Position numbers and translations under genes: made by a program
The notes under the pieces: generated by a model
Database searches by the model: none
Told to the model about the DNA's origin: nothing
Seen by the model: the letters and a program-made list of their open reading frames with translations, nothing else
In this document: one piece after another, positions 1-64,000 of the stretch
Layout: each line of letters opens with the position of its first letter
Position numbering within the stretch: position 1 is the first letter of the stretch
DNA from: Escherichia coli
GTDB taxonomy: Bacteria; Pseudomonadota; Gammaproteobacteria; Enterobacterales; Enterobacteriaceae
Reading direction: 5' to 3' (one strand)
Length of the DNA stretch: 64,000 bases
NCBI RefSeq assembly: GCF_009931435.1
Contig: NZ_CP043414.1

Positions 1-202
1 TTAACACCAGGCTTATCAGGCGGTCTGGCTTACGCAGCAATTTTTCGACACGTTTGGCCGAGCGATTACCCTGTTTCGCCATATGCCGCAGACGATAGCG
101 GTTGAGGGTCATCATTCCGGTTTCGGACCCGGAAAAATAGGCTGAAATGACCACCATGATGATCAGAATAATGATCAACGTGGTAGTAGATATGTGTTCC
201 AG
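1..202 (-). CDS. corB: 5' portion of CorB/YfjD-family membrane protein gene (partial, runs off window); N-terminus reads EHISTTTLIIILIIMVV..., start codon uncertain
   Basis: Reverse-strand translation matches the N-terminus of E. coli YfjD/CorB as I recall it; synteny next to ypjD. Confidence 0.6.
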   Translation of the reverse strand, partial: MEHISTTTLIIILIIMVVISAYFSGSETGMMTLNRYRLRHMAKQGNRSAKRVEKLLRKPDRLISLVL

Positions 203-222
203 GGGAAACTCCTTTTCTGGGG

Positions 223-1014
223 TTAGCTGATTAACTGCTGGACAATTCGGCTACCGAAGTAGGCCAGTGTCAGAATGACCGCACCCGCAACGTTAAACCA
301 GACGACGCGGCGTCCACGCCATCCTTCATGATAATGTCCCCACAGCAGCACAATATAGACAAACCACGCCACGATAGAGAGCACGGCCTTGTCGATATTT
401 TCCATGCTAAATAAGTTGTGCATGTAGAAGAGACCAGTGCAAAGAGTGAGCGTTAACAGCACCACGCCAATCTGCGTGATGTGGAACATTTTACGCTCGA
501 TACTCATCAACGGCGGCATTTCCTGGTTAAACGCCAGCTTCTTGTTCTTCAGTTGGTAATCAATCCACGCCAGTTGTAATGCATACAGAGCGGCGATAAT
601 CAGCGTGGCATAGGAAAAGAGCGATAAGCCAATGTGAACCAGCATCCCAGGCGTTGCTTCCAGATGGGTGATGTATTCATTGGGCATAAAGGTGGCCAGC
701 GCCAGGTTGATAAGCGCAAAGGCATAGACAATGGGTAGCAGTAACCAGCCACGATTGCGGGAAGCCACGATGGTCATTACCGTACAGATCATCAAACTGA
801 CCAGCGAACCAACGTTCAGTAAGCTGAGGTTTTGTCCGCTATCACCGTCGGGCAGGATGCGGGCTTCCAGAGCGATTGCGTGGCAGACCAGCGCGATGAC
901 CGCAGAAATAATAGCCATGCGCCGCCAGCCGCCGTTTTTTTGCAGCAGACCGGGAACAATCAGCGCAAGACTGACGGAGTAGGCGACAAGCGCGAGCAGA
1001 GCAAAAACGGGCAT
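223..1014 (-). CDS. ypjD: Inner membrane protein YpjD (cytochrome c assembly family); start taken at the internal Met (MPVFALLALV...)
   Basis: ORF 223..1089; multi-TM protein matching YpjD; 263-aa product from the internal start. Confidence 0.85.
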   Translation of the reverse strand: MPVFALLALVAYSVSLALIVPGLLQKNGGWRRMAIISAVIALVCHAIALEARILPDGDSGQNLSLLNVGSLVSLMICTVMTIVASRNRGWLLLPIVYAFALINLALATFMPNEYITHLEATPGMLVHIGLSLFSYATLIIAALYALQLAWIDYQLKNKKLAFNQEMPPLMSIERKMFHITQIGVVLLTLTLCTGLFYMHNLFSMENIDKAVLSIVAWFVYIVLLWGHYHEGWRGRRVVWFNVAGAVILTLAYFGSRIVQQLIS

Positions 1015-1180
1015 AGTAATGTCGACAGTTTGAGCAATAAGAAAGAGAAGCAGTATAGCGTCAGGTGAACGCTGCTCCAACCGTTGCATAACAACAAAGA
1101 CGCCTTCATGTTATACTGCGGCAAAATACTGATGATGTGTCGCGATTGCGGCCAACCGTTTCCACCCCAGGCGAGAGACA

Positions 1181-2542
1181 ATGTTTGATAATTTAACCGA
1201 TCGTTTGTCGCGCACGCTGCGCAATATCAGTGGCCGTGGACGCCTCACTGAAGACAACGTAAAAGATACGCTGCGCGAAGTGCGCATGGCGCTGCTGGAG
1301 GCGGACGTCGCCCTGCCGGTAGTGCGTGAGTTTATCAATCGCGTAAAAGAGAAAGCGGTTGGTCATGAAGTTAATAAGAGCCTGACGCCGGGGCAGGAGT
1401 TCGTCAAAATCGTCCGTAACGAACTGGTTGCGGCGATGGGCGAAGAGAACCAGACCCTGAATCTGGCTGCGCAACCGCCAGCGGTGGTACTGATGGCGGG
1501 CCTGCAAGGTGCCGGTAAAACAACCAGCGTGGGCAAGCTCGGTAAGTTCCTGCGTGAGAAGCACAAGAAGAAAGTGCTGGTGGTTTCTGCTGACGTCTAT
1601 CGCCCGGCGGCAATCAAACAGCTTGAGACGCTGGCAGAGCAGGTGGGCGTTGATTTCTTCCCTTCTGATGTTGGTCAGAAGCCGGTTGATATTGTTAACG
1701 CGGCGCTGAAAGAAGCCAAACTGAAATTCTACGACGTGCTGCTGGTGGATACCGCTGGTCGTCTGCACGTTGACGAAGCGATGATGGACGAGATCAAACA
1801 AGTCCATGCGTCGATTAACCCGGTTGAAACCCTGTTTGTGGTTGACGCCATGACCGGTCAGGATGCGGCCAATACGGCAAAAGCATTCAATGAAGCGTTA
1901 CCGCTGACCGGTGTGGTACTGACTAAAGTCGACGGCGATGCTCGTGGCGGTGCGGCGCTCTCTATTCGTCACATTACGGGCAAACCGATCAAGTTCCTCG
2001 GTGTTGGCGAGAAAACCGAGGCGCTGGAGCCGTTCCATCCGGACCGCATCGCTTCCCGTATTCTCGGCATGGGCGACGTGCTGTCGCTGATCGAAGATAT
2101 CGAAAGTAAAGTTGACCGCGCGCAGGCAGAGAAATTAGCCAGCAAGCTGAAAAAAGGCGACGGCTTCGATCTCAACGACTTCCTTGAGCAACTGCGCCAG
2201 ATGAAAAATATGGGCGGCATGGCTAGCCTGATGGGCAAACTGCCGGGCATGGGGCAGATCCCGGATAACGTCAAGTCGCAGATGGACGATAAAGTGCTGG
2301 TGCGTATGGAAGCCATCATCAACTCGATGACGATGAAAGAGCGCGCTAAGCCAGAAATCATCAAAGGTTCGCGTAAACGCCGTATCGCTGCCGGTTGCGG
2401 TATGCAGGTGCAGGACGTTAACCGTCTTCTGAAACAGTTCGACGACATGCAGCGCATGATGAAGAAAATGAAGAAGGGCGGAATGGCGAAGATGATGAGA
2501 AGCATGAAAGGGATGATGCCGCCGGGATTTCCTGGTCGCTAA
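1181..2542 (+). CDS. ffh: Signal recognition particle protein Ffh (SRP54 GTPase)
   Basis: 453 aa; GTPase motifs GLQGAGKTT, DTAGR, TKVDGD; Met-rich C-terminal M domain. Confidence 0.97.
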   Translation: MFDNLTDRLSRTLRNISGRGRLTEDNVKDTLREVRMALLEADVALPVVREFINRVKEKAVGHEVNKSLTPGQEFVKIVRNELVAAMGEENQTLNLAAQPPAVVLMAGLQGAGKTTSVGKLGKFLREKHKKKVLVVSADVYRPAAIKQLETLAEQVGVDFFPSDVGQKPVDIVNAALKEAKLKFYDVLLVDTAGRLHVDEAMMDEIKQVHASINPVETLFVVDAMTGQDAANTAKAFNEALPLTGVVLTKVDGDARGGAALSIRHITGKPIKFLGVGEKTEALEPFHPDRIASRILGMGDVLSLIEDIESKVDRAQAEKLASKLKKGDGFDLNDFLEQLRQMKNMGGMASLMGKLPGMGQIPDNVKSQMDDKVLVRMEAIINSMTMKERAKPEIIKGSRKRRIAAGCGMQVQDVNRLLKQFDDMQRMMKKMKKGGMAKMMRSMKGMMPPGFPGR

Positions 2543-2600
2543 ATGACCTTATGCGACAGAGTTATTAACTGCTGATTGCATTTTCTCCAGAAATCAGTAA

Positions 2601-2927
<327 letters not shown>

Positions 2928-2945
2928 TCTGTCACGGTGGTCATG

Positions 2946-3494
2946 ATGAGCAAACAACTCACCGCGCAAGCACCTGTTGATCCCATCGTTTTGGGAAAAA
3001 TGGGTTCGTCTTACGGTATTCGTGGGTGGCTCAGAGTGTTTTCTTCCACCGAAGACGCCGAAAGCATTTTTGACTATCAGCCCTGGTTTATCCAGAAGGC
3101 GGGTCAGTGGCAGCAAGTCCAGCTGGAAAGCTGGAAGCACCACAATCAGGACATGATCATCAAGCTGAAAGGCGTTGACGATCGTGATGCGGCGAACCTG
3201 CTGACGAATTGTGAAATTGTCGTGGATTCATCGCAGCTGCCTCAGCTTGAAGAGGGTGACTACTACTGGAAAGACCTGATGGGCTGCCAGGTAATAACCA
3301 CTGAAGGCTACGATCTCGGTAAAGTCATCGATATGATGGAAACCGGATCTAATGACGTTCTCGTCATTAAGGCAAACCTGAAAGATGCGTTTGGTATCAA
3401 GGAACGTCTCGTACCGTTCCTCGATGGGCAGGTTATCAAGAAAGTCGATCTCACTACTCGTTCAATCGAAGTAGATTGGGATCCTGGTTTTTAA
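2946..3494 (+). CDS. rimM: Ribosome maturation factor RimM
   Basis: 182 aa from [10 protein letters not shown]...; operon context. Confidence 0.93.
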
Positions 3495-3524
3495 ACCACC
3501 GGATAAACGGTAAAAGACGGCGCT

Positions 3525-4292
3525 ATGTGGATTGGCATAATTAGCCTGTTTCCTGAAATGTTCCGCGCAATTACCGATTACGGGGTAACTGGCCGGGCAG
3601 TTAAAAATGGCCTGCTGAGCATCCAGAGCTGGAGTCCTCGTGACTTCACGCATGACCGGCACCGTACTGTGGACGATCGTCCTTACGGCGGCGGACCGGG
3701 GATGTTAATGATGGTGCAACCTTTACGGGACGCCATTCATGCAGCAAAAGCCGCGGCGGGTGAAGGCGCAAAGGTGATTTATCTGTCACCGCAGGGGCGC
3801 AAGCTTGATCAAGCAGGCGTCAGCGAACTGGCAACGAATCAAAAATTGATTCTGGTGTGCGGTCGCTACGAAGGTATAGATGAGCGCGTGATCCAAACCG
3901 AAATTGACGAAGAATGGTCAATCGGCGATTACGTTCTCAGTGGTGGTGAGTTACCAGCAATGACGCTGATTGACTCCGTTTCCCGGTTTATTCCGGGAGT
4001 ACTGGGACATGAAGCTTCGGCAACGGAAGATTCCTTTGCTGAAGGATTGCTGGATTGCCCGCACTATACACGGCCTGAGGTGTTAGAAGGGATGGAAGTT
4101 CCGTCAGTGTTACTGTCGGGCAACCATGCTGAGATACGTCGCTGGCGTTTGAAACAGTCGCTGGGCCGTACCTGGCTTAGAAGACCTGAACTTCTGGAAA
4201 ACCTGGCTCTGACTGAAGAGCAAGCAAGGTTGCTGGCGGAGTTCAAAACGGAACACGCACAACAGCAACATAAACATGATGGGATGGCGTAA
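3525..4292 (+). CDS. trmD: tRNA (guanine37-N1)-methyltransferase TrmD
   Basis: 255 aa; SPOUT-family sequence; operon context. Confidence 0.95.
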
Positions 4293-4330
4293 GCCCCCGA
4301 GATATCAGTTTACCCAGGATAAGAGATTAA

Positions 4331-4681
<351 letters not shown>

Positions 4682-4711
4682 GATTTCGCTTAAGCGACAT
4701 CCTGTTAAGAA

Positions 4712-4740
4712 GGGCTGGCCAATTGGCTGGCCCTTTTTTT
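4712..4740 (+). terminator. Rho-independent terminator after rplS
   Basis: GC palindrome ggccaattggcc followed by T7 run. Confidence 0.75.
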
Positions 4741-4757
4741 ATCTGTTTGCTCGTGTT

Positions 4758-5240
4758 TTAAGGGGTAGTAATCACTACTGCGACGCGGCGGTTCTCGGCG
4801 CGGCCCTGGGCGGTCTTGTTACTGGCTATGGGATATTTTTTTCCTAAACCCTGTGTGGTGAGGTTGCTGCGCGGAATTTGTCCACCTATAGCCCATGCAT
4901 CGGCCACAACATTCGCCCGTTTCAATGATAAGGCTTCGTTGTAACTGTCTTCACCATAGTTGTCGGTGTGTCCATCCATACGGGCATGCGTTAGCCCTGT
5001 CGAGGCCAATTTGGCTGCCATGGTTTGGATCTGTTGCTGGCTTTCCGGGAGCAATTTGTAGTCATTTTTTGCGAACAGAATGGCATCTGATAATCCCAGC
5101 GACCAGTCGCCGGCGGATTCAGTAAATCCATAAGATTGCATAGCGGCAACTTGCTCAGGAGTAAACTTTCCCTGAGGGGACTGGCAGCCAGTCAGTACTA
5201 GCGAGGTGAAAATCAGGGGTGCTACCAGGTGCTTTATCAT
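4758..5240 (-). CDS. yfiB: OmpA-family outer membrane lipoprotein YfiB
   Basis: 160 aa; lipobox LVLTGC; OmpA-like C-terminal domain; yfiRNB operon. Confidence 0.9.
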   Translation of the reverse strand: MIKHLVAPLIFTSLVLTGCQSPQGKFTPEQVAAMQSYGFTESAGDWSLGLSDAILFAKNDYKLLPESQQQIQTMAAKLASTGLTHARMDGHTDNYGEDSYNEALSLKRANVVADAWAIGGQIPRSNLTTQGLGKKYPIASNKTAQGRAENRRVAVVITTP

Positions 5241-5255
5241 ATCGATATATCCTTG

Positions 5256-6482
5256 TTATCTCACCAGCTTTTCGGCACGCTGGTGTTTGGCCTGATACAT
5301 ATTGTGATCGGCCAGCTCTTGTAATTTTTCCGCAGAGGCATGCTCAATGGTCATCGCGTAACCAATGCTTAATGTCATGGTGGTCTGATGACCATTATGA
5401 AGATCAAACGGGCGATTAAAGATTTGTGTCAGTGCTGAGCATATCCGCTGCACTTCAGATTCCGACTGTACACCATAGAGCACCATCGCGAATTCATCGC
5501 CGCCTATGCGGTATGCTTTATGTTGCAGCCCGCCAAATTCTGCTAACCGTTTTGCTACCTCAATCAAGACCCGATCGCCCGTCGCATGACCCCAGGTATC
5601 GTTGATATATTTAAAATTATCGCCATCAAGAAACAGTAACGCCGACGTTTTTCTGGCATCGGAACTGCTCATCAACGTGTTGATGCCGCTACGAAACGCA
5701 GCCCGGTTCGCCAGCCCGGTTAATGGGTCATGTAGCGCGGTACGTAGAAGCTGCGCATTTTTGGCCTGTAAACGAAGCTGCCACTCTTCCATTTCATCCA
5801 GCAGACTGTTGAAGTCGAGAGCGAAGCGGTGAAACTCAGCGATACGTTCTTCCGAAACTCGTCGGGAAAAATTGCGGTTGGAACGCACATCATGTACGAC
5901 ATCGGTGATATTTTTCAGCGCTTCCACCAGGCCATTGTGCAAATGGCGGGTGAGGGTAATTGCGATGCCTGATGCCAGCAGAATACAACCGGTCAGGACA
6001 GCGAGCGAAAACCAGATAAAATGGCTGATCGAGCTGTCGCGAGCGGTTAAGCGTACTTCGCCAATGGTTTCACCATTGTGACGAATCGGCTGAGTGATGG
6101 GGGCAGGGAAGAGCCAGTGGCTTATGAAATTGCTGAAAGTATCGCCTGGATCCTTACGGGTGTAATGCCAGGATGCCAGAATATTTTGCTGCTTATCACG
6201 CACTTCTGCAGTTGAAAATTGCCCTTGCTTCCCCAGCGCTGCCAGTGTTTGAGTTGCTGCAGGGCCATCGGCAAAAACGACCGCTGCTTCCAGACTGTAA
6301 GTCATTGTTGCTGCTGTCAGTGCCAGGTTTTTTTGCGCGTACTGTTTCAGGGTCAGCACCGAGGTCACGGAAAGCAGCAACCAGATCAGCATCATAGTGA
6401 TAAATATGCTGGTCATACTGATGTTGCGTAATGCTCTTTTAAACGTGGGGCGCTTATTAAGAGAATTATCGTTATCCATCAT
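5256..6482 (-). CDS. dgcN: Diguanylate cyclase DgcN/YfiN (membrane GGDEF protein)
   Basis: 408 aa; N-terminal TM/HAMP region; GGDEF domain with RIGGDEF motif. Confidence 0.93.
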
Positions 6483-6990
6483 TTTTCTTCCGTGCGAGCA
6501 TTAAGACATCTGGGTTCACCTTTACACCGCTACGCGATAAGGCATCCAGGTTTACGGCAAATCTGACGTCATTATTGTGGATGATCAGACAAAAGGCGCT
6601 GCCAATAATGCACTCGGCATTTTGTTCGGCAATTAATAATAACGCCTTTGACGGATATTGTTCGGTTAATTCCATCTGGAATGTTGGTGACTCGTTGCCA
6701 AAATAAAAACCATTGCAGCCTGATATCATCGCCTCTTGTTGAGAGTGAATGATGACAGGCAGATAAGGCAAAGATGTCGCGCCATTCTCTTGTAGGGCGG
6801 TACTAAAACGTGAAGATGAAAAGATACATAACTTTGGTAGGCCTGATAGCGCAGGCCAGCGAGTGTAACTGACAATACCGGAAACCATCGTACGCACGTT
6901 TTTCGCAACGTCTGAAGGTTCCTGAGCGAGTATTGGTGCTCCCGTCAGGAGGAGAATCAGCAGTAAGAACAGACGATGAGAAAAACGCAT
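6472..6990 (-). CDS. yfiR: Periplasmic regulator YfiR (inhibitor of YfiN)
   Basis: 172 aa with signal peptide; overlaps dgcN start; conserved operon. Confidence 0.88.
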
Positions 6991-7139
6991 TCAGGGATCC
7001 TCACCATCTTCGCTTGCAATGCATCGATAATTTTTCAGAATGCTCATTAAAATATCATTCTTTCATGCGGTCGTCATCAATGTGAGAAATAAAACACAAT
7101 GAGTAGAATCTCATGTTTAATTTATTTGTGGGGGGTTAA

Positions 7140-7505
7140 TTAATTTAATCGTATTGTGCTGGCATTTTCATCAGCCCCTTTTTGCCATACTTCATGCAGT
7201 TGGCTGGCATTTTCAACATTGTTGCAGCTGGCAGGAAAGCTTTTACCGGAAAGTCCTCGGGCATAAGTAAAATCGGTCTGGCAAGTTTTCTTTTGTCCTT
7301 CGGCATATCCTTTAAGGTATAGACCGCGATCCGCCTGTGAATCGCTAAATGCATCGTCATCTTTTATGGCGTTGCCCGATATCGCATCTTCCATACCAAC
7401 ATCATACCAGTCGGTGCTGGTCAAGGTTGGCGCGTGAGTATAAGGATCAATCTGACATCCGCTAACCAGTAAAGCCAACAAGGGGGCGATAAACTTTTTC
7501 ATCAT
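7140..7505 (-). CDS. yfiL: Lipoprotein YfiL
   Basis: Start taken at MMKKFIAPLLALLVSGC (lipobox) behind an AGGAG RBS. Confidence 0.75.
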   Translation of the reverse strand: MMKKFIAPLLALLVSGCQIDPYTHAPTLTSTDWYDVGMEDAISGNAIKDDDAFSDSQADRGLYLKGYAEGQKKTCQTDFTYARGLSGKSFPASCNNVENASQLHEVWQKGADENASTIRLN

Positions 7506-7603
7506 TTCTTTCTCCTTTTTCAAAGCATAGCGGATTGTTTTCAAAGGCGATGTAAATTTATTTATACATAAACAAGGATTAAAAGCGCGAATAAATTGCT
7601 TGT

Positions 7604-7643
7604 GTAAAGAAAAATGTACGAAATATGGATTGAAAACTTTACT
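7604..7643 (+). promoter_or_regulatory. TyrR boxes in the aroF promoter region
   Basis: TGTAAAgaaaaaTGTACg and TGGATTgaaaacTTTACT match the TGTAAA-N6-TTTACA consensus immediately upstream of aroF. Confidence 0.7.
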
Positions 7644-7714
7644 TTATGTGTTATCGTTACGTCATCCTCGCTGAGGATCAACTATCGCAAACGAGCATAA
7701 ACAGGATCGCCATC

Positions 7715-8785
7715 ATGCAAAAAGACGCGCTGAATAACGTACATATTACCGACGAACAAGTTTTAATGACTCCGGAACAACTGAAGGCCGCTTTTCCATT
7801 AAGCCTGCAACAGGAAGCCCAGATTGCTGACTCGCGTAAAACTATTTCAGATATTATCGCCGGGCGCGATCCTCGTCTGTTGGTAGTATGTGGTCCTTGT
7901 TCCATTCATGATCCGGAAACTGCTCTGGAATATGCTCGTCGATTTAAAGCCCTTGCCGCAGAGGTCAGCGATAGCCTCTATCTGGTAATGCGCGTCTATT
8001 TTGAAAAACCCCGTACCACTGTCGGTTGGAAAGGGTTGATTAACGATCCCCATATGGATGGCTCTTTTGATGTAGAAGCCGGGCTGCAGATCGCGCGTAA
8101 ATTGCTGCTTGAGCTGGTGAATATGGGACTGCCACTGGCGACGGAAGCGTTAGATCCTAATAGCCCGCAATACCTGGGCGATCTGTTTAGCTGGTCAGCA
8201 ATTGGTGCTCGTACAACGGAATCGCAAACACACCGTGAAATGGCCTCCGGGCTTTCCATGCCGGTTGGTTTTAAAAACGGCACCGACGGCAGCCTTGCAA
8301 CGGCTATTAACGCTATGCGTGCCGCCGCCCAGCCGCACCGTTTTGTTGGCATTAACCAGGCAGGGCAGGTTGCGTTGCTACAAACTCAGGGGAATCCGGA
8401 CGGGCATGTGATCCTGCGCGGTGGTAAAGCGCCGAACTATAGCCCTGCGGATGTTGCGCAATGTGAAAAAGAGATGGAACAGGCGGGACTGCGCCCGTCT
8501 CTGATGGTAGATTGCAGCCACGGTAATTCCAATAAAGATTATCGCCGTCAGCCTGCGGTGGCAGAATCCGTGGTTGCTCAAATCAAAGATGGCAATCGCT
8601 CAATTATTGGTCTGATGATCGAAAGTAATATCCACGAGGGCAATCAGTCTTCCGAGCAACCGCGCAGTGAAATGAAATACGGTGTATCCGTAACCGATGC
8701 CTGCATTAGCTGGGAAATGACCGATGCCTTGCTGCGTGAAATTCATCAGGATCTGAACGGGCAGCTGACGGCTCGCGTGGCTTAA
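7715..8785 (+). CDS. aroF: Tyr-sensitive DAHP synthase AroF
   Basis: 356 aa from [15 protein letters not shown]...; the longer ORF start at 7646 is an upstream extension. Confidence 0.96.
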
Positions 8786-8795
8786 GAGGTTTATT

Positions 8796-9917
8796 ATGGT
8801 TGCTGAATTGACCGCATTACGCGATCAAATTGATGAAGTCGATAAAGCGCTGCTGAATTTATTAGCGAAGCGTCTGGAACTGGTTGCTGAAGTTGGCGAG
8901 GTGAAAAGCCGCTTTGGACTGCCTATTTATGTTCCGGAGCGCGAGGCATCTATGCTGGCCTCGCGGCGTGCAGAGGCGGAAGCTCTGGGTGTACCGCCAG
9001 ATCTGATTGAGGATGTTTTGCGTCGGGTGATGCGTGAATCTTACTCCAGTGAAAACGACAAAGGATTTAAAACGCTTTGTCCGTCTCTGCGTCCGGTGGT
9101 TATCGTCGGTGGTGGCGGTCAGATGGGACGTCTGTTCGAGAAGATGCTGGCACTCTCGGGTTATCAGGTGCGGATTCTGGAGCAACATGACTGGGATCGA
9201 GCGGCTGATATTGTTGCCGATGCCGGAATGGTGATTGTTAGTGTGCCCATCCACGTTACTGAACAGGTTATTGGCAAATTACCGCCTTTACCGAAAGATT
9301 GTATTCTGGTCGATCTGGCATCGGTGAAAAATGGACCATTACAGGCCATGCTGGCGGCGCATGATGGTCCGGTGCTGGGGTTACACCCGATGTTCGGCCC
9401 GGACAGCGGTAGCCTGGCAAAGCAAGTTGTGGTCTGGTGTGATGGACGTAAGCCGGAAGCATACCAATGGTTTCTGGAGCAAATTCAGGTCTGGGGCGCT
9501 CGGCTGCATCGTATTAGCGCTGTCGAGCACGATCAGAATATGGCGTTTATTCAGGCACTGCGCCACTTTGCTACTTTTGCTTATGGGCTGCACCTGGCAG
9601 AAGAAAATGTTCAGCTTGAGCAACTTCTGGCGCTTTCTTCGCCGATTTACCGCCTTGAGCTGGCGATGGTTGGGCGACTGTTTGCCCAGGATCCGCAACT
9701 GTATGCCGACATTATTATGTCGTCAGAGCGTAATCTGGCGTTAATCAAACGTTACTATAAGCGTTTCGGCGAGGCGATTGAGTTGCTGGAGCAGGGCGAT
9801 AAGCAGGCGTTTATTGACAGTTTCCGCAAGGTGGAGCACTGGTTCGGCGATTACGCACAGCGTTTTCAGAGTGAAAGCCGCGTGTTATTGCGTCAGGCGA
9901 ATGACAGTCGCCAGTAA
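8796..9917 (+). CDS. tyrA: Bifunctional chorismate mutase / prephenate dehydrogenase TyrA
   Basis: 373 aa; aroF-tyrA operon. Confidence 0.96.
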
Positions 9918-9925
9918 TAATCCAG

Positions 9926-9951
9926 TGCCGGGTGGCGTGTTTCACCCGGCA
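9926..9951. terminator. Bidirectional terminator between convergent tyrA and pheA
   Basis: Inverted repeat gtgccgggtg / cacccggcac flanked by A/T runs. Confidence 0.75.
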
Positions 9952-9959
9952 CGATTTCA

Positions 9960-11120
9960 TTATGCCGGATCGACTGGTACCACATTCTCGCTTGGGTAAC
10001 AGCCCAGGACTTTCATCGAGCGAGTGATTTCACCTAGCTCTTTCAACGCCTGTTGCATTTCCGCTGATTCCAGATTGGCCTGAATATCCAGATAAAACAT
10101 CTCTTCCCACGGGTTTCCGTGAATCGGGCGTGATTCCAGACGGGTCATAATCAGATTGTGGTTGCGCAGTACCAGCAACGCTTCAACCAGCGCACCAGCT
10201 TGTTGTCCGGTCGCCATTAACAACGTCGTTTTCGCCGGAACCTGGTCAGAAACGTTAATGGCTTTACGTGCCAACACCACAAATCGGGTGAAGTTTTGTC
10301 GCTGATTCGCTTCAATATGCTCCAGTACCTGCAAACCGTACAAAGTGCCGCCAGCTTCGCTTCCCAACGCAGCAACATGCGGTGATTTTGCCTGTGCAAC
10401 CTTTTCCATTGCCGCAGACGTACTTTCGGTATATTCAATCTTCCAGTGCGGATAACGATTAAGGAATTTGCTGCATTGCTGGAATGGCTGCGGATGGCTG
10501 TAGACCGTATTAATGGTGGATAAATCAGTAGTGCCGGAGACCAACAAACAATGATCGATAGTTAACGTCATCTCGCCAACAATCGACAAACTGGTATGTT
10601 GCAGCAGATCGTAAACGTCGTTTATGGCACCGGAGCTGGTATTTTCAATCGGTACGACGGCATAGTCGGCCTGGCCGGTTTCCACCTGATTAAAAATATC
10701 GGCAAATTTGGCGCAGCCACTTTCAATGAATTGCTCAAAGTGACGCGCAGCGTACTGACGAGCGGCAAGATGTGAATAGGAGCCTTTGGGGCCGAGAAAA
10801 GCGATGCGTGCTGAGTGCGGATTAATTTTATTGAGATGTTGCTGGAGCAGTGCCTGCTGAGTTAATACGGAATCTTCAATGATGAGTTGGAACAGGCGAG
10901 TAATGTAATGGGCGTCCAGATGGTGCACTTTACCGAGCGTAATTAATCTTTCCAGCAAATCGCGTTCGCGATCAATATCACGTACCGGGCGATGAGAGAG
11001 CAGTTTGGCTTTTCCCACCTCGACGGCCAGTTCGCGCCGCTCTGCCAGTAATGCTAATAATTTTTCATCCAGCGCGCTGATTTTCTCTCGCAGCGCCAGT
11101 AACGGGTTTTCCGATGTCAT
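9960..11120 (-). CDS. pheA: Bifunctional chorismate mutase / prephenate dehydratase PheA
   Basis: 386 aa; [22 protein letters not shown]... Confidence 0.96.
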
Positions 11121-11142
11121 AGTGTTGCCTTTTTGTTATCAA

Positions 11143-11170
11143 TAAAAAAGGCCCCCCGGTTTGGGAGGCC
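11143..11170 (-). terminator. pheA attenuator terminator
   Basis: Minus-strand hairpin ggcctcccaaaccggggggcc followed by U-run, between pheL and pheA. Confidence 0.8.
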
Positions 11171-11218
11171 TTATTGTTCGTCTTCGCATTCTGTTTCACA
11201 CGACGAAACGCCTCCCAT

Positions 11219-11266
11219 TCAGGGGAAGGTAAAAAAGAATGCGAAGAAAAACGGCGTGTGTTTCAT
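11219..11266 (-). CDS. pheL: pheA leader peptide PheL ([15 protein letters not shown])
   Basis: 15-codon minus-strand ORF with seven Phe codons, directly upstream of the attenuator. Confidence 0.9.
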   Translation of the reverse strand: [15 protein letters not shown]

Positions 11267-11320
11267 GTTTGTTTCCTTAGGTGACTTCAGTACAGTACCC
11301 GTACTGTTTTCTCGCTGTCA

Positions 11321-11347
11321 ACAAAAAACGCGCCCGAAGGTGCGTTG
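11321..11347. repeat. attL: left copy of 27-bp direct repeat (acaaaaaacgcgcccgaaggTgcgttg)
   Basis: Matches 49447..49473 with one mismatch; integrase gene lies just inside. Confidence 0.75.
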
Positions 11348-11433
11348 TAAAACCCACTGAATTCAATGTTTTCCCTTTGTTTTCAGTGGGTTTTGTTATT
11401 GGTGGGGGTTACTGATTACCCTATAAAACCCAC

Positions 11434-12456
11434 TTATGTGGATGAAATGTGGATGCCTCCTTTTAACGGATTAAGTGAAATTGCATCCTGGAGGAAATCA
11501 GGAGCGAGGTGCGCATAGGTCATAGTTTGCTGGATCGTGGCGTGCCCCATAATTCGCTGGAGCGTAAGTATATTTCCTCCATTAATCATAAAGTGAGCAG
11601 CAAAGGTATGGCGTAGAACATGTACAGCCTGTCCTTTTGGTAGGTCTGGCTTAACACTGCGAAGCACCTTGCGATATTCCTCATAATTGACGTCAAACAA
11701 AAGGCCGGATTTCTTTGTTTTGATCTCACTAACAACTTCATCAGAGACAGGAATAATTCGAACTTTTCCGTTTTTAGTTTTGTTAAACGTCACGCGATTA
11801 TTGATGATGTGTTCCGCGCGCAGATTTTTCGCTTCTCCCCATCTCGCCCCAGTACTGAGACAAAGTAGCGTAATCCGCCGGGCATCACCGCTTACTGCAT
11901 CCAGTAATTTGGCGATTTCTTCCATGGTGAGATACGTCATTTCGGGTGATTTTCGTTTCAAAGAGGGGAGGGCGCGGAGCGGATTTTCTCCGTGAAATTC
12001 CCCGGCATTTGCCAGGAGTGTAAACATTCCTCCGAGATCCGACTCATCACGCCGAACAGTAGACTCTTTTACTCCCAAAGATAAACGGGAGCTTCGATAA
12101 GCGGCCATGAAACGAGCATTAATCTGGCTAACCCTTGGATCATTCATTTCTTTGATGATTTTTTTCAACCTGGTTAGAACGCCGTTAGCATATGGCTTAT
12201 TGCGTCCACCCAATTCCCACCATAACGGAAGCAGATCTGAGAGATGACGTTGCTCTGTTGGCTTTTCAAGCCATTCCTTATCGTGCATGTGGCTGAGAAC
12301 ATAACGCTCAAAGGCCACTGCATCTGCCTTTTTCTTAAAAATCCGCTGAATCCGACGTCCACTTCGGCCACGCGGTCTAACATCCACTTTATACCGTCCA
12401 CCATCGAGCGCTTTAATTGCCATTGGCAAGCCCTCCGGTGAAACGAGGAAAGACAT
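11434..12456 (-). CDS. int: Tyrosine integrase, P2 Int-like (start possibly at 12423, MAIKALDGGRY)
   Basis: Similar to P2 Int as I recall it (LSTGARWGEA, HxLRHTFA, YAH motifs). Confidence 0.9.
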   Translation of the reverse strand: MSFLVSPEGLPMAIKALDGGRYKVDVRPRGRSGRRIQRIFKKKADAVAFERYVLSHMHDKEWLEKPTEQRHLSDLLPLWWELGGRNKPYANGVLTRLKKIIKEMNDPRVSQINARFMAAYRSSRLSLGVKESTVRRDESDLGGMFTLLANAGEFHGENPLRALPSLKRKSPEMTYLTMEEIAKLLDAVSGDARRITLLCLSTGARWGEAKNLRAEHIINNRVTFNKTKNGKVRIIPVSDEVVSEIKTKKSGLLFDVNYEEYRKVLRSVKPDLPKGQAVHVLRHTFAAHFMINGGNILTLQRIMGHATIQQTMTYAHLAPDFLQDAISLNPLKGGIHISST

Positions 12457-12489
12457 TTCCAGTTTGTAAAACGTAAGAATAATAAAGGG

Positions 12490-12807
12490 TTAGCCAATTT
12501 TCCTTTCGGATGGGGGTAAGTCCGTTGGCTCTTGCCCATAGTGTGCGAGAGCCGGAGCTATCTGCCCGGATTCAGGCGCAATTTTCCCAGTCATAAACCA
12601 CAACGCATATTTCTCAAATCTGGGGTTGTTTAGTATTTGCTCAATTACTTCAGCATTAGGGATAGTTTTACCGCTTTCATATCTCCACAGAGCATCACGG
12701 TTTAAACCAAGCATTTTTGCTGTATCCGGGAGGCTAGTAAGTCTCTCGCTTTCACGCATGATTTTTATGCGCTCTCCAATAGTCATACGCATGTTGCAAT
12801 TCTCCAA
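12490..12807 (-). CDS. Immunity repressor, P2 C-like
   Basis: C-terminal WFMTGKIAPESGQIAPALAHYGQ block matches P2 C as recalled; divergent from the cox-like gene. Confidence 0.85.
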   Translation of the reverse strand: MENCNMRMTIGERIKIMRESERLTSLPDTAKMLGLNRDALWRYESGKTIPNAEVIEQILNNPRFEKYALWFMTGKIAPESGQIAPALAHYGQEPTDLPPSERKIG

Positions 12808-12887
12808 CGTCTGTATTAATGTTTATACAAATGAGTTTGATTTGGGGCATCCGTCGCAAGAAATACCCCAAACAGGGAGATTATCAC
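12808..12887. promoter_or_regulatory. Lysis/lysogeny switch region (divergent promoters and operators)
   Basis: Intergenic between divergent repressor and cox-like genes; inferred from P2 architecture. Confidence 0.5.
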
Positions 12888-13214
12888 ATGAATGAAGAAC
12901 TATTGAGGGCATTGTTTAAGATCCCAGACCCCATCACCGTCGATGAGTTTTCCCGCCGTACAGGTAAGACCGAATCAGCCGTAAGAAAGTTGGTAGAGCG
13001 TCGACTCATCCCTCTAACTACTGAGCGCGAGGTTTTAGGCGAGGAAGGGAGTTCGCGCCGTCTTCTCATCCTTTGGAATGAGTGGCTCGAAATGGTCTAT
13101 GACGCAACGAAACAGCTTCCTCCTGAGCGTAAAGATTGGCGCAATCACTGGCTTAAGAAAGCCAAGAAGCTGGCGGAAGATTTGGGATTAGGCTTTCTTA
13201 ATTTTGCTGCATGA
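12888..13214 (+). CDS. Cox-like excisionase / early regulator (start at MNEELLRALF)
   Basis: Position opposite the repressor; GGAG RBS before the internal Met; small HTH-like protein. Confidence 0.55.
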   Translation: MNEELLRALFKIPDPITVDEFSRRTGKTESAVRKLVERRLIPLTTEREVLGEEGSSRRLLILWNEWLEMVYDATKQLPPERKDWRNHWLKKAKKLAEDLGLGFLNFAA

Positions 13215-13232
13215 GATGCAGGGAGTTTTGAT

Positions 13233-13574
13233 ATGAAACAGCAACGTAATTCACGCTTTCGTAATGGTGCTGAACGCCACGCTAACCGTTTCGCTACCAG
13301 TGCATCACGCAGCAACATCCGCTACAGCCTGAGTGATACACACGCAACGCCGGATGGCTACCCAGTAAAACAAATCGGCGAGCACGCTTGGCTGATTGAG
13401 AAAGCTGGAATCGTGATCCACAAATGCCCACGCAATCCGTTTACCGGAAACCGCATTTTTGCATTGAGCTGTGGCGACAATCAGTTTGGGCAGGATTTCA
13501 CATTATACGAAGCACTTCGCACGGTTGATCGTCTGCTTCGCGGGCAAAGTTTTATTAAACAGGCTGATTTATAA
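13233..13574 (+). CDS. Hypothetical early-operon protein (113 aa)
   Basis: Co-directional ORF in the early operon. Confidence 0.45.
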   Translation: MKQQRNSRFRNGAERHANRFATSASRSNIRYSLSDTHATPDGYPVKQIGEHAWLIEKAGIVIHKCPRNPFTGNRIFALSCGDNQFGQDFTLYEALRTVDRLLRGQSFIKQADL

Positions 13575-13584
13575 CGGGTGCTTT

Positions 13585-13872
13585 ATGACCAAAGACCATG
13601 CACAAGGTGTATTTATCCGCTTTATTGATTTTCGCGGTGAACTGTTATTACGTGCATCCGCTATTGACGGAGTGACTCCGGCGGGTAAAAACGGAGCCGA
13701 CGAAGCCACTTACGTTTATCTGAACGGCACGCGACTGCTTGTGGAACTTCCGTACCAGACCGTACGAGAAATCATTAGCGAAGCTGAAAAGGCACGCCAA
13801 GTTAATGGCGATGAACCCTATATCGAAATTATTTGTATGGATTCAGAAGCTGAAATACAGAAAGCAGATTAA
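13585..13872 (+). CDS. Hypothetical early-operon protein (95 aa)
   Basis: Internal ATG immediately after the upstream stop. Confidence 0.45.
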   Translation: MTKDHAQGVFIRFIDFRGELLLRASAIDGVTPAGKNGADEATYVYLNGTRLLVELPYQTVREIISEAEKARQVNGDEPYIEIICMDSEAEIQKAD

Positions 13873-13883
13873 AGGGCGTTGTG

Positions 13884-14126
13884 ATGGGCAAAGAATATAA
13901 AACTCTCATTAACAAAGCACTTGAGCGTTTTTATTTTCGCTTAAGTGCATCAGGCGCTCATGCTGAACGTGCAGCCCGTGACTCATTGACCAGGGCAATC
14001 CGGAGTTTGTATGACGTCGCTTTTTACGCTGATGATCTGGATGCACTTAACGAACTTTCCGAGCTGATCTGTGCCGCAGAATGCGGGGAACATATTGAAC
14101 CGTATAAGCTGGGGAATATCGCATGA
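13884..14126 (+). CDS. Hypothetical early-operon protein (80 aa)
   Basis: ORF in early operon. Confidence 0.4.
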   Translation: MGKEYKTLINKALERFYFRLSASGAHAERAARDSLTRAIRSLYDVAFYADDLDALNELSELICAAECGEHIEPYKLGNIA

Positions 14127-14236
14127 GTATATTTATCTCATGGCTTGTTCTGATTATTTCGGTGGCCTGCGCCATTGGAATTATGCGAATTATTCATTCA
14201 GTAAAAAAGATTGAACGTTTTTTCACTGGTGAATAA
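14123..14236 (+). CDS. Small hydrophobic peptide (37 aa, MSIFISWLVLIISVACAIGIMRIIHSVKKIERFFTGE)
   Basis: Found by reading; ATGA overlap with upstream stop; single predicted TM helix. Confidence 0.3.
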   Translation: MSIFISWLVLIISVACAIGIMRIIHSVKKIERFFTGE

Positions 14237-14329
14237 CGATACAAATAAAACATCAAATTAAATAAGAAAACGTGAAAACCATCCGTATTAACGGAGGTAT
14301 TCGCACACGCAAATAACGGAGATACAAAA

Positions 14330-14740
14330 ATGCACGCAAAAGAAGAAGGTATCATCAGAGCACTGAAAGAAATTTCAAAGACAGAAAACGAAGTAGCGAA
14401 AAAAGCCATAGCAAATAATCATATGGACGTCGCAACCCACACACTGATAGTCGCAAGAGTCACGGCAGAAGCAGCCGAAATTATCGCAAAACAGGATGCT
14501 GAACTGGCGGTTCTCAGAACACAACCAGTCACCGGACTGGATTTGTCTAACACCGGACGCCTTATTTACACAATTGGCTCGGAGCTACAGCGATACACCA
14601 TTATCGCCGGGTTACAGGATAAATACCTGATCACTCCTCACCCCATAAGGGAATCAGAAATTCTGACAAATCTCCGCCTGATAGAGCGCTCTCAAGTCGC
14701 ATTCATTGATGACGCACAGTGCACCGTATTTAACGCATAG
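14330..14740 (+). CDS. Hypothetical early-operon protein (136 aa)
   Basis: ORF with purine-rich RBS region. Confidence 0.45.
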   Translation: MHAKEEGIIRALKEISKTENEVAKKAIANNHMDVATHTLIVARVTAEAAEIIAKQDAELAVLRTQPVTGLDLSNTGRLIYTIGSELQRYTIIAGLQDKYLITPHPIRESEILTNLRLIERSQVAFIDDAQCTVFNA

Positions 14741-14763
14741 AGTTACTGGACAAAGGGGGCGCA

Positions 14764-14967
14764 ATGGCAATTAAGCATTTTCCCGTCGTTCGCTTTACCT
14801 CCAGAGGGCGCGAATACGAGGTCGACGAACGCCTGATTACCACTATCGACAAACATCGTTCGGAAAAGGATGCACACCACATCTACCTCACTGACGGCAC
14901 TTACTTCTGCGCCACTAATGTGGCGCGGGTAAACCTTATCCGACAGGTACAGGAGCCACGCAGATGA
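14764..14967 (+). CDS. Hypothetical small protein (67 aa)
   Basis: ORF; stop overlaps next start. Confidence 0.4.
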   Translation: MAIKHFPVVRFTSRGREYEVDERLITTIDKHRSEKDAHHIYLTDGTYFCATNVARVNLIRQVQEPRR

Positions 14968-15230
14968 CCATTCTGGACTACATCGCTACTCATCCGGGGT
15001 GTAGCGGCGGAGAGATCGCCGCAGCACTGAATACTCCAACCACAGCCATTAATGCTGAGTTACGCCAACTTTGGCGCGGCGGCTTAGTCATCAGAACAAA
15101 CCGCAGCACAGGTGGTCGCGCTCGCAAAACTGGAGGCCAGGCTTCTTACCACGTAAACCCGATGCCGTTCGGGTGTAGCAATCCACTTACTCACATGTTT
15201 AACCAGCTACTGAAGGAAGCCAGAACATGA
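14964..15230 (+). CDS. Small winged-helix-like DNA-binding protein (88 aa)
   Basis: Translationally coupled; HTH-like GCSGGEIAAALNTPTTAINAELRQL. Confidence 0.45.
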   Translation: MTILDYIATHPGCSGGEIAAALNTPTTAINAELRQLWRGGLVIRTNRSTGGRARKTGGQASYHVNPMPFGCSNPLTHMFNQLLKEART

Positions 15231-15526
15231 GCACCATCAACCACCAGAAGCTACGCGAACTGGCATTTGCCCTGCAACGAATGGCAACACCTCAAAAATT
15301 ACTGGCATTTCGCGCAATGCTCTCGCCGTCTGCTGTGCTGGCACTGCTGGATGAGCTGGAGCACGCCAGAACCATGGCTCCAGCCATTCGCCTGACGCTC
15401 CATCATGAAATCGCTGATTTCTGCGCACCACTGGGTTCGCCTGGTGAACCAGAAACGCCGGAAACAATGCAACGAGAGCTACTGCAACGCATCGACAAGG
15501 TTTTTGATTTTTTCCTTAACCAGTAA
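15227..15526 (+). CDS. Hypothetical protein (99 aa)
   Basis: Translationally coupled ORF. Confidence 0.4.
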   Translation: MSTINHQKLRELAFALQRMATPQKLLAFRAMLSPSAVLALLDELEHARTMAPAIRLTLHHEIADFCAPLGSPGEPETPETMQRELLQRIDKVFDFFLNQ

Positions 15527-15537
15527 AGGACCGCGAT

Positions 15538-15750
15538 ATGAACAAAAAGACCTGGTTTCGCGCATACATGTGGGCGCTGGTATGCGTCCTCGTTTCTCTC
15601 ATTCTGTATGTGGGGCTACTTCCCAGAATGATTTCATCAGACAGCTCCTTCCTGGTATTGCTGGGCATTTTTGTCGCCTTGCTGTACCCGGCGGGCGTTG
15701 TTCGCTTTTTCAGTAACTACATCAAAGCAATTATGGAAACCAAACAATGA
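15538..15750 (+). CDS. Small two-TM membrane protein (70 aa)
   Basis: Two hydrophobic helices; ATGA overlap with downstream SPFH gene. Confidence 0.5.
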   Translation: MNKKTWFRAYMWALVCVLVSLILYVGLLPRMISSDSSFLVLLGIFVALLYPAGVVRFFSNYIKAIMETKQ

Positions 15751-16571
15751 AAAAACTATTACCACTCATCCCTCTCCTGATGACCACACTTCTGGTTGGC
15801 TGTGACCGCGTGGAGCCGGGCAATGTAGGCATCAAAGTCAACAAACTGGGCGACGATAAAGGCGTCGGTGAAGTAGTTGGCGTTGGCCGCTACTGGACAG
15901 GCTGGAATACAGAGGTTTACATCTTCCCGACTTTCAAACAAATGAAGACTTACGATGAGCCGTTCAACTTCCAGATGAGTGACGGCACAACCATCGGCTA
16001 TCACATCGGCGTGGCCTACAAAGTTGATCCATCCAAAGTTACCACTGTGTTTCAGACCTACCGCAAAGGCGTGGATGACATTACCGACACTGACCTGCGC
16101 CAGAAGATCGCCGATGCACTCAACCGACTGGCCAGCAAAATGACCACCGATAAGTTTATCGACGGTGGCAAGTCTGAACTGCTGGATTCAGCACTTAAAG
16201 ACATTCAGTCAGAAATGACACCTATCGGCATTCAGGTCATGAGCCTCTCTTATGTCGGTAAACCGGAATATCCGCCAACCGTTATCGACAGCATTAACGC
16301 CAAAGTCACGGCAAACCAGAAAACCCTGCAACGCGAACAGGAAGTCAAGCAACGCGAAGCAGAAGCCAACATGTTGCGCGCAGAAGCTGCCGGACAGGCT
16401 GATGCCATTCGCACAAAAGCCCAGGCTGAAGCCGACGCCATTCGTTTACGCGGTGAAGCTCTGCGCCAGAATCCCGGCGTTATGGAGCTGGAAGCAATCA
16501 ACAAATGGAACGGCACGCTGCCGCAATACATGACCAGCAACACCGCTGTTCCGTTTGTTCCGGTGAAGTAA
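15747..16571 (+). CDS. SPFH/band-7 (prohibitin/HflKC-like) domain lipoprotein
   Basis: Signal peptide plus lipobox LLVGC; SPFH-like core; Ala/Glu/Arg-rich coiled-coil tail. Confidence 0.6.
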   Translation: MKKLLPLIPLLMTTLLVGCDRVEPGNVGIKVNKLGDDKGVGEVVGVGRYWTGWNTEVYIFPTFKQMKTYDEPFNFQMSDGTTIGYHIGVAYKVDPSKVTTVFQTYRKGVDDITDTDLRQKIADALNRLASKMTTDKFIDGGKSELLDSALKDIQSEMTPIGIQVMSLSYVGKPEYPPTVIDSINAKVTANQKTLQREQEVKQREAEANMLRAEAAGQADAIRTKAQAEADAIRLRGEALRQNPGVMELEAINKWNGTLPQYMTSNTAVPFVPVK

Positions 16572-16940
16572 TTAAACCCGGCCAGTGAAAATCGCTGGCC
16601 GGAGCAGTATCAGGATTTTTTTTAGTATGCCGTTCTCACAAAAAAACCGCTTGCCATGCCGCAATCAGTCAGGTTACATTTCCGCTGCACCTCATAAAAC
16701 GGGTGCCGGGTTTCGCAGCCTGCTGACAACCAAAGCGCACAACCGCGCCAGCGGTTTTTTTGTGCGTACTGTATTGCCACGTCTTTTTCGCACACGAATT
16801 ATGGCGGGGCGTACGGGGCCGACTTCGGTCGGGCCGGGTTCTTTGGTTGCCGGTACTGCGAACCCCGTACGTCTCGCCACCCACAGTTTCGCAGCTCTGG
16901 ATGGTGAGTTTTCAAAACTTACAACCAAAGAGGCTACACC

Positions 16941-17171
16941 ATGGCAAACCGCAAACAGCACCGCGCTATCGCGGAGCGTCGTCACATCCAGACTGAAATC
17001 AACCGCAGACTTTCCCGCGCATTCCGCGTCGCTAAAATCATGCACATCAATATGCTGCATGAGCGTAGCTGCGAACTTTCAAACCTCTACTCATCCGCTG
17101 TTTTCAGTTATCTGGCGGATGATCTGCGCGAGCTTCAGCAGCTCATCCAGCAGCAAAACAAACTCCATTAA
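16941..17171 (+). CDS. Hypothetical small basic protein (76 aa)
   Basis: AAAGAGG RBS. Confidence 0.45.
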   Translation: MANRKQHRAIAERRHIQTEINRRLSRAFRVAKIMHINMLHERSCELSNLYSSAVFSYLADDLRELQQLIQQQNKLH

Positions 17172-17243
17172 TTCCTGTTCCGGGCCTTTCCTGCACCTTG
17201 CGGCGGGAGGCCTTCGCACATCTGTAACAAGAGGATTGCCGCA

Positions 17244-17609
17244 ATGATTCTCGCCAACGACTTTCTTGAATACCTGCTCAACACAGAGCGTGATCTTGCC
17301 GCTCGCGTGCGTGATCGTTATGACATGTACCTGAAATCCCTGCCTGTACCGCAGCTCGCTGACGGAAAGATTGTTATTGATGGTCGCTACATGATTGACA
17401 GCCACGAGGGAAATTACAGGCTTTCCCGCATTGAAGGTGGCACCCCGTCCGTTATTGGCATTTACCAGCGCCCATCCTCTGCAATCGTCGATGTGATTGC
17501 CGACAGCATCCGCATCACACATCGCCATGCCGACACAGAAGACACCGTGCTGGAAATTCAGCGGCTGGCTACAGTCTGCCGCGACACCCTGAATGGCATG
17601 ACGAAGTAA
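17244..17609 (+). CDS. Hypothetical protein (121 aa) upstream of replication gene
   Basis: AGAGGA RBS; position analogous to P2 gene B. Confidence 0.45.
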   Translation: MILANDFLEYLLNTERDLAARVRDRYDMYLKSLPVPQLADGKIVIDGRYMIDSHEGNYRLSRIEGGTPSVIGIYQRPSSAIVDVIADSIRITHRHADTEDTVLEIQRLATVCRDTLNGMTK

Positions 17610-17615
17610 ATCACT

Positions 17616-20438
17616 ATGACGGCAGAGTACATCAGGGACTGGCAACAACCGCGCCACGCAGTGGGGCGTGAAGGAACGGGGATCCCCGCTCCTGAATCCG
17701 CGCTTTCCTCCTGGCTGGATGCCTACCGGGTAGAGAACGAGCGCCGCCAGGAAATGGCTGATGCGGCGTTCTCCGCCACGCCGCTGGGCAACCTGATTAA
17801 TAAAAGCCTGGACGCACAGGAAAAACAGGACAAAACCATCACACTGGCAGGAGACGCCAGAAAACAGGCACGCGGCGCAGTGGATGAAGCCATGACCTCG
17901 CTGCGCCTGCTGCCGTCCTATCTGCGCGATCCGCTTATTCGCCACCTCTCCTTCCTGCGCAAAAAACAGGAAGCCGATCGCCGGAAAGGCAAAAAGAGCT
18001 GGCAGGCGGAACGCTATGCACGCGGAACCCTGCGCAAAATATTCGAACGTCTGGACCGCACCGATCACCGCTGGCTGACACCGGGTTATCGCTCCCTTGC
18101 CGGACGCGAACGCCTGGACGATTTGCTTTACCTGCCGCAGCTCAACAAACACCAGATACAGACGCTGGCCACCATGACGGCGGCGATGTTCAGCAGCACC
18201 TTCGAAAAACTCTGCGATGGCTTTGGCGCGACTGATGGCGAACTGACCATGGATGTAACGCTGAAGGCGTATCAGATGCTGGCCCGCATGGCGTTACACC
18301 TGCACGCCATGCCTCCACATTATGACGCACTGACAACAGACAAAGACCGGAGGAACGAACCGGACACAGAGCTGCTGCCGGGCGCAATCCTTCGCCTGAC
18401 CTGTGCGGAATGGTGGAAACGCAAACTGTGGCTGTTACGTTGCGAGTGGCGGGAAGAACAACTCCGCGCCGCCTGTCTGGTTTCCAGAAAAACATCGCCC
18501 TATCTGAGCCAGGACGCGTTAAGCGAGTTTCGCGCACAGCGCGAGAAAACACGCGATTTCCTGAAAAGTTTCATGCTGGAAAACGAAGACGGGTTCACGA
18601 TTGATCTCGAGACAGTGTATTACGCGGGAGTAAGTAACCCGGTTCACCGTAAGGCAGAAATGATGGCCACCATGAAGGGACTGGAACTTCTGGCCGAAGC
18701 CCGTGGCGACAGAGCGGTGTTTCTGACTGTCACCTGCCCGTCAAAATACCACGCAACAACGGAGAACGGTCATCCGAACCCCAAATGGAACGGGGCCACC
18801 ATGCGCGACTCCAGCGATTACCTGGTTAACACGTTTTTTGCGGCGGTCCGCAAAAAACTGAACCGCGACGGCCTGCGCTGGTATGGCATCCGCACGGTGG
18901 AGCCTCACCATGACGGCACCGTGCACTGGCATATGATGGTCTTTGCTCATCCGGAAGAAATCGACAGCATCGTGGCCATCACCCGCGATATTGCCATTCA
19001 GGAAGACCGCCACGAGCTGGGCAATGATATTACTCCGCGCTTTAAAGTGGAGTATGTCGACGGCTCAAAAGGCACACCAACCAGCTATATCGCGACCTAC
19101 ATCGGGAAAAACCTGGACAGCCGCGCCGTGGATGGCATCGACCCGAAAACGGGCAAACCACGCGTTGACCACGAAACCGGAAAGTCAATGGCCGAGAGCG
19201 TGGAACGCGCCATCGGCTGGGCGCGCCTTCACCGTGTCCGCCAGTTCCAGTTCTTTGGTATCCCCTCCCGTCAGGTGTGGCGTGAACTGCGTCGCCTTGC
19301 CAGCCAGATGGCACGCAACCCGGAAGGCCCGCAACAGCTGAAGGATGACGCAATGGATGCGGTACTCGCTGCCGCTGATGCCGGATGTTTTGCCACCTAC
19401 ATAGAGAAACAGGGCGGCGTTCTTGTTCCACGCAAAGACTACCTGATTCGCACCGCCTACGACCTCGCAGATGAGCTGAACGATTACGGCGAACAGAGCG
19501 TACAGATTTACGGGATCTGGTCGCCACTCATCGGGGAATCCTCCCGTGTGTGCACGCATCCGGATAACTGGAAGCTGGTAAGACGTAAACCGGAAACGGA
19601 AGACAGCGCCCGCGAAAATGGTTTTGACCTTCAGGGCGGCCCTGCCGCCCCTTGGACTCGTGGCAATAACTGTCCCCGTGTACAGGAAACGGACAACAAC
19701 GGGACAGAACAGCCGGAAGAACGGCCAGCACCGTGGCCGCAGCTTCCTGACAGCGTTGACGTGAATGAATGGATGCGCTCACTGAAACGGCACGAACGCC
19801 GGGCGCTGATGCGTTCGCTGCGTGACAAACAGGCAAAAAACAGCAGTGATGAAATGCAGAACTGGACACAGAGCCGCAAACAGCCACGGCCTTTGCCTGA
19901 TAACCACGAGTTACTCGCTAAAGAATGGCGGGAGTCTGCTGAATCTCTCGGCCTGCATATTGGTGAACAGCAGATGCAGCACCTGTTACGGGGCGGCAGT
20001 CTGTACGTTGACGGCAGCATCATTGCACCGCAGGGATTTGAAATTGTACGCAAACCGGATACCCGCCCGGACAGCCGAATCACGCAGCTCTGGCAGCGCC
20101 TGAGCCGTAATCACGGCGTAAGCAGCACGGGGATCCGCCATAACCCGGTCGCCAGCTATCTGGAACAGCTGGGGGCATCAGACCCCGAAGCCGCCGCACG
20201 CCTGGCATCCACACTTCAGCAGGACCAGAACACCATGAAAACCCCCGTTACCGTGCTTTCTGACATGCTGCGCGCCATCCGTGACGCAGAGCACGCACAG
20301 AGAATCAGTGAAACAACTGAACGCGCCCGCCGCAAAGCAGACCTGCTGCGGGGTGGCCTGACCAGTGGAAACAAAAAACAGACAAAAACAGGATTCACAA
20401 ATCCCGTAAATGAGCAAAAAACGCGCCGTGATATATGA
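17616..20438 (+). CDS. Rolling-circle replication initiator (HUH endonuclease, P2 gpA / phiX174 gpA family), 940 aa
   Basis: HUH motif in VHWHMMVFAHP and catalytic Tyr motif YIATYIGKNLD; position after the early operon. Confidence 0.8.
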   Translation: MTAEYIRDWQQPRHAVGREGTGIPAPESALSSWLDAYRVENERRQEMADAAFSATPLGNLINKSLDAQEKQDKTITLAGDARKQARGAVDEAMTSLRLLPSYLRDPLIRHLSFLRKKQEADRRKGKKSWQAERYARGTLRKIFERLDRTDHRWLTPGYRSLAGRERLDDLLYLPQLNKHQIQTLATMTAAMFSSTFEKLCDGFGATDGELTMDVTLKAYQMLARMALHLHAMPPHYDALTTDKDRRNEPDTELLPGAILRLTCAEWWKRKLWLLRCEWREEQLRAACLVSRKTSPYLSQDALSEFRAQREKTRDFLKSFMLENEDGFTIDLETVYYAGVSNPVHRKAEMMATMKGLELLAEARGDRAVFLTVTCPSKYHATTENGHPNPKWNGATMRDSSDYLVNTFFAAVRKKLNRDGLRWYGIRTVEPHHDGTVHWHMMVFAHPEEIDSIVAITRDIAIQEDRHELGNDITPRFKVEYVDGSKGTPTSYIATYIGKNLDSRAVDGIDPKTGKPRVDHETGKSMAESVERAIGWARLHRVRQFQFFGIPSRQVWRELRRLASQMARNPEGPQQLKDDAMDAVLAAADAGCFATYIEKQGGVLVPRKDYLIRTAYDLADELNDYGEQSVQIYGIWSPLIGESSRVCTHPDNWKLVRRKPETEDSARENGFDLQGGPAAPWTRGNNCPRVQETDNNGTEQPEERPAPWPQLPDSVDVNEWMRSLKRHERRALMRSLRDKQAKNSSDEMQNWTQSRKQPRPLPDNHELLAKEWRESAESLGLHIGEQQMQHLLRGGSLYVDGSIIAPQGFEIVRKPDTRPDSRITQLWQRLSRNHGVSSTGIRHNPVASYLEQLGASDPEAAARLASTLQQDQNTMKTPVTVLSDMLRAIRDAEHAQRISETTERARRKADLLRGGLTSGNKKQTKTGFTNPVNEQKTRRDI

Positions 20439-20486
20439 AGCGCGCACAAAACAGGCGAAAACGGGATTTAAAAATCCTGTAACCGA
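20385..20486. repeat. Two copies of a ~24-bp imperfect palindrome spanning the replication-gene stop and parM upstream region
   Basis: aaaacaGGATTcacaaATCCCgtaa (20385..20410) and aaaacgGGATTtaaaaATCCTgtaa (20457..20486); possible ParR operator or parC. Confidence 0.5.
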
Positions 20487-20514
20487 TTAATTAATCAACA
20501 TAAGGAAAAGCGAC

Positions 20515-21474
20515 ATGAAAATTTGTATCGACGACGGATCCACCAACATCAAGCTGGCATGGACTGAGAACGGCGAACGCCGCAACGCCATCAGCCCGAA
20601 CAGCTTCAAGTCAGAATGGTCTGCGCCGTTCGGTGGCACGCAGCCCGCGAACTACATGCTTGATGGCGTGCGCTATGGTTTTGATCCGGTCAGCGATCGC
20701 TTTGTCCAGACGACCGACACGCAATACCAGTACAGCGATGTGAATGTCATTGCCATTCATCATGCGCTGGTCAAATCAGGCATCACGCCACAGGAGGTGG
20801 ATGTGGTTGTCACCCTGCCACTGAGCGAGTATTTCGACACAAACGCACAGCCGGACATGGCCAACATCAACCGCAAAAAAGCGAACGTTATGCGCCCGGT
20901 GGAGTACCAGAACGGCGAGGCATTCACTATCCGTAACGTGCGGGTTATGCCTGAATCCATTCCGGCTGGCTTTAAAGCACTGGCTGACATGAGTCCGTTT
21001 GAATCCCTGCTGATTGTGGATTTGGGCGGAACCACGCTGGATGTGGCAAAGGTTCAGGGGCAACTGGCAGGTATCAGCCAGGTGTTTTGCGATCCACACG
21101 TAGGCGTTTCCCTGATGGCCGATGCCGTACTGTCGGTAATGGCCACTAACGGTATGCGCACCAGTCACCACATCGCCAATACCATTATCGAACATCGCCA
21201 CGATGAAGCCTGGCTGCGCCAGCACATCCACAATAACGCACATTACGCCAGCCTGATGGCTGTTATTCGTGAAAAGGAAGAAACACTGAAACAACGCGTG
21301 ATCCGCGCGCTGGCGGGTTTTTCGGGTTACGGGCGGGTGATGGTTGTAGGTGGAGGGGCAGAGATTGTGGCACCCGCTATCCGCGAAGCCTGCGGAGTTA
21401 ATGCGACTTTCATCGCGGACGGGGTGCCACAGTTTGCTCTGGTTAATGGGCTGTACGCAATGGACAAGGAGTAA
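20515..21474 (+). CDS. parM: Actin-like segregation ATPase ParM/StbA
   Basis: N-terminal IDDGSTNIKLAW and overall similarity to plasmid R1 ParM as recalled. Confidence 0.85.
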   Translation: MKICIDDGSTNIKLAWTENGERRNAISPNSFKSEWSAPFGGTQPANYMLDGVRYGFDPVSDRFVQTTDTQYQYSDVNVIAIHHALVKSGITPQEVDVVVTLPLSEYFDTNAQPDMANINRKKANVMRPVEYQNGEAFTIRNVRVMPESIPAGFKALADMSPFESLLIVDLGGTTLDVAKVQGQLAGISQVFCDPHVGVSLMADAVLSVMATNGMRTSHHIANTIIEHRHDEAWLRQHIHNNAHYASLMAVIREKEETLKQRVIRALAGFSGYGRVMVVGGGAEIVAPAIREACGVNATFIADGVPQFALVNGLYAMDKE

Positions 21475-21478
21475 ATCA

Positions 21479-21793
21479 ATGACGACACCAACCAGACGGA
21501 TAAGTTTCTATCTGAAGCCCGCCGTCGTCAAGAGCGAACGGGAGGCGTGCAGTTACCTCGACAGCCTGCCAGCCTCCGAACGCAGCCGCGCACAACGCGC
21601 GGCTTTTCTGGCCGGACTGGCTCTTATAAAACGCACCCCCGCGTTGGCGTATTCGCTGGCAGAATGGTCAGAAGACGAAATACGGATGCCACCGCTACCA
21701 GTACAGCCTGAAAAACCGGCGCAACCAGCAGCAGACAGCGCCCCCCATATGCAGCAGGTGAAAAAGAATATTCAGGCGTTTTTCCCGAAGTGA
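21479..21793 (+). CDS. parR: ParR/StbB-like centromere-binding protein (104 aa)
   Basis: Immediately downstream of parM; AGGAG RBS; N-terminal RRISFYLKP resembles R1 ParR. Confidence 0.65.
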   Translation: MTTPTRRISFYLKPAVVKSEREACSYLDSLPASERSRAQRAAFLAGLALIKRTPALAYSLAEWSEDEIRMPPLPVQPEKPAQPAADSAPHMQQVKKNIQAFFPK

Positions 21794-21807
21794 AAACAGG
21801 AGTAACT

Positions 21808-22095
21808 ATGTCCACCATTACCAAAGAATGGTTACAACGTAAAATCACAGAGTTTAAATCGTGGCGCGAAGACATCCCGTTCGGTCTTGATGAAGACGAT
21901 CACAATATGTTAATCGCACTGGAAATCGCACTTGCATCACTGGAAGCAGAGCCAGTGGCATGGATGCACGCAAATAATCCTATTGGAATACCGGCGATAA
22001 CAAGAAGTAAAGATGTTGCAGACAGCTGGCGCTCTAAGGGATGGAATGTATTGCCTCTTTATTCACTGACCCGCTCCATCAATTTATGCCATTAA
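21808..22095 (+). CDS. Hypothetical protein (95 aa)
   Basis: ORF starting MSTITKEWLQRK. Confidence 0.4.
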   Translation: MSTITKEWLQRKITEFKSWREDIPFGLDEDDHNMLIALEIALASLEAEPVAWMHANNPIGIPAITRSKDVADSWRSKGWNVLPLYSLTRSINLCH

Positions 22096-22106
22096 TGGAA
22101 GTAATC

Positions 22107-22466
22107 ATGATGAAAGATAATTCCGGAAGCCAGCGTGCATCAGTTGCAGTTATGGTAATGATTAAATTTGTGAAACAGTACACCGGAAAGCCAATCTCGC
22201 TCCGGCAATTAAGCAAAGAAACCGTTTCACTGTCATATCTGGAGCAAATATTCAGATATTTACGGGAAAGTAGCCTGGTAAAAGCCACACGCGGCCCGGG
22301 TGGTGGATATATCCCGACAAAAGAAAATTACAGTGTTGGTGATATTGTCCGGGCAATGAAATGTTCCGGATTATATACACAGCACGTTATTCTGGCTGCA
22401 CTGGATAATATTTCTTTAACCAGCCTGCAGGAAGACACAAATTATCAGTTGTCTGCCATTGAATAA
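22107..22466 (+). CDS. Rrf2-family-like transcriptional regulator (short, 119 aa)
   Basis: LSYLEQIFRYLRESSLVKATRGPGGGY matches the Rrf2/IscR HTH signature. Confidence 0.55.
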   Translation: MMKDNSGSQRASVAVMVMIKFVKQYTGKPISLRQLSKETVSLSYLEQIFRYLRESSLVKATRGPGGGYIPTKENYSVGDIVRAMKCSGLYTQHVILAALDNISLTSLQEDTNYQLSAIE

Positions 22467-22534
22467 GAAAACCCGGAACGGGTGCGCAAATTCTTTGTGC
22501 GCCCGTTCCGGGTTGGACAAGCGAAGCGCGTCAG

Positions 22535-22792
22535 CTATCCGGCCTGCAACAACTCCAGAGCCATTTGTTTTTCTTCCGGACGCATCCGCTCAATCAACAG
22601 CTTTAACACACCATTCTCCAGCCCGCTGGGCACCAGTGTGTGCGAGTAGGTCAGATTCATCACCCAGGTATGTCCGCACTCGAGACGGGTGCAACGGTAA
22701 TACACATCAGCAAACTGATCGGTTTTCCAGGCTGTTTTCTCAATCACTGCATGTGCACCGCAGCAATGACATCGCGCTTTCTGTCTGCGCAT
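22535..22792 (-). CDS. Ogr/Delta-family zinc-finger late-gene activator (start at internal Met)
   Basis: CxCC...YYRC...CGH pattern similar to P2 Ogr; adjacent to the late operon. Confidence 0.65.
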   Translation of the reverse strand: MRRQKARCHCCGAHAVIEKTAWKTDQFADVYYRCTRLECGHTWVMNLTYSHTLVPSGLENGVLKLLIERMRPEEKQMALELLQAG

Positions 22793-22857
22793 TTTCCACC
22801 TCCCGGAACAGCGTTTTACTGCCACCGATTTTACCCGCTCTTTCCCCATACCGCACA

Positions 22858-23892
22858 TCACTCCATGGGTTCATCAAAATCAAGAATAAATTTCACCTCC
22901 CCCAGTCGTCTGATATCCGGGTCGCTGTTGATCCCCTCCATAATCAGGCGGCGCATCGGGATAACCTCATCCCTGTAATATGCCTCGCGGGATTTCAGTG
23001 GGTCACCAAGCCCGGCCGTATTTGCGGGAATGATGCCGGCAAGCCCGGGTGGAAAACGGTGCGCAACGAGCTGATCCTGGGCACTGATAGTTTTTATATT
23101 CAGGAACTCATCTTTTGTACCTGAATCTCCGATAGGGATCACCTTAACGCCTTCTTTGTCTCCGCCAGGTATATTGATAAACATGGATTTAAAATTGCCC
23201 GCCCCTTTTGACGCCTCTATCTTTTTACGGAATTCCGCCTCGAGCTCGGGATCCATGTCCGGGTCAGTGGAATACAGGATATAACCAAGATGTGCGCCGT
23301 TCTTGTAATACTTGCGGCGAAAGCGGGTGGCATCCACATTCAGCATGGCAGATTCCATCCCGTGAATATAATCCGGGACACCGTAAACCTGCTGTTGCGG
23401 GTCATAAATGGCCACGAACACTACTTCGCCTGGCGGGTAAACGAGATCTTCCAGTGCCGCCTGCACAATCACCGTGCCACCCTCGTTGTTACGCCGCAGG
23501 TACAGAGAAGGTAACGTATGCAGGCGCACCACTCGACCGAAGCCATTGCGCACTTTAAGCAACCCCATATCCCCGAATATCAGCAGATTGGTTACTGCTG
23601 CCGCCATGGCGGCGTGTGTCATACCACCACCCCCCCGAAAACCCTGCATGATCATATTGACGCGCGCACGCAATACCGCGCCGTGATACGGTGCGATATT
23701 GGACAACATGGCGAGATCCATGCGCTCAATGGGCGGCGTGTACCAGCCGTTATAGCCATCCCAGAGCGAGCCGTAATAACAGCCCCATGCAGCGACCGGT
23801 TCCGGGTCACCAAATTCAATAAAAGTCATTTTGCTGGCTGTTTTTTTTGCCACGCCATCGTGTAACACGGGGTATTTTTTCTTTTTACTCAT
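22858..23892 (-). CDS. Portal protein (P2 gpQ-like, 344 aa)
   Basis: Size and position next to terminase large subunit, divergent from scaffold/capsid. Confidence 0.75.
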   Translation of the reverse strand: MSKKKKYPVLHDGVAKKTASKMTFIEFGDPEPVAAWGCYYGSLWDGYNGWYTPPIERMDLAMLSNIAPYHGAVLRARVNMIMQGFRGGGGMTHAAMAAAVTNLLIFGDMGLLKVRNGFGRVVRLHTLPSLYLRRNNEGGTVIVQAALEDLVYPPGEVVFVAIYDPQQQVYGVPDYIHGMESAMLNVDATRFRRKYYKNGAHLGYILYSTDPDMDPELEAEFRKKIEASKGAGNFKSMFINIPGGDKEGVKVIPIGDSGTKDEFLNIKTISAQDQLVAHRFPPGLAGIIPANTAGLGDPLKSREAYYRDEVIPMRRLIMEGINSDPDIRRLGEVKFILDFDEPME

Positions 23893-25672
23893 CTGACAGG
23901 ATCCATGTTGATTTGCGCTTGTGCTTATAGTTCAGGGGTTCATTACTTGCGGCATGAGCTATGGCAAAGAAGATGTCAGCGTGCCCGGTTTCTTCGCTAC
24001 GTTCGGCGGTGAAAGTGACTTTATTGCCGCTGTTGGTGGATTCCTGACGAATGGCCAGGAACGATGCCGGAATATCCGTGGCTTCTTCATCCCACTCAAT
24101 ACGGTTGGCGTAAATCAGATCCAGCATCTTCATCACCAGGCGGTTTTTGGATTCCACGCTGTAATGAATGGCCACTGTTTCACGGCGGGCAAATCCCTGA
24201 ACCAGCTCAAAGACACCGTAGCCAAGACCGGTGACGTCAATGCCGATAAATGTCATGTTATAGCGCGCCTTAATGCTGCGGATACGCTCTGCCATAAACT
24301 GGAATGACATGCTGCGCCAGTGGTGTTTTTCCAGCACGCGGAATCGTTCTGCCGCAACCAGCGGCGGTGCCAGCACAACAAATGTGGCGTTATCGCCGGA
24401 GCGCGCAGGGTCAAAGCCGCCCCACACTTCACGGTTACCAAATGGCATGGGCTCTTCCGGGTGAAAATCCTCCCACGTACTGACATCAACACCACAACGC
24501 ACAAGATCATCGAATTTAAAGACGCTCTCTTTGTCATCCACAAACACACACATAAACAGCATATTGAACGCTGTTTCGTTGTATCGCTCGCGCAGCTCGT
24601 TGATGTCAGCAAGGTTAAAGCCGCCGGCAATGGCATCTTCCAGCGTAACCACATAGCGCCACTGACCATCCGGACATTCACGCCCACCATCGCGCAGCTC
24701 ATCAAAGGACGGAAACTCAACCCCTTTTCGTTTCGGATCGCCTTTGCGCCATTCATCGCCAGACCAGAACGGGTAACCCTGGTGTGTTTTGGATGACGGC
24801 GTGGAGAAATAGGTAATGCGCCAGTGTTTATGGGTGGCCATCCCTGATGCCACTTCATTGAGACGGCGAAAACCGGGGATCCACAGGTATTCATCAATAT
24901 ACAGGTGGCCGCTGTTTGACTGCGCTGTGTTACTGTTGGTCGCCAGAAAATACAGTTCAGCCAGATTACTTAACTTAACCGGATTGCCTTTAATGGGAAT
25001 GCCAAACTCTGTTTGTGCAATTTTTACAATATAAGTACGGAACACTTCGGCCTGACGTTTTGATGCCGATAAAAATATCTGTGTGTCGCCGGTTAATACT
25101 GCATCTTCAAATGCCTCAAACGCGAAGTAATACGTCGCCCCAATCTGGCGGGATTTAAGCAGGTTGCGTACACGGCGGAATTTGTTTTCACGCAGATGCA
25201 ACTGATAAGCAAACAACTTTTTCGTAAACGGCTCAAAACTTTCAGCAGTCAGTCCGGAAACGTCATTAGCTTTGCGGGGGCGCTCTTTCTTACCTGCACC
25301 TTTTTCTCCGCGTTCTTCTTTTCCATAACGACCAGACTGGGGAATATCCGCTCCCATTCGTTCAATCTCGGCCATTCGTTCCGTGTGCTTGTTCCTGACC
25401 GACATCAGTTTGACATGATGACCAATCAGGCGATCGAGTTCATCGTGCTCTTCCGGCGTTTTATGATCACGCTCCGCCAGTACAGCGAGACGACGGGCGA
25501 TAACATCCTCCACGCCTTCAGTATTAAGCTGTGTGTACCACTCAAACTTTGTCGCCCAGTAATAAACAATTCGCGGGCTGTTCAGTCCGAGCTTCTTTTG
25601 TATTTCTTTTGGTGTGTGTCTTTTCAGATAGAGCGATTTTGCAGCAGCAATCACCTCATCAGAATACGCCAT
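23885..25672 (-). CDS. Terminase large (ATPase) subunit, P2 gpP-like
   Basis: 595 aa; ATPase motif region; gene order. Confidence 0.85.
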   Translation of the reverse strand: MAYSDEVIAAAKSLYLKRHTPKEIQKKLGLNSPRIVYYWATKFEWYTQLNTEGVEDVIARRLAVLAERDHKTPEEHDELDRLIGHHVKLMSVRNKHTERMAEIERMGADIPQSGRYGKEERGEKGAGKKERPRKANDVSGLTAESFEPFTKKLFAYQLHLRENKFRRVRNLLKSRQIGATYYFAFEAFEDAVLTGDTQIFLSASKRQAEVFRTYIVKIAQTEFGIPIKGNPVKLSNLAELYFLATNSNTAQSNSGHLYIDEYLWIPGFRRLNEVASGMATHKHWRITYFSTPSSKTHQGYPFWSGDEWRKGDPKRKGVEFPSFDELRDGGRECPDGQWRYVVTLEDAIAGGFNLADINELRERYNETAFNMLFMCVFVDDKESVFKFDDLVRCGVDVSTWEDFHPEEPMPFGNREVWGGFDPARSGDNATFVVLAPPLVAAERFRVLEKHHWRSMSFQFMAERIRSIKARYNMTFIGIDVTGLGYGVFELVQGFARRETVAIHYSVESKNRLVMKMLDLIYANRIEWDEEATDIPASFLAIRQESTNSGNKVTFTAERSEETGHADIFFAIAHAASNEPLNYKHKRKSTWILSDE

Positions 25673-25866
25673 AAATAAACCTCACCTGCTGATGCAATTT
25701 TAATTTATGCATTTTCAGCAAAGGATTTTTTAAAAACGAATATCGCTTTTCGGTATTTTTCGGATATATACGCATATCCGAAAGTACCGGAAATTAATCA
25801 GATGACGACATTTTTATTTCTCCGTTAAATAACGCCAGTTTAATTTTTATCAGCGGGTTAATTCAG

Positions 25867-26757
25867 ATGTCGAAACTGAAAACAGACTGGGTGGTCGTAG
25901 CCACTTCAGGCCCCACCATCGACGGTCGGGAAATTGATCCAAAGTGGCTGACGGATGCCGCCGAGGTTTATAACCCGGACGAACACACCGCCATGCTCTG
26001 GCCGTTTCATGCCAGCGCCGGCTGGCGTGCTTTCACCAATAACTATGGTCTTGTTGATGCACTGAAGGCGGAAAAAGTCGGTGATAAAGTGCAGCTGAAA
26101 GCCCGCCTGATACCCAACCGCTTTCTGACCGAAGCCAACGAGGCTGGACAAAAACTTTTCACCTCCATAGAGGTAAAGGAAAACTACCTGGGAACAGGCA
26201 AATTCTTTGTATCCGGTATCGCTGTGACTGACACACCGGCCAGCATCAACACCACCCGCCTGCAATTTTCGCAGGGAGATTCCATTCACATGGGGAATGC
26301 AGAAGAACTGAATTTCACGCTGCAGTCTGACGACGAGCAGGCCAAACGCAGTTTCTTTTCCGGCCTTTTCTCCGTGGGACGCAACAAACAGGAAAACGAT
26401 ATGAACGAAAAACAGTTCGGCCAGTTGATGGACGCTATCAACAAAACCGGCGAACGCCTGGACAAACTGGAAGAAAACGTCGCGCAGTTCAGCGCGAAGG
26501 ATGCCCCGAAAGATACCAGTGATAACAAGCCGGAAGGCAGCACCGGCGATCAGGGGCAGGACAACGCAGAACAGAACAACAAGGACGACAAAACCTTCAC
26601 GCTGACCACCGAGCAGGGCGAAAAGCTGTTCTCCACAGTGAACGCCATCGCGGAGAAGGTTACCAGTATGGAAACCGCATTTGCTGAACTCAGCAAGGAC
26701 GCCACGAAGCTGCCGGGCAACAATCCGGCCGGTGGCGAAACTTTTAACCTGGTGTAA
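25867..26757 (+). CDS. Capsid scaffolding protein / protease, P2 gpO-like
   Basis: GPTIDGREI and GIAVTDTPAS blocks match P2 gpO as recalled; acidic coiled-coil C-terminus. Confidence 0.85.
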   Translation: MSKLKTDWVVVATSGPTIDGREIDPKWLTDAAEVYNPDEHTAMLWPFHASAGWRAFTNNYGLVDALKAEKVGDKVQLKARLIPNRFLTEANEAGQKLFTSIEVKENYLGTGKFFVSGIAVTDTPASINTTRLQFSQGDSIHMGNAEELNFTLQSDDEQAKRSFFSGLFSVGRNKQENDMNEKQFGQLMDAINKTGERLDKLEENVAQFSAKDAPKDTSDNKPEGSTGDQGQDNAEQNNKDDKTFTLTTEQGEKLFSTVNAIAEKVTSMETAFAELSKDATKLPGNNPAGGETFNLV

Positions 26758-26771
26758 CCGGAGAGAACGCA

Positions 26772-27785
26772 ATGAACATGACACCAGAAGCACAAAAGCT
26801 GGTTAATCAGTACATCAGCGAACTGCAAAAAACATTCAGTGACTGCGGGAAATCAAGCGATCGTTTCTTTTCGCTGACCGAGCCACGCAGTATTGCTCTG
26901 CATAAAGCCCTGCTGGAAAGCACGGAGTTTCTGAGTTTCATCACCTGCATGGACGTTCCGCACCCGCAGGGGCAGGTCGTCACCGTGGGCGAATCCACAC
27001 TGCGCACCGGTCGCGTGAAAAGCGGTCGTTTCGCTAAAGGTTCGGGCATCAAAGGCAACGAATTTAAACTCGTTGAAACTGATTCCTGCTGCGTGATCAC
27101 CTGGGAACAACTCGCCATCTGGGCGAATGCCGGCAGCCCGCAGGAATTTTTCAACCTGATGAACTCCGCCGCCGTCACCAACTTTGCGCTGGATATGCTG
27201 CGCATTGGCTTTAACGGTAAAACAGCAGCGGAAAACTCTGACCCGGAAAGTCACCCGAACGGCGAAGACGTCAACATCGGCTGGCATGAAATCGCCAAAA
27301 AGTGGGGAGAACAGCCCGGCAATACCTCCCGTATTCTGACAGACGCCGTTACCCTGGGCGAAGGCGGCGATTATGTCGGTCTTGATGCCATGGCCTCAGA
27401 CCTGATCCGCACTTACATCCCGGCACAGTATCACAACGACCCACGACTTACCGTACTGGTCGGCGCAGACCTTGTGGCTGCTGAAGAACTACGCCTCTAC
27501 AACAAAGAGGATAAGCCTACCGAAAAAGTGGCCGCACAGTTGCTGACGAAGAACATTGCAGGCCGCAAGGCCATCATTCCGCCGTTTATGCCGGGCAAAC
27601 GTATGGTGGTGACCATGCTGCCAAACCTGCAGATCCTGACGCTGAAAGGCTCCCGCCGCCGCAAGGCAGAAGATGTGGGCGATCGCAAACAGTTCGAAAA
27701 CTCATACTGGCGTTACGAGGGGTACGCCCTGGGCGATCCGGATTTATATGCTGCCGTAGATGAGTCTGCGGTCACCATCGCCTGA
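26772..27785 (+). CDS. Major capsid protein, P2 gpN-like
   Basis: Blocks IGFNGK and LGEGGDYVGLDAMASD match P2 gpN. Confidence 0.9.
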   Translation: MNMTPEAQKLVNQYISELQKTFSDCGKSSDRFFSLTEPRSIALHKALLESTEFLSFITCMDVPHPQGQVVTVGESTLRTGRVKSGRFAKGSGIKGNEFKLVETDSCCVITWEQLAIWANAGSPQEFFNLMNSAAVTNFALDMLRIGFNGKTAAENSDPESHPNGEDVNIGWHEIAKKWGEQPGNTSRILTDAVTLGEGGDYVGLDAMASDLIRTYIPAQYHNDPRLTVLVGADLVAAEELRLYNKEDKPTEKVAAQLLTKNIAGRKAIIPPFMPGKRMVVTMLPNLQILTLKGSRRRKAEDVGDRKQFENSYWRYEGYALGDPDLYAAVDESAVTIA

Positions 27786-27802
27786 TAAACGGAGCGCACG
27801 GT

Positions 27803-28513
27803 ATGCCAACGCCAATGCAGCGACAACGTGCCCGACAGATGGATGAGCGCCGTGCGGCGCTCATGACCAGAACGGACGGGAGCGCCATCAGCACAGAGAG
27901 TCAGCACATTAAGCTGCTGGCACTGGATAACGACATCAGACAACTGCACAACATGGAGCTGCTGTCTGACAAGCTGGAATTCAAACGGAACACGCTGCTG
28001 CCCCGCTGGCTGCCACACGCACAGGCTTATCTGGAGGGGGAACGCGTCTATCAGAATCCCATTCTGGTGTACTGCATCATCTGGCTGTTCGATACCGGGC
28101 AGTTTGAGATGGCGCTGCGGTGGGCTGACATTGCCATTGAGCAGGGGCAAAAGACGCCGGAGAACTTCAAAAGCGAGCTGCCAACGTTTGTGGCCCATTT
28201 CATTCTTGAATGGGCAGAAACCGAAGCTGAACGTGGGAACAGTATCGCGCCATATTTTCAGCAGGTGTTTGAAAAAATCCGTGACAAATGGCGCGTGAAT
28301 GAACGCCTTGCTGCCCGCTACTGGCGCTTTGCAGGCGTCCTGCTGCTGCGCGGCGATGACGGTAAACCGCTGGCCAGTGCAATTAACGATCCGGAGAGAC
28401 TGCAACAGGCCGACCAGTGTCTGGAACAGGCTGCCTGGCTGCATCCAAAAATTCAGGTGAAAACCCTGCGCCAGCGCATTGCCGCAAGACTGCGCGCGTT
28501 GCAGGGCACGTAA
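27803..28513 (+). CDS. Terminase small / endonuclease subunit, P2 gpM-like
   Basis: Gene order after capsid; 236 aa. Confidence 0.75.
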   Translation: MPTPMQRQRARQMDERRAALMTRTDGSAISTESQHIKLLALDNDIRQLHNMELLSDKLEFKRNTLLPRWLPHAQAYLEGERVYQNPILVYCIIWLFDTGQFEMALRWADIAIEQGQKTPENFKSELPTFVAHFILEWAETEAERGNSIAPYFQQVFEKIRDKWRVNERLAARYWRFAGVLLLRGDDGKPLASAINDPERLQQADQCLEQAAWLHPKIQVKTLRQRIAARLRALQGT

Positions 28514-28611
28514 ACGACTCCCAACAACCGGGCGGGCGCGGTGGAGGTGTGCCGGCAAAAGCCATCAGCACACTGCGGAAACCGGTCAGCCCGCCTTTCC
28601 CCGGAGTGAGC

Positions 28612-29106
28612 ATGTTTGACGGGAAAAGCATTCACTATCAGCAGGCCATTATTCAGAACGATGGATTCTGGCCGGATATTGATGCCGGCGATTTTGAAAA
28701 GAGCCGCAGCATCTCCGCCGTCACGTCACACGAAACGGTGCTGACGGCGCTGCTTTGCGCGGTAACAGAGATTAACACTGAACTGGCTGCACGCCGTGAA
28801 TACTGGCAGGAACAGGGCCACATCCGGGCCGCTGATATTCCGGGTTACACCGTGTTGCAACCAGAGCCGCGCAATACGGATGCACAACCTGAACGGATGC
28901 AGAACCACATTACAGCACTGTACACCAAGGCTGTATATGCCCGCGCAAAGGCCGATCTTTTGCCGGAATCTGCCAGCGTGGGGCGGCGCGAGGCGCAGCC
29001 ATCATCAGAAGCCAGCGAAAGCCGCCGGACGTTGCTGGCTGAAGCGGCCATGGCGGTGCGGGCGCTGCTGGGCCGACCGCGTGCATCCATCGCGCTGATT
29101 GATTAA
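28612..29106 (+). CDS. Head completion/stabilisation protein, P2 gpL-like (start at internal Met MFDGK)
   Basis: GGAGTGAG RBS; 164 aa; gene order. Confidence 0.7.
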   Translation: MFDGKSIHYQQAIIQNDGFWPDIDAGDFEKSRSISAVTSHETVLTALLCAVTEINTELAARREYWQEQGHIRAADIPGYTVLQPEPRNTDAQPERMQNHITALYTKAVYARAKADLLPESASVGRREAQPSSEASESRRTLLAEAAMAVRALLGRPRASIALID

Positions 29107-29115
29107 GGAAATGGT

Positions 29116-29589
29116 ATGACGCAACTCGCCAGCCTGACGGCATTCATTGAAAACAATCTGCCGGCACGCGCACGCATTCCGTTCACCAGTGACATGGATG
29201 ACATCACGCTCGTTCCGTTTACGAAGTCGCTGGGGCACGGGCAGTTATGTACGCAGGTCCGAAAATATACGGCTTTTCTGCGATGGGACGCATGGCCCTA
29301 TCGTCAGCTCAATCCGGATTTGGTGTTTTCTCTGGTTGAAGCCTGGCTGGCAGACAACGGCGGCGACCTGCGCCAGCGCCTGGCACCGGATGCGCCAGCC
29401 GTTGACGTCGAAGTGGATGATGAAAATGAAGTGGCATGGCTGGAAATCAGTCTGCCGCTGGTTGATCCCATCACCCTGGTTGAGGACGAAAACGGCCCCA
29501 TCCCCAGAGGCGGGAAACGTTACCAGCTGGAAAAGCCTGAAATCTGGGTGGCTCAGGCGCATCAGCTTCACTGCCAGGTGATGCCATGA
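29116..29589 (+). CDS. Putative head-tail joining / tail completion protein (157 aa)
   Basis: Position between head completion and sheath genes. Confidence 0.45.
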   Translation: MTQLASLTAFIENNLPARARIPFTSDMDDITLVPFTKSLGHGQLCTQVRKYTAFLRWDAWPYRQLNPDLVFSLVEAWLADNGGDLRQRLAPDAPAVDVEVDDENEVAWLEISLPLVDPITLVEDENGPIPRGGKRYQLEKPEIWVAQAHQLHCQVMP

Positions 29590-30299
29590 CGCGCCCCGTG
29601 ATTAACGAGTCACAACTCCGGCAGGTTCGTCGCGCCATCAGAGAGGCAGAACTTCCGCCGGCAAAGGCCAGAAAGCTGCTGGTTCGCATTGCGAAATACG
29701 GCCTGATACCGGCTGCACGACGCAATGTGAAAGCACAGCGAACACCGGAGGGGGCAGCCTGGGCACCACGAAAAAGACCGGATAAAGCCGGCGGCAGGTA
29801 TAAAAACAAAATGCTGCTGGGACTGCCGAAACTGCTGGCCATCAGGGTTGACGGCAGCGGGAAAAGTGTCCGCCTTTTCTTCAAAAAAGGGGATTACAAC
29901 ACCGGCTCTCATGGTGGGGCGGTCGCGTGGGTGCAACAGCACGGCGCAACCATCAAAGGCCGCGCCACAAAACGCCGGGACAGCGAAGCCATGCGCACCC
30001 GTCCCGCCACACGACGGCAGGCAGAACGCCTTCTTTCTCTGGGCTTTCGCGCCCCCGTCGGCGCAGTCAACAAAAAAAACGGACGCAGGGGACGCAGAAA
30101 GCCTTCTCTGAAATGGATTATGGAAAACATGAGTATGGCGCAGGCCGGACTGGTGATCAGCATTCTGAAAGGCGAGCAGAAAAAACGTGTATGGGAAATC
30201 AAAATCCCCTCCCGCGCATTTCTGGGAGCCAGCGATGCTGAATTTGCCCGCATTCTGGAAGCGCAGCTGCGCAGCCTGCATTACGGCGGCACGAGATAA
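29586..30299 (+). CDS. Putative virion morphogenesis / tail completion protein (237 aa)
   Basis: Translationally coupled; position before sheath. Confidence 0.45.
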   Translation: MTRPVINESQLRQVRRAIREAELPPAKARKLLVRIAKYGLIPAARRNVKAQRTPEGAAWAPRKRPDKAGGRYKNKMLLGLPKLLAIRVDGSGKSVRLFFKKGDYNTGSHGGAVAWVQQHGATIKGRATKRRDSEAMRTRPATRRQAERLLSLGFRAPVGAVNKKNGRRGRRKPSLKWIMENMSMAQAGLVISILKGEQKKRVWEIKIPSRAFLGASDAEFARILEAQLRSLHYGGTR

Positions 30300-30318
30300 C
30301 AAAATCAGGAGACAAACC

Positions 30319-31467
30319 ATGACATGGCCATCTGTCACGATTGAACAGTACAACACATTCAGCAGTTCACCGGACGGCGTGGAAAATACGCTGCTGTTTG
30401 TGGGCAATGCACAAAACAACAAAGGTGAGGTTCTGCCGGTTAATGCCAACAGCGATCTGGATGAGCTACTGGGAAAGAACGCCAGCCCGCTGAAGAACTT
30501 CCTTCAGTCTGCACTGACCAATGCCGGACAGAATGCCTTTTTCTATGTTGCCGTTCTGCCGGAAGCCGGCAAAGGCAAAGAAGCAACGCCAGCCTGCCAG
30601 GTATGGCAGAACGCCATACTGGCGGCTCAGGAAACTGTTTCAGTTGAAGGCGTGGTGATCACCGAGCCGGTCAGCACGAAGGATGACATCAACGCCATAC
30701 AGGCGTTACGTCAGACCATCATCAATAAATATCAGCGCCGCATCTGGTTCATCCTGACCATCGCCGCCAACGACAACAGTAAAACCTGGGCGGAATACGT
30801 TGCCGAACTGACCGCACTACAGAAAGGCATTGCAGCCCCGCAGGTCATGCTGGTTCCGGAGATTTTTGGATTTGAACCGGGCGTTCTTGCCGGTCGCCTG
30901 TGTAACAGCGCCGTCACCATTGCTGACAGTCCGGCACGTGTGGCAACCGGGCACCTGTCCGCACTGAAAACCACAGAACGCCCGAAAGACAGCACAGGGC
31001 AGGCAATTGATCTCGACACTCTGCAGGCACTGGCAACCGCCCGCTACAGCGTGCCCATGTGGTATGCCGACTATGACGGCCTTTACTGGGCTGACGGTGT
31101 AACACTTGAGGTGGAAGGCGGGGACTACAACGTCATTGAGCATGTCCGCATTGCTGATAAGGTGGCGCGCCGCGTGCGGCTGATGGCCATCCCCAAGATT
31201 GCCGACCGCTCGCTGAACAGCACGCCGGGCAGCATTGCCGCACATGAAACGCTGTTTGCCCGCCCACTGCGTGCCATGGCGAAATCCATGCAAATTAACG
31301 GCATCACGTTTCCGGGCGAAGTGAAATCGCCCCGGAAAGGCGACGTGGTTATCACCTGGCAGGACGAAAAGACGGTCAGCATCAGCATTGTCGTCCGCCC
31401 TTACGCCTGCCCTAAAACCATCAAAGTGGGCATTCAGCTGGATAAATCTCTGGAGGAAAACGCATGA
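30319..31467 (+). CDS. Tail sheath protein (382 aa, start at MTWPSVTIEQ)
   Basis: AGGAGA RBS; size; immediately upstream of tube gene. Confidence 0.65.
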   Translation: MTWPSVTIEQYNTFSSSPDGVENTLLFVGNAQNNKGEVLPVNANSDLDELLGKNASPLKNFLQSALTNAGQNAFFYVAVLPEAGKGKEATPACQVWQNAILAAQETVSVEGVVITEPVSTKDDINAIQALRQTIINKYQRRIWFILTIAANDNSKTWAEYVAELTALQKGIAAPQVMLVPEIFGFEPGVLAGRLCNSAVTIADSPARVATGHLSALKTTERPKDSTGQAIDLDTLQALATARYSVPMWYADYDGLYWADGVTLEVEGGDYNVIEHVRIADKVARRVRLMAIPKIADRSLNSTPGSIAAHETLFARPLRAMAKSMQINGITFPGEVKSPRKGDVVITWQDEKTVSISIVVRPYACPKTIKVGIQLDKSLEENA

Positions 31468-41758: not shown

Positions 41759-42330
41759 TGAAAATAATCGACATAAAGGCGATGAAATACCTGGAAGACG
41801 GGTCTGTTTCCTGTGAAGTGTTGTTTGGAGGGCGGGCTGATTATATTCCTTATCGTGCAGTGGAAAATGATTCTGCTGCATCAGGCCAGCGGGTATGGGG
41901 AACACTGATGAGCGGTGAGTTTGGTGAAATCATCCCCTTCACTGTAACAGCAGAGATGCTGGACAAAGAAAAAGAACTGAAAAAAGAGGAAATCAGGCGC
42001 TGGCGAACAGAACAGGAGGCGCAGCCGTTCACATTCGAATGGAACAGCAGCACATGGAATGGAGGAAAATCCTCACTGGAACGCTTATTCCCGGCAGTGA
42101 TGGCAGCAAAATCTGGTGTGGCACACAATGCCACAGTATGGAGTGATGCAAATAACCAACAAATTAAATTGTCACAACAAAAGCTGGAAGAACTACTTAC
42201 GGCAATGGTGCAGGCTCAGGCTGCACGCAACGATGAGATTTACCTGCGCCAGCGTGAGATGAAAAACACGCTGGCCACACTGAATAACATTGCTGCAATT
42301 AGGGCATTTCAGGTGGGCAAAGCAGAATGA
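41758..42330 (+). CDS. Tail fibre assembly chaperone 2 (190 aa, start at MKIIDIKAMKY)
   Basis: Downstream of fibre 2; internal Met coupled to fibre stop. Confidence 0.65.
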   Translation: MKIIDIKAMKYLEDGSVSCEVLFGGRADYIPYRAVENDSAASGQRVWGTLMSGEFGEIIPFTVTAEMLDKEKELKKEEIRRWRTEQEAQPFTFEWNSSTWNGGKSSLERLFPAVMAAKSGVAHNATVWSDANNQQIKLSQQKLEELLTAMVQAQAARNDEIYLRQREMKNTLATLNNIAAIRAFQVGKAE

Positions 42331-43040
42331 AATGGAAAGAGGTAATTTTACGTCCGTCTGCCATAAACATTAAATGTTCTGTGGTTTGTCTTCATCCGTG
42401 GTCAGAAAATACCGGAAACATCAAACCATCGGGGCGTTATCTCAGCCCCGAAAATGCTGTATCTGCACTTTTACCCTACCTGAAAGAAAGCACAGAAAAA
42501 GACATTGTGGCGCTGTTGTTTTGCGCTCCTTCTGCTGGCGAGTTTTTATCACTCGCCAGGCAATTTTCAGGCGCATTTCCATTGCCAGAGGTGGGGCGAA
42601 TGTCCCGCATGATTTCCAGTCAACTTTCACTGGCCATCAGCAGAATGCAAATCCCCGCCAGACCGGCAACATCACTTCCGGAACCGATAATGCTGTCGAC
42701 ACAGACCACTCGCAGCATGTCGCTGGCAGCAACCATTGCACAGGCAGCCACTCCTGCCGCCACATCACCGGAAACATTGTCATCATCGCTGCATCAGTTC
42801 ATGAATGCGAGAGATAAAGCCTTACAGGAAATCGCTGATCAGCAGGCCGCACTCCGGCAAAAAGTTTGCCCGGTGTGGCGCTTTTGCTACAAGGGAGCCC
42901 TTAGCCAGGCTGCAGTGCTGATACAAAAAAACATCCCACACCCCGAGTGGGTTTTTACAGCTGTGATGCTGTTCGTCGGCGATAATCTCTCATCACTAAG
43001 GGAAGCACTACATGACCCAGATGATTGTCCTTGCGCTTGA
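42327..43040 (+). CDS. Hypothetical protein (237 aa), function unknown
   Basis: Translationally coupled ORF between fibre chaperone and baseplate/spike genes. Confidence 0.5.
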   Translation: MKWKEVILRPSAINIKCSVVCLHPWSENTGNIKPSGRYLSPENAVSALLPYLKESTEKDIVALLFCAPSAGEFLSLARQFSGAFPLPEVGRMSRMISSQLSLAISRMQIPARPATSLPEPIMLSTQTTRSMSLAATIAQAATPAATSPETLSSSLHQFMNARDKALQEIADQQAALRQKVCPVWRFCYKGALSQAAVLIQKNIPHPEWVFTAVMLFVGDNLSSLREALHDPDDCPCA

Positions 43041-43587
43041 CGGGGAAGCCATTCTGCTGCGTAACATCACCGTCAGCGCCACCATGCAACTACCGGACAA
43101 AGATATGTCCGGACAGTCAACCAGCACCACGAGCGCCCAGCAGGGAAACAAGGCTAAAGAGCTGCGCGTGTCGGGGGTTATTGATTTTAACGATGAAGCT
43201 ATTCTGACCCGTATTTTTCAGCTTGCGGAGGCAACAGAAAGCAACGGTGCTAAAAAAACATATCGCATTGCTAACGCTACCGCGAAGGCAATCAATATGC
43301 GACAGGGGGTGTTTTCTGGTGGCATTGATGCCACGGAACAACAGGGAAAAATGCACTGGCAGATCACCTTTACTCTCAGGGAAAAATTAAGCGTGCCAGA
43401 GAAAGCATCCGCACGCAGCGGTTCGCAGAAAACCATCGCCAGACAGCAGACCCAGAATGGCAGCGAACAGGTACCAGACAAAGGCATGAATACGCAAAGT
43501 TCGTTCTGGAAAAAAATCAATGATGCCGTTGGCTCTGGTCTGGATGCTGTTGGCATCGGGAGCGTGAAAGAGGAAGGGAAAACATGA
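43012..43587 (+). CDS. Hypothetical tail/baseplate-associated protein (191 aa)
   Basis: AAGGGA RBS; coupled to downstream spike gene. Confidence 0.5.
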   Translation: MTQMIVLALDGEAILLRNITVSATMQLPDKDMSGQSTSTTSAQQGNKAKELRVSGVIDFNDEAILTRIFQLAEATESNGAKKTYRIANATAKAINMRQGVFSGGIDATEQQGKMHWQITFTLREKLSVPEKASARSGSQKTIARQQTQNGSEQVPDKGMNTQSSFWKKINDAVGSGLDAVGIGSVKEEGKT

Positions 43588-45281
43588 AATTGATACAACG
43601 CTGCATGATTAATGGCGAACGGGTGGAAATTGCCGATATAAGCCTTGTTCTTACCCTGAATGCTGCCGGTCGTGGCTTCATTTCTGTTAACAATCTGTCA
43701 CCCGAACACAGCCTTGCCGGCGCAATGGTACAAATTGATCTCGGCCGTGACGGTGAAGCATGGCGCTATTTCTCCGGCTACATTGAGCGCGATCAACCTG
43801 CTGAAAATGGCTCACGTCGCCTTTTTATTCGTGAAGCGGCTGCTGTGCTGGATTTTGATTTCCCTTGCTCCATGCAACACCCGACGTTGCGGGGGGTACT
43901 CGATAATCTGGGGCGACAAAGCGGTATCGTTTTTATCACTCCGGATGCGGATTATGCCAGTATACCAACTCCCTACATCACCCACAGCGGCAGCGGAGCA
44001 CAACTGCTCAGCCAACTGGGGCGAGCATTCAGTATCAGCGATTACGTCTGGCACCCTATGCCGGACGGTTCTGTATTTGTGGGAAGCGCAGCTGATTCAC
44101 GATTTGCCAGTATTACAATGCCGGATATTCCGCAACAGTACACACTCGGGCAAAGCGGCGGAAACAGCATCGACATCATGTTTATGGAAACTGTGCGACC
44201 GGGCGTGAACCTACCGGCCGGGCGCATTACCCGTGTAGCCCTCAACAACGAGAAAATGACCCTGACATGGGAGCGCCTTACCGCCACGGGTACCCCTGTT
44301 TCCAAATCACCATTACGCAGACAAATGGAAACACAGTTCCCAGAACTGGCCAGCGGTACGCTACATACCCGGCTGGCGCGCGTCATTGCGCCAACGGAGC
44401 CCACCACCCTGGGCGACGTGGCCGACAGTTTCCGCCCACGCTACGCCGTCGATGTGCAGTTGCTTGATGAGAACGGCAACGATAAAAGCGACACGCCCGT
44501 TTACCCGGCAGTACCGCTCCCCGTCCCCATGGCTGGCAGTGAGGCGGGATGTTTTGCCTACCCACCGGCAGGCACCATCGTGGAAATATCCAACATTGAA
44601 GGACGTCCGGACAAACCCGTTATCAGGCAAATCTTACCCGCTGGCCATAACCTGCCTGATGTAAAGCCCGGCGAACAGCTGCAGCAACAGCGCGCAGAAG
44701 TGTTTCAGCGCGTCACGACTGACGGAAGCTGGCACAGAGAAACCGATCAGCAAATCAGGGAGCATTCAGCCAGACGAACCATTAACAGCGATCAGGAAGA
44801 ACGCACAACAACAACCAGAACAACAACAGTACAGGCAAACGACATAACCAGCGTTCTGGGAACCAGCAAGCTGATGACAGGCCAGACAGAACACATTACT
44901 ACTGGTCATTATGCGATCGCAGCCGGTGAGCATATCCAGATGGTAGCGCAGGATTTGCTGACTAAACTCAAAGGGGCGACATCCACGATTGAGCGCGACC
45001 TTACTGAAAACGTGGGAGGCCGCAGAACATGCCGGGCGGACGGTGGTCTGGAGTTTACAGCCCCGACAGTATTTATTGGTCGCGGTGGCTCACGGGAAAA
45101 ATCCGGACTTAATCTGCTGACGTTGTTGATTGATATTCTGGATCTGGTTCAGTTGCTGGCCACACACACTGCAAACCACACCCACAGCAACACCGGCGCA
45201 CCAACAAACAACAGCGAACTTGCCGCAGACGCCAAACAGGCTACGAGCCTGCGCGAAAAATACGGTGACCTTATCGCCTGA
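43584..45281 (+). CDS. Baseplate central spike protein (gpV-like C-terminal domain)
   Basis: C-terminal THTANHTHSNTGAPT resembles the His-rich tip motif of P2 gpV as recalled; 565 aa. Confidence 0.55.
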   Translation: MKLIQRCMINGERVEIADISLVLTLNAAGRGFISVNNLSPEHSLAGAMVQIDLGRDGEAWRYFSGYIERDQPAENGSRRLFIREAAAVLDFDFPCSMQHPTLRGVLDNLGRQSGIVFITPDADYASIPTPYITHSGSGAQLLSQLGRAFSISDYVWHPMPDGSVFVGSAADSRFASITMPDIPQQYTLGQSGGNSIDIMFMETVRPGVNLPAGRITRVALNNEKMTLTWERLTATGTPVSKSPLRRQMETQFPELASGTLHTRLARVIAPTEPTTLGDVADSFRPRYAVDVQLLDENGNDKSDTPVYPAVPLPVPMAGSEAGCFAYPPAGTIVEISNIEGRPDKPVIRQILPAGHNLPDVKPGEQLQQQRAEVFQRVTTDGSWHRETDQQIREHSARRTINSDQEERTTTTRTTTVQANDITSVLGTSKLMTGQTEHITTGHYAIAAGEHIQMVAQDLLTKLKGATSTIERDLTENVGGRRTCRADGGLEFTAPTVFIGRGGSREKSGLNLLTLLIDILDLVQLLATHTANHTHSNTGAPTNNSELAADAKQATSLREKYGDLIA

Positions 45282-45880
45282 TCACCGGGCATACCCCCCC
45301 ATAAACGCCCATCACGCAACGCACGGCTCCGGTCGTGCGTTTTCATATCTGCCACCTGATTAATGCGTTCTGCGTGCCATTCTGGCGCTGTATGCGCACA
45401 CCGCGTAAACGGTGTGACGTAAAGCGTGAGGTGACGTAAACCGCGCTACCCCCTCCAACCCGCGGGTTTCGTGTCGAAACAGTTTTTCAGTTTTCTGCCG
45501 TGCAAAAATGACCGCCAGCCCGCGCAGCAACTGAGGGAAAAGCGAAGATCTGAAATTTCACGCTTTGAAATTTTTTGCAGTTTTCAAAGTGGTTTTTACG
45601 ATCGCACAAATGGCCGGAGCAATAAAACCGCATGATATTAAAAGAGTTTTCATACTTTACGCGAGACAAAAAAACGATCACGAAAGGATCGCATCAAACA
45701 GCCATCAAACAAAGAAGGCAGACACGGCGCGGCCTGCACAAAATTAAGCTCCAAAATAAAACTGAAAAAAAGGATCGCAACAAGAAGAAAAGCGCGTAAA
45801 ACGATCGCTGCTGATGTGGCGTTTCTTTATACAAGCTGCTATTTGCGATATGCTGAACACATCAACCTGTGGAGTGCATT

Positions 45881-46507
45881 ATGAAACGAAAATCAAAGTC
45901 TGCTGCCATTGCTGCTATTACTACAGCTCTGACAGCATCACTGGCTCCGGTGCCAGCTAAAAGCACGATACTACCAACAACAGTTATTGAATCCGCGACA
46001 CACGCCAGAGTGGTTTCAATGCTTACATTTGAGCATCATGATGGTCAGGTGTTTCTGCCTCTCGAAGAAGCTATTGAATATATCAACGGGCTGAATGACA
46101 ACATGCGCGCCGCGCTCAATGCAGTCATTGAAGAACGACAGAACAGAGGCAAGGGAGCACTGTTTACTGACAAAACCGCAAAAATCATAAAAATATGCGA
46201 AGAGTCAATTAAGCAGCACACCCGTGTTAAAGAGGCTGTCAAAATTGTAATGGATCCGGATAACCTGGCAAAAATGTATCCGGATAGCCTGGAGCAAAGA
46301 ATCGCCTATCGCAATAAACTGGTTCGTTTTGGTCGGGCAATTGCGCAGGGAGAGTTTATCGCTCGTGATGCCATCAACACCATCAAACGAAGCACCGCAC
46401 CAGACAAAACAACCAGCCTGGGCAATACGCTGTCTGACGGAAATGTGAAAGCAATGATTATTGCCGAGCATAAAAACATGGGACTCCCGGCACCGGAGTT
46501 TTCCTGA
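45881..46507 (+). CDS. Hypothetical protein (208 aa) with signal-peptide-like N-terminus, coupled to the YafO-like gene
   Basis: GGAG RBS before MKRKSK; N-region/hydrophobic stretch MKRKSKSAAIAAITTALTASLAPVPA; TGATG overlap with next gene. Confidence 0.6.
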   Translation: MKRKSKSAAIAAITTALTASLAPVPAKSTILPTTVIESATHARVVSMLTFEHHDGQVFLPLEEAIEYINGLNDNMRAALNAVIEERQNRGKGALFTDKTAKIIKICEESIKQHTRVKEAVKIVMDPDNLAKMYPDSLEQRIAYRNKLVRFGRAIAQGEFIARDAINTIKRSTAPDKTTSLGNTLSDGNVKAMIIAEHKNMGLPAPEFS

Positions 46508-46887
46508 TGGCAAGCAAAGTAAGCATTCATAAAGATGTTGAATACCAGGACATTGCAAAAGTTTACGGAAAGGCTCTGGAAAACTGGTTAAATACCGGTG
46601 TTCTCCCTGACAGATTCGGCAATGAAGGGCAGTGGGAAGATAACGCAAGATTATGTGGTTCGTTTGTATATAAATTACACATAAGACTACCGTCAGAACC
46701 ACCATGGAAGAAAAGCAAAGCCCAAATAGACAGAACTTCAAATATCTATCTGGTTTATACAAGGCACTGGATGGATTATGACAATATACAAATCATCAGC
46801 ATCATGGCCCCAGATGCTCACGAAAAAGCCAAAACTTCTTTCATGGCTGAACTGGAAAGACGGGCTGAAGAATTCCAGAACTCATAA
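46507..46887 (+). CDS. YafO-family toxin-like protein (126 aa)
   Basis: Blocks GVLPDRFGNEG, HIRL, YLVYTR and C-terminal ISIMAPDAHEKAK...AEEF resemble E. coli YafO as I recall it. Confidence 0.55.
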   Translation: MASKVSIHKDVEYQDIAKVYGKALENWLNTGVLPDRFGNEGQWEDNARLCGSFVYKLHIRLPSEPPWKKSKAQIDRTSNIYLVYTRHWMDYDNIQIISIMAPDAHEKAKTSFMAELERRAEEFQNS

Positions 46888-46907
46888 ATTGCCTGATTTT
46901 CTCTCAG

Positions 46908-46942
46908 AAACCCGCAGCGTAAAAACTGTGGGTTTTCTTTTT
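46908..46942 (+). terminator. Rho-independent terminator after the YafO-like operon
   Basis: Hairpin aaacccgcag...ctgtgggttt followed by T-run. Confidence 0.65.
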
Positions 46943-47178
46943 GCTACCCTGATACGTGAGGGTAGCACTCAAAGTGAGGCAATATGTAGGCAACCTATTT
47001 AATACGTAAAAATTAATGCATTAAATGGATATTTACTAGCATGGGTACTGGCTTAAAATATCACAACCCTGTTTTATAACGTACTGAATTTATTAGGTGT
47101 GACGGTTTTCCAATGGGGCTTCCGACATTACGTTCAGCTGATGCTTTTCTTATGTAACGAGAAGACATATATTGGTAA

Positions 47179-47234
47179 GCGATGAAGCGATGAAGCGATG
47201 AAGCGATGAAGCGATGAAGCGATGAAGCGATGTA
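47179..47234. repeat. Octanucleotide tandem repeat (GCGATGAA) x6 plus one degenerate unit, flanked by ATGTAACG
   Basis: Directly visible; about 95 bp upstream of the ATPase start codon. Confidence 0.95.
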
Positions 47235-47251
47235 ACGTCTGTTTGGTTATA

Positions 47252-47296
47252 AACTTCACACTAATAATTTCTAAATGAAATTATTAGTGTGAAGTT
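47252..47296. promoter_or_regulatory. 20-bp perfect inverted repeat (aacttcacactaataatttc / gaaattattagtgtgaagtt, 5-nt spacer): candidate operator or 5'-UTR hairpin
   Basis: Perfect palindrome ending 34 bp upstream of the ATPase ATG; RBS AAGGAA follows. Confidence 0.6.
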
Positions 47297-47329
47297 GATG
47301 TTTATTGTGATTATAACTAAGGAATTAAA

Positions 47330-48799
47330 ATGAAATTATCTCCAGCAGAATTGAAGTTAGAAAGGGGTAAGGTTCAAGATAATAAATTCAATCAATATGT
47401 TAAACGTATCACATTAAAAAATGTCAGAGGGTTTGATGAGGAAATTGTGGAGTTTAAAACACCAGTTACAGCTCTTATCGGGACTAATGGTGGAGGGAAG
47501 TCGACTATATTAGGTGCTGTAGCTCTCGCTTATAAAAATGTTAAGCCAAGCAAGTTTTTCCCTAAATCATTTTATGGGGATGATTCAATGAGTGATTGGG
47601 AAATTGGATTCGAATTGATTGACAAGCCTATTTCAAAAGATAAAAATATTAACAGGACTGCAAAATTTAAACAGATGAAATGGCGCAGAGATAATTTCCC
47701 AGAGCGAAATGTTGTATATGTAGAAATACAAAGAACTGTTCCTGCAGGCGAACTAACTAAGTTTAATAAATTTTTATCTGGCGATGCTAAACAATTTGAA
47801 GAAAAAAATCTCAACCCTGAGACAATAAAATATTGCTCTGCCGTTTTAGATAAAAAGATAGAAGATTACAGATGTATAATAAATAAGCACGATCCATCTT
47901 CAAGAATGTTTGTAGGTAAGGCAATTAATGGTTCTGGTTATTCTCAGTTCCATTTTGGTGCAGGTGAAGCATCAATAATAGATACTATTGATAGAATAGA
48001 GACTGCTGCTGATAATTCTCTTGTTTTAATTGAAGAAATTGAAAATGGACTGCATCCTGTTGCAGTGCGGTTGTTTGTTAACTATTTGACAAATGTAGCA
48101 AAGAGGAAAAAGCTGCAAATAATATTTACAACACATTCGCAGGATGCAGTAAACGAGCTAGAGCCAGAAGCTGTTTGGGCTTCTATTAACAAAAAAGTAT
48201 GGAATGGTAAACTAAGTATTGAAAGTTTACGCGCTATAACGGGACAGAAGATAAATTCGAAAGTTATATATGTTGAAGATTCTTTTGCAAAAGAGTGGGT
48301 TGAAAATGCGATGGATCGATATATTCCAGAACTAGCCTCAACAATAAAAGTCTACACGGCAGGTGGTTACCCCAGCGTGGTTAAAGTAAGTCAATATCAT
48401 AATGAGAACCCTACTATAAATTATCCATCAATCGCATTAGTTGATGGGGATATTAAAGGTAGACCCGGAACTAAAGATCTGCCTGATAATGCAATGTTCA
48501 TCGGGGATGATTATCCTGACGCTACGGTTTTTCATTATATTGCAAATAACATAGAAGAAAATGCCTCAGTTTTGAGGCAAAGATGTTTGTTAACAAGATT
48601 TGACGCTGAAAAGATTAAATCGGAAGTTGAGAGTGTGATGCATTCTGCATGTGATCACCATGTTTATTTTACTAGATTAAGTGATAAATTAGATTTTGCC
48701 TCAGAACTATTCATTCGAGCTGGTATGATAGATTTATTTAATGAGAAAAATCCAGAATTTTGGTCCCCAATTATGGACTTCATTAAAAAAGGTCTATAG
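47330..48799 (+). CDS. OLD-family-like ABC ATPase fused to Toprim/DUF4435-like domain (489 aa); candidate antiphage defence protein
   Basis: Walker A GTNGGGKST, Walker B LVLIEEIE, H-loop TTHS; C-terminal YVEDS (Glu) and ALVDGD (DxD); AT-rich gene. Confidence 0.65.
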   Translation: MKLSPAELKLERGKVQDNKFNQYVKRITLKNVRGFDEEIVEFKTPVTALIGTNGGGKSTILGAVALAYKNVKPSKFFPKSFYGDDSMSDWEIGFELIDKPISKDKNINRTAKFKQMKWRRDNFPERNVVYVEIQRTVPAGELTKFNKFLSGDAKQFEEKNLNPETIKYCSAVLDKKIEDYRCIINKHDPSSRMFVGKAINGSGYSQFHFGAGEASIIDTIDRIETAADNSLVLIEEIENGLHPVAVRLFVNYLTNVAKRKKLQIIFTTHSQDAVNELEPEAVWASINKKVWNGKLSIESLRAITGQKINSKVIYVEDSFAKEWVENAMDRYIPELASTIKVYTAGGYPSVVKVSQYHNENPTINYPSIALVDGDIKGRPGTKDLPDNAMFIGDDYPDATVFHYIANNIEENASVLRQRCLLTRFDAEKIKSEVESVMHSACDHHVYFTRLSDKLDFASELFIRAGMIDLFNEKNPEFWSPIMDFIKKGL

Positions 48800-48865
48800 T
48801 AATAATGCAAAAATATAATATTTAGTTTGCGATTTATATTTTTCATAATGAATTGTTGAGAAAAT

Positions 48866-48901
48866 AAGAGAGCATCGAAAATTGAGGCTCTCTTATTTTT
48901 A
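48866..48901 (+). terminator. Rho-independent terminator after the ATPase gene
   Basis: Hairpin aagagagc...gctctctt followed by T-run. Confidence 0.7.
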
Positions 48902-48959
48902 TGAGATATCTCTAATGTATTAATCGTTTTATTTTGGTGCTACCACCACTGATGCTAAC

Positions 48960-49346
48960 TTGTCGATCAGACATTCGCACTATTCAATATCTTTTAGGCT
49001 CCGCAATGAAAACGCCCCCGAAGGAACAATCCCCCGTCAATCGGTTGCCAAAGGCCATTTAGGTAAATCGCCTTCGAGGTCGTTCGATGGCTGCATGACG
49101 TTCCCGGTTATCCCGTCAAAGAAAATGCACTCGACCGGAAAACCAGAAGAACTAATGGCGGAGTTGGTCAGGACTGCGAATAGTGGCGGAACAGTCCTTG
49201 ATCCTTTTATGGGGCCAGGGACAACGGGTGTGGCTGCACTGAAAGCAGGGCGAAAATTTATTGGTATAGAGACCAGTGATCATTATTTTGAAGTAGCAGC
49301 ACAGCGACTTCGGGGGACTATTACCACAACCATTTCGACTACATAA
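48960..49346 (+). pseudogene. 3' fragment of a beta-class DNA methyltransferase gene (N6-adenine or N4-cytosine), N-terminally truncated
   Basis: HSTGKPEELMAEL and VLDPFMGPGTTGVAALKAGRKFIGIE (SAM-binding FxGxG) present; no catalytic DPPY region upstream. Confidence 0.6.
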
Positions 49347-49350
49347 GACA

Positions 49351-49378
49351 AAGCCCGCATTTTTGCGGGCTTGTATAT
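49351..49378 (+). terminator. Terminator hairpin after the methyltransferase remnant
   Basis: aagcccgca tttt tgcgggctt stem-loop. Confidence 0.6.
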
Positions 49379-49446
49379 CATTAGTGATGTGGACAGTTTG
49401 TGGATGTTTACAAGAAATAAGCTAATAGAAACAATTTGTTATCTTT

Positions 49447-49473
49447 ACAAAAAACGCGCCCGAAGGCGCGTTG
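49447..49473. repeat. attR: right copy of the 27-bp direct repeat; also the raiA terminator hairpin
   Basis: acaaaaaacgcgcccgaaggcgcgttg; perfect hairpin acgcgcc/ggcgcgt plus T-run on the raiA strand. Confidence 0.75.
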
Positions 49474-49495
49474 GCGATACACTCAATATAAAGGA

Positions 49496-49891
<396 letters not shown>

Positions 49892-50028
49892 TCAAAATGT
49901 GTGATGGAAATCTCATAATTTTGTCACTTTTTGTCAACGAATCTTTTTTGTGAGAAATCGCAGGAAGAGGTGTTTTTTTACTTGAGGAATATCTCAAAGC
50001 GAGCCATATTTGATGAGATCGATAGTGA

Positions 50029-50808
50029 CTAAATCGCTTCAGTTTCACAACTAACAGAATAAAAAAACGGCAGCTCAAGGCTGTAATGCCAGTCAGTTAA
50101 GCAACTGACTGGCTCTTTTTCGGGGCTGTGGGGTATTTCCAGGGCCTCTCCTTTACCACTCTCGGGAAGGCCCTTTCCCTTCTTGTCGGTAATTTCACTG
50201 GCTGTCCCATACTTGCAAGATCGCGCATCAGCTCCGGTATACGTCCCGGTGAAGCGCATGGCGTCCGTCATCGACGTCAGCAGATGGCTGGTCAGTTCCA
50301 TCTGGCAGACCATTTTGACCTGCGGGTAGAGCGCCGGGTTCCCGGCATGTGTCTGGCGGGGGAAGGCTGCATCGTTCTCTGGTGTATCCGGTGTGCGCCA
50401 GAACACACCATCGATGGCCAGCAGGGTCAGGCTGCACCAGTGCGGATGCAGCGTGGCGTTATGCCAGAGCTGCGCTGTTTTCGTGAACACGCGGCGGACA
50501 GCCTCACTTCCCAGGCGCTGGCGGGCCTGAATAACGGCACTGGGGGCAACGAAGGGGCGATTGCCCGGCAGCATGATGTCCAGGCGATTCACAATCTGGT
50601 GAAGAGGTTCTTTACGCTCAAGCGCCATGCCAACAATACACCAGACCATCATTTCGAGGGGAAGACGGCGCTTGCGTAGCGTTACAGTACCTGATTCGGC
50701 AAGGCAACGAGAGATGAGTTCGGGGTCGAGGTAATCCCCCAGAAAAGTCAGTGGGTTACGCAGAGAATCGTAACGGGATACCAAATCAAGGGCCTGTCCA
50801 ATGAGCAT
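50029..50808 (-). pseudogene. Truncated/frameshifted IS4 transposase (InsG N-terminal ~200 aa fused to out-of-frame tail)
   Basis: N-terminal sequence matches IS4 InsG as recalled, then diverges after HLLTSMTDAMRF. Confidence 0.75.
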
Positions 50809-50892
50809 AAAAAAATCCGGAAACGAGTGAGCGTTTCCGGATTCTTACACAGCCACTGAATCGGTCAACTGATCCTTAACTGATCGGCATTA
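50084..50892. mobile_element. IS4 copy with internal deletion (~0.8 kb versus 1.4 kb full length), with target-site duplication
   Basis: Terminal inverted repeats taatgccagtcagttaag / cttaactgatcggcatta; flanking direct repeat cagctcaagg(g)ctg at 50071..50083 and 50893..50906. Confidence 0.75.
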
Positions 50893-50930
50893 CAGCTCAA
50901 GGGCTGCCGTTTTTTTATTTCAATCTTCTG

Positions 50931-51668
50931 TTATGTATTGCTGCTGTTAGCAGCGATAATCTTCGCTACCTTTTCAGCTTGCGCATTCATCTGCATCTGA
51001 CGGTATGCATTTTCCATCAGCGGCAGCGCATCACGCGTAGCCTGGGTATCCGGATAGTCGCGCAACATGCCTTCTACGCGGTTAACGACAGCAACCCATG
51101 CACCACGTTCTGTATAATACTCGGCAACGGAGTATTCATATTTCGCCAGACGATCTTTCAGGAATACCAGACGTTTGGTGGCATCGGTGGTGTACTGACT
51201 GTTCGGATAGCCGCGCACCAGTTTGGAAAAGTCACTAAACGCAGCTCGTGCATGTTGAGGATCGCGATCGCTACGGTCAACGCCAAAGAACCCTTGCAGC
51301 GCACTGTCATCCAGCGCCATATTGGTCAGGCCACGCATGTACATGACATAATCGATATTCGGATGGGTCGGGTTAAGGCGAATAAAACGATCGATGGCAG
51401 CCTGTGCTAACGGCAAATCGGCGTTTTTATAGTAGGCGTAGATGAGATCCAGCTGCACCTGCTGCGAATACGGACCAAACGGATAGCGATTATCTAACGC
51501 TTCCAGTTGCGTTATTGCCTGTCTCCAGTTACCGTCCTGCAGCTTTTGTTGTGCAGTCGCGTAAATTTCATTTGGCGGATTATCAGGTACTTCTTCCTTT
51601 GACCCCGAGCAACCCGCCAAAAACAGGCTTAGTGTGGCGGCTGCCACCAGATATTTCATGCGCGTCAT
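50931..51668 (-). CDS. bamD: Outer membrane protein assembly factor BamD
   Basis: 245 aa; lipobox LAGC; TPR-like lipoprotein. Confidence 0.95.
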
Positions 51669-51802
51669 GACGTTTTGACTTTCCTCAAAATGTAATACGG
51701 GAGATTCTCTGTTCCTGCTCCCGGTTAAGACCAGCTACAATAGCACACTATATTAAACGGCAAAGCCGTAAAACCCCAACGATAAACGAAGAAGCAGTAT
51801 AT

Positions 51803-52783
51803 ATGGCACAACGAGTACAGCTCACTGCAACGGTGTCCGAAAACCAACTCGGTCAACGCTTAGATCAGGCTTTGGCCGAAATGTTCCCGGATTATTCACG
51901 TTCGCGAATAAAAGAATGGATCCTCGACCAGCGCGTGCTGGTTAACGGCAAAGTTTGTGATAAGCCGAAAGAAAAAGTATTGGGTGGCGAGCAGGTGGCC
52001 ATCAACGCTGAGATTGAAGAAGAAGCGCGTTTTGAACCGCAGGATATCCCGCTGGATATCGTCTATGAAGATGAAGATATCATCGTCATTAATAAACCAC
52101 GCGACCTGGTGGTACATCCTGGCGCGGGTAACCCGGATGGCACGGTACTGAATGCGTTGCTTCATTATTATCCGCCCATTGCCGATGTACCGCGTGCGGG
52201 CATCGTCCATCGTCTGGATAAAGACACCACCGGCCTGATGGTTGTGGCAAAAACCGTTCCGGCTCAGACGCGTTTAGTCGAATCTTTGCAACGGCGTGAA
52301 ATTACTCGTGAGTATGAAGCGGTGGCAATTGGTCATATGACCGCTGGCGGTACAGTAGATGAACCAATCAGCCGCCACCCGACCAAACGTACTCACATGG
52401 CGGTGCATCCGATGGGTAAACCGGCGGTCACTCACTATCGCATCATGGAACACTTCCGTGTGCACACGCGTCTGCGGTTGCGTCTGGAAACCGGACGTAC
52501 GCACCAGATCCGCGTGCATATGGCCCATATCACTCATCCGCTGGTGGGCGATCCGGTTTATGGCGGCCGTCCGCGTCCGCCAAAAGGTGCTTCGGAAGCG
52601 TTTATCTCCACGCTGCGTAAGTTTGACCGCCAGGCGCTTCATGCAACCATGCTGCGTCTTTATCACCCGATCTCCGGCATCGAAATGGAATGGCATGCGC
52701 CTATTCCACAAGATATGGTGGAGCTGATTGAGGTGATGCGCGCCGATTTCGAAGAGCATAAGGATGAAGTGGACTGGTTATGA
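51803..52783 (+). CDS. rluD: 23S rRNA pseudouridine synthase RluD
   Basis: 326 aa; S4 domain plus RluA-family core (HRLDKDTTGL). Confidence 0.95.
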   Translation: MAQRVQLTATVSENQLGQRLDQALAEMFPDYSRSRIKEWILDQRVLVNGKVCDKPKEKVLGGEQVAINAEIEEEARFEPQDIPLDIVYEDEDIIVINKPRDLVVHPGAGNPDGTVLNALLHYYPPIADVPRAGIVHRLDKDTTGLMVVAKTVPAQTRLVESLQRREITREYEAVAIGHMTAGGTVDEPISRHPTKRTHMAVHPMGKPAVTHYRIMEHFRVHTRLRLRLETGRTHQIRVHMAHITHPLVGDPVYGGRPRPPKGASEAFISTLRKFDRQALHATMLRLYHPISGIEMEWHAPIPQDMVELIEVMRADFEEHKDEVDWL

Positions 52784-53511
52784 GTAAGCTGATTGTCCCG
52801 CAGTGGCCGCTGCCAAAAGGTGTTGCGGCCTGTAGCTCTACCCGTATCGGCGGCGTGAGCTTGCCGCCGTATGACTCGCTCAACCTCGGTGCCCATTGTG
52901 GCGATAACCCGGATTACGTCGAGGAAAATCGTAAGCGACTTTTTGCTGCGGGCAATTTGCCTTCAAAACCGGTCTGGCTTGAGCAGGTACACGGCAGAGA
53001 TGTGCTTAAGCTTACTGGCGAACCTTATGCCTCAAAACGAGCAGATGCCTCTTATAGCAATACGCCCGGCACGGTTTGCGCCGTGATGACGGCCGACTGC
53101 CTCCCCGTGCTGTTTTGCAATCGAGCGGGAACGGAAGTCGCCGCCGCTCATGCTGGCTGGCGTGGACTGTGCGCTGGCGTGCTGGAGGAGACGGTTTCCT
53201 GTTTTGCTGATAATCCGGAAAATATTCTCGCCTGGTTAGGGCCGGCAATTGGTGCACGCGCGTTTGAAGTGGGGGCGGAGGTTCGCGAGGCGTTTATGGC
53301 AGTAGACGCCAAAGCGAGTACAGCTTTCATTCAGCATGGTGATAAGTATCTGGCGGATATTTATCAGCTTGCCCGGCAGCGTCTGGCGAGCGTAGGTGTT
53401 GAGCAAATTTTCGGCGGCGACCGTTGTACATATACGGAAAATGAGACATTCTTCTCTTATCGTCGCGACAAGATCACCGGTCGTATGGCAAGTTTCATTT
53501 GGCTGATATAA
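52780..53511 (+). CDS. yfiH: YfiH/PgeF family protein
   Basis: 243 aa; conserved synteny after rluD. Confidence 0.9.
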   Translation: MSKLIVPQWPLPKGVAACSSTRIGGVSLPPYDSLNLGAHCGDNPDYVEENRKRLFAAGNLPSKPVWLEQVHGRDVLKLTGEPYASKRADASYSNTPGTVCAVMTADCLPVLFCNRAGTEVAAAHAGWRGLCAGVLEETVSCFADNPENILAWLGPAIGARAFEVGAEVREAFMAVDAKASTAFIQHGDKYLADIYQLARQRLASVGVEQIFGGDRCTYTENETFFSYRRDKITGRMASFIWLI

Positions 53512-53640
53512 CCTAAAGAATCAAGACGATCCGGTACGCGTGATTTTCTTTTCACATTAATCTGGTCAATAACCTTGAATAATTGAGGGATGACCTCATT
53601 TAATCTCCAGTAGCAACTTTGATCCGTTATGGGAGGAGTT

Positions 53641-56214
53641 ATGCGTCTGGATCGTCTTACTAATAAATTCCAGCTTGCTCTTGCCGATGCCCAATCACTT
53701 GCACTCGGGCACGACAACCAATTCATCGAACCTCTTCATTTAATGAGCGCCCTGCTGAATCAGGAAGGGGGTTCGGTTAGTCCTTTATTAACATCCGCCG
53801 GCATCAATGCTGGTCAGTTGCGCACAGATATCAATCAGGCATTAAATCGTTTACCGCAGGTTGAAGGCACTGGTGGCGATGTCCAGCCCTCACAGGATCT
53901 GGTGCGCGTTCTTAATCTTTGCGACAAGCTGGCGCAAAAACGTGGTGATAACTTTATCTCGTCAGAACTGTTCGTTCTGGCGGCACTTGAGTCTCGCGGC
54001 ACGCTGGCCGACATCCTGAAAGCAGCAGGGGCGACCACCGCCAACATTACTCAAGCGATTGAACAAATGCGTGGAGGTGAAAGCGTGAACGATCAAGGAG
54101 CTGAAGACCAACGTCAGGCTTTGAAAAAATACACTATCGACCTCACCGAACGAGCCGAACAAGGCAAACTCGATCCGGTGATTGGCCGTGATGAAGAAAT
54201 TCGCCGTACCATTCAGGTACTGCAACGTCGTACTAAAAATAACCCGGTGCTGATTGGTGAACCAGGTGTTGGTAAAACAGCCATCGTTGAAGGTCTGGCT
54301 CAGCGTATTATCAATGGCGAAGTACCGGAAGGGCTGAAAGGCCGCCGCGTACTGGCGCTGGATATGGGCGCGCTGGTGGCTGGGGCGAAATATCGCGGTG
54401 AGTTTGAAGAACGTTTAAAAGGCGTACTTAACGATCTTGCTAAACAGGAAGGGAACGTCATCCTGTTTATCGACGAATTACATACCATGGTCGGCGCGGG
54501 TAAAGCCGATGGCGCAATGGACGCCGGAAACATGCTGAAACCGGCGCTGGCGCGTGGTGAATTGCACTGCGTAGGTGCCACGACGCTGGACGAATATCGC
54601 CAGTACATCGAAAAAGATGCTGCGCTGGAACGTCGCTTCCAGAAAGTGTTTGTTGCCGAGCCAACCGTGGAAGACACCATTGCTATTCTGCGTGGCCTGA
54701 AAGAACGTTATGAACTGCACCACCATGTGCAAATTACTGACCCGGCAATTGTTGCAGCGGCGACGTTGTCTCATCGCTACATTGCTGACCGTCAGCTGCC
54801 GGATAAAGCCATCGACCTGATCGATGAAGCAGCATCCAGCATTCGTATGCAGATTGACTCAAAACCGGAAGAACTCGACCGACTCGATCGTCGTATCATC
54901 CAGCTCAAACTGGAACAACAGGCGTTAATGAAAGAGTCTGATGAAGCCAGTAAAAAACGCCTGGATATGCTCAACGAAGAACTGAGCGACAAAGAACGTC
55001 AGTATTCCGAGTTAGAAGAAGAGTGGAAAGCAGAGAAAGCCTCGCTCTCTGGTACGCAGACCATTAAAGCGGAACTGGAACAGGCGAAAATCGCTATTGA
55101 ACAGGCTCGCCGTGTGGGTGATCTGGCGCGGATGTCTGAACTGCAATACGGCAAAATTCCAGAACTGGAAAAGCAACTGGAAGCCGCAACGCAGCTCGAA
55201 GGCAAAACTATGCGTCTCTTGCGTAATAAAGTGACCGACGCCGAAATTGCTGAAGTGCTGGCGCGTTGGACGGGGATTCCGGTTTCTCGCATGATGGAAA
55301 GCGAGCGCGAAAAACTGCTGCGTATGGAGCAAGAGCTGCACCATCGCGTTATTGGTCAGAACGAAGCGGTTGATGCGGTATCTAACGCTATTCGTCGTAG
55401 CCGTGCGGGGCTTGCTGACCCGAATCGCCCGATTGGTTCATTCCTGTTCCTCGGCCCAACGGGTGTGGGGAAAACTGAGCTTTGTAAGGCGCTGGCGAAC
55501 TTTATGTTTGATAGCGACGAGGCGATGGTCCGTATCGATATGTCCGAGTTTATGGAGAAACACTCGGTGTCTCGTCTGGTTGGTGCGCCTCCGGGATATG
55601 TCGGTTATGAAGAAGGTGGCTACCTGACCGAAGCAGTGCGTCGTCGTCCGTATTCCGTCATCCTGCTGGATGAAGTGGAAAAAGCGCATCCGGATGTCTT
55701 CAACATTCTGTTGCAGGTACTGGATGATGGGCGTCTGACTGACGGGCAGGGGAGAACGGTCGACTTCCGTAATACGGTTGTCATTATGACCTCTAACCTC
55801 GGTTCCGATTTGATTCAGGAACGCTTCGGTGAACTGGATTATGCGCACATGAAAGAGCTGGTACTCGGTGTGGTAAGCCATAACTTCCGTCCGGAATTCA
55901 TTAACCGTATCGATGAAGTGGTGGTCTTCCATCCGCTGGGTGAACAGCACATTGCGTCGATTGCGCAGATTCAGTTGAAACGTCTGTACAAACGTCTGGA
56001 AGAACGTGGTTATGAAATCCACATTTCTGACGAGGCGCTGAAACTGCTGAGCGAGAACGGTTACGATCCGGTCTATGGTGCACGTCCTCTGAAACGTGCA
56101 ATCCAGCAGCAGATCGAAAACCCGCTGGCACAGCAAATACTGTCTGGTGAATTGGTTCCGGGTAAAGTTATTCGCCTGGAAGTTAATGAAGACAGGATTG
56201 TCGCCGTCCAGTAA
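53641..56214 (+). CDS. clpB: Chaperone disaggregase ClpB (start at [10 protein letters not shown])
   Basis: 857 aa; two AAA+ modules (GEPGVGKT and GPTGVGKT Walker A); ORF start at 53629 is a short upstream extension. Confidence 0.97.
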
Positions 56215-56328
56215 TGATAAAACGAGTCCTTCGGGGCTCGTTTTTGTCTATAAATTAGACGGAAAAGACTATATTCAAGATGTTTTGCCTGAAAAATGAG
56301 CGAACGATAAAGTTTTTATATTTTTCGC

Positions 56329-56356
56329 TTGTCAGGCCGGAATAACTCCCTATAAT
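56329..56356 (+). promoter_or_regulatory. rRNA operon promoter P1
   Basis: TTGTCA -35, 16-bp spacer, TATAAT -10. Confidence 0.75.
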
Positions 56357-56445
56357 GCGCCACCACTGACACGGAACAACGGCAAACACGCCGCCGGGTC
56401 AGCGAGGTTCTCCTGAGAATCTCGACAGAGAAAAGCAAAAAAATG

Positions 56446-56474
56446 CTTGACTCTGTAGCGGGAAAGCGTATTAT
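56446..56474 (+). promoter_or_regulatory. rRNA operon promoter P2
   Basis: TTGACT -35, 17-bp spacer, TATTAT -10. Confidence 0.7.
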
Positions 56475-56655
56475 GCACACCCCGCGCCGCTGAGAAAAAG
56501 CGAAGCGGCACTGCTCTTTAACAATTTATCAGACAATCTGTGTGGGCACTCGAAGATACGGATTCTTAACGTCGCAAGACGAAAAATGAATACCAAGTCT
56601 CAAGAGTGAACACGTAATTCATTACGAAGTTTAATTCTTTGAGCATCAAACTTTT

Positions 56656-58197
<1,542 letters not shown>

Positions 58198-58368
58198 CCT
58201 TAAAGAAGCGTACTTTGCAGTGCTCACACAGATTGTCTGATGAAAAGTGAATAGCAAGGCGTTTACGCGTTGGGAGTGAGGCTGAAGAGAATAAGGCCGT
58301 TCGCTTTCTATTAATGAAAGCTCACCCTACACGAAAATATCACGCAGCGCGTGATAAGCAATTTTCGT

Positions 58369-58444
58369 GTCCCCTTCGTCTAGAGGCCCAGGACACCGCC
58401 CTTTCACGGCGGTAACAGGGGTTCGAATCCCCTAGGGGACGCCA
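58369..58444 (+). tRNA. gltW: tRNA-Glu (UUC) in the 16S-23S spacer
   Basis: GTCCCCTTCGTCTAGAGG...GGGGACGCCA, 76 nt. Confidence 0.95.
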
Positions 58445-58637
58445 CTTGCTGGTTTGTGAGTGAAAGTCACCTGCCTTAATATCTCAAAACTCATCTTCGG
58501 GTGACGTTTGAGATATTTGCTCTTTAAAAATCTGGATCAAGCTGAAAATTGAAACACTGAACAACGAAAGTTGTTCGTGAGTCTCTCAAATTTTCGCAAC
58601 ACGATGATGAATCGCAAGAAACATCTTCGGGTTGTGA

Positions 58638-61541
<2,904 letters not shown>

Positions 61542-61728
61542 TACAACGCCGAAGGTGTTTTGGCGGATTGAGAGAATTTCAGCTTGGATCCAGAGTCCGA
61601 AGGATTTTGCGCTGAGACAAGGCGGCAAATGAAGCGAAGGAAGGAGCATACTGAAGTATGTGACTGATTTTCGCGAATGCAGCCAACGCAGTATCAGCAC
61701 AAAAGACACAGGACAGAGCACAGGAATT

Positions 61729-61848
61729 TGCCTGGCGGCCTTAGCGCGGTGGTCCCACCTGACCCCATGCCGAACTCAGAAGTGAAACGCCGTAGCGCCG
61801 ATGGTAGTGTGGGGTCTCCCCATGCGAGAGTAGGGAACTGCCAGGCAT
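61729..61848 (+). rRNA. rrfG: 5S ribosomal RNA
   Basis: TGCCTGGCGGCC...GAACTGCCAGGCAT, 120 nt. Confidence 0.97.
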
Positions 61849-61860
61849 CAAATTAAGCAG

Positions 61861-61890
61861 AAGGCCATCCGTCAGGATGGCCTTTTTGCG
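61861..61890 (+). terminator. rRNA operon terminator
   Basis: Hairpin aaggccatcc...ggatggcctt followed by TTT. Confidence 0.8.
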
Positions 61891-62178
61891 CTGGTGCGGA
61901 AAAAATGCCGGATGCGACGCTGGCTGCATCTTATCCGTCCTACGCTCCCACATAAGCCAGATTCAACAGCGAATACGGCTTCCCCAAATTGCCCACTTAA
62001 ATACTTCCTCCTTACCAGAAATCTATCCTTAAGCTCCTTAATAACCATTTTCCTGCTAACTAAATTCATGGTTAAGGTTGCATAATGATGCGCAACAAAT
62101 GCATAACATTTTCTTTACCAAAAAAATAAACAACAGCGACCGACAAAAGCATCGGATTACGGCAGGAGACATAATGGC

Positions 62179-63477
62179 ATGGCTGAAAGTACTGTAACGG
62201 CAGACAGCAAACTGACAAGTAGTGATACTCGTCGCCGCATCTGGGCAATTGTGGGGGCCTCTTCAGGTAATTTGGTCGAGTGGTTCGATTTCTATGTCTA
62301 CTCGTTCTGTTCACTCTACTTCGCCCACATCTTCTTCCCTTCCGGGAACACGACGACTCAACTACTGCAAACAGCAGGTGTTTTTGCTGCGGGATTTCTG
62401 ATGCGCCCAATAGGCGGTTGGCTATTTGGCCGGATAGCCGATAAACATGGTCGCAAAAAATCGATGCTGTTATCGGTGTGTATGATGTGTTTCGGCTCAC
62501 TGGTTATCGCCTGTTTGCCAGGCTACGAAACAATCGGTACCTGGGCTCCGGCATTATTGCTTCTTGCTCGTTTATTCCAGGGATTATCCGTTGGCGGAGA
62601 ATATGGCACCAGCGCCACCTATATGAGTGAAGTTGCCGTTGAAGGGCGCAAAGGTTTTTACGCATCATTTCAGTATGTGACGTTGATCGGCGGGCAACTG
62701 CTAGCTCTACTGGTTGTCGTGGTTTTACAACACACCATGGAAGACGCTGCACTCAGAGAGTGGGGATGGCGTATTCCTTTCGCGTTAGGAGCTGTGTTAG
62801 CTGTTGTGGCGTTGTGGTTACGTCGTCAGTTAGATGAAACTTCACAACAAGAAACACGCGCTTTAAAAGAAGCTGGTTCTCTAAAAGGATTATGGCGCAA
62901 TCGCCGTGCATTCATCATGGTTCTCGGTTTTACCGCTGCAGGCTCCCTTTGTTTCTATACCTTCACCACTTATATGCAGAAGTATCTGGTAAATACTGCG
63001 GGAATGCATGCCAACGTGGCGAGTGGCATTATGACTGCCGCATTGTTTGTATTCATGCTTATTCAACCACTTATTGGCGCGCTGTCGGATAAGATTGGTC
63101 GTCGTACCTCAATGTTATGTTTCGGTTCTCTGGCAACCATTTTTACCGTTCCTATTCTCTCAGCATTGCAGAACGTTTCTTCGCCTTATGCCGCTTTTGG
63201 TCTAGTGATGTGCGCCCTGCTGATAGTGAGTTTTTATACTTCAATCAGTGGAATACTGAAGGCTGAGATGTTCCCGGCACAGGTTCGCGCATTAGGCGTT
63301 GGTCTGTCATATGCGGTCGCCAATGCTATATTTGGTGGTTCGGCGGAGTACGTAGCGTTGTCACTGAAATCAATAGGAATGGAAACAGCCTTCTTCTGGT
63401 ATGTGACCTTGATGGCCGTGGTGGCGTTTCTGGTTTCACTAACATTGCACCGTAAAGGAAAAGGGATGCGTCTTTAG
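62179..63477 (+). CDS. kgtP: Alpha-ketoglutarate permease KgtP (MFS transporter)
   Basis: 432 aa; [40 protein letters not shown]...; 12-TM MFS. Confidence 0.96.
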
Positions 63478-63797
63478 TGATGCGCCAGTTGCCAGACGGT
63501 ATAGCCAGTAGTTGCACCGGCGACATCCCAGGTAAAATCTTTCCAGCTCCAGCCGCTCCCCTCGGGGCGGCTATCCCAAAGTTCTTTTGACGCGCCCAGC
63601 CCAACAGAGAACATCAGCCCGAAAGTGGCACTGCGATCGCGACTCATCCCCTGATGCTGTGAATATTCATTTCCGGCAGCGGAAAGCATCGCCGAGGCGA
63701 TAAAGTGTTGAGCTTTATCCTGCCCGCTCCAGCTATCGTTAGCCATATGGCTGCATCCAGAAAGTAACAATAGCGAACAGACAAAAAGAATACGCAA
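63474..63797 (-). CDS. yfiM: Lipoprotein YfiM
   Basis: 107 aa; lipobox LLSGC; synteny kgtP-yfiM-pssA. Confidence 0.85.
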
Positions 63798-63840
63798 AAC
63801 GTGGCCTCCAAAAACAAACCCCGTACAGGACGGGGTTGTG

Positions 63841-64000
63841 ATTACAGGATGCGGCTAATTAATCGGTCGATGCGGATACGGCGCAAACGGCGAATGAGTT
63901 TACGAACCTTCACCGGATAATCGGCAATACTTTGCAGATCGCGATAGTGCTTAACGATGGTGGTATGCTCGCGGATCAGCTCCAGTTCTTTCTCTCGCTG
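63841..64000 (-). CDS. pssA: 3' end of phosphatidylserine synthase gene pssA (partial, runs off window)
   Basis: Minus-strand reading ends ...[15 protein letters not shown]-stop; synteny. Confidence 0.7.

What the first reader, a model, noticed from the sequence alone, without database searches (positions are those of the whole stretch)
47151..47296. Octanucleotide microsatellite plus 20-bp perfect palindrome in the 5' region of the ATPase gene: possible phase-variable or operator-controlled switch
Six perfect tandem copies of GCGATGAA (plus a degenerate seventh) sit about 95-150 bp upstream of the ATPase start, bracketed by the direct repeat ATGTAACG. A perfect 20-bp inverted repeat with a 5-nt spacer ends 34 bp before the ATG. 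Short tandem repeats near promoters are classic slipped-strand phase-variation devices, and a long perfect palindrome at this spot is typical of a repressor operator or a regulatory RNA hairpin. Neither is explained by any annotated feature.
Basis: seen in the sequence. Interest (0 to 1): 0.65.

Follow-up and report, generated by a model that had tools for sequence, protein, structure and literature searches.

The report
Hypervariable 8-bp repeat before prophage defence gene
Just upstream of an anti-phage nuclease gene carried by an E. coli prophage there is a real 8-base tandem repeat whose copy number differs between strains, even near-identical ones, next to a perfect 45-base palindrome; it looks like a mutational dial on a toxic defence gene, but no effect on expression has been shown.

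Summary
Both observations are real. GCGATGAA occurs as 6 perfect units plus GCGATGTA (47179-47234). A perfect inverted repeat with 20-bp arms and a 5-nt spacer lies at 47252-47296 and ends 33 nt before the ATG at 47330.

The gene is a full-length HEC-04 protein, an ABC-ATPase fused to a TOPRIM nuclease. HEC-04 is a published anti-phage defence that is toxic when induced. Here it forms a self-contained cassette (about 47116-48900) at the right end of a P2-family prophage between pheA and raiA.

In about 30 E. coli genomes the array has 4 to 15 units, while the 95 nt between array and ATG are almost invariant. Two isolates with no substitutions over 49 kb differ by exactly one unit.

Both features are young. 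The Salmonella orthologue (88% DNA identity) has a homologous leader but only one degenerate unit and no palindrome. Homologues at 73-78% identity have unrelated upstream regions.

The best sigma-70 match lies inside the palindrome, which puts the array at about -57 and further upstream. My preferred reading is a graded expression dial (0.4). A neutral VNTR is nearly as likely (0.35). I found no evidence for a repressor operator.

The parts
46907..46936 (+). Intrinsic terminator ending the upstream yafO toxin-antitoxin unit. It is also shared with other P2-like prophage right ends.
   Evidence: 11-bp stem, 5 GC pairs, T-run. The homology with the hok-context prophages and EcPF40 starts here.
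47032..47059 (+). Alternative upstream sigma-70-like promoter match, TTTACT-16-TAAAAT. If it is active, the array and hairpin would lie in a 5' UTR of about 265 nt.
   Evidence: The -10 is TAAAAC in Salmonella and Citrobacter, so it is not conserved.
47096..47107 (+). GGTGTGACGGTT, the last copy of a TGTGAYGG motif family belonging to the conserved phage non-coding region. It marks the end of the phage backbone just before the cassette.
   Evidence: Citrobacter prophages share sequence up to TGTGACGGTTTTCCGATGG and then diverge.
47116..47178 (+). Cassette-specific leader upstream of the array. The left boundary of the cassette is at about 47115.
   Evidence: 76% identical to the Salmonella leader. 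Absent from Citrobacter prophages that lack the gene.
47179..47234 (.). Hypermutable VNTR: (GCGATGAA)6 plus GCGATGTA in the window, and 4-15 units in other E. coli genomes.
47252..47296 (.). Perfect palindrome with 20-bp arms and the 5-nt spacer TAAAT.
   Evidence: Unchanged in all E. coli copies except one with the SNP 47256 T>C.
47255..47284 (+). Best sigma-70-like promoter match: TTCACA (-35), an 18-nt spacer, and TGaAATTAT (extended -10). The inferred transcription start is about 47291.
   Evidence: The TG motif is present only on the + strand, because the loop is asymmetric. This is a prediction only.
47311..47324 (+). 3' strand of an outer helix (pairs with 47243-47252), followed by the Shine-Dalgarno sequence AAGGA (47320-47324).
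   Evidence: (I9), and direct reading of the sequence.
47330..48799 (+). HEC-04 defence gene, an ABC-ATPase fused to a TOPRIM nuclease, 489 aa.
   Evidence: PADLOC HEC-04, E = 6e-204, profile positions 5-488 of 494. Pfam AAA_15, AAA_21 and AAA_23. Published function.
48861..48899 (+). Terminator hairpin that closes the cassette.
   Evidence: I9 (16-bp arms, 94% complementary, flanked by A and T runs).
48960..49346 (+). 3' fragment of an N6/N4 DNA methyltransferase gene. The cassette replaced its 5' part.
   Evidence: It is 90% identical to the 3' end of the intact com-linked methyltransferase in L004.
49447..49466 (.). attR core ACAAAAAACGCGCCCGAAGG. The attL copy is at 11321-11340. Integrase arm-type sites TGTGGAYR lie at about 49393-49410 and 11437-11457.

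Best explanation
The 215-bp private leader of a prophage-borne HEC-04 (ABC-ATPase-TOPRIM) defence cassette carries two evolutionarily young DNA features.

(1) An 8-bp tandem array expands and contracts by replication slippage far faster than point mutation. This is shown.

(2) A perfect 45-bp palindrome contains the best sigma-70 promoter match: -35 in the left arm, extended -10 in the right arm, and an inferred start at about 47291. This is inferred.

On this reading the array starts at about -57 and pushes the AT-rich upstream DNA away in 8-bp steps, each of which also rotates it by about three quarters of a helical turn. Unit number would then act as a heritable, reversible dial on transcription of a nuclease that is toxic when over-expressed. 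That would give lysogen populations a spread of defence levels. I expect a graded effect rather than a clean on/off switch. The effect on expression is inferred, not shown.
For: Hypermutability:
- 4, 5, 7, 8, 9, 10, 11, 13, 14 and 15 units are seen in about 30 genomes.
- The 95 nt downstream of the array are identical in all but two genomes.
- Haplotypes with identical flanks carry 7/8/9, 8/8/9 and 13/13/9/9/9 units.
- ETEC1717 and ETEC1718 show no mismatches in 49 kb. They differ only by one 8-bp unit and one homopolymer G.
- Runs of the variant unit GAGATGAA also expand and contract, which is the signature of slippage.

Position:
- The array lies 20 bp upstream of the best promoter match, which is inside the palindrome and has a TG extended -10 only on the gene's strand.

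Motive:
- HEC-04 defends against T4 and T5, and it could not be IPTG-induced because of apparent toxicity.

Cassette autonomy:
- The cassette has its own leader and its own terminator. It occurs in three different upstream contexts and always with this leader.

Precedents:
- Repeats upstream of or within promoters and leaders tune expression at nadA and hmw1A.
Against: - There are no expression data, and the transcription start is only predicted in AT-rich DNA, where consensus matches are cheap.
- The array is not between -35 and -10 and not in a reading frame, so any effect may be small.
- The Salmonella orthologue has the same leader length but a single degenerate unit and no palindrome. Homologues at 73-78% identity have unrelated leaders with neither feature. 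The gene therefore does not need these features.
- Every helical phase is represented among natural unit numbers, which fits neutrality as well as bet-hedging.
- Intergenic E. coli VNTRs used for typing are generally treated as neutral (my own knowledge).
Confidence: 0.4

Rival explanations
1. The array is a neutral hitch-hiking VNTR. It arose from a chance two-unit proto-repeat (GCGATGAA GCGATGTA) and drifts in length with no meaningful effect on the gene. The palindrome is a by-product of local rearrangement. At most it is a hairpin that insulates the toxic gene from read-through transcription coming from upstream phage or toxin-antitoxin genes.
For: - Both features are lineage-specific and absent from the Salmonella orthologue and from other homologues.
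- The -89 to -24 segment is only 44-50% identical between E. coli and Salmonella. The coding sequence is 88% identical and the upstream leader blocks 76-86%. This points to recent remodelling rather than conservation.
- The array RNA has no structure above shuffled controls (z = -0.54).
- The pattern scan flags the hairpin as terminator-like.
- The right arm resembles the 5' end of the gene, including a 12-nt exact repeat AAATGAAATTAT, which suggests an origin by duplication.
- One natural copy carries an uncompensated arm SNP.
Against: - An insertion of 32-120 bp that begins 20 bp upstream of a -35 element rarely leaves a promoter completely unaffected.
- The arrays stay nearly pure up to 15 units.
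- The hairpin has an AT-rich 20-bp stem and an interrupted U-run, which is not a typical efficient terminator.
- A strong terminator already sits at 46907-46936.
Confidence: 0.35
2. A 5'-UTR mechanism of the hmw1A type. Transcription starts upstream (for example from the 47032-47059 match), so the array and the 20-bp helix are both in the leader RNA. The perfect helix is an RNase III substrate or a translational element, and array length alters processing, stability or translation.
For: - An upstream promoter-like match exists.
- The hairpin is a perfect 20-bp dsRNA, extended by a 9-10-bp outer helix that abuts the Shine-Dalgarno sequence.
- Precedent: the hmw1A heptamer SSR lies in a 5' UTR hairpin cleaved by RNase III.
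Against: - Unlike hmw1A, the repeats are not part of the hairpin and pair with nothing.
- The upstream -10 is not conserved.
- If RNase III cut the hairpin, the array would be removed from the mature mRNA, making unit number irrelevant.
Confidence: 0.1
3. A repressor-operator switch of the nadA type. A DNA-binding protein recognises the GTGTGA-containing arms of the palindrome and the related upstream site GGTGTGACGG (47096-47105). The variable tract changes the spacing and phasing between the two operators.
For: - GTGTGAHGKT occurs 4 times in the window against 0.71 expected, and three of the four are in this leader.
- The TGTGAYGG motif is multiplied about tenfold in the homologous phage region of Salmonella and Citrobacter.
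- The palindrome overlaps the predicted promoter.
- Precedent: nadA.
Against: - The motif pattern was chosen after seeing the sequence.
- TGTGAYGG alone is not enriched in the window (7 found against 4.7 expected).
- 20-bp perfect arms are far longer than a typical operator half-site.
- There is no regulator gene in the cassette and no other copy of the half-site in the prophage.
- The palindrome is absent in Salmonella.
Confidence: 0.08

Closest known systems
Promoter-proximal simple-sequence-repeat contingency loci, e.g. the Neisseria meningitidis nadA TAAA tract (PMC2791445)
   Same: A short-unit tandem tract lies upstream of the core promoter. Its length changes by slippage and differs among close relatives. 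In nadA, tract length changes the spacing of distal elements and gives graded expression states.
   Different: The unit here is 8 bp rather than 4. No flanking operators or IHF site are demonstrated and no regulator is known. The host is E. coli, where long SSRs are rare (my own knowledge). The target is a prophage defence nuclease rather than a surface adhesin. The effect on expression is untested.
Haemophilus influenzae hmw1A/hmw2A heptanucleotide (ATCTTTC)n repeats in the 5' UTR, with an RNase III-cleaved hairpin (PMC12721329)
   Same: There is a 7-8-nt unit array of about 10 copies in the 5' region of a gene, next to a long RNA helix. In hmw1A, expression scales with unit number.
   Different: In hmw1A the repeats themselves form one arm of the hairpin. 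Here the array is unstructured and the hairpin is a separate perfect palindrome. Whether the array is transcribed is unknown.
E. coli VNTR typing loci (MLVA markers; my own knowledge)
   Same: These are intergenic or prophage-associated arrays with 6-9-bp units whose copy number varies between closely related strains through slippage.
   Different: This locus is confined to a rare cassette (16 of 5426 complete genomes). It sits directly against the promoter region of a toxic defence gene. I found no paper that mentions the unit.
HEC-04 / IbfA single-gene ABC-ATPase-TOPRIM defence (bioRxiv 10.1101/2024.01.29.577857; PMC12111858)
   Same: The downstream gene is a full-length member of this family (PADLOC E = 6e-204).
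   Different: The published work used inducible or plasmid-native promoters. No repeat or palindrome control element has been described for the family, and none is present upstream of the homologues examined here.

Membership tests
SSR contingency / phase-variable locus | A tandem tract of short identical units | tested here: met
   7.0 copies of an 8-nt unit at 100% identity.
SSR contingency / phase-variable locus | Tract length is hypervariable relative to the surrounding sequence, including among clonal isolates | tested here: met
   4-15 units with invariant flanks. One unit of difference between isolates with no substitutions over 49 kb.
SSR contingency / phase-variable locus | The tract is placed in a promoter, 5' UTR or reading frame so that its length alters expression | tested here: inconclusive
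   It lies -151 to -96 from the ATG and 20 bp upstream of the best -35 match. It is not between -35 and -10, and the + strand has stop codons in all three frames. The transcription start is unknown.
SSR contingency / phase-variable locus | Reversible switching of the phenotype with tract length | not testable with these tools
   This needs reporter, efficiency-of-plating or single-colony deep-sequencing experiments.
hmw1A-type 5'-UTR SSR with RNase III hairpin | The repeats form one arm of a long leader hairpin | tested here: not met
   The array is unpaired, with z = -0.54 against shuffles.
hmw1A-type 5'-UTR SSR with RNase III hairpin | A long dsRNA helix in the leader is cleaved by RNase III | not testable with these tools
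   A perfect 20-bp helix exists if it is transcribed. Neither transcription through it nor cleavage is known.
nadA-type operator-flanked tract | Binding sites for one regulator on both sides of the tract | tested here: inconclusive
   GTGTGA-containing sites lie on both sides, but the pattern was chosen post hoc and no regulator has been identified.
Repressor operator | A dyad-symmetric site overlapping the promoter, with a cognate regulator or recurrence in a regulon | tested here: inconclusive
   The dyad overlaps the promoter match. There is no adjacent regulator, no second site in the prophage, and no conservation in Salmonella.
Intrinsic terminator | A GC-rich stem of 5-14 bp followed directly by a U-run | tested here: inconclusive
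   Flagged by the pattern scan. However, only 5 of the 20 stem pairs are GC, and the tail GAUGUUUAUUGUG is interrupted.
Iterons / replication origin | Repeats spaced in helical phase (about 11 or 22 bp) beside a rep gene or an AT-rich unwinding region | tested here: not met
   The period is 8 bp and the units are strictly contiguous. The cassette has no rep gene.
Dispersed palindromic element (REP / MITE-like) | Many copies per genome | tested here: not met
   It is found only at this one locus, in 16 of 5426 E. coli genomes, and in no plasmid or phage record.
Dam-dependent phase variation | GATC sites within the regulatory region | tested here: not met
   There is no GATC in 47000-47330.
HEC-04 defence protein (the downstream gene) | Full-length match to the family profile, with an ABC-ATPase N-terminal part and a C-terminal extension | tested here: met
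   PADLOC PDLC04149: E = 6e-204, protein residues 2-488 on profile positions 5-488 of 494. ATPase domains confirmed by Pfam. I did not check the TOPRIM active-site residues.

The most novel reading that the evidence does not exclude
This may be a genuine simple-sequence-repeat contingency promoter in E. coli. Slippage of an 8-bp tract, perhaps acting between operators on either side, would make lysogen populations heterogeneous in how strongly they express a toxic OLD-like nuclease of the abortive type. That would be bet-hedging of prophage-encoded immunity by a mechanism so far associated with Neisseria and Haemophilus surface genes and restriction-modification systems, not with enterobacterial defence cassettes.
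Probability: 0.2. Interest if true: 0.7.

Novelty: new member of a known kind. Interest (0 to 1): 0.45.

Why it matters
If unit number tunes expression, this would be a simple, sequence-readable example of stochastic control of a toxic anti-phage gene in E. coli. It would link contingency-locus biology to the prophage defence islands now being catalogued. It would also mean that defence phenotypes predicted from gene content can differ between otherwise identical isolates.

There are practical consequences whatever the function. The tract is a very fast clock that separates isolates with no substitutions over 49 kb. It also breaks short-read assemblies at this locus, so it will be missed or mis-sized in draft genomes.

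Tried and rejected
- A protein-pattern scan of species-representative genomes found no relatives.
- A DNA-pattern scan of the same collection found only two Citrobacter prophages. They share the phage backbone but lack the cassette.
- A metagenome scan gave a single contig that ends inside the array.
- Rfam gave only sub-threshold microRNA-like hits to the hairpin.
- Full-text searches for all 16 rotations of the unit on both strands found nothing relevant.
- Leader-peptide idea rejected. All three + strand frames of the array contain TGA. The 41-codon GTG ORF on the - strand (47134-47259) has no ribosome-binding site, and its frame changes with every unit.
- Iteron or origin idea rejected: the period is 8 bp and there is no rep gene.
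- Integrase arm-site idea rejected. The real arm-type sites TGTGGAYR lie next to the att core, 2.1 kb away.
- REP/MITE idea rejected: this is a single locus.
- Dam switch rejected: there is no GATC.
- From my own reading of the sequence I saw no CRP, LexA or Fur box in the palindrome, because the half-site order or spacing is wrong. I ran no tool for this.
- ATGTAACG as a target-site duplication rejected. Both copies exist in diverged form in Salmonella, which has no array, and the second copy is ATGAAACG in other E. coli contexts.

Full report
**1. What is in the sequence**

- Tandem Repeats Finder reports a period-8 array at 47177-47232 with 7.0 copies at 100% identity and score 112. This is by far the strongest tandem repeat in the 64-kb window.
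- In the GCGATGAA register there are six perfect units (47179-47226) and a seventh, GCGATGTA (47227-47234).
- The inverted repeat has perfect 20-bp arms (47252-47271 and 47277-47296) around TAAAT. It ends 33 nt before the ATG at 47330.
- It is the best close inverted repeat in the window.
- It folds far better than shuffled controls, both as DNA (-19.4 kcal/mol, z = -11.2) and as RNA (-33.5 kcal/mol in a 110-nt context, z = -6.7).

**2. Genomic setting**

The window is E. coli chromosome. A prophage is inserted between pheA/pheL and raiA. It is bounded by the 20-bp direct repeat ACAAAAAACGCGCCCGAAGG at 11321-11340 and 49447-49466, with integrase arm-type sites TGTGGAYR beside each copy. The near-identical prophage of strain ETEC1717 is annotated with P2-family portal, terminase, scaffold and capsid genes.

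The gene after the finding (47330-48799, 489 aa) is a full-length match to the PADLOC family HEC-04 (E = 6e-204), with ABC/SMC-type ATPase domains.

HEC-04 is a published single-gene defence, an ABC ATPase fused to a TOPRIM nuclease. It is active against T4 and T5 and needs both domains. It was not IPTG-induced because of apparent toxicity (bioRxiv 10.1101/2024.01.29.577857). IbfA of IncI plasmids is a homologue (PMC12111858).

**3. The cassette and its boundaries**

The leader and the gene always travel together.
- Both occur in the same 16 of 5426 complete E. coli genomes, and in no plasmid or phage record.
- They sit behind three different upstream neighbours: a YafO toxin pair as in the window, hok, or a com-methyltransferase pair.
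- They always lie in front of a 3' methyltransferase fragment and raiA.
- In the methyltransferase context, that fragment is 90% identical to the 3' end of the intact upstream gene. The cassette therefore displaced the 5' part of a methyltransferase gene.
- Citrobacter prophages at the same site share the phage non-coding backbone up to TGTGACGGTTTTCCGATGG and then diverge. This places the left edge of the cassette near 47115.
- A hairpin at 48861-48899 closes the cassette.
- The gene is about 33-35% G+C, against about 45-55% in its surroundings.

**4. The array is hypermutable (shown)**

- Across the complete genomes and further assemblies I could read, the tract has 4, 5, 7, 8, 9, 10, 11, 13, 14 or 15 units.
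- The 95 nt from the array to the ATG are identical in all but two genomes: one SNP at 47297 and one at 47256.
- Groups with zero differences in about 1.8 kb of flank carry 7/8/9, 8/8/9 and 13/13/9/9/9 units.
- ETEC1717 and ETEC1718 align over 49 kb with no mismatch. Their only differences are one extra 8-bp unit and one homopolymer G.
- Runs of the variant unit GAGATGAA also change length (2, 3 or 5 copies, counting the terminal GAGATGTA). This is what slipped-strand mispairing produces.
- Short-read assemblies end in the array or leave a gap there.

**5. Both features are young and dispensable (shown)**

- Homologues at 73-78% protein identity were examined in Enterobacter, Pectobacterium, Pantoea and a P2 A-to-portal hotspot. 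Their upstream regions are unrelated, with no array and no long palindrome.
- The Salmonella orthologue is the informative case. It is 94% identical in protein and 88% in DNA.
- Its leader is homologous in collinear blocks (76-86% identity) and has exactly the same 89-nt distance from ...TCTGTT to the ATG.
- At the array position it reads GGTAAGAGAGAAAATGATGTAAGTTCTGTT, a single degenerate unit.
- The -89 to -24 segment that holds the E. coli palindrome is only 44-50% identical.
- There it forms only an imperfect hairpin, centred elsewhere and no better than shuffles (z = -1.0).
- The array thus expanded from a proto-repeat, and the perfect palindrome was created by local remodelling in the E. 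coli lineage.
- The right arm and loop resemble the gene's own start. AAATGAAATTAT is repeated exactly at 47273 and 47328, and TGAAGTT follows in both. This hints at a duplicative origin.

**6. How it might work (inferred)**

- The best sigma-70 match in the leader lies inside the palindrome. TTCACA is at 47255-47260, followed by an 18-nt spacer and then TGaAATTAT ending at 47284.
- The asymmetric loop gives the TG motif only on the gene's strand.
- This predicts a start near 47291 and a 39-nt leader carrying AAGGA.
- The array then begins at about -57. It displaces the AT-rich upstream leader by 8 bp, about 0.76 of a helical turn, per unit.
- This architecture is closest to promoter-distal repeat tracts such as nadA. 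I expect a graded effect, not an on/off switch.
- A second promoter-like match at 47032-47059 would put both features in a long 5' UTR.
- In that case the perfect 20-bp helix, extended by an outer helix next to the Shine-Dalgarno sequence, is a plausible RNase III or translational element, as at hmw1A.
- Unlike hmw1A, however, the repeats here pair with nothing (z = -0.54).
- An operator role for the palindrome has no positive support. There is no regulator in the cassette, no other half-site in the prophage and no conservation.
- GTGTGA-containing sites do lie on both sides of the tract, but that pattern was chosen after seeing the data. TGTGAYGG on its own is not enriched in the window.

**7. 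Verdict**

The structures and the hypervariability are real and were previously unannotated. I found no literature on the repeat unit.

- The mutational behaviour qualifies the tract as a contingency-type repeat.
- Its regulatory consequence is unproven.
- Its absence from the orthologue shows it is an add-on, not the cassette's basic control.

I rate the dial on a toxic defence gene at 0.4, a neutral VNTR with an incidental or insulating hairpin at 0.35, and the 5'-UTR and operator-pair variants at about 0.1 each. It is a new member of a known kind, promoter-proximal SSR loci, in an unusual host and gene class. It is moderately interesting and cheap to test.

Noticed in passing
L032 about 1700-2000; L034 about 1700-1990; L035 about 1650-1940; window 47059-47069 and 47096-47107: The right-end non-coding region of related P2-like prophages in Salmonella and Citrobacter holds about ten copies of TGTGAYGG / CCRTCACA in about 300 bp. 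Some are at 11-bp spacing (CATCACAAGAGCATCACAGAAGCATCACAG). The E. coli window keeps only two copies. This looks like a protein-binding cluster of unknown function.
   Followed up: partly
window 47273-47284 and 47328-47339: There is an exact 12-nt direct repeat AAATGAAATTAT. One copy is in the loop and right arm of the palindrome, the other at the start codon of the ATPase gene. TGAAGTT follows both copies, and the left arm is therefore complementary to the first codons of the gene. This may be a relic of a duplication of the gene's 5' end.
   Followed up: partly
L018 and L019 (contigs end 127 bp before the ATG); L054 (run of N inside the array): Short-read and metagenome assemblies break or leave gaps exactly at the 8-bp array, so draft genomes will often lack the tract or mis-size it.
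   Followed up: yes
L051, position equivalent to window 47256: One natural E. coli copy carries T>C in the left arm. This breaks both the perfect palindrome and the -35 match (TTCACA to TCCACA), and there is no compensating change in the right arm.
   Followed up: no
window 45869-46507 and 46507-46887: The 212-aa ORF overlapping the start of the YafO-family toxin gene is named 'SufA' in RefSeq, but it matches no NCBIfam model. It is probably the cognate antitoxin and is mis-annotated.
   Followed up: partly
window 48960-49346; L004 2689-2948 versus 5134-5393: The methyltransferase fragment after the cassette is a 90%-identical duplicate of the 3' end of the intact com-linked methyltransferase found upstream in other prophages. 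This marks how the cassette was inserted or recombined.
   Followed up: partly
L024 3001-4476: A 78%-identical HEC-04 homologue sits in the classic P2 defence hotspot between the replication gene A and the portal gene. Its 668-bp upstream region is unrelated.
   Followed up: partly
L026-L031; cluster members P0121-P0131: Hundreds of Salmonella draft assemblies report this gene as 'partial' with many different N-terminal truncation lengths. Contigs break repeatedly inside or just before the AT-rich 5' end of the gene.
   Followed up: no
L036 30101 versus L037 (yfiH): ETEC1717 has G7 where ETEC1718 has G8 in yfiH, and yfiH is annotated as frameshifted in ETEC1717. Apart from the VNTR unit, this is the only difference in 49 kb. 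It may be a sequencing error or a real homopolymer slip.
   Followed up: no
L016 3001-3147 (E. coli EcPF40, next to prpB): The segment 46908-47050 (terminator plus about 110 bp) recurs at the right end of a P2-like prophage integrated at a different site beside prpB, without the cassette. This shows that it is phage backbone and not part of the cassette.
   Followed up: partly

What the first reader, a model, noticed from the sequence alone, without database searches (positions are those of the whole stretch)
47330..48799. AT-rich single-gene cassette encoding an OLD-like ABC-ATPase/Toprim fusion at the prophage right end: candidate antiphage defence gene
The 489-aa product has an N-terminal ABC-type ATPase (Walker A GTNGGGKST, Walker B LVLIEEIE, H-loop TTHS) and a C-terminal region with the Glu...DxD signature of Toprim/DUF4435 nucleases (YVEDS, ALVDGD). 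This architecture is shared by P2 Old, Gabija GajA and PARIS AriA/AriB, but the protein is more compact than those and has no visible partner gene (no helicase, no reverse transcriptase). The gene and its flanks are visibly far more AT-rich than the rest of the prophage, it has its own terminator, and it abuts a truncated methyltransferase gene, so it looks like a recently acquired cassette in a prophage cargo position.
Basis: partly seen in the sequence, partly recalled or inferred. Interest (0 to 1): 0.8.

Follow-up and report, generated by a model that had tools for sequence, protein, structure and literature searches.

The report
Known HEC-04 antiphage gene in prophage
The gene is real and encodes a one-protein phage-defence enzyme (an ATP-driven sensor fused to a nuclease), but it belongs to the HEC-04 family, which was described and tested in 2024, so it is a new member of a known kind.

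Summary
A 489-aa ORF (47330..48799, +) lies in a 2.08-kb AT-rich segment (34.6% GC against 51.6 +/- 2.9%) next to attR of a P2-family prophage inserted between pheL and raiA.

The protein matches PADLOC's HEC-04 model over its full length (E = 6e-204). It is 42% identical to the E. coli HEC-04 shown in 2024 to protect against T4 and T5 as a single gene. The four residues essential there (K62, E319, D375, D377) align with K57, E316, D372 and D374, which are invariant in 33 homologues.

Neighbouring genes differ in every context examined, so no partner gene is conserved. An identical protein is already in public databases, and 16 of 5426 complete E. coli genomes carry the gene.

The defence interpretation is supported, but novelty is low. 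The trigger and the nuclease substrate (tRNA or DNA) remain open for the whole family.

The parts
46971..49048 (.). AT-rich cassette (2078 bp, 34.6% GC) carrying the defence gene with its own upstream region and terminator
   Evidence: The left border is where homology with strain rl0044 begins, just after that strain's intact MTase terminator. The right border is where MTase homology begins.
47330..48799 (+). HEC-04-family gene, 489 aa: ABC ATPase fused to a TOPRIM nuclease
   Evidence: ORF. PADLOC PDLC04149 E = 6e-204 over residues 2-488. 42% identity to the tested HEC-04. 100% identical to database cluster P0001.
47396..48184 (+). ABC-type ATPase domain (about residues 23-285): Walker A 51-59 (K57), Q-loop region 133-141, GAGE 210-213, Walker B 231-238, H-loop 267-270
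   Evidence: Pfam AAA_15, AAA_21, AAA_23 and SMC_N. These motifs are invariant in 33 homologues. Full-model Foldseek hits are OLD, GajA, PtuA and Rad50.
48191..48796 (+). C-terminal TOPRIM core plus helical region (residues 288-489): E316/D317 after strand 1, A344-G-G346 after strand 2, D372-G-D374 after strand 3, then invariant Q417, R418, D442, H444
47177..47232 (.). Perfect 8-bp tandem repeat (AAGCGATG) x7 upstream of the gene; copy number varies between strains
   Evidence: TRF gives 7.0 copies at 100% match. Four strains carry 7, 7, 8 and 13 copies while the flanks are invariant.
47252..47296 (.). Perfect 20-bp inverted repeat with a 5-nt loop, 34 nt upstream of the start codon; overlaps promoter-like hexamers on both strands. 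Candidate operator, insulating terminator or 5'-UTR hairpin; function not determined
   Evidence: Scan. RNA fold -27.0 kcal/mol, z = -8.1. Invariant in 4 strains.
47319..47323 (+). Shine-Dalgarno-like AAGGA, 6 nt before the ATG
   Evidence: Read directly from the sequence.
48860..48901 (+). Intrinsic terminator of the defence gene (hairpin followed by a U-run)
   Evidence: Fold -21.9 kcal/mol, z = -5.0, with 0 of 200 shuffles as stable. Sequence.
49049..49346 (+). 3' remnant (99 codons) of a prophage DNA methyltransferase gene, a pseudogene
   Evidence: Homology to intact 263-268-aa MTase genes starts at query position 100, which is window 49049. PGAP note: 'missing N-terminus'. PADLOC MTase_II and PHROG 67 match it.
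49447..49466 (.). attR core, a 20-bp direct repeat of attL (11321-11340), overlapping the raiA terminator
   Evidence: Exact 20-bp repeat found. It occurs only twice in the window at up to 3 mismatches, with 0 expected by chance.
11321..11340 (.). attL core of the P2-family prophage, next to the integrase gene and downstream of pheL
   Evidence: Prophage gene content comes from the syntenic ETEC1717 annotation.
46907..46936 (+). Terminator of the upstream YafO-like module. It insulates the cassette from upstream transcription and is shared with strain ST69, where it follows hok
   Evidence: Scan. Fold -15.8 kcal/mol, z = -4.1. Alignment.

Best explanation
The gene is a member of the HEC-04 family of single-protein antiphage defences. 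A P2-family prophage carries it as a self-contained cassette (a moron with its own upstream region and terminator) at the attR-proximal cargo position.

Proposed mechanism:
1. The N-terminal ABC ATPase, whose variable inserts lie between Walker A and the signature motif, acts as the infection sensor. It binds or hydrolyses ATP through K57, the Walker B residues E235/E236 and H269.
2. On sensing a phage cue, it releases or activates the fused C-terminal TOPRIM nuclease.
3. The TOPRIM metal site (E316, D317, D372, D374) cleaves nucleic acid and halts phage production, probably by an abortive-infection route that is toxic to the cell.

What is shown here: the architecture, family membership, conservation of the catalytic residues, the lack of a conserved partner gene, and the cassette's mobility between prophage backbones.

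What is shown in the literature for a 42%-identical homologue: defence against T4 and T5, loss of defence in Walker A and E/D/D mutants, and toxicity on over-expression.

What is inferred: the sensor-effector coupling, the abortive outcome and the substrate. I lean towards tRNA (about 45%) over DNA (about 35%). The two best structural matches of the TOPRIM half, AriB and a class 1 OLD, belong to families whose prototypes (AriB itself and P2 OLD) are now reported to be tRNases. In addition, the distant relative IbfA does not block phage DNA replication.
For: - PADLOC HEC-04 model PDLC04149: E = 6e-204, 676 bits, residues 2-488 on profile positions 5-488 of 494. The C-terminal half alone still scores E = 1.6e-62.
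- 42% identity over 378 aligned residues to the tested E. coli HEC-04, WP_044502283.1, with K62/E319/D375/D377 aligned to K57/E316/D372/D374. Those four residues are invariant in 33 homologues down to 43% identity.
[quoted passage not shown] Its K62A and E319A/D375A/D377A mutants lose defence, and it is toxic with IPTG induction. It is active against T4, T5 and other coliphages (citing the preprint).
- Pfam finds AAA_15, AAA_21 and AAA_23 on residues 24-272.
- The full-length AF2 model (pLDDT 84.5) has Ts OLD 6p74 as its top Foldseek hit (E = 7e-13), followed by GajA.
- No partner gene is conserved. There are three different upstream neighbours in E. coli and unrelated neighbours in Pantoea, Xanthomonas and Methylorubrum.
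- Cargo status: 34.6% GC against 51.6%, its own terminator, and a position inside the att repeats.
- Substrate lean: AriB is a tRNase (PMC12409363). P2 OLD is reported as a tRNase with no dsDNA cleavage (bioRxiv 10.64898/2026.07.10.737580). With IbfA, phage DNA replication proceeds while late gene expression falls (PMC12111858).
Against: - This particular protein has never been tested. It is only 42% identical to the tested HEC-04, and only the first 399 residues of that protein were available for comparison.
- No sequence profile recognises the C-terminal domain as TOPRIM. DUF4435 scores E = 0.21, PDB sequence profiles give nothing and NCBIfam gives nothing. The TOPRIM call therefore rests on predicted structure, with moderate scores (Foldseek E about 1e-2, TM 0.48).
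- The substrate is unknown. Gabija GajA and retron Eco8, which share the architecture, cut DNA.
- HEC-04 protects against T4 and T5, phages that carry large tRNA sets. This is neutral to mildly unfavourable for a tRNA target.
- The IbfA authors argue that ATP is not depleted and propose transcriptional imbalance rather than nuclease action. IbfA is only 28% identical over 60% of the protein.
Confidence: 0.85

Rival explanations
1. It is a single-chain (fused) PARIS system: an AriA-like sensor and an AriB-like tRNase in one compact polypeptide, triggered by phage anti-restriction proteins such as Ocr.
For: - The only Pfam hint for that domain is DUF4435, the AriB family, placed on the E...DxD segment.
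- PADLOC AriA model PDLC02979 matches at E = 1.1e-25.
- PARIS proteins are sometimes fused into one polypeptide (PMC12409363).
- PARIS is typical cargo of P2-like phages (background knowledge).
Against: - The AriA match covers only about 72 residues around Walker B (200-271), whereas the HEC-04 model scores 676 bits over the full length.
- No AriB model in PADLOC matches the C-terminal domain even at E <= 10.
- DUF4435 is far below threshold (E = 0.21; 0 of 19 members reach E <= 0.001).
- At 489 aa the protein is much smaller than AriA plus AriB (55 + 35 kDa).
- The HEC-04 authors describe the ATPases of HEC-04 and PARIS as structurally distinct.
Confidence: 0.1
2. It is a canonical class 1 OLD-family nuclease, an orthologue of P2 Old occupying a prophage cargo slot.
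For: - The best full-length structural match and the best PDB sequence match are both the class 1 OLD from Thermus scotoductus, 6p74 (Foldseek E = 6.9e-13; phmmer E = 2.8e-9).
- It is a single-gene ATPase-TOPRIM protein in a P2-family prophage, like P2 old.
- PGAP names it 'ATP-dependent nuclease'.
Against: - Sequence similarity to 6p74 is confined to Walker A and Walker B (residues 24-94 and 230-271).
- The PADLOC Old model matches only residues 224-276 (E = 9e-15, against 6e-204 for HEC-04).
- No OLD-type Toprim Pfam family matches at any E <= 10.
- Structural identity is 9-15%.
- The model shows no long helical dimerisation insert. Insert 1 is a beta-sheet extension, as described for HEC-04.
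Confidence: 0.04
3. It is not an autonomous defence gene. Either it works with the adjacent YafO-like toxin module, or it is an inert or decaying passenger left by recombination at the prophage end.
For: - It lies 443 bp downstream of a two-gene YafO-family module.
- It sits next to a pseudogene (the truncated MTase), so the region has a history of rearrangement.
- It is rare, present in 16 of 5426 complete E. coli genomes.
Against: - The YafO module and the HEC-04 cassette occur independently. About 16 genomes carry the YafO module elsewhere without an adjacent HEC-04, and about 10 carry HEC-04 without the adjacent YafO pair.
- Terminators separate the two modules.
- The ORF is intact and all catalytic and family-invariant residues are retained.
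- Its upstream region is invariant across backbones.
- A homologue works alone.
Confidence: 0.03

Closest known systems
HEC-04 (Hma-embedded candidate 4; PADLOC-DB PDLC04149; tested representative E. coli MOD1-EC5853 WP_044502283.1; Payne et al., bioRxiv 10.1101/2024.01.29.577857)
   Same: Same length (489 aa; the tested representative is encoded by a 1473-nt gene). Same single-polypeptide ABC ATPase plus C-terminal TOPRIM architecture. Full-length HMM match (E = 6e-204). 42% identity, with all four experimentally essential residues conserved. Both function, or appear to function, without a partner gene.
   Different: The genomic setting is a P2-family prophage attR cargo slot rather than a position embedded in an Hma system. 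At 58% divergence, the sensor inserts (about residues 80-200) differ most, so phage specificity may differ. This protein is untested.
IbfA of IncI1 plasmids R64 and pUA1135 (PMC12111858)
   Same: A single ATPase-TOPRIM protein reported as a HEC-04 homologue. It gives an abortive-infection-like phenotype and is carried on a mobile element.
   Different: Only 28% identity, covering residues 29-320. IbfA is 518 aa and plasmid-borne. Its C-terminal half did not align by tblastn.
PARIS AriA/AriB (and fused AriAB variants)
   Different: PARIS is normally two genes forming a 425-kDa complex. There is no significant DUF4435 or AriB profile match, and the AriA profile matches only the Walker B segment. 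This protein is far more compact.
Class 1 OLD nucleases (P2 Old; Thermus scotoductus OLD, PDB 6p74)
   Same: A single-gene ABC ATPase-TOPRIM protein. 6p74 is the best full-length structural hit, and the prototype is P2 prophage cargo. P2 OLD is now reported as an abortive tRNase.
   Different: 9-15% identity. No OLD-type Toprim profile match. Different ATPase inserts, with no long helical dimerisation region in the model. The invariant residues in the C-terminal helical region are Q417, R418, D442 and H444, and no invariant Lys occurs there.
Gabija GajA (class 2 OLD) and retron type I-B / Eco8 ATPase-Toprim effectors
   Same: The same two-domain logic. GajA ranks 2nd to 5th in the full-length Foldseek search. 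The PADLOC ATPase-Toprim_I-B model is the only non-HEC-04 model that reaches into the TOPRIM core (E = 5.6e-4 on the C-terminal domain alone).
   Different: Those systems need partners (the GajB helicase, or a reverse transcriptase plus msDNA), and none is present here. They cut DNA. Their proteins are larger (about 580-750 aa).

Membership tests
HEC-04 (PADLOC PDLC04149) | Full-length match to the family HMM | tested here: met
   E = 6e-204, 676 bits, residues 2-488 on profile positions 5-488 of 494. The C-terminal half alone scores E = 1.6e-62.
HEC-04 (PADLOC PDLC04149) | Single polypeptide with an N-terminal ABC-type ATPase and a C-terminal TOPRIM domain | tested here: met
HEC-04 (PADLOC PDLC04149) | Conservation of the residues shown to be essential (Walker A K62; TOPRIM E319, D375, D377) | tested here: met
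   They align with K57, E316, D372 and D374, which are invariant in 33 homologues.
HEC-04 (PADLOC PDLC04149) | Acts alone, with no conserved partner gene | tested here: met
   Neighbours differ in three E. coli backbones and in three distant genera.
HEC-04 (PADLOC PDLC04149) | Confers phage resistance | not testable with these tools
   Shown only for the 42%-identical representative. Testing this protein needs plaque assays.
PARIS (AriA/AriB, including fused forms) | AriB-type DUF4435 TOPRIM recognisable by profile | tested here: not met
   DUF4435 scores E = 0.21, and 0 of 19 family members reach E <= 0.001. No PADLOC AriB model matches at E <= 10. The resemblance is at the fold level only.
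PARIS (AriA/AriB, including fused forms) | AriA-type ATPase over its full length | tested here: not met
   The AriA model's best stretch covers residues 200-271 only, on profile positions 300-370 of 373.
Class 1 OLD nucleases | OLD-type Toprim domain and OLD ATPase recognisable by family profiles | tested here: not met
   No OLD-type Toprim Pfam hit. The PADLOC Old model matches only residues 224-276. The PDB 6p74 sequence match is limited to the Walker A and Walker B segments.
Class 1 OLD nucleases | Overall fold: ABC ATPase followed by TOPRIM in one chain | tested here: met
   6p74 is the top Foldseek hit of the full model (E = 6.9e-13, 586 aligned columns).
Gabija (GajA/GajB) | Adjacent UvrD-like helicase GajB | tested here: not met
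   No helicase is present in the cassette or its flanks. The GajA models match only the Walker A and Walker B stretches.
IbfA (R64-type) | Close sequence relationship to plasmid IbfA | tested here: not met
   28% identity over residues 29-320 by tblastn against 72,556 plasmids. It is a distant relative only.

The most novel reading that the evidence does not exclude
HEC-04-type proteins, including this one, may be minimal single-chain versions of the PARIS/P2-OLD logic: the fused TOPRIM would be a tRNA anticodon-arm nuclease rather than a DNase. This would fit the AriB-best structural match and the IbfA phenotype, in which phage DNA replicates but late expression collapses. In addition, the polymorphic (AAGCGATG)n tract and the perfect 20-bp palindrome upstream may tune or phase-vary expression of a toxic gene in the lysogen. 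Neither the substrate nor the trigger of any HEC-04 member has been published in the literature I could search.
Probability: 0.35. Interest if true: 0.5.

Novelty: new member of a known kind. Interest (0 to 1): 0.25.

Why it matters
It adds a natural example of HEC-04 as prophage cargo at the attR end of P2-family prophages. The same cassette has moved between at least three different prophage backbones integrated at the raiA terminator. A 36%-identical homologue sits next to the integrase of a Burkholderia P2-like phage. This extends the known settings of HEC-04 from 'embedded in Hma systems' to the cargo hotspots of Peduoviridae prophages. It also offers a 58%-divergent variant for comparing sensor specificity. 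The finding does not reveal a new kind of system. The real open questions, trigger and substrate, concern the family as a whole.

Tried and rejected
- Sequence-profile confirmation of the TOPRIM failed. Pfam on the full protein gave no C-terminal hit. Pfam on a 19-sequence C-terminal alignment gave only DUF4435 at E = 0.21. An hmmsearch of that profile against all PDB sequences gave only noise (E >= 0.44). NCBIfam gave nothing. Only fold comparison worked.
- I tested whether the cassette plus MTase remnant is a leftover of an earlier tandem prophage by looking for a third att core. None was found at up to 3 mismatches, so I dropped that idea.
- I asked whether the YafO-like pair is a partner. 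It is not, because the modules occur independently.
- I asked whether IbfA is a close relative. It is not: 28% identity over part of the protein.
- Literature searches by protein accession (WP_057108823, WP_032167339, WP_044502283) found nothing.
- Pfam on the 212-aa upstream protein found nothing significant.
- The repeat finder on the two att regions as separate regions could not compare them with each other. A short script found the att repeat instead.
- The terminator scanner missed the gene's terminator because of its loop-length limit. Folding confirmed it.
Full report
**1. Observation**

All the quoted motifs are present:
- GTNGGGKST at residues 51-59, with the Walker A lysine at K57
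- LVLIEEIE at 231-238
- TTHS at 267-270
- YVEDS at 314-318
- ALVDGD at 369-374

The drop in GC content is large. The segment 46971-49048 is 34.6% GC and the gene's GC3 is 0.25. The 1156 other 2078-bp windows have a mean of 51.6%, an SD of 2.9% and a minimum of 44.7%.

A hairpin followed by a U-run at 48860-48901 folds at -21.9 kcal/mol (z = -5.0), so the gene has its own terminator. The scanner missed it only because of its loop-length limit.

Downstream lies a methyltransferase remnant. Homology to intact 263-268-aa prophage MTase genes starts at window position 49049, so the TTG start at 48960 is not a real start. PGAP annotates the same remnant as 'missing N-terminus'.

**2. The protein**

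Pfam finds AAA_15, AAA_21, AAA_23 and SMC_N on residues 24-272 and nothing significant beyond that.

PADLOC gives a full-length match to the HEC-04 model PDLC04149: E = 6e-204, 676 bits, residues 2-488. The next best models score far lower and cover only the Walker segments. These are AriA (1e-25), NsnB, PDC-M07A, retron ATPase-Toprim_I-B, AbiLi, PtuA, GajA and Old. NCBIfam has no model above its cutoff. PHROG 3940, of unknown function, matches at 7e-98.

- It was found embedded in Hma systems.
- Its native-promoter clone reduced plaquing.
- K62A and E319A/D375A/D377A mutants lost defence.
- IPTG induction was toxic.

PMC12111858 summarises its range as T4, T5 and other coliphages but not T7 or lambda. 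That paper also links HEC-04 to IbfA of IncI1 plasmids.

The tested representative is E. coli WP_044502283.1 (Table S2). The window protein is 42% identical to it over 378 aligned residues. K62, E319, D375 and D377 align with K57, E316, D372 and D374. Only the first 399 residues of the tested protein were available to me.

IbfA itself is distant, at 28% identity over residues 29-320.

**3. Family and conservation**

An identical protein is already in public databases. It is cluster P0001, with 379 member sequences, named 'AAA family ATPase' or 'ATP-dependent nuclease'. At least 2186 proteins match at E <= 1e-10, across Enterobacterales, Xanthomonas, Rhizobiales, Rhodobacterales and others.

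In a 33-sequence alignment that goes down to 43% identity, the invariant positions are:
- the Walker A motif, N53-T59
- R135-T-V-P-A139 and E141
- Y204-S-Q-F-H-F-G-A-G-E213
- the Walker B region, L231...E235, E236, E238
- T267-T-H-S270
- in the C-terminal half: E316, D317, A344-G-G346, H357, N360, D372-G-D374, Q417, R418, D442 and H444

**4. Testing the TOPRIM claim independently**

Sequence profiles do not recognise the C-terminal 200 residues:
- DUF4435 reaches only E = 0.21, and 0 of 19 members reach E <= 0.001.
- A profile search of PDB sequences gives only noise.
- NCBIfam gives nothing.
- PADLOC on this half alone matches only HEC-04 (1.6e-62) and, weakly, the retron I-B ATPase-Toprim model (5.6e-4). 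No AriB, AbiLii, Old or GajA model matches.

Structure does recognise it.
- The full-length AF2 model (pLDDT 84.5) has the class 1 OLD of Thermus scotoductus (6p74) as its best Foldseek hit (E = 6.9e-13, 586 aligned columns). GajA, retron PtuA, Eco8 and Rad50 follow.
- Foldseek ranks the Xcc and Bp OLD C-terminal regions and AriB in the top five, at E about 1e-2 and TM up to 0.48.

In the model, E316 follows the first strand, A-G-G346 the second and D-G-D374 the third. This is the classical TOPRIM arrangement (plus established knowledge of the fold).

**5. Genomic setting**

The surrounding element is a P2-family prophage. The syntenic ETEC1717 annotation shows an integrase, Cox, a gpA-type replication endonuclease, Ogr, portal, terminase, GPO scaffold and a P2-type major capsid. 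The prophage is bounded by a 20-bp direct repeat, ACAAAAAACGCGCCCGAAGG, at 11321-11340 and 49447-49466. The repeat overlaps the raiA terminator and occurs only twice in the window, with 0 expected by chance. The cassette and the MTase remnant are therefore inside the prophage.

Sixteen of 5426 complete E. coli genomes carry the cassette, always on the chromosome and at 98-99.6% identity. It occurs in at least three backbones:
- This window and ETEC1717: tail genes, a 565-aa gene, a 212-aa plus YafO-like pair, the cassette, then the MTase remnant.
- ST69: ogr, hok, the cassette, then the MTase remnant.
- rl0044: ogr, hok, TM2, Com, an intact MTase, the cassette, then the MTase remnant.

In more than 100 other genomes the same slot holds hok, TM2, Com and an intact MTase, with no cassette.

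The YafO pair occurs on its own at another chromosomal locus in about 16 genomes. The cassette is thus an independent, mobile unit whose insertion or recombination truncated or duplicated the MTase 3' end.

Distant homologues have unrelated neighbours. These are a conjugation module in Pantoea, an Mrr-like/ParD/RhuM island in Xanthomonas, and housekeeping genes in Methylorubrum. No partner gene is conserved. The Burkholderia P2-like phage phiE094 carries a 36%-identical homologue next to its integrase, split into two ORFs.

**6. Upstream region**

Between the YafO terminator (46907-46936) and the start codon lie:
- a perfect (AAGCGATG)x7 tract at 47177-47232
- a perfect 20-bp inverted repeat at 47252-47296 (-27 kcal/mol, z = -8.1)
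- an AAGGA Shine-Dalgarno sequence at 47319-47323

Four strains carry 7, 7, 8 and 13 copies of the 8-bp unit, while everything else in the upstream region is invariant. Promoter-like hexamers are no more frequent than in shuffled sequence (14 against 10.9 +/- 3.5), so I do not assign a promoter. Whether the repeat and the palindrome regulate this toxic gene is an open inference.

**7. Mechanism**

Architecture, family membership, catalytic-residue conservation and autonomy are shown. By homology to the tested HEC-04, ATP binding or hydrolysis and the TOPRIM metal site are both needed for defence.

I infer that the ABC ATPase is the sensor and the TOPRIM the effector, as the HEC-04 authors and the PARIS and OLD literature propose.

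The substrate is unknown. AriB cleaves tRNA (PMC12409363). A 2026 preprint reports that P2 OLD is a tRNase with no dsDNA activity. GajA and retron Eco8 cut DNA. AriB and a class 1 OLD are the two best structural matches, and IbfA leaves phage DNA replication intact. I therefore lean towards tRNA (about 45%) over DNA (about 35%).

**8. Comparison and verdict**

The protein passes every testable membership criterion for HEC-04. It fails the profile-based criteria for PARIS, class 1 OLD, Gabija and close IbfA kinship, while sharing their overall logic.

This is a new, untested member of a known kind in a new setting, the attR cargo slot of P2-family prophages.

Interest is 0.25. The most novel reading still open is that HEC-04 proteins are minimal single-chain tRNases with repeat-tuned expression. 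I put its probability at about 0.35 and its interest, if true, at about 0.5.

Noticed in passing
window 45869-46887 (+): A two-gene module: a 212-aa protein (45869-46507) whose stop overlaps by 1 nt the start of a 126-aa YafO-family toxin homologue (46507-46887). The toxin matches NCBIfam NF007377 at E = 7e-11, below its cutoff, and PHROG 1651 at 3e-24. The 212-aa protein has no Pfam, PADLOC, NCBIfam or PHROG match, and some RefSeq records label it 'SufA', which looks like a misannotation. It may be an atypical antitoxin. The module occurs alone at another chromosomal site in about 16 genomes.
   Followed up: partly
window 50029-50808 (-): An N-terminal fragment of an IS4-family transposase (NF033592, E = 3e-34, profile positions 3-154 of 332) in a GC-rich (~0.6) insert between raiA and bamD. 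The raiA-bamD gap is 1094 bp here, against 271 bp in ETEC1717, which lacks the insert.
   Followed up: partly
window 47177-47232: A perfect 8-bp tandem repeat (AAGCGATG)x7 upstream of the defence gene. Four E. coli strains carry 7, 7, 8 and 13 copies while the flanks are invariant, which suggests slipped-strand variation. Each unit pair reads ATG-AAG-CGA-TGA (a mini-ORF). Any effect on expression is untested.
   Followed up: partly
window 47252-47296: A perfect 20-bp inverted repeat with a 5-nt loop (-27 kcal/mol, z = -8.1), 34 nt upstream of the start codon. It overlaps promoter-like hexamers on both strands and is invariant across strains. It could be an operator, a terminator or a 5'-UTR element.
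   Followed up: partly
L005 (E. coli rl0044) 4179-7430, compared with window 46971-49346: In rl0044 the cassette sits between an intact Com-MTase pair and the 3' MTase remnant, so it is flanked by a direct duplication of the MTase 3' end plus terminator. This arrangement could allow loss of the cassette by homologous recombination and hints at how it was acquired.
   Followed up: partly
L003 (E. coli CFS3292) 4137-6298: The usual cargo at this attR-proximal slot in P2-family prophages at raiA is ogr, hok/gef, a TM2-domain protein, a Com-family regulator and a DNA methyltransferase. The Com-plus-MTase pair resembles phage Mu com-mom. More than 100 genomes carry the intact MTase.
   Followed up: no
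L011 (Burkholderia phage phiE094, Peduoviridae) 2328-3940: A HEC-04 homologue (36% identity, 98% coverage) lies next to the integrase of a P2-like Burkholderia phage. It is annotated as two overlapping 'AAA family ATPase' ORFs, which suggests a frameshift or sequencing error, and is followed by a large deaminase-domain gene.
   Followed up: no
window 29586-45281: The prophage combines P2-type replication, lysogeny and head genes with a tail module that differs from the contractile-tail P2-like prophages carrying the same cassette in ST69 and rl0044. This module has a DUF2586 protein, a 698-aa tape measure, baseplate J and a 565-aa hypothetical protein. The prophage is therefore a mosaic.
   Followed up: no

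What the first reader, a model, noticed from the sequence alone, without database searches (positions are those of the whole stretch)
48960..49346. Truncated DNA methyltransferase gene adjacent to the ATPase cassette
The reading frame retains the C-terminal HSTGKPEEL and FMGPGTTG SAM-binding motifs of a beta-class MTase but lacks the N-terminal catalytic DPPY region. The abrupt AT-rich sequence immediately upstream suggests the ATPase cassette inserted into, or replaced the 5' part of, an ancestral phage methyltransferase gene.
Basis: partly seen in the sequence, partly recalled or inferred. Interest (0 to 1): 0.4.

Follow-up and report, generated by a model that had tools for sequence, protein, structure and literature searches.

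The report
Dead methyltransferase remnant at prophage end
This is the non-functional last third of a phage DNA methyltransferase gene, left as a recombination scar at the right end of an E. coli P2-family prophage next to its attachment site; it is an ordinary pseudogene that RefSeq already annotates as one.

Summary
The ORF at 48960-49346 carries the C-terminal part of a beta-class N6/N4 DNA methyltransferase (Pfam PF01555, E=1.7e-18, only profile positions 160-220 of 221). No DPPY-type motif occurs in any frame.

True homology starts at 49049, at about codon 171 of a 268-aa gene. The first 30 ORF codons are not methyltransferase.

The window is E. coli chromosome. A hybrid P2-family prophage sits in the raiA terminator, with attL at 11321 and attR at 49447. 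The intact gene, preceded by com, lies at this same spot beside attR/raiA in 107 of 5,426 complete E. coli genomes. The truncated form occurs in 16, always with the ATPase.

The ATPase is HEC-04, a published single-gene defence system. It does not abut the methyltransferase. Three other relics lie between them:
- the 3' end of a minus-strand 132-aa gene
- a 15/16 copy of the att core
- half a hok terminator

The fragment is decaying, with elevated pN/pS, hits in conserved motifs and a frameshift in one strain.

Best reading: a scar of recombination between two phage lineages that share the raiA site. Low interest.

The parts
49049..49346 (+). Methyltransferase remnant. It covers codons ~171-268 plus the stop of a 268-aa com-linked beta-class DNA methyltransferase. 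It retains HSTGKPEEL (intact alleles: HPTGKPEEL) and FMGPGTTG (intact: FMGSGTTG).
   Evidence: 96% nt identity to the intact gene of strain CFS3292 from 49049 onward. Protein comparison. Pfam hit. PGAP pseudogene call.
48960..49048 (+). This is not methyltransferase sequence; the open frame here runs by chance across three other relics.
   Evidence: No homology to intact methyltransferase genes upstream of 49049. No Pfam match for residues 1-54.
48929..49007 (-). Decayed 3' end (about 25 codons, with an internal stop) of a 128-132-aa gene. In related prophages this gene lies on the minus strand between the ATPase (or the tail genes) and the attP arm.
   Evidence: The minus-strand translation LRSLKDIE*CECLIDKLASVVVAPK* matches L010 LRSLKDVEACERLIDKLASVVVAPK at 22 of 25 residues. 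Nucleotide homology to L010/L011 ends at 49007.
49009..49024 (+). Relic att core, AAAACGCCCCCGAAGG, 15/16 identical to the attL/attR core. No Int arm sites lie beside it, so it is presumably dead.
   Evidence: It is one of only three hits in the 64-kb window at up to 2 mismatches. The other two are attL and attR. Chance expectation is 0.10.
49023..49051 (+). Right half of a hok-locus terminator hairpin plus its downstream bases. It joins the methyltransferase at a CAA(A)GG microhomology.
   Evidence: 28-29 bp at 96% identity to the sequence just after hok in the P2-like prophages L002, L003 and L022.
49351..49372 (.). GC-rich hairpin terminator just after the methyltransferase stop codon. It is also present after the intact gene.
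   Evidence: Terminator scan. The same hairpin follows the intact methyltransferase in L002.
49385..49446 (+). P arm of attR. It contains direct TGTGGA repeats (GATGTGGACAGTTTGTGGATG) like those in the int-proximal arm at attL.
   Evidence: Read directly from the sequence. The function as Int arm-type sites is inferred from P2-family biology and was not tested.
49447..49466 (+). attR core, ACAAAAAACGCGCCCGAAGG, which is the raiA/RaiZ terminator. The attL copy is at 11321-11340.
   Evidence: 20-bp exact direct repeat. Prophage-free genomes match only from this point onward. K-12 annotation of the locus.
47330..48799 (+). The 'ATPase cassette': a 489-aa ABC ATPase-TOPRIM protein. PADLOC classes it as HEC-04; PGAP calls it 'ATP-dependent nuclease'.
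   Evidence: PADLOC HEC-04 E=6e-204 over residues 2-488. Pfam AAA_15 and AAA_21. HEC-04 is a published single-gene defence that needs Walker A and the TOPRIM metal site.
47051..49007 (+). Block shared at 83-86% nt identity with IMG/VR prophages of another enterobacterium. It holds part of an upstream repeat region, the ATPase, its terminator (48861-48899) and the 132-aa-gene remnant.
   Evidence: BLAST against L009-L012. Left edge at 47050/47051 from the comparison with EcPF40.
46908..47050 (+). P2-type segment (terminator plus hairpin plus about 80 bp). In P2-like prophages it follows the hok/TM2 cargo genes.
   Evidence: 93-96% identity to L022 (EcPF40) and L025 (ST69); partial match to L002 and L003.

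Best explanation
The feature is a dead 3' remnant (codons ~171-268) of a com-controlled beta-class DNA methyltransferase. P2-like phages that integrate into the raiA terminator carry this gene as their last gene before attP. It cannot methylate: the catalytic DPPY half, the start codon, the ribosome-binding site and the com gene are all gone.

Origin (inferred): two peduovirus-like lineages that use the same raiA att site recombined. One lineage carried ...hok-(TM2)-com-MTase-attP. The other carried ...tail-HEC-04 ATPase-132-aa gene-attP.

1. The ATPase-bearing right end was joined at its att core to the hok terminator of the methyltransferase-bearing element. This happened through tandem or secondary-site Int recombination, or through illegitimate recombination.
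2. One deletion then removed the 132-aa gene's 5' part and its P arm.
3. A second deletion ran from the hok terminator to methyltransferase codon ~170, across a CAA(A)GG microhomology.

The remnant persists only because it sits between a selected defence gene and the still-needed P arm and core of attR. It hitchhikes and is slowly decaying.

The confidence of 0.88 is for the dead-remnant reading. The specific order and mechanism of the origin events is worth about 0.4.
For: Shown:
- Setting: the remnant lies inside the prophage, about 100 bp from the attR core.
- Intact counterpart: a com-MTase pair lies contiguous with attR/raiA in 107 of 5,426 complete E. coli genomes. The isolated phage Chuche has hok-com-MTase-attP-int in that order.
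- Truncated form: found in 16 of 5,426 genomes, always with the same 157-bp spacer (98.7-100% identical) and the ATPase. This points to a single origin.
- Breakpoint anatomy: the 132-aa-gene remnant, the att-core relic (chance expectation 0.1) and half of a hok terminator.
- Native context of the block: ATPase, then the 132-aa gene on the opposite strand, then arm and core (L010, L011). L017 has the same layout without the ATPase.
- Hybrid prophage: the window prophage shares with the methyltransferase-type P2-like prophage only attL-int...parM (up to 21631) and 49049 to attR. That is one contiguous attP-spanning segment in the circular phage.
- Decay: pN/pS of the remnant against the nearest intact allele is 0.47-0.83, against 0.02-0.05 among intact alleles (Fisher p=0.009).
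- Motif damage: HPT became HST and GSG became GPG, at residues identical between the intact alleles and the solved H. pylori DpnA-type adenine MTase chain 5hek. Other copies show GQG or a frameshift at the same motif.
- Expression: the ATPase terminator lies upstream.
Against: - The order and mechanism of the events are inferred. No intermediate was found, such as a tandem lysogen or an intact 132-aa gene-arm-core-hok joint. The joint k-mer is absent from the viral, genome and metagenome collections.
- The pieces are not collinear with a single P2-type parent. The segment that normally follows hok/TM2 lies upstream of the block, and the hok terminator piece lies downstream. At least three events are needed, and other orders are possible.
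- The hok terminator resembles the att core only modestly.
- Substitution counts are small (6-8 nonsynonymous, 3-4 synonymous).
- The 99 homologous codons are still open in the window, so lack of expression is inferred, not measured.
Confidence: 0.88

Rival explanations
1. Single-event cassette insertion or replacement. A mobile ATPase cassette landed in the methyltransferase gene and removed its 5' part, so the cassette end is the breakpoint.
For: In the P2-backbone relative ST69, the block occupies the place of com plus methyltransferase codons 1-170. The block is AT-rich (GC 0.28-0.39) against about 0.5 for the remnant. All 16 cassette-bearing genomes carry the remnant.
Against: Three unrelated relics lie between the ATPase terminator and the breakpoint. 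No terminal inverted repeats or target-site duplication flank the block. The block's native neighbours in other prophages are the 132-aa gene and attP, not a methyltransferase. EC361-type genomes have a complete methyltransferase upstream of the same unit.
Confidence: 0.12
2. The DNA of the remnant is kept because it still works as DNA. It could be part of the attP P arm (Int/IHF sites), or a spacer and terminator that insulates attP and int from read-through.
For: The remnant ends 100 bp from the core. The methyltransferase's own terminator hairpin (49351-49372) and the TGTGGA arm repeats follow immediately. The attR-side segment and int are of the same lineage, so a cognate arm is needed.
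Against: The recognisable arm repeats lie downstream of the stop codon. Relatives L010 and L017 have a completely different sequence (the 132-aa gene) at the same distance from a very similar arm and core. The remnant itself tolerates substitutions and a frameshifting indel.
Confidence: 0.1
3. The 128-aa ORF encodes a functional truncated protein, for example a SAM-binding domain that acts as a regulator, or one half of a split enzyme.
For: The frame is open for 128 codons in the window, and motif I is formally still F-x-G-x-G.
Against: - The only start is a TTG, lying in unrelated relic sequence, and the ATPase terminator lies just upstream.
- Conserved HPT and GSG residues are mutated, and differently in different strains.
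- Strain A2 has a frameshift.
- pN/pS is raised.
- No DPPY-type partner was found: three six-frame motif hits in the prophage, none in 48700-49400, and no second methyltransferase in the PGAP annotation of the near-identical prophage.
Confidence: 0.03

Closest known systems
[quoted passage not shown]
   Same: The remnant is 96% identical in DNA to the last 99 codons, and the terminator, P arm, att core and chromosomal site (raiA) are the same.
   Different: The window lacks com and codons 1-170, including DPPY. It carries eight amino-acid changes against the CFS3292 allele, two of them in conserved motifs.
Beta-class N6-adenine/N4-cytosine DNA methyltransferases (Pfam PF01555; closest solved chain 5hek, deposited as H. 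pylori adenine-specific DNA methyltransferase DpnA; also M.RsrI, M.MboIIA, CcrM, M.PvuII)
   Same: The intact parent aligns end to end with 5hek. DPPY lies near the N-terminus and HPTxK plus DPFMGSGTTG near the C-terminus, which is the beta-class motif order.
   Different: The remnant covers only the C-terminal cofactor-binding part, so it is not a member as an enzyme.
Phage Mu com-mom translational control (recalled from the literature)
   Same: In relatives a small Com-family zinc-finger gene overlaps the start of the DNA-modification gene.
   Different: The controlled gene is a methyltransferase, not Mom, and com is absent from the window. Regulation was not tested.
HEC-04 (Hma-embedded candidate 04), a single-gene ABC ATPase-TOPRIM anti-phage system
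   Same: The neighbouring 489-aa protein matches the PADLOC HEC-04 model over its full length at E=6e-204. The published system is a single gene.
   Different: Here it is prophage cargo next to attP rather than embedded in an Hma system. Its activity in this strain is untested.
Secondary-site integration and tandem lysogeny of P2-family phages (recalled from the literature)
   Same: An att-core copy is joined, near the centre of the core's dyad, to a terminator hairpin of another prophage.
   Different: No intermediate was observed. The arm sites next to the inner core are deleted. The mechanism is inferred.

Membership tests
Beta-class N6/N4 DNA methyltransferase (PF01555) | Significant match to the family profile | tested here: met
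   E=1.7e-18 and 67.9 bits (cut-off 26.7), but only profile positions 160-220 of 221.
Beta-class N6/N4 DNA methyltransferase (PF01555) | Catalytic motif IV, (D/N/S)PP(Y/F/W/H) | tested here: not met
   No such motif in six frames of 48700-49400. The intact homologue has ITDPPYSSG.
Beta-class N6/N4 DNA methyltransferase (PF01555) | Motif I, FxGxG (AdoMet binding), preceded by HPTxKP | tested here: inconclusive
   Present as FMGPGTTG and HSTGKP. The Ser-to-Pro and Pro-to-Ser changes hit residues identical between the intact alleles and chain 5hek.
Beta-class N6/N4 DNA methyltransferase (PF01555) | Complete catalytic domain (motif IV to motif I on one polypeptide) | tested here: not met
   Only 99 of 268 codons remain; homology begins at 49049.
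com-controlled modification module of P2-like phages | Com-family gene overlapping the 5' end of the methyltransferase gene | tested here: not met
   Present in L002, L003, L008 and phage Chuche. Absent from the window and from the PGAP annotation of the near-identical prophage.
Pseudogene / recombination scar | Loss of the start and 5' region relative to intact orthologues at the same locus | tested here: met
   Intact in 107 genomes and truncated in 16 at the same site.
Pseudogene / recombination scar | Relaxed selection and independent disabling mutations | tested here: met
   pN/pS is 0.47-0.83 against 0.02-0.05 (Fisher p=0.009). Strain A2 has a frameshift and ETEC1716 has GQG. Counts are small.
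Pseudogene / recombination scar | No transcription or translation | not testable with these tools
   Only indirect evidence: the ATPase terminator lies upstream, and the only start is a TTG lying in unrelated relic sequence.
Functional P2-type att site (for the inner core at 49009-49024) | Core sequence | tested here: met
   15/16 match. It is one of three hits in the window, with 0.1 expected by chance.
Functional P2-type att site (for the inner core at 49009-49024) | Flanking arm-type Int sites | tested here: not met
   The core is flanked by the 132-aa-gene remnant and the hok terminator half. The TGTGGA repeats occur only next to the outer attR and attL.
HEC-04 defence system (neighbouring ATPase) | Full-length match to the HEC-04 model, as a single gene | tested here: met
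   E=6e-204 over residues 2-488 of 489. Described as a single-gene system. Defence activity was not tested here.
Transposon or other discrete mobile cassette (for the ATPase block) | Terminal inverted repeats and target-site duplication | tested here: not met
   No flanking repeats in 45200-49520.

The most novel reading that the evidence does not exclude
The 420-bp scar preserves a fossil of Int-mediated recombination at a secondary site. The att core of an ATPase-bearing peduovirus was exchanged, at the centre of its dyad, with the hok terminator of a resident com-methyltransferase P2-like prophage. That fused two prophages and moved the HEC-04 defence gene onto a new integration module. The module has since spread to three different phage backbones.
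Probability: 0.35. Interest if true: 0.3.

Novelty: already known. Interest (0 to 1): 0.12.

Why it matters
It matters little on its own. It is a correctly recognisable pseudogene, and RefSeq already flags it as one. For annotation, the 128-aa ORF should not be called a methyltransferase, and the prophage in this window has no modification function. The modest wider value is as a worked example: the attP-proximal cargo slot of P2-family phages accumulates layered scars while a defence gene (HEC-04) is passed between phage backbones.

Tried and rejected
- Alternative start or frame giving a full methyltransferase: rejected. There is no DPPY-type motif in any frame and homology stops at 49049.
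- Transposon-like cassette: no inverted repeats or target duplication.
- A longer hok remnant upstream of 49005: local alignment of 48800-49020 to the hok locus scores no better than shuffled sequence.
- The 157-bp spacer in other E. coli contexts: found only in the same 16 genomes.
- Near-identical DNA in isolated phages: none. A protein search found phage Chuche for the methyltransferase.
- Intermediates carrying the core/hok joint: no hit in the viral, genome or metagenome collections.
- Function of the 132-aa gene: no Pfam or NCBIfam match.
- The published P2 defence hotspot paper (PMC9122126) does not mention ogr, attR or hok, so I do not equate this slot with that hotspot.
- Rfam: only sub-threshold hits.

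Full report
**What is at the coordinates.** The ORF at 48960-49346 (+, TTG start, 128 aa) exists and contains HSTGKPEEL and FMGPGTTG. Pfam N6_N4_Mtase (PF01555) matches at E=1.7e-18. The match covers only residues 55-114 against profile positions 160-220 of 221, the extreme C-terminal part. PADLOC type II methyltransferase models hit the same end. No (D/N/S)PP(Y/F/W/H) motif occurs in any frame of 48700-49400. In strain 7_33_46A, whose locus is 99.4% identical, PGAP annotates the equivalent of 49047-49346 as 'DNA methyltransferase; incomplete; missing N-terminus'.

**Genomic setting.** The window is E. coli chromosome, with aroF-tyrA-pheA on the left and raiA-bamD-rluD-yfiH-clpB on the right.
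- A 38-kb prophage lies between pheL/pheA and raiA.
- A 20-bp direct repeat, ACAAAAAACGCGCCCGAAGG, at 11321 and 49447 marks attL and attR.
- This repeat is the raiA/RaiZ terminator. Prophage-free genomes match only from that point onward.
- The remnant therefore lies inside the prophage, 100 bp from the attR core. In between are a hairpin terminator (49351-49372) and a P arm with TGTGGA repeats (read from the sequence; their function is inferred).

**Intact versions at the same place.**
- In strain CFS3292, a P2-like prophage at the same site ends ...D-ogr-hok-TM2-com-MTase (268 aa)-attR-raiA.
- That protein has ITDPPYSSG near the N-terminus, and HPTGKPEEL and FMGSGTTG near the C-terminus.
- It aligns end to end with the solved H. 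pylori DpnA-type adenine methyltransferase (PDB 5hek). Its C-terminal part also matches M.RsrI, M.MboIIA, CcrM and M.PvuII. The motif order is that of the beta class.
- A query spanning mid-methyltransferase to raiA is covered at 80% or more in 107 of 5,426 complete E. coli genomes.
- The com-MTase pair as such occurs in 172 genomes, some at other att sites with a different 3' end.
- The isolated phage Chuche has hok-com-MTase-(attP)-int.
- The truncated version occurs in 16 of 5,426 genomes, always beside raiA and always with the ATPase.

**Breakpoint anatomy.** Homology to the intact gene begins at 49049, the third base of codon 170. Going upstream from there:
- **49023-49051** is the right half of the terminator hairpin that follows hok in P2-like prophages (28-29 bp at 96%). 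The joint shows a CAA(A)GG microhomology between TTGCCAAGG (hok terminator) and GCAAAGGCC (methyltransferase).
- **49009-49024**, AAAACGCCCCCGAAGG, matches the att core at 15/16. At up to 2 mismatches the window has only three hits (attL, attR and this one), against 0.10 expected by chance.
- **48929-49007** on the minus strand translates to LRSLKDIE*CECLIDKLASVVVAPK*. This matches 22 of 25 residues of the C-terminus of a 132-aa protein encoded next to attP in related prophages.

**Where the ATPase block comes from.**
- The 489-aa protein matches the PADLOC model HEC-04 at E=6e-204.
- HEC-04 is a published single-gene ABC ATPase-TOPRIM defence. It needs its Walker A motif and its TOPRIM metal site (bioRxiv 10.1101/2024.01.29.577857).
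- IMG/VR contigs L009-L012 carry the same block at 83-86% nt identity, from about 47053 or 47264 to 49007.
- In L010 and L011 the order is tail gene, repeat region, ATPase (forward), terminator, 132-aa gene (reverse), arm (GATGTGG.. repeats), then core AAAACGCGCCCGAAGG.
- L017 has the same layout without the ATPase. Its host flank is only 84-87% identical to E. coli, so it comes from another enterobacterium.
- The ATPase's native right-hand neighbours are therefore the 132-aa gene and attP, not a methyltransferase.
- On the left, 46908-47050 is a P2-type segment that follows the hok/TM2 cargo in prophages such as EcPF40 (93-96%). The block starts at 47051.
- No inverted repeats or target duplications flank the block.

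**The prophage is a hybrid.**
- Against the CFS3292 prophage, the window matches only attL-int-early genes-rep-parM (up to 21631, 93-95%) and 49049 to attR and beyond (97.7%).
- In the circular phage these two pieces are one contiguous attP-spanning segment. The 27 kb of late genes and cargo between them is of the other lineage.
- The remnant marks the right-hand edge of that exchange.
- The unit ATPase + scar + remnant + attR is 98-100% conserved across the 16 genomes. It has three different left neighbours:
  - YafO toxin (window, 7_33_46A, ETEC1716, A2, MB06234)
  - a complete com-MTase' copy (EC361, rl0044; frameshifted in A_5)
  - hok (ST69)
  
.
- The scar therefore arose once and has since been moved by recombination.

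**Decay.**
- Over the 79 comparable codons, intact alleles differ by 12-13 synonymous and 1-2 nonsynonymous changes (pN/pS 0.02-0.05).
- The remnant differs from its nearest intact allele by 3-4 synonymous and 6-8 nonsynonymous changes (pN/pS 0.47-0.83). Fisher p=0.009 for 6:4 against 1:13.
- The changes include HPT to HST and GSG to GPG, at residues identical between the intact alleles and chain 5hek.
- Other copies have GQG (ETEC1716) or a frameshift at the same motif (A2).
- The fragment has only a TTG start, lying in unrelated relic sequence, and sits downstream of the ATPase terminator.
- The near-identical annotated prophage lists no other methyltransferase.

**Most likely history (inferred).** Two peduovirus-like lineages share the raiA att site. 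The right end of the ATPase-bearing lineage (ATPase-132-aa gene-P arm-core) became joined at its core to the hok terminator of a com-MTase-bearing P2-like element. The join could have come from tandem lysogeny followed by Int-promoted deletion to a pseudo-site, from secondary-site integration, or from illegitimate recombination.

The crossover falls just after the loop of the dyad-symmetric core (CGCCCC-CGAA-GG|AACAAT). That position is where strand exchange would be expected. Two deletions then removed the 132-aa gene's 5' part with its arm, and the stretch from the hok terminator to methyltransferase codon 170.

The outer P arm and core match the int lineage, and remain as the only complete attR. 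The remnant is trapped between that arm and a useful defence gene. No intermediates were found. The P2-type pieces are not collinear with one parent, so the exact order of events stays open.

**Comparison with the known, and verdict.** The parent gene is an ordinary member of the beta-class PF01555 family. It sits in a com-MTase module that resembles Mu com-mom in layout. The remnant fails the family's defining catalytic feature and is not an enzyme. It is wrong in detail about the junction partner, the single-event idea and the ORF start. This is a known kind of object that RefSeq already annotates as a pseudogene. Interest is low. The only mildly novel element is the fossil inner att core, which suggests how a HEC-04 gene changed phage backbone.

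Noticed in passing
window 47177-47232: An 8-bp tandem repeat (GCGATGAA)n lies about 100-150 bp upstream of the HEC-04 ATPase start. The copy number is 6 in the window and 8-13 in eight related genomes. It might change promoter spacing or expression (contingency-like), but this is untested.
   Followed up: partly
window 47252-47296: A 20-bp-stem near-perfect palindrome (AACTTCACACTAATAATTTC...GAAATTATTAGTGTGAAGTT) lies immediately upstream of the ATPase ribosome-binding site. It overlaps promoter-like hexamers on both strands. It could be an operator or an attenuator.
   Followed up: no
window 50081-50892 (ORF 50029-50808, minus strand): About 0.8 kb lies between raiA and bamD that is absent from CFS3292 and 7_33_46A. 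It encodes a 259-aa ORF with an IS4 transposase N-terminal domain (PF13006, E=2.5e-33). It looks like a truncated IS4-family remnant.
   Followed up: partly
window 45869-46887: A YafO-family toxin gene (46507-46887, PF13957 E=1.1e-27) abuts a 212-aa gene upstream with no family match; that gene is presumably its antitoxin. Some RefSeq records name the 212-aa homologue 'SufA', which looks like a misannotation.
   Followed up: no
L010 5609-6007 (-), L017 4013-4399 (+); remnant at window 48929-49007 (-): A conserved 128-132-aa protein of unknown function lies directly beside attP in raiA-integrating prophages of another enterobacterium. It has no Pfam or NCBIfam match. A 71%-identical E. coli stretch is annotated 'RuvC family protein'.
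   Followed up: partly
L010 3440-3830 and L017 4480-4800 (window 47053-47125 keeps a piece): A cluster of short repeats (CATCACAA / GTGTGACGG / GTGTGATGG) lies between the last tail gene and the attP-proximal gene in the related prophages. It looks iteron- or operator-like. Its function is unknown.
   Followed up: no
window 11321-49466 (whole prophage): The prophage is a hybrid. The P2/186-like int-early-rep-parM arm is 93-95% identical to CFS3292. The head, lysis and tail region belongs to a different peduovirus-like lineage (DUF2586/DUF2590 tail genes, ogr beside the portal gene).
   Followed up: partly
window 49335-49458 (-): There is a weak Rfam MicC-like hit (31.8 bits against a gathering score of 90, E=0.071) across the terminator and P arm on the minus strand. 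It is probably chance similarity of a terminator hairpin.
   Followed up: no
L028 495-1287 (strain A_5): In one EC361-type genome, the full-length methyltransferase copy upstream of the ATPase is itself frameshifted. The modification function can therefore be lost even where a complete copy was retained.
   Followed up: no

What the first reader, a model, noticed from the sequence alone, without database searches (positions are those of the whole stretch)
50071..50906. Internally deleted IS4 inserted into the loop of the bamD-raiA intergenic hairpin
IS4-type terminal inverted repeats flank ~0.8 kb instead of the ~1.4 kb full element. The transposase reading frame matches InsG for ~200 residues and then diverges just after one of two copies of the HLLTSMTDAMRF peptide present in intact InsG, consistent with an internal deletion. 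The element is flanked by a direct repeat cagctcaagg(g)ctg that lies inside a palindrome (acggcagc ... gctgccgt), i.e. a terminator loop, close to the raiA promoter region.
Basis: partly seen in the sequence, partly recalled or inferred. Interest (0 to 1): 0.35.

Follow-up and report, generated by a model that had tools for sequence, protein, structure and literature searches.

The report
Decayed IS4 copy in bamD terminator
This is an ordinary dead copy of the E. coli insertion sequence IS4, shortened by two internal deletions, sitting in the terminator hairpin after bamD, a site that IS4 hits repeatedly across the species.

Summary
Window 50084-50892 (minus strand) is an 809 bp IS4 relic, 98.8% identical to the 1426 bp element over its retained sequence, with both ends intact. 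It is flanked by a duplicated target: 14 bp on the bamD side and 13 bp on the raiA side. That target is the loop plus the inner four stem pairs of the bamD terminator hairpin.

Two details need correcting:
- There are two deletions, not one. The first is 336 bp, in frame, between 14 bp direct repeats that encode HLLT. The second is 281 bp, frameshifting, at a 7 bp repeat.
- HLLTSMTDAMRF occurs once in intact InsG. Only HLLT is repeated.

Two of the three DDE catalytic residues and the YREK motif are gone, and all five coding substitutions change an amino acid. NCBI's PGAP pipeline already annotates the identical relic as a frameshifted IS4 pseudogene.

The deletion-1 junction is in 22 of 5426 complete E. 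coli genomes, always once per genome. E2348/69 carries a deletion-1-only intermediate at the same site. Full-length IS4 also occupies this hairpin in both orientations in several hundred genomes, so the site is a hot spot that fits IS4's documented target specificity.

This is an ordinary, already-known kind of feature. Any effect on raiA is untested and probably small.

The parts
50084..50892 (-). IS4 relic, 809 bp (IS4 nt 1-618 / 955-978 / 1260-1426)
   Evidence: Collinear blocks against full-length IS4 from L002 and L004, with 10 mismatches. PGAP annotates the 100% identical copy in strain 2020CK-00188 as 'IS4 family transposase, frameshifted'.
50875..50892 (-). Left terminal inverted repeat (IRL), on the bamD side
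   Evidence: TAATGCCGATCAGTTAAG is identical to canonical IS4. The first mismatch is at IS4 nt 34.
50084..50101 (-). Right terminal inverted repeat (IRR), on the raiA side
   Evidence: The last 115 nt are identical to canonical IS4.
50893..50906 (.). Target-site duplication, bamD-side copy (14 bp, CAGCTCAAGGGCTG)
50071..50083 (.). Target-site duplication, raiA-side copy (13 bp, one G of the run missing)
   Evidence: A 13 bp empty-site allele exists in APEC E19035 (L013).
50275..50288 (-). Deletion-1 junction. One 14 bp repeat GCCATCTGCTGACG remains. IS4 nt 619-954 (336 bp, InsG residues 179-290) are lost, in frame.
50251..50257 (-). Deletion-2 junction. One 7 bp repeat GCGCTTC remains. IS4 nt 979-1259 (281 bp, InsG residues 299-392) are lost, causing a frameshift.
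50029..50808 (-). Truncated transposase ORF, 259 aa. Only the Nterm_IS4 domain remains, and the ORF runs through IRR into flanking DNA.
   Evidence: Pfam detects PF13006 only. PF01609 (the DDE domain) is found in intact InsG but not here. Alignment to InsG.
50097..50228 (-). Out-of-frame remnant that encodes InsG residues 400-442
50809..50842 (-). IS4-internal hairpin (11 G+C-rich pairs) plus U7, immediately upstream of the transposase ATG. It probably substitutes as the terminator for bamD read-through.
   Evidence: The 81 nt segment containing it folds at -34 kcal/mol with z = -4.6. The terminator function is inferred.
50841..50868 (-). Promoter-like site at and just inside IRL (TTGACC-16-AAGAAT, TG-extended)
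   Evidence: consensus scan only.
50088..50123 (+). IRR hairpin (11 bp stem) followed by TCTTTTT. It looks like a terminator for transcription entering the element from the raiA side.
50931..51668 (-). bamD coding sequence (context). Its terminator is the insertion target.
49496..49837 (-). raiA coding sequence (context). Its ATG is 246 bp from the element end.

Best explanation
An IS4 element inserted into the intrinsic terminator hairpin just downstream of bamD and duplicated 13-14 bp of it (the loop plus the inner stem). IS4 prefers this kind of site.

The copy then decayed in place in two steps:
1. Slippage or recombination between two 14 bp direct repeats removed 336 bp.
2. A second deletion at a short repeat removed 281 bp and shifted the reading frame.

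Together these removed the second Asp and the Glu of the DDE triad, and the YREK motif. The relic cannot make transposase and shows no sign of having moved.

Shown here: the relic's identity, its boundaries, the duplication, both deletion junctions, the domain loss, and its distribution among complete genomes.

Inferred: bamD transcripts, which have lost their own terminator, are probably stopped by IS4's built-in hairpin plus U-run about 50-85 nt inside the element. raiA is probably little affected.
For: - Identity and boundaries.
- Empty site: a strong hairpin plus U7.
- Intermediate form: a deletion-1-only copy at the same locus in E2348/69.
- Loss of catalytic function: the DDE domain is undetectable. 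The deletions cover InsG residues 179-290 (LMDKG Asp) and 299-392 (YSHRWEIELGYREIK).
- Relaxed selection: all 5 coding substitutions in the retained in-frame part are non-synonymous.
- Single locus: the deletion-1 junction is in 22 genomes, one place each. All seven carriers I inspected have it at bamD-raiA.
- No mobilisation: RMDEC465 has 31 IS4 places but only one relic.
- No transposase source nearby: the closest relative, 2020CK-00188, has no other IS4 sequence (H1).
- Hot spot: full-length IS4 sits at the same position in the same orientation (L002) and in the opposite orientation (L011).
- Target similarity: four independent IS4 targets share AAA-N18-20-TTT arms around a palindromic core.
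- Literature: PMC2266710 reports striking specificity in the target arms for some IS4-subgroup elements.
- IS4-internal hairpin plus U7.
Against: - The two duplication copies differ by one base (14 vs 13 bp) in this window. This goes with a cluster of changes in the bamD-side flank that is seen only in this sublineage.
- The window relic and the E2348/69 relic differ at 19 of 809 positions, and E2348/69 has its terminal dinucleotides swapped. Common descent of the two copies is therefore likely but not proven.
- Both deletion junctions also occur in IS4 relics at other loci. Strictly in-place origin of deletion 2 is therefore not certain.
- The terminator-substitution step and the lack of effect on raiA are inferences. 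No expression data were available.
Confidence: 0.92

Rival explanations
1. The 809 bp element is a non-autonomous, MITE-like IS4 derivative that full-length IS4 mobilises in trans and that transposed into this site already deleted.
For: Both ends are intact. The same deletion-1 junction is in a relic at a prophage-associated locus in MIN10, and the same deletion-2 junction is in relics between adhE and tdk.
Against: The double-deleted form occurs once per genome, and at bamD-raiA in every carrier inspected. This holds even in RMDEC465, which has 31 IS4 places. A deletion-1-only intermediate sits at the same site. The relics at other loci carry only one of the two deletions and have mosaic, mostly private SNPs. 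The MIN10 copy has no recognisable duplication.
Confidence: 0.05
2. Deletion 2 did not arise in place. It was copied into the bamD-raiA relic by gene conversion from the adhE-tdk relic, which carries the identical junction.
For: E2348/69 carries both a deletion-1-only copy at bamD-raiA and a deletion-2-only copy at adhE-tdk. The window copy shares IS4 nt 1286 G with the adhE-tdk relics but shares nt 1310 C with the E2348/69 bamD copy. That pattern is compatible with a short conversion patch.
Against: The MIN10 copy also combines 1286 G with 1310 C and lacks deletion 2. Genomes with the double-deleted relic show no second deletion-2 junction, so no donor is present now (one place per genome). 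In IS4 variants with nt 979 = A, the deletion-2 repeats are a perfect 12 bp, which makes independent recurrence plausible.
Confidence: 0.2
3. The truncated ORF is a domesticated protein, for example an N-terminal DNA-binding fragment that inhibits IS4 transposition or protects the hot spot.
For: The ORF keeps an ATG, the complete Nterm_IS4 domain and the element's promoter-like site.
Against: All 5 coding substitutions against active IS4 are non-synonymous. The ORF has a 69-residue out-of-frame tail that runs past the IS end. Some carriers have IS200 inserted between the promoter region and the ATG. PGAP calls it a pseudogene.
Confidence: 0.03
4. The insertion materially changes raiA expression, either by read-through from bamD or the IS, or by displacing upstream regulatory DNA.
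For: The element lies 246 bp upstream of the raiA ATG, and the native bamD terminator is split. A sigma-S RNA polymerase ChIP-seq region reported in PMC4447067 is listed for raiA and, by my recollection of the K-12 gene coordinates, covers much of this intergenic region.
Against: There are strong hairpins at both IS ends, and the residual half-terminator plus U7 remains on the raiA side. The recognisable CRP-like site (TGTGA-N6-TCTCA, 49900-49915) and the TTGACA (49890-49895) are at least 140 bp from the element (sequence inspection). raiA itself encodes the same protein as in reference genomes (WP_000178456.1).
Confidence: 0.15

Closest known systems
IS4 (insG of E. coli K-12; IS4 family, IS4 subgroup)
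   Same: 98.8% nucleotide identity over the retained 809 bp. The terminal inverted repeats are identical. The N-terminal transposase domain, the duplication length class, and the palindromic AAA...TTT type of target all match.
   Different: 617 bp are missing in two blocks, there is no DDE domain and the frame is shifted, so the copy is not autonomous. This copy has 14 and 13 bp repeats, and full-length copies at this site have 14 bp, whereas PMC2266710 lists 10-13 bp for the subgroup.
IS4 relic at bamD-raiA in EPEC E2348/69 (locus tag E2348C_RS15405)
   Same: Same insertion point, same orientation and the same deletion-1 junction, with a 13 bp duplication.
   Different: It lacks deletion 2 (1089 bp). 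It differs at 19 positions over the shared sequence. The dinucleotides at IS4 nt 8-9 and 1418-1419 are exchanged between its two ends.
IS4 relic between adhE and tdk (for example RM14723, E2348/69)
   Same: Identical deletion-2 junction. The target is also a terminator-like hairpin, AAACGGCCCC-TTCT-GGGGCCGTTTT, with a 12 bp duplication.
   Different: It is at a different locus, it lacks deletion 1 (1144-1145 bp), and its IRL carries AG at nt 8-9.
Hairpins at IS ends that block activation by outside transcription (described for IS10 and IS50; from my own knowledge of the IS literature)
   Same: IS4 has a hairpin plus U-run between the promoter-like site near IRL and the transposase ATG. A transcript starting at the element's own promoter would begin inside the 5' arm of that hairpin.
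   Different: This has not been demonstrated for IS4 here, and no transcript data were available.

Membership tests
IS4 (IS4 family, IS4 subgroup) | Nucleotide identity to the reference element across the retained sequence | tested here: met
   799 of 809 positions match, in three collinear blocks.
IS4 (IS4 family, IS4 subgroup) | Characteristic terminal inverted repeats (TAATGCC...) | tested here: met
   Both ends are identical to active IS4.
IS4 (IS4 family, IS4 subgroup) | Flanking target duplication of about one helical turn (10-13 bp per PMC2266710) | tested here: met
   13 bp and 14 bp copies that differ by one G. Other carriers of the relic have 13/13.
IS4 (IS4 family, IS4 subgroup) | Single ORF that encodes a DDE transposase with the Y(2)R(3)E(6)K motif | tested here: not met
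   Only Nterm_IS4 is detected. The second Asp, the Glu and the YREK motif lie in the deleted segments. The copy is therefore a relic of IS4, not a functional member.
Non-autonomous mobile derivative (MITE-like) | Several copies at different sites, each with its own duplication | tested here: not met
   The deletion-1 junction occurs at one place per genome in all 22 genomes. The seven carriers inspected all have it at bamD-raiA.
Rho-independent terminator (the insertion target) | G+C-rich stem-loop followed by a U-run just downstream of a stop codon | tested here: met
   The empty site has an 11 bp stem, a 6 nt loop and U7, and starts about 15 nt after the bamD stop. It folds at -18.5 kcal/mol with z = -6.8.
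Rho-independent terminator (the insertion target) | Termination of bamD transcripts in vivo | not testable with these tools
   Needs 3' end mapping.

The most novel reading that the evidence does not exclude
Two linked ideas remain open.

1. IS4 may choose its target and set its staggered cuts by reading the two conserved arms (AAACGG / CCGTTT) of terminator-like palindromes, not by a fixed spacing. Duplication length (11, 12, 13 or 14 bp) would then track the spacing between the arms. The bamD terminator would be a species-wide hot spot hit independently in both orientations.

2. IS4 copies may decay along a stereotyped path, because the same two repeat-flanked deletions recur in independent copies at different loci.
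Probability: 0.45. Interest if true: 0.25.

Novelty: already known. Interest (0 to 1): 0.1.

Why it matters
It matters little. The region is a correctly recognisable IS4 pseudogene that public annotation already flags.

Its modest value is in three things:
- It is a clean example of IS decay by deletions between short direct repeats, with an intermediate form preserved in E2348/69.
- It adds evidence that the bamD terminator is a recurrent IS4 target.
- The relic could serve as a lineage marker.

bamD is essential and raiA controls ribosome hibernation, so a regulatory side effect would be worth one simple expression test. Nothing in the sequence suggests a strong effect.

Tried and rejected
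- **Single deletion between two copies of HLLTSMTDAMRF.** Rejected. The peptide occurs once, and there are two deletions.
- **Other IS4 sequence in the window.** None found.
- **Known RNA family in the intergenic region.** An Rfam scan of 49000-51300 gave only a sub-threshold MicC-like match (31.8 bits against a cut-off of 90), which I treat as chance.
- **Counting site occupancy with short junction queries.** This worked only partly. Other IS4 targets are so similar, and this target is so palindromic, that each query also picked up other sites and the opposite end. The occupancy numbers are therefore approximate.
- **Literature on IS4 at raiA or bamD.** Nothing specific found. The classical AAA-N20-TTT target description for IS4 is from my memory of 1980s papers and could not be retrieved. 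PMC2266710 supports target-arm specificity in general terms.
- **Promoter scan upstream of raiA.** The consensus scan found no promoter-like site there. The promoter position remains an inference from a CRP-like site seen by eye.
- **Deciding how the shared junctions arose.** The SNP table could not separate recurrent deletion, gene conversion and mobilisation.

Full report
**What is there.** Window 50084-50892 is an 809 bp element whose coding sense is on the minus strand. bamD (50931-51668) and raiA (49496-49837) are on the same strand. Compared with a full-length 1426 bp IS4, the element aligns in three collinear blocks: IS4 nt 1-618, 941-983 and 1253-1426. I used two full-length copies for this, L004 (next to glgP) and L002 (at this very site in strain PO06021). 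They differ from each other by one base. The window copy has ten mismatches. Its first 33 nt and last 115 nt, which include both terminal inverted repeats, are identical to the active element.

**The deletions.** There are two.
- Deletion 1 removes IS4 nt 619-954 (336 bp, in frame). It lies between two 14 bp direct repeats, GCCATCTGCTGACG, of which one copy remains at window 50275-50288. These repeats encode HLLT at InsG residues 175 and 287.
- Deletion 2 removes nt 979-1259 (281 bp, frameshifting). Its junction is a 7 bp repeat, GCGCTTC, at window 50251-50257.

That peptide occurs once, and only HLLT is repeated. At protein level the 259 aa ORF matches InsG residues 1-179 and then 287-300, after which it is out of frame. 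A separate 43 aa ORF matches InsG 400-442. The deleted segments contain the second Asp (LMDKG) and the YSHRWEIELGYREIK motif that holds the catalytic Glu. Pfam finds only the IS4 N-terminal domain, whereas intact InsG also scores for the DDE domain. All five substitutions in the retained in-frame coding part are non-synonymous, as expected for a pseudogene. PGAP annotates the 100% identical copy in strain 2020CK-00188 as 'IS4 family transposase, frameshifted'.

**The target.**
- *Empty site.* In K-12-like genomes the site reads AAAACGGCAGC-CCTTGA-GCTGCCGTTTTTTT. It starts about 15 nt after the bamD stop and folds as an 11 bp stem followed by U7, at -18.5 kcal/mol with z = -6.8. This is the expected bamD terminator.
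- *What was duplicated.* The duplicated segment is the loop plus the four inner stem pairs.
- *14 versus 13 bp.* In this window the bamD-side copy is 14 bp and the raiA-side copy is 13 bp. Both a 14 bp and a 13 bp allele exist as empty sites, in K-12-like genomes and in APEC E19035 respectively. The relics in E2348/69 and MFDS1022581 have a clean 13/13 duplication. The window's extra G comes with a cluster of changes in the next 25 bp of the bamD-side flank, so it is a secondary change in this sublineage.

**Distribution.**
- *Deletion 1.* A 40 nt probe across the deletion-1 junction, designed so that intact IS4 cannot seed a match, hits 22 of 5426 complete E. coli genomes, once each. The seven carriers I inspected all have it between bamD and raiA.
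- *Deletion 2.* The deletion-2 probe hits 53 genomes, once each.
- *Intermediate.* E2348/69 has a deletion-1-only copy (1089 bp) at bamD-raiA, which is an intermediate form. It also has a separate deletion-2-only relic between adhE and tdk, as do the two other deletion-2-only carriers inspected at that locus.
- *Third locus.* A deletion-1-only relic also exists at a prophage-associated locus in strain MIN10.
- *How the shared junctions arose.* The variable-site table is mosaic. It does not decide between recurrent slippage at the repeats, gene conversion between relics, and old mobilisation of deleted copies.
- *No recent mobility.* The double-deleted form is single-copy even in RMDEC465, which has 31 IS4 places. 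The closest relative of this window, 2020CK-00188, has no other IS4 sequence at all.

**A hot spot.** Full-length IS4 sits at exactly this position in the same orientation (L002; 14/14 bp duplication; one base different from the L004 reference copy, so it is a recent and independent event). It also sits there in the opposite orientation (L011). About 330 genomes have an IS4 here in the window's orientation. The junction searches suggest roughly a hundred more in the other orientation, but those counts are approximate because the target is palindromic and resembles other IS4 targets. Four independent targets share AAA-N18-20-TTT arms around a palindromic core, with duplications of 11-14 bp: bamD-raiA, next to glgP, adhE-tdk and within yicI. 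[quoted passage not shown] The 14 bp duplication is one base longer than the 10-13 bp range tabulated in PMC2266710.

**Likely consequences (inferred).**
- *bamD side.* Only a 5 bp stem without a U-run is left on the bamD side, with z = -0.4. About 50-85 nt inside the element, IS4 has its own hairpin of 11 G+C-rich pairs followed by U7, directly before the transposase ATG at window 50809-50842. It should stop bamD read-through. A promoter-like site at and just inside IRL would start transcription inside the 5' arm of that hairpin. This resembles the scheme by which other insertion sequences avoid activation from outside, which I cite from my own knowledge.
- *raiA side.* The IRR hairpin and the residual half-terminator plus U7 remain.
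- *raiA promoter.* The nearest CRP-like and -35-like sequences upstream of raiA are at 49890-49915, at least 140 bp from the element (by eye). The consensus scan found no promoter there. No expression data were available, so a regulatory effect on raiA is neither shown nor excluded. I rate it unlikely to be large.

**Verdict.** The feature is a decayed copy of a well-known insertion sequence in a known type of preferred target, and public annotation already records it. Novelty: already known. Interest: low.

Noticed in passing
window ~11348-49446: Compared with the near-identical strain 2020CK-00188, this window has an extra ~38 kb between pheL and raiA. It is a P2-like prophage: integrase 11434-12456, gpA-type nickase 17616-20438, portal 22858-23892, terminase 23885-25672, and baseplate and tail-fibre genes at 35-45 kb. 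It is bounded by copies of the raiA terminator hairpin ACAAAAAACGCGCCCGAAGG(T/C)GCGTT at about 11321-11346 and 49447-49472.
   Followed up: partly
window 47330-49346: The prophage end next to raiA carries a 489 aa AAA_15/AAA_21 ATPase that matches the PADLOC candidate defence protein HEC-04 almost end to end (E = 6e-204). It is followed by only the 3' fragment of an N6_N4 DNA methylase. In other genomes (L010, L014) that methylase is intact, with Com and Hok genes upstream. This looks like a cargo swap at a prophage hot spot.
   Followed up: partly
L008 (E2348/69 relic), IS4 nt 8-9 and 1418-1419: The dinucleotides that distinguish IRL from IRR are exchanged between the two ends of this copy, while its interior has the same orientation as the window copy. 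The adhE-tdk relics have AG at both ends. Unexplained.
   Followed up: no
L006/L007 (adhE-tdk) and L009 (MIN10): IS4 relics at other loci carry exactly the same deletion junctions as the window copy, but only one deletion each. In MIN10, IS4 nt 979 is A, which makes the deletion-2 repeats a perfect 12 bp.
   Followed up: partly
L003 1592-2284 and L017 (same site in strains Z0117EC0005 and AST85): In a subset of relic carriers an IS200 element is inserted inside the relic, just after IS4's internal hairpin and T-run and before the transposase ATG.
   Followed up: no
window 50907-50930: The 25 bp on the bamD side of the duplication carry a cluster of differences from the four other flank alleles compared: TTTTTTTATTTCAATCTTCTGT against TTTTGTGTTTCAGGTTTCTGT. 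The first part is the exact reverse complement of the raiA-side arm. Strains 2020CK-00188 and Z0117EC0005 share this allele.
   Followed up: partly
L002 and L011 (full-length IS4 at the bamD terminator): These copies have a 14 bp target duplication, one base longer than the 10-13 bp range listed for the IS4 subgroup in PMC2266710. Across the four sites, duplication length tracks the spacing between the conserved target arms.
   Followed up: partly
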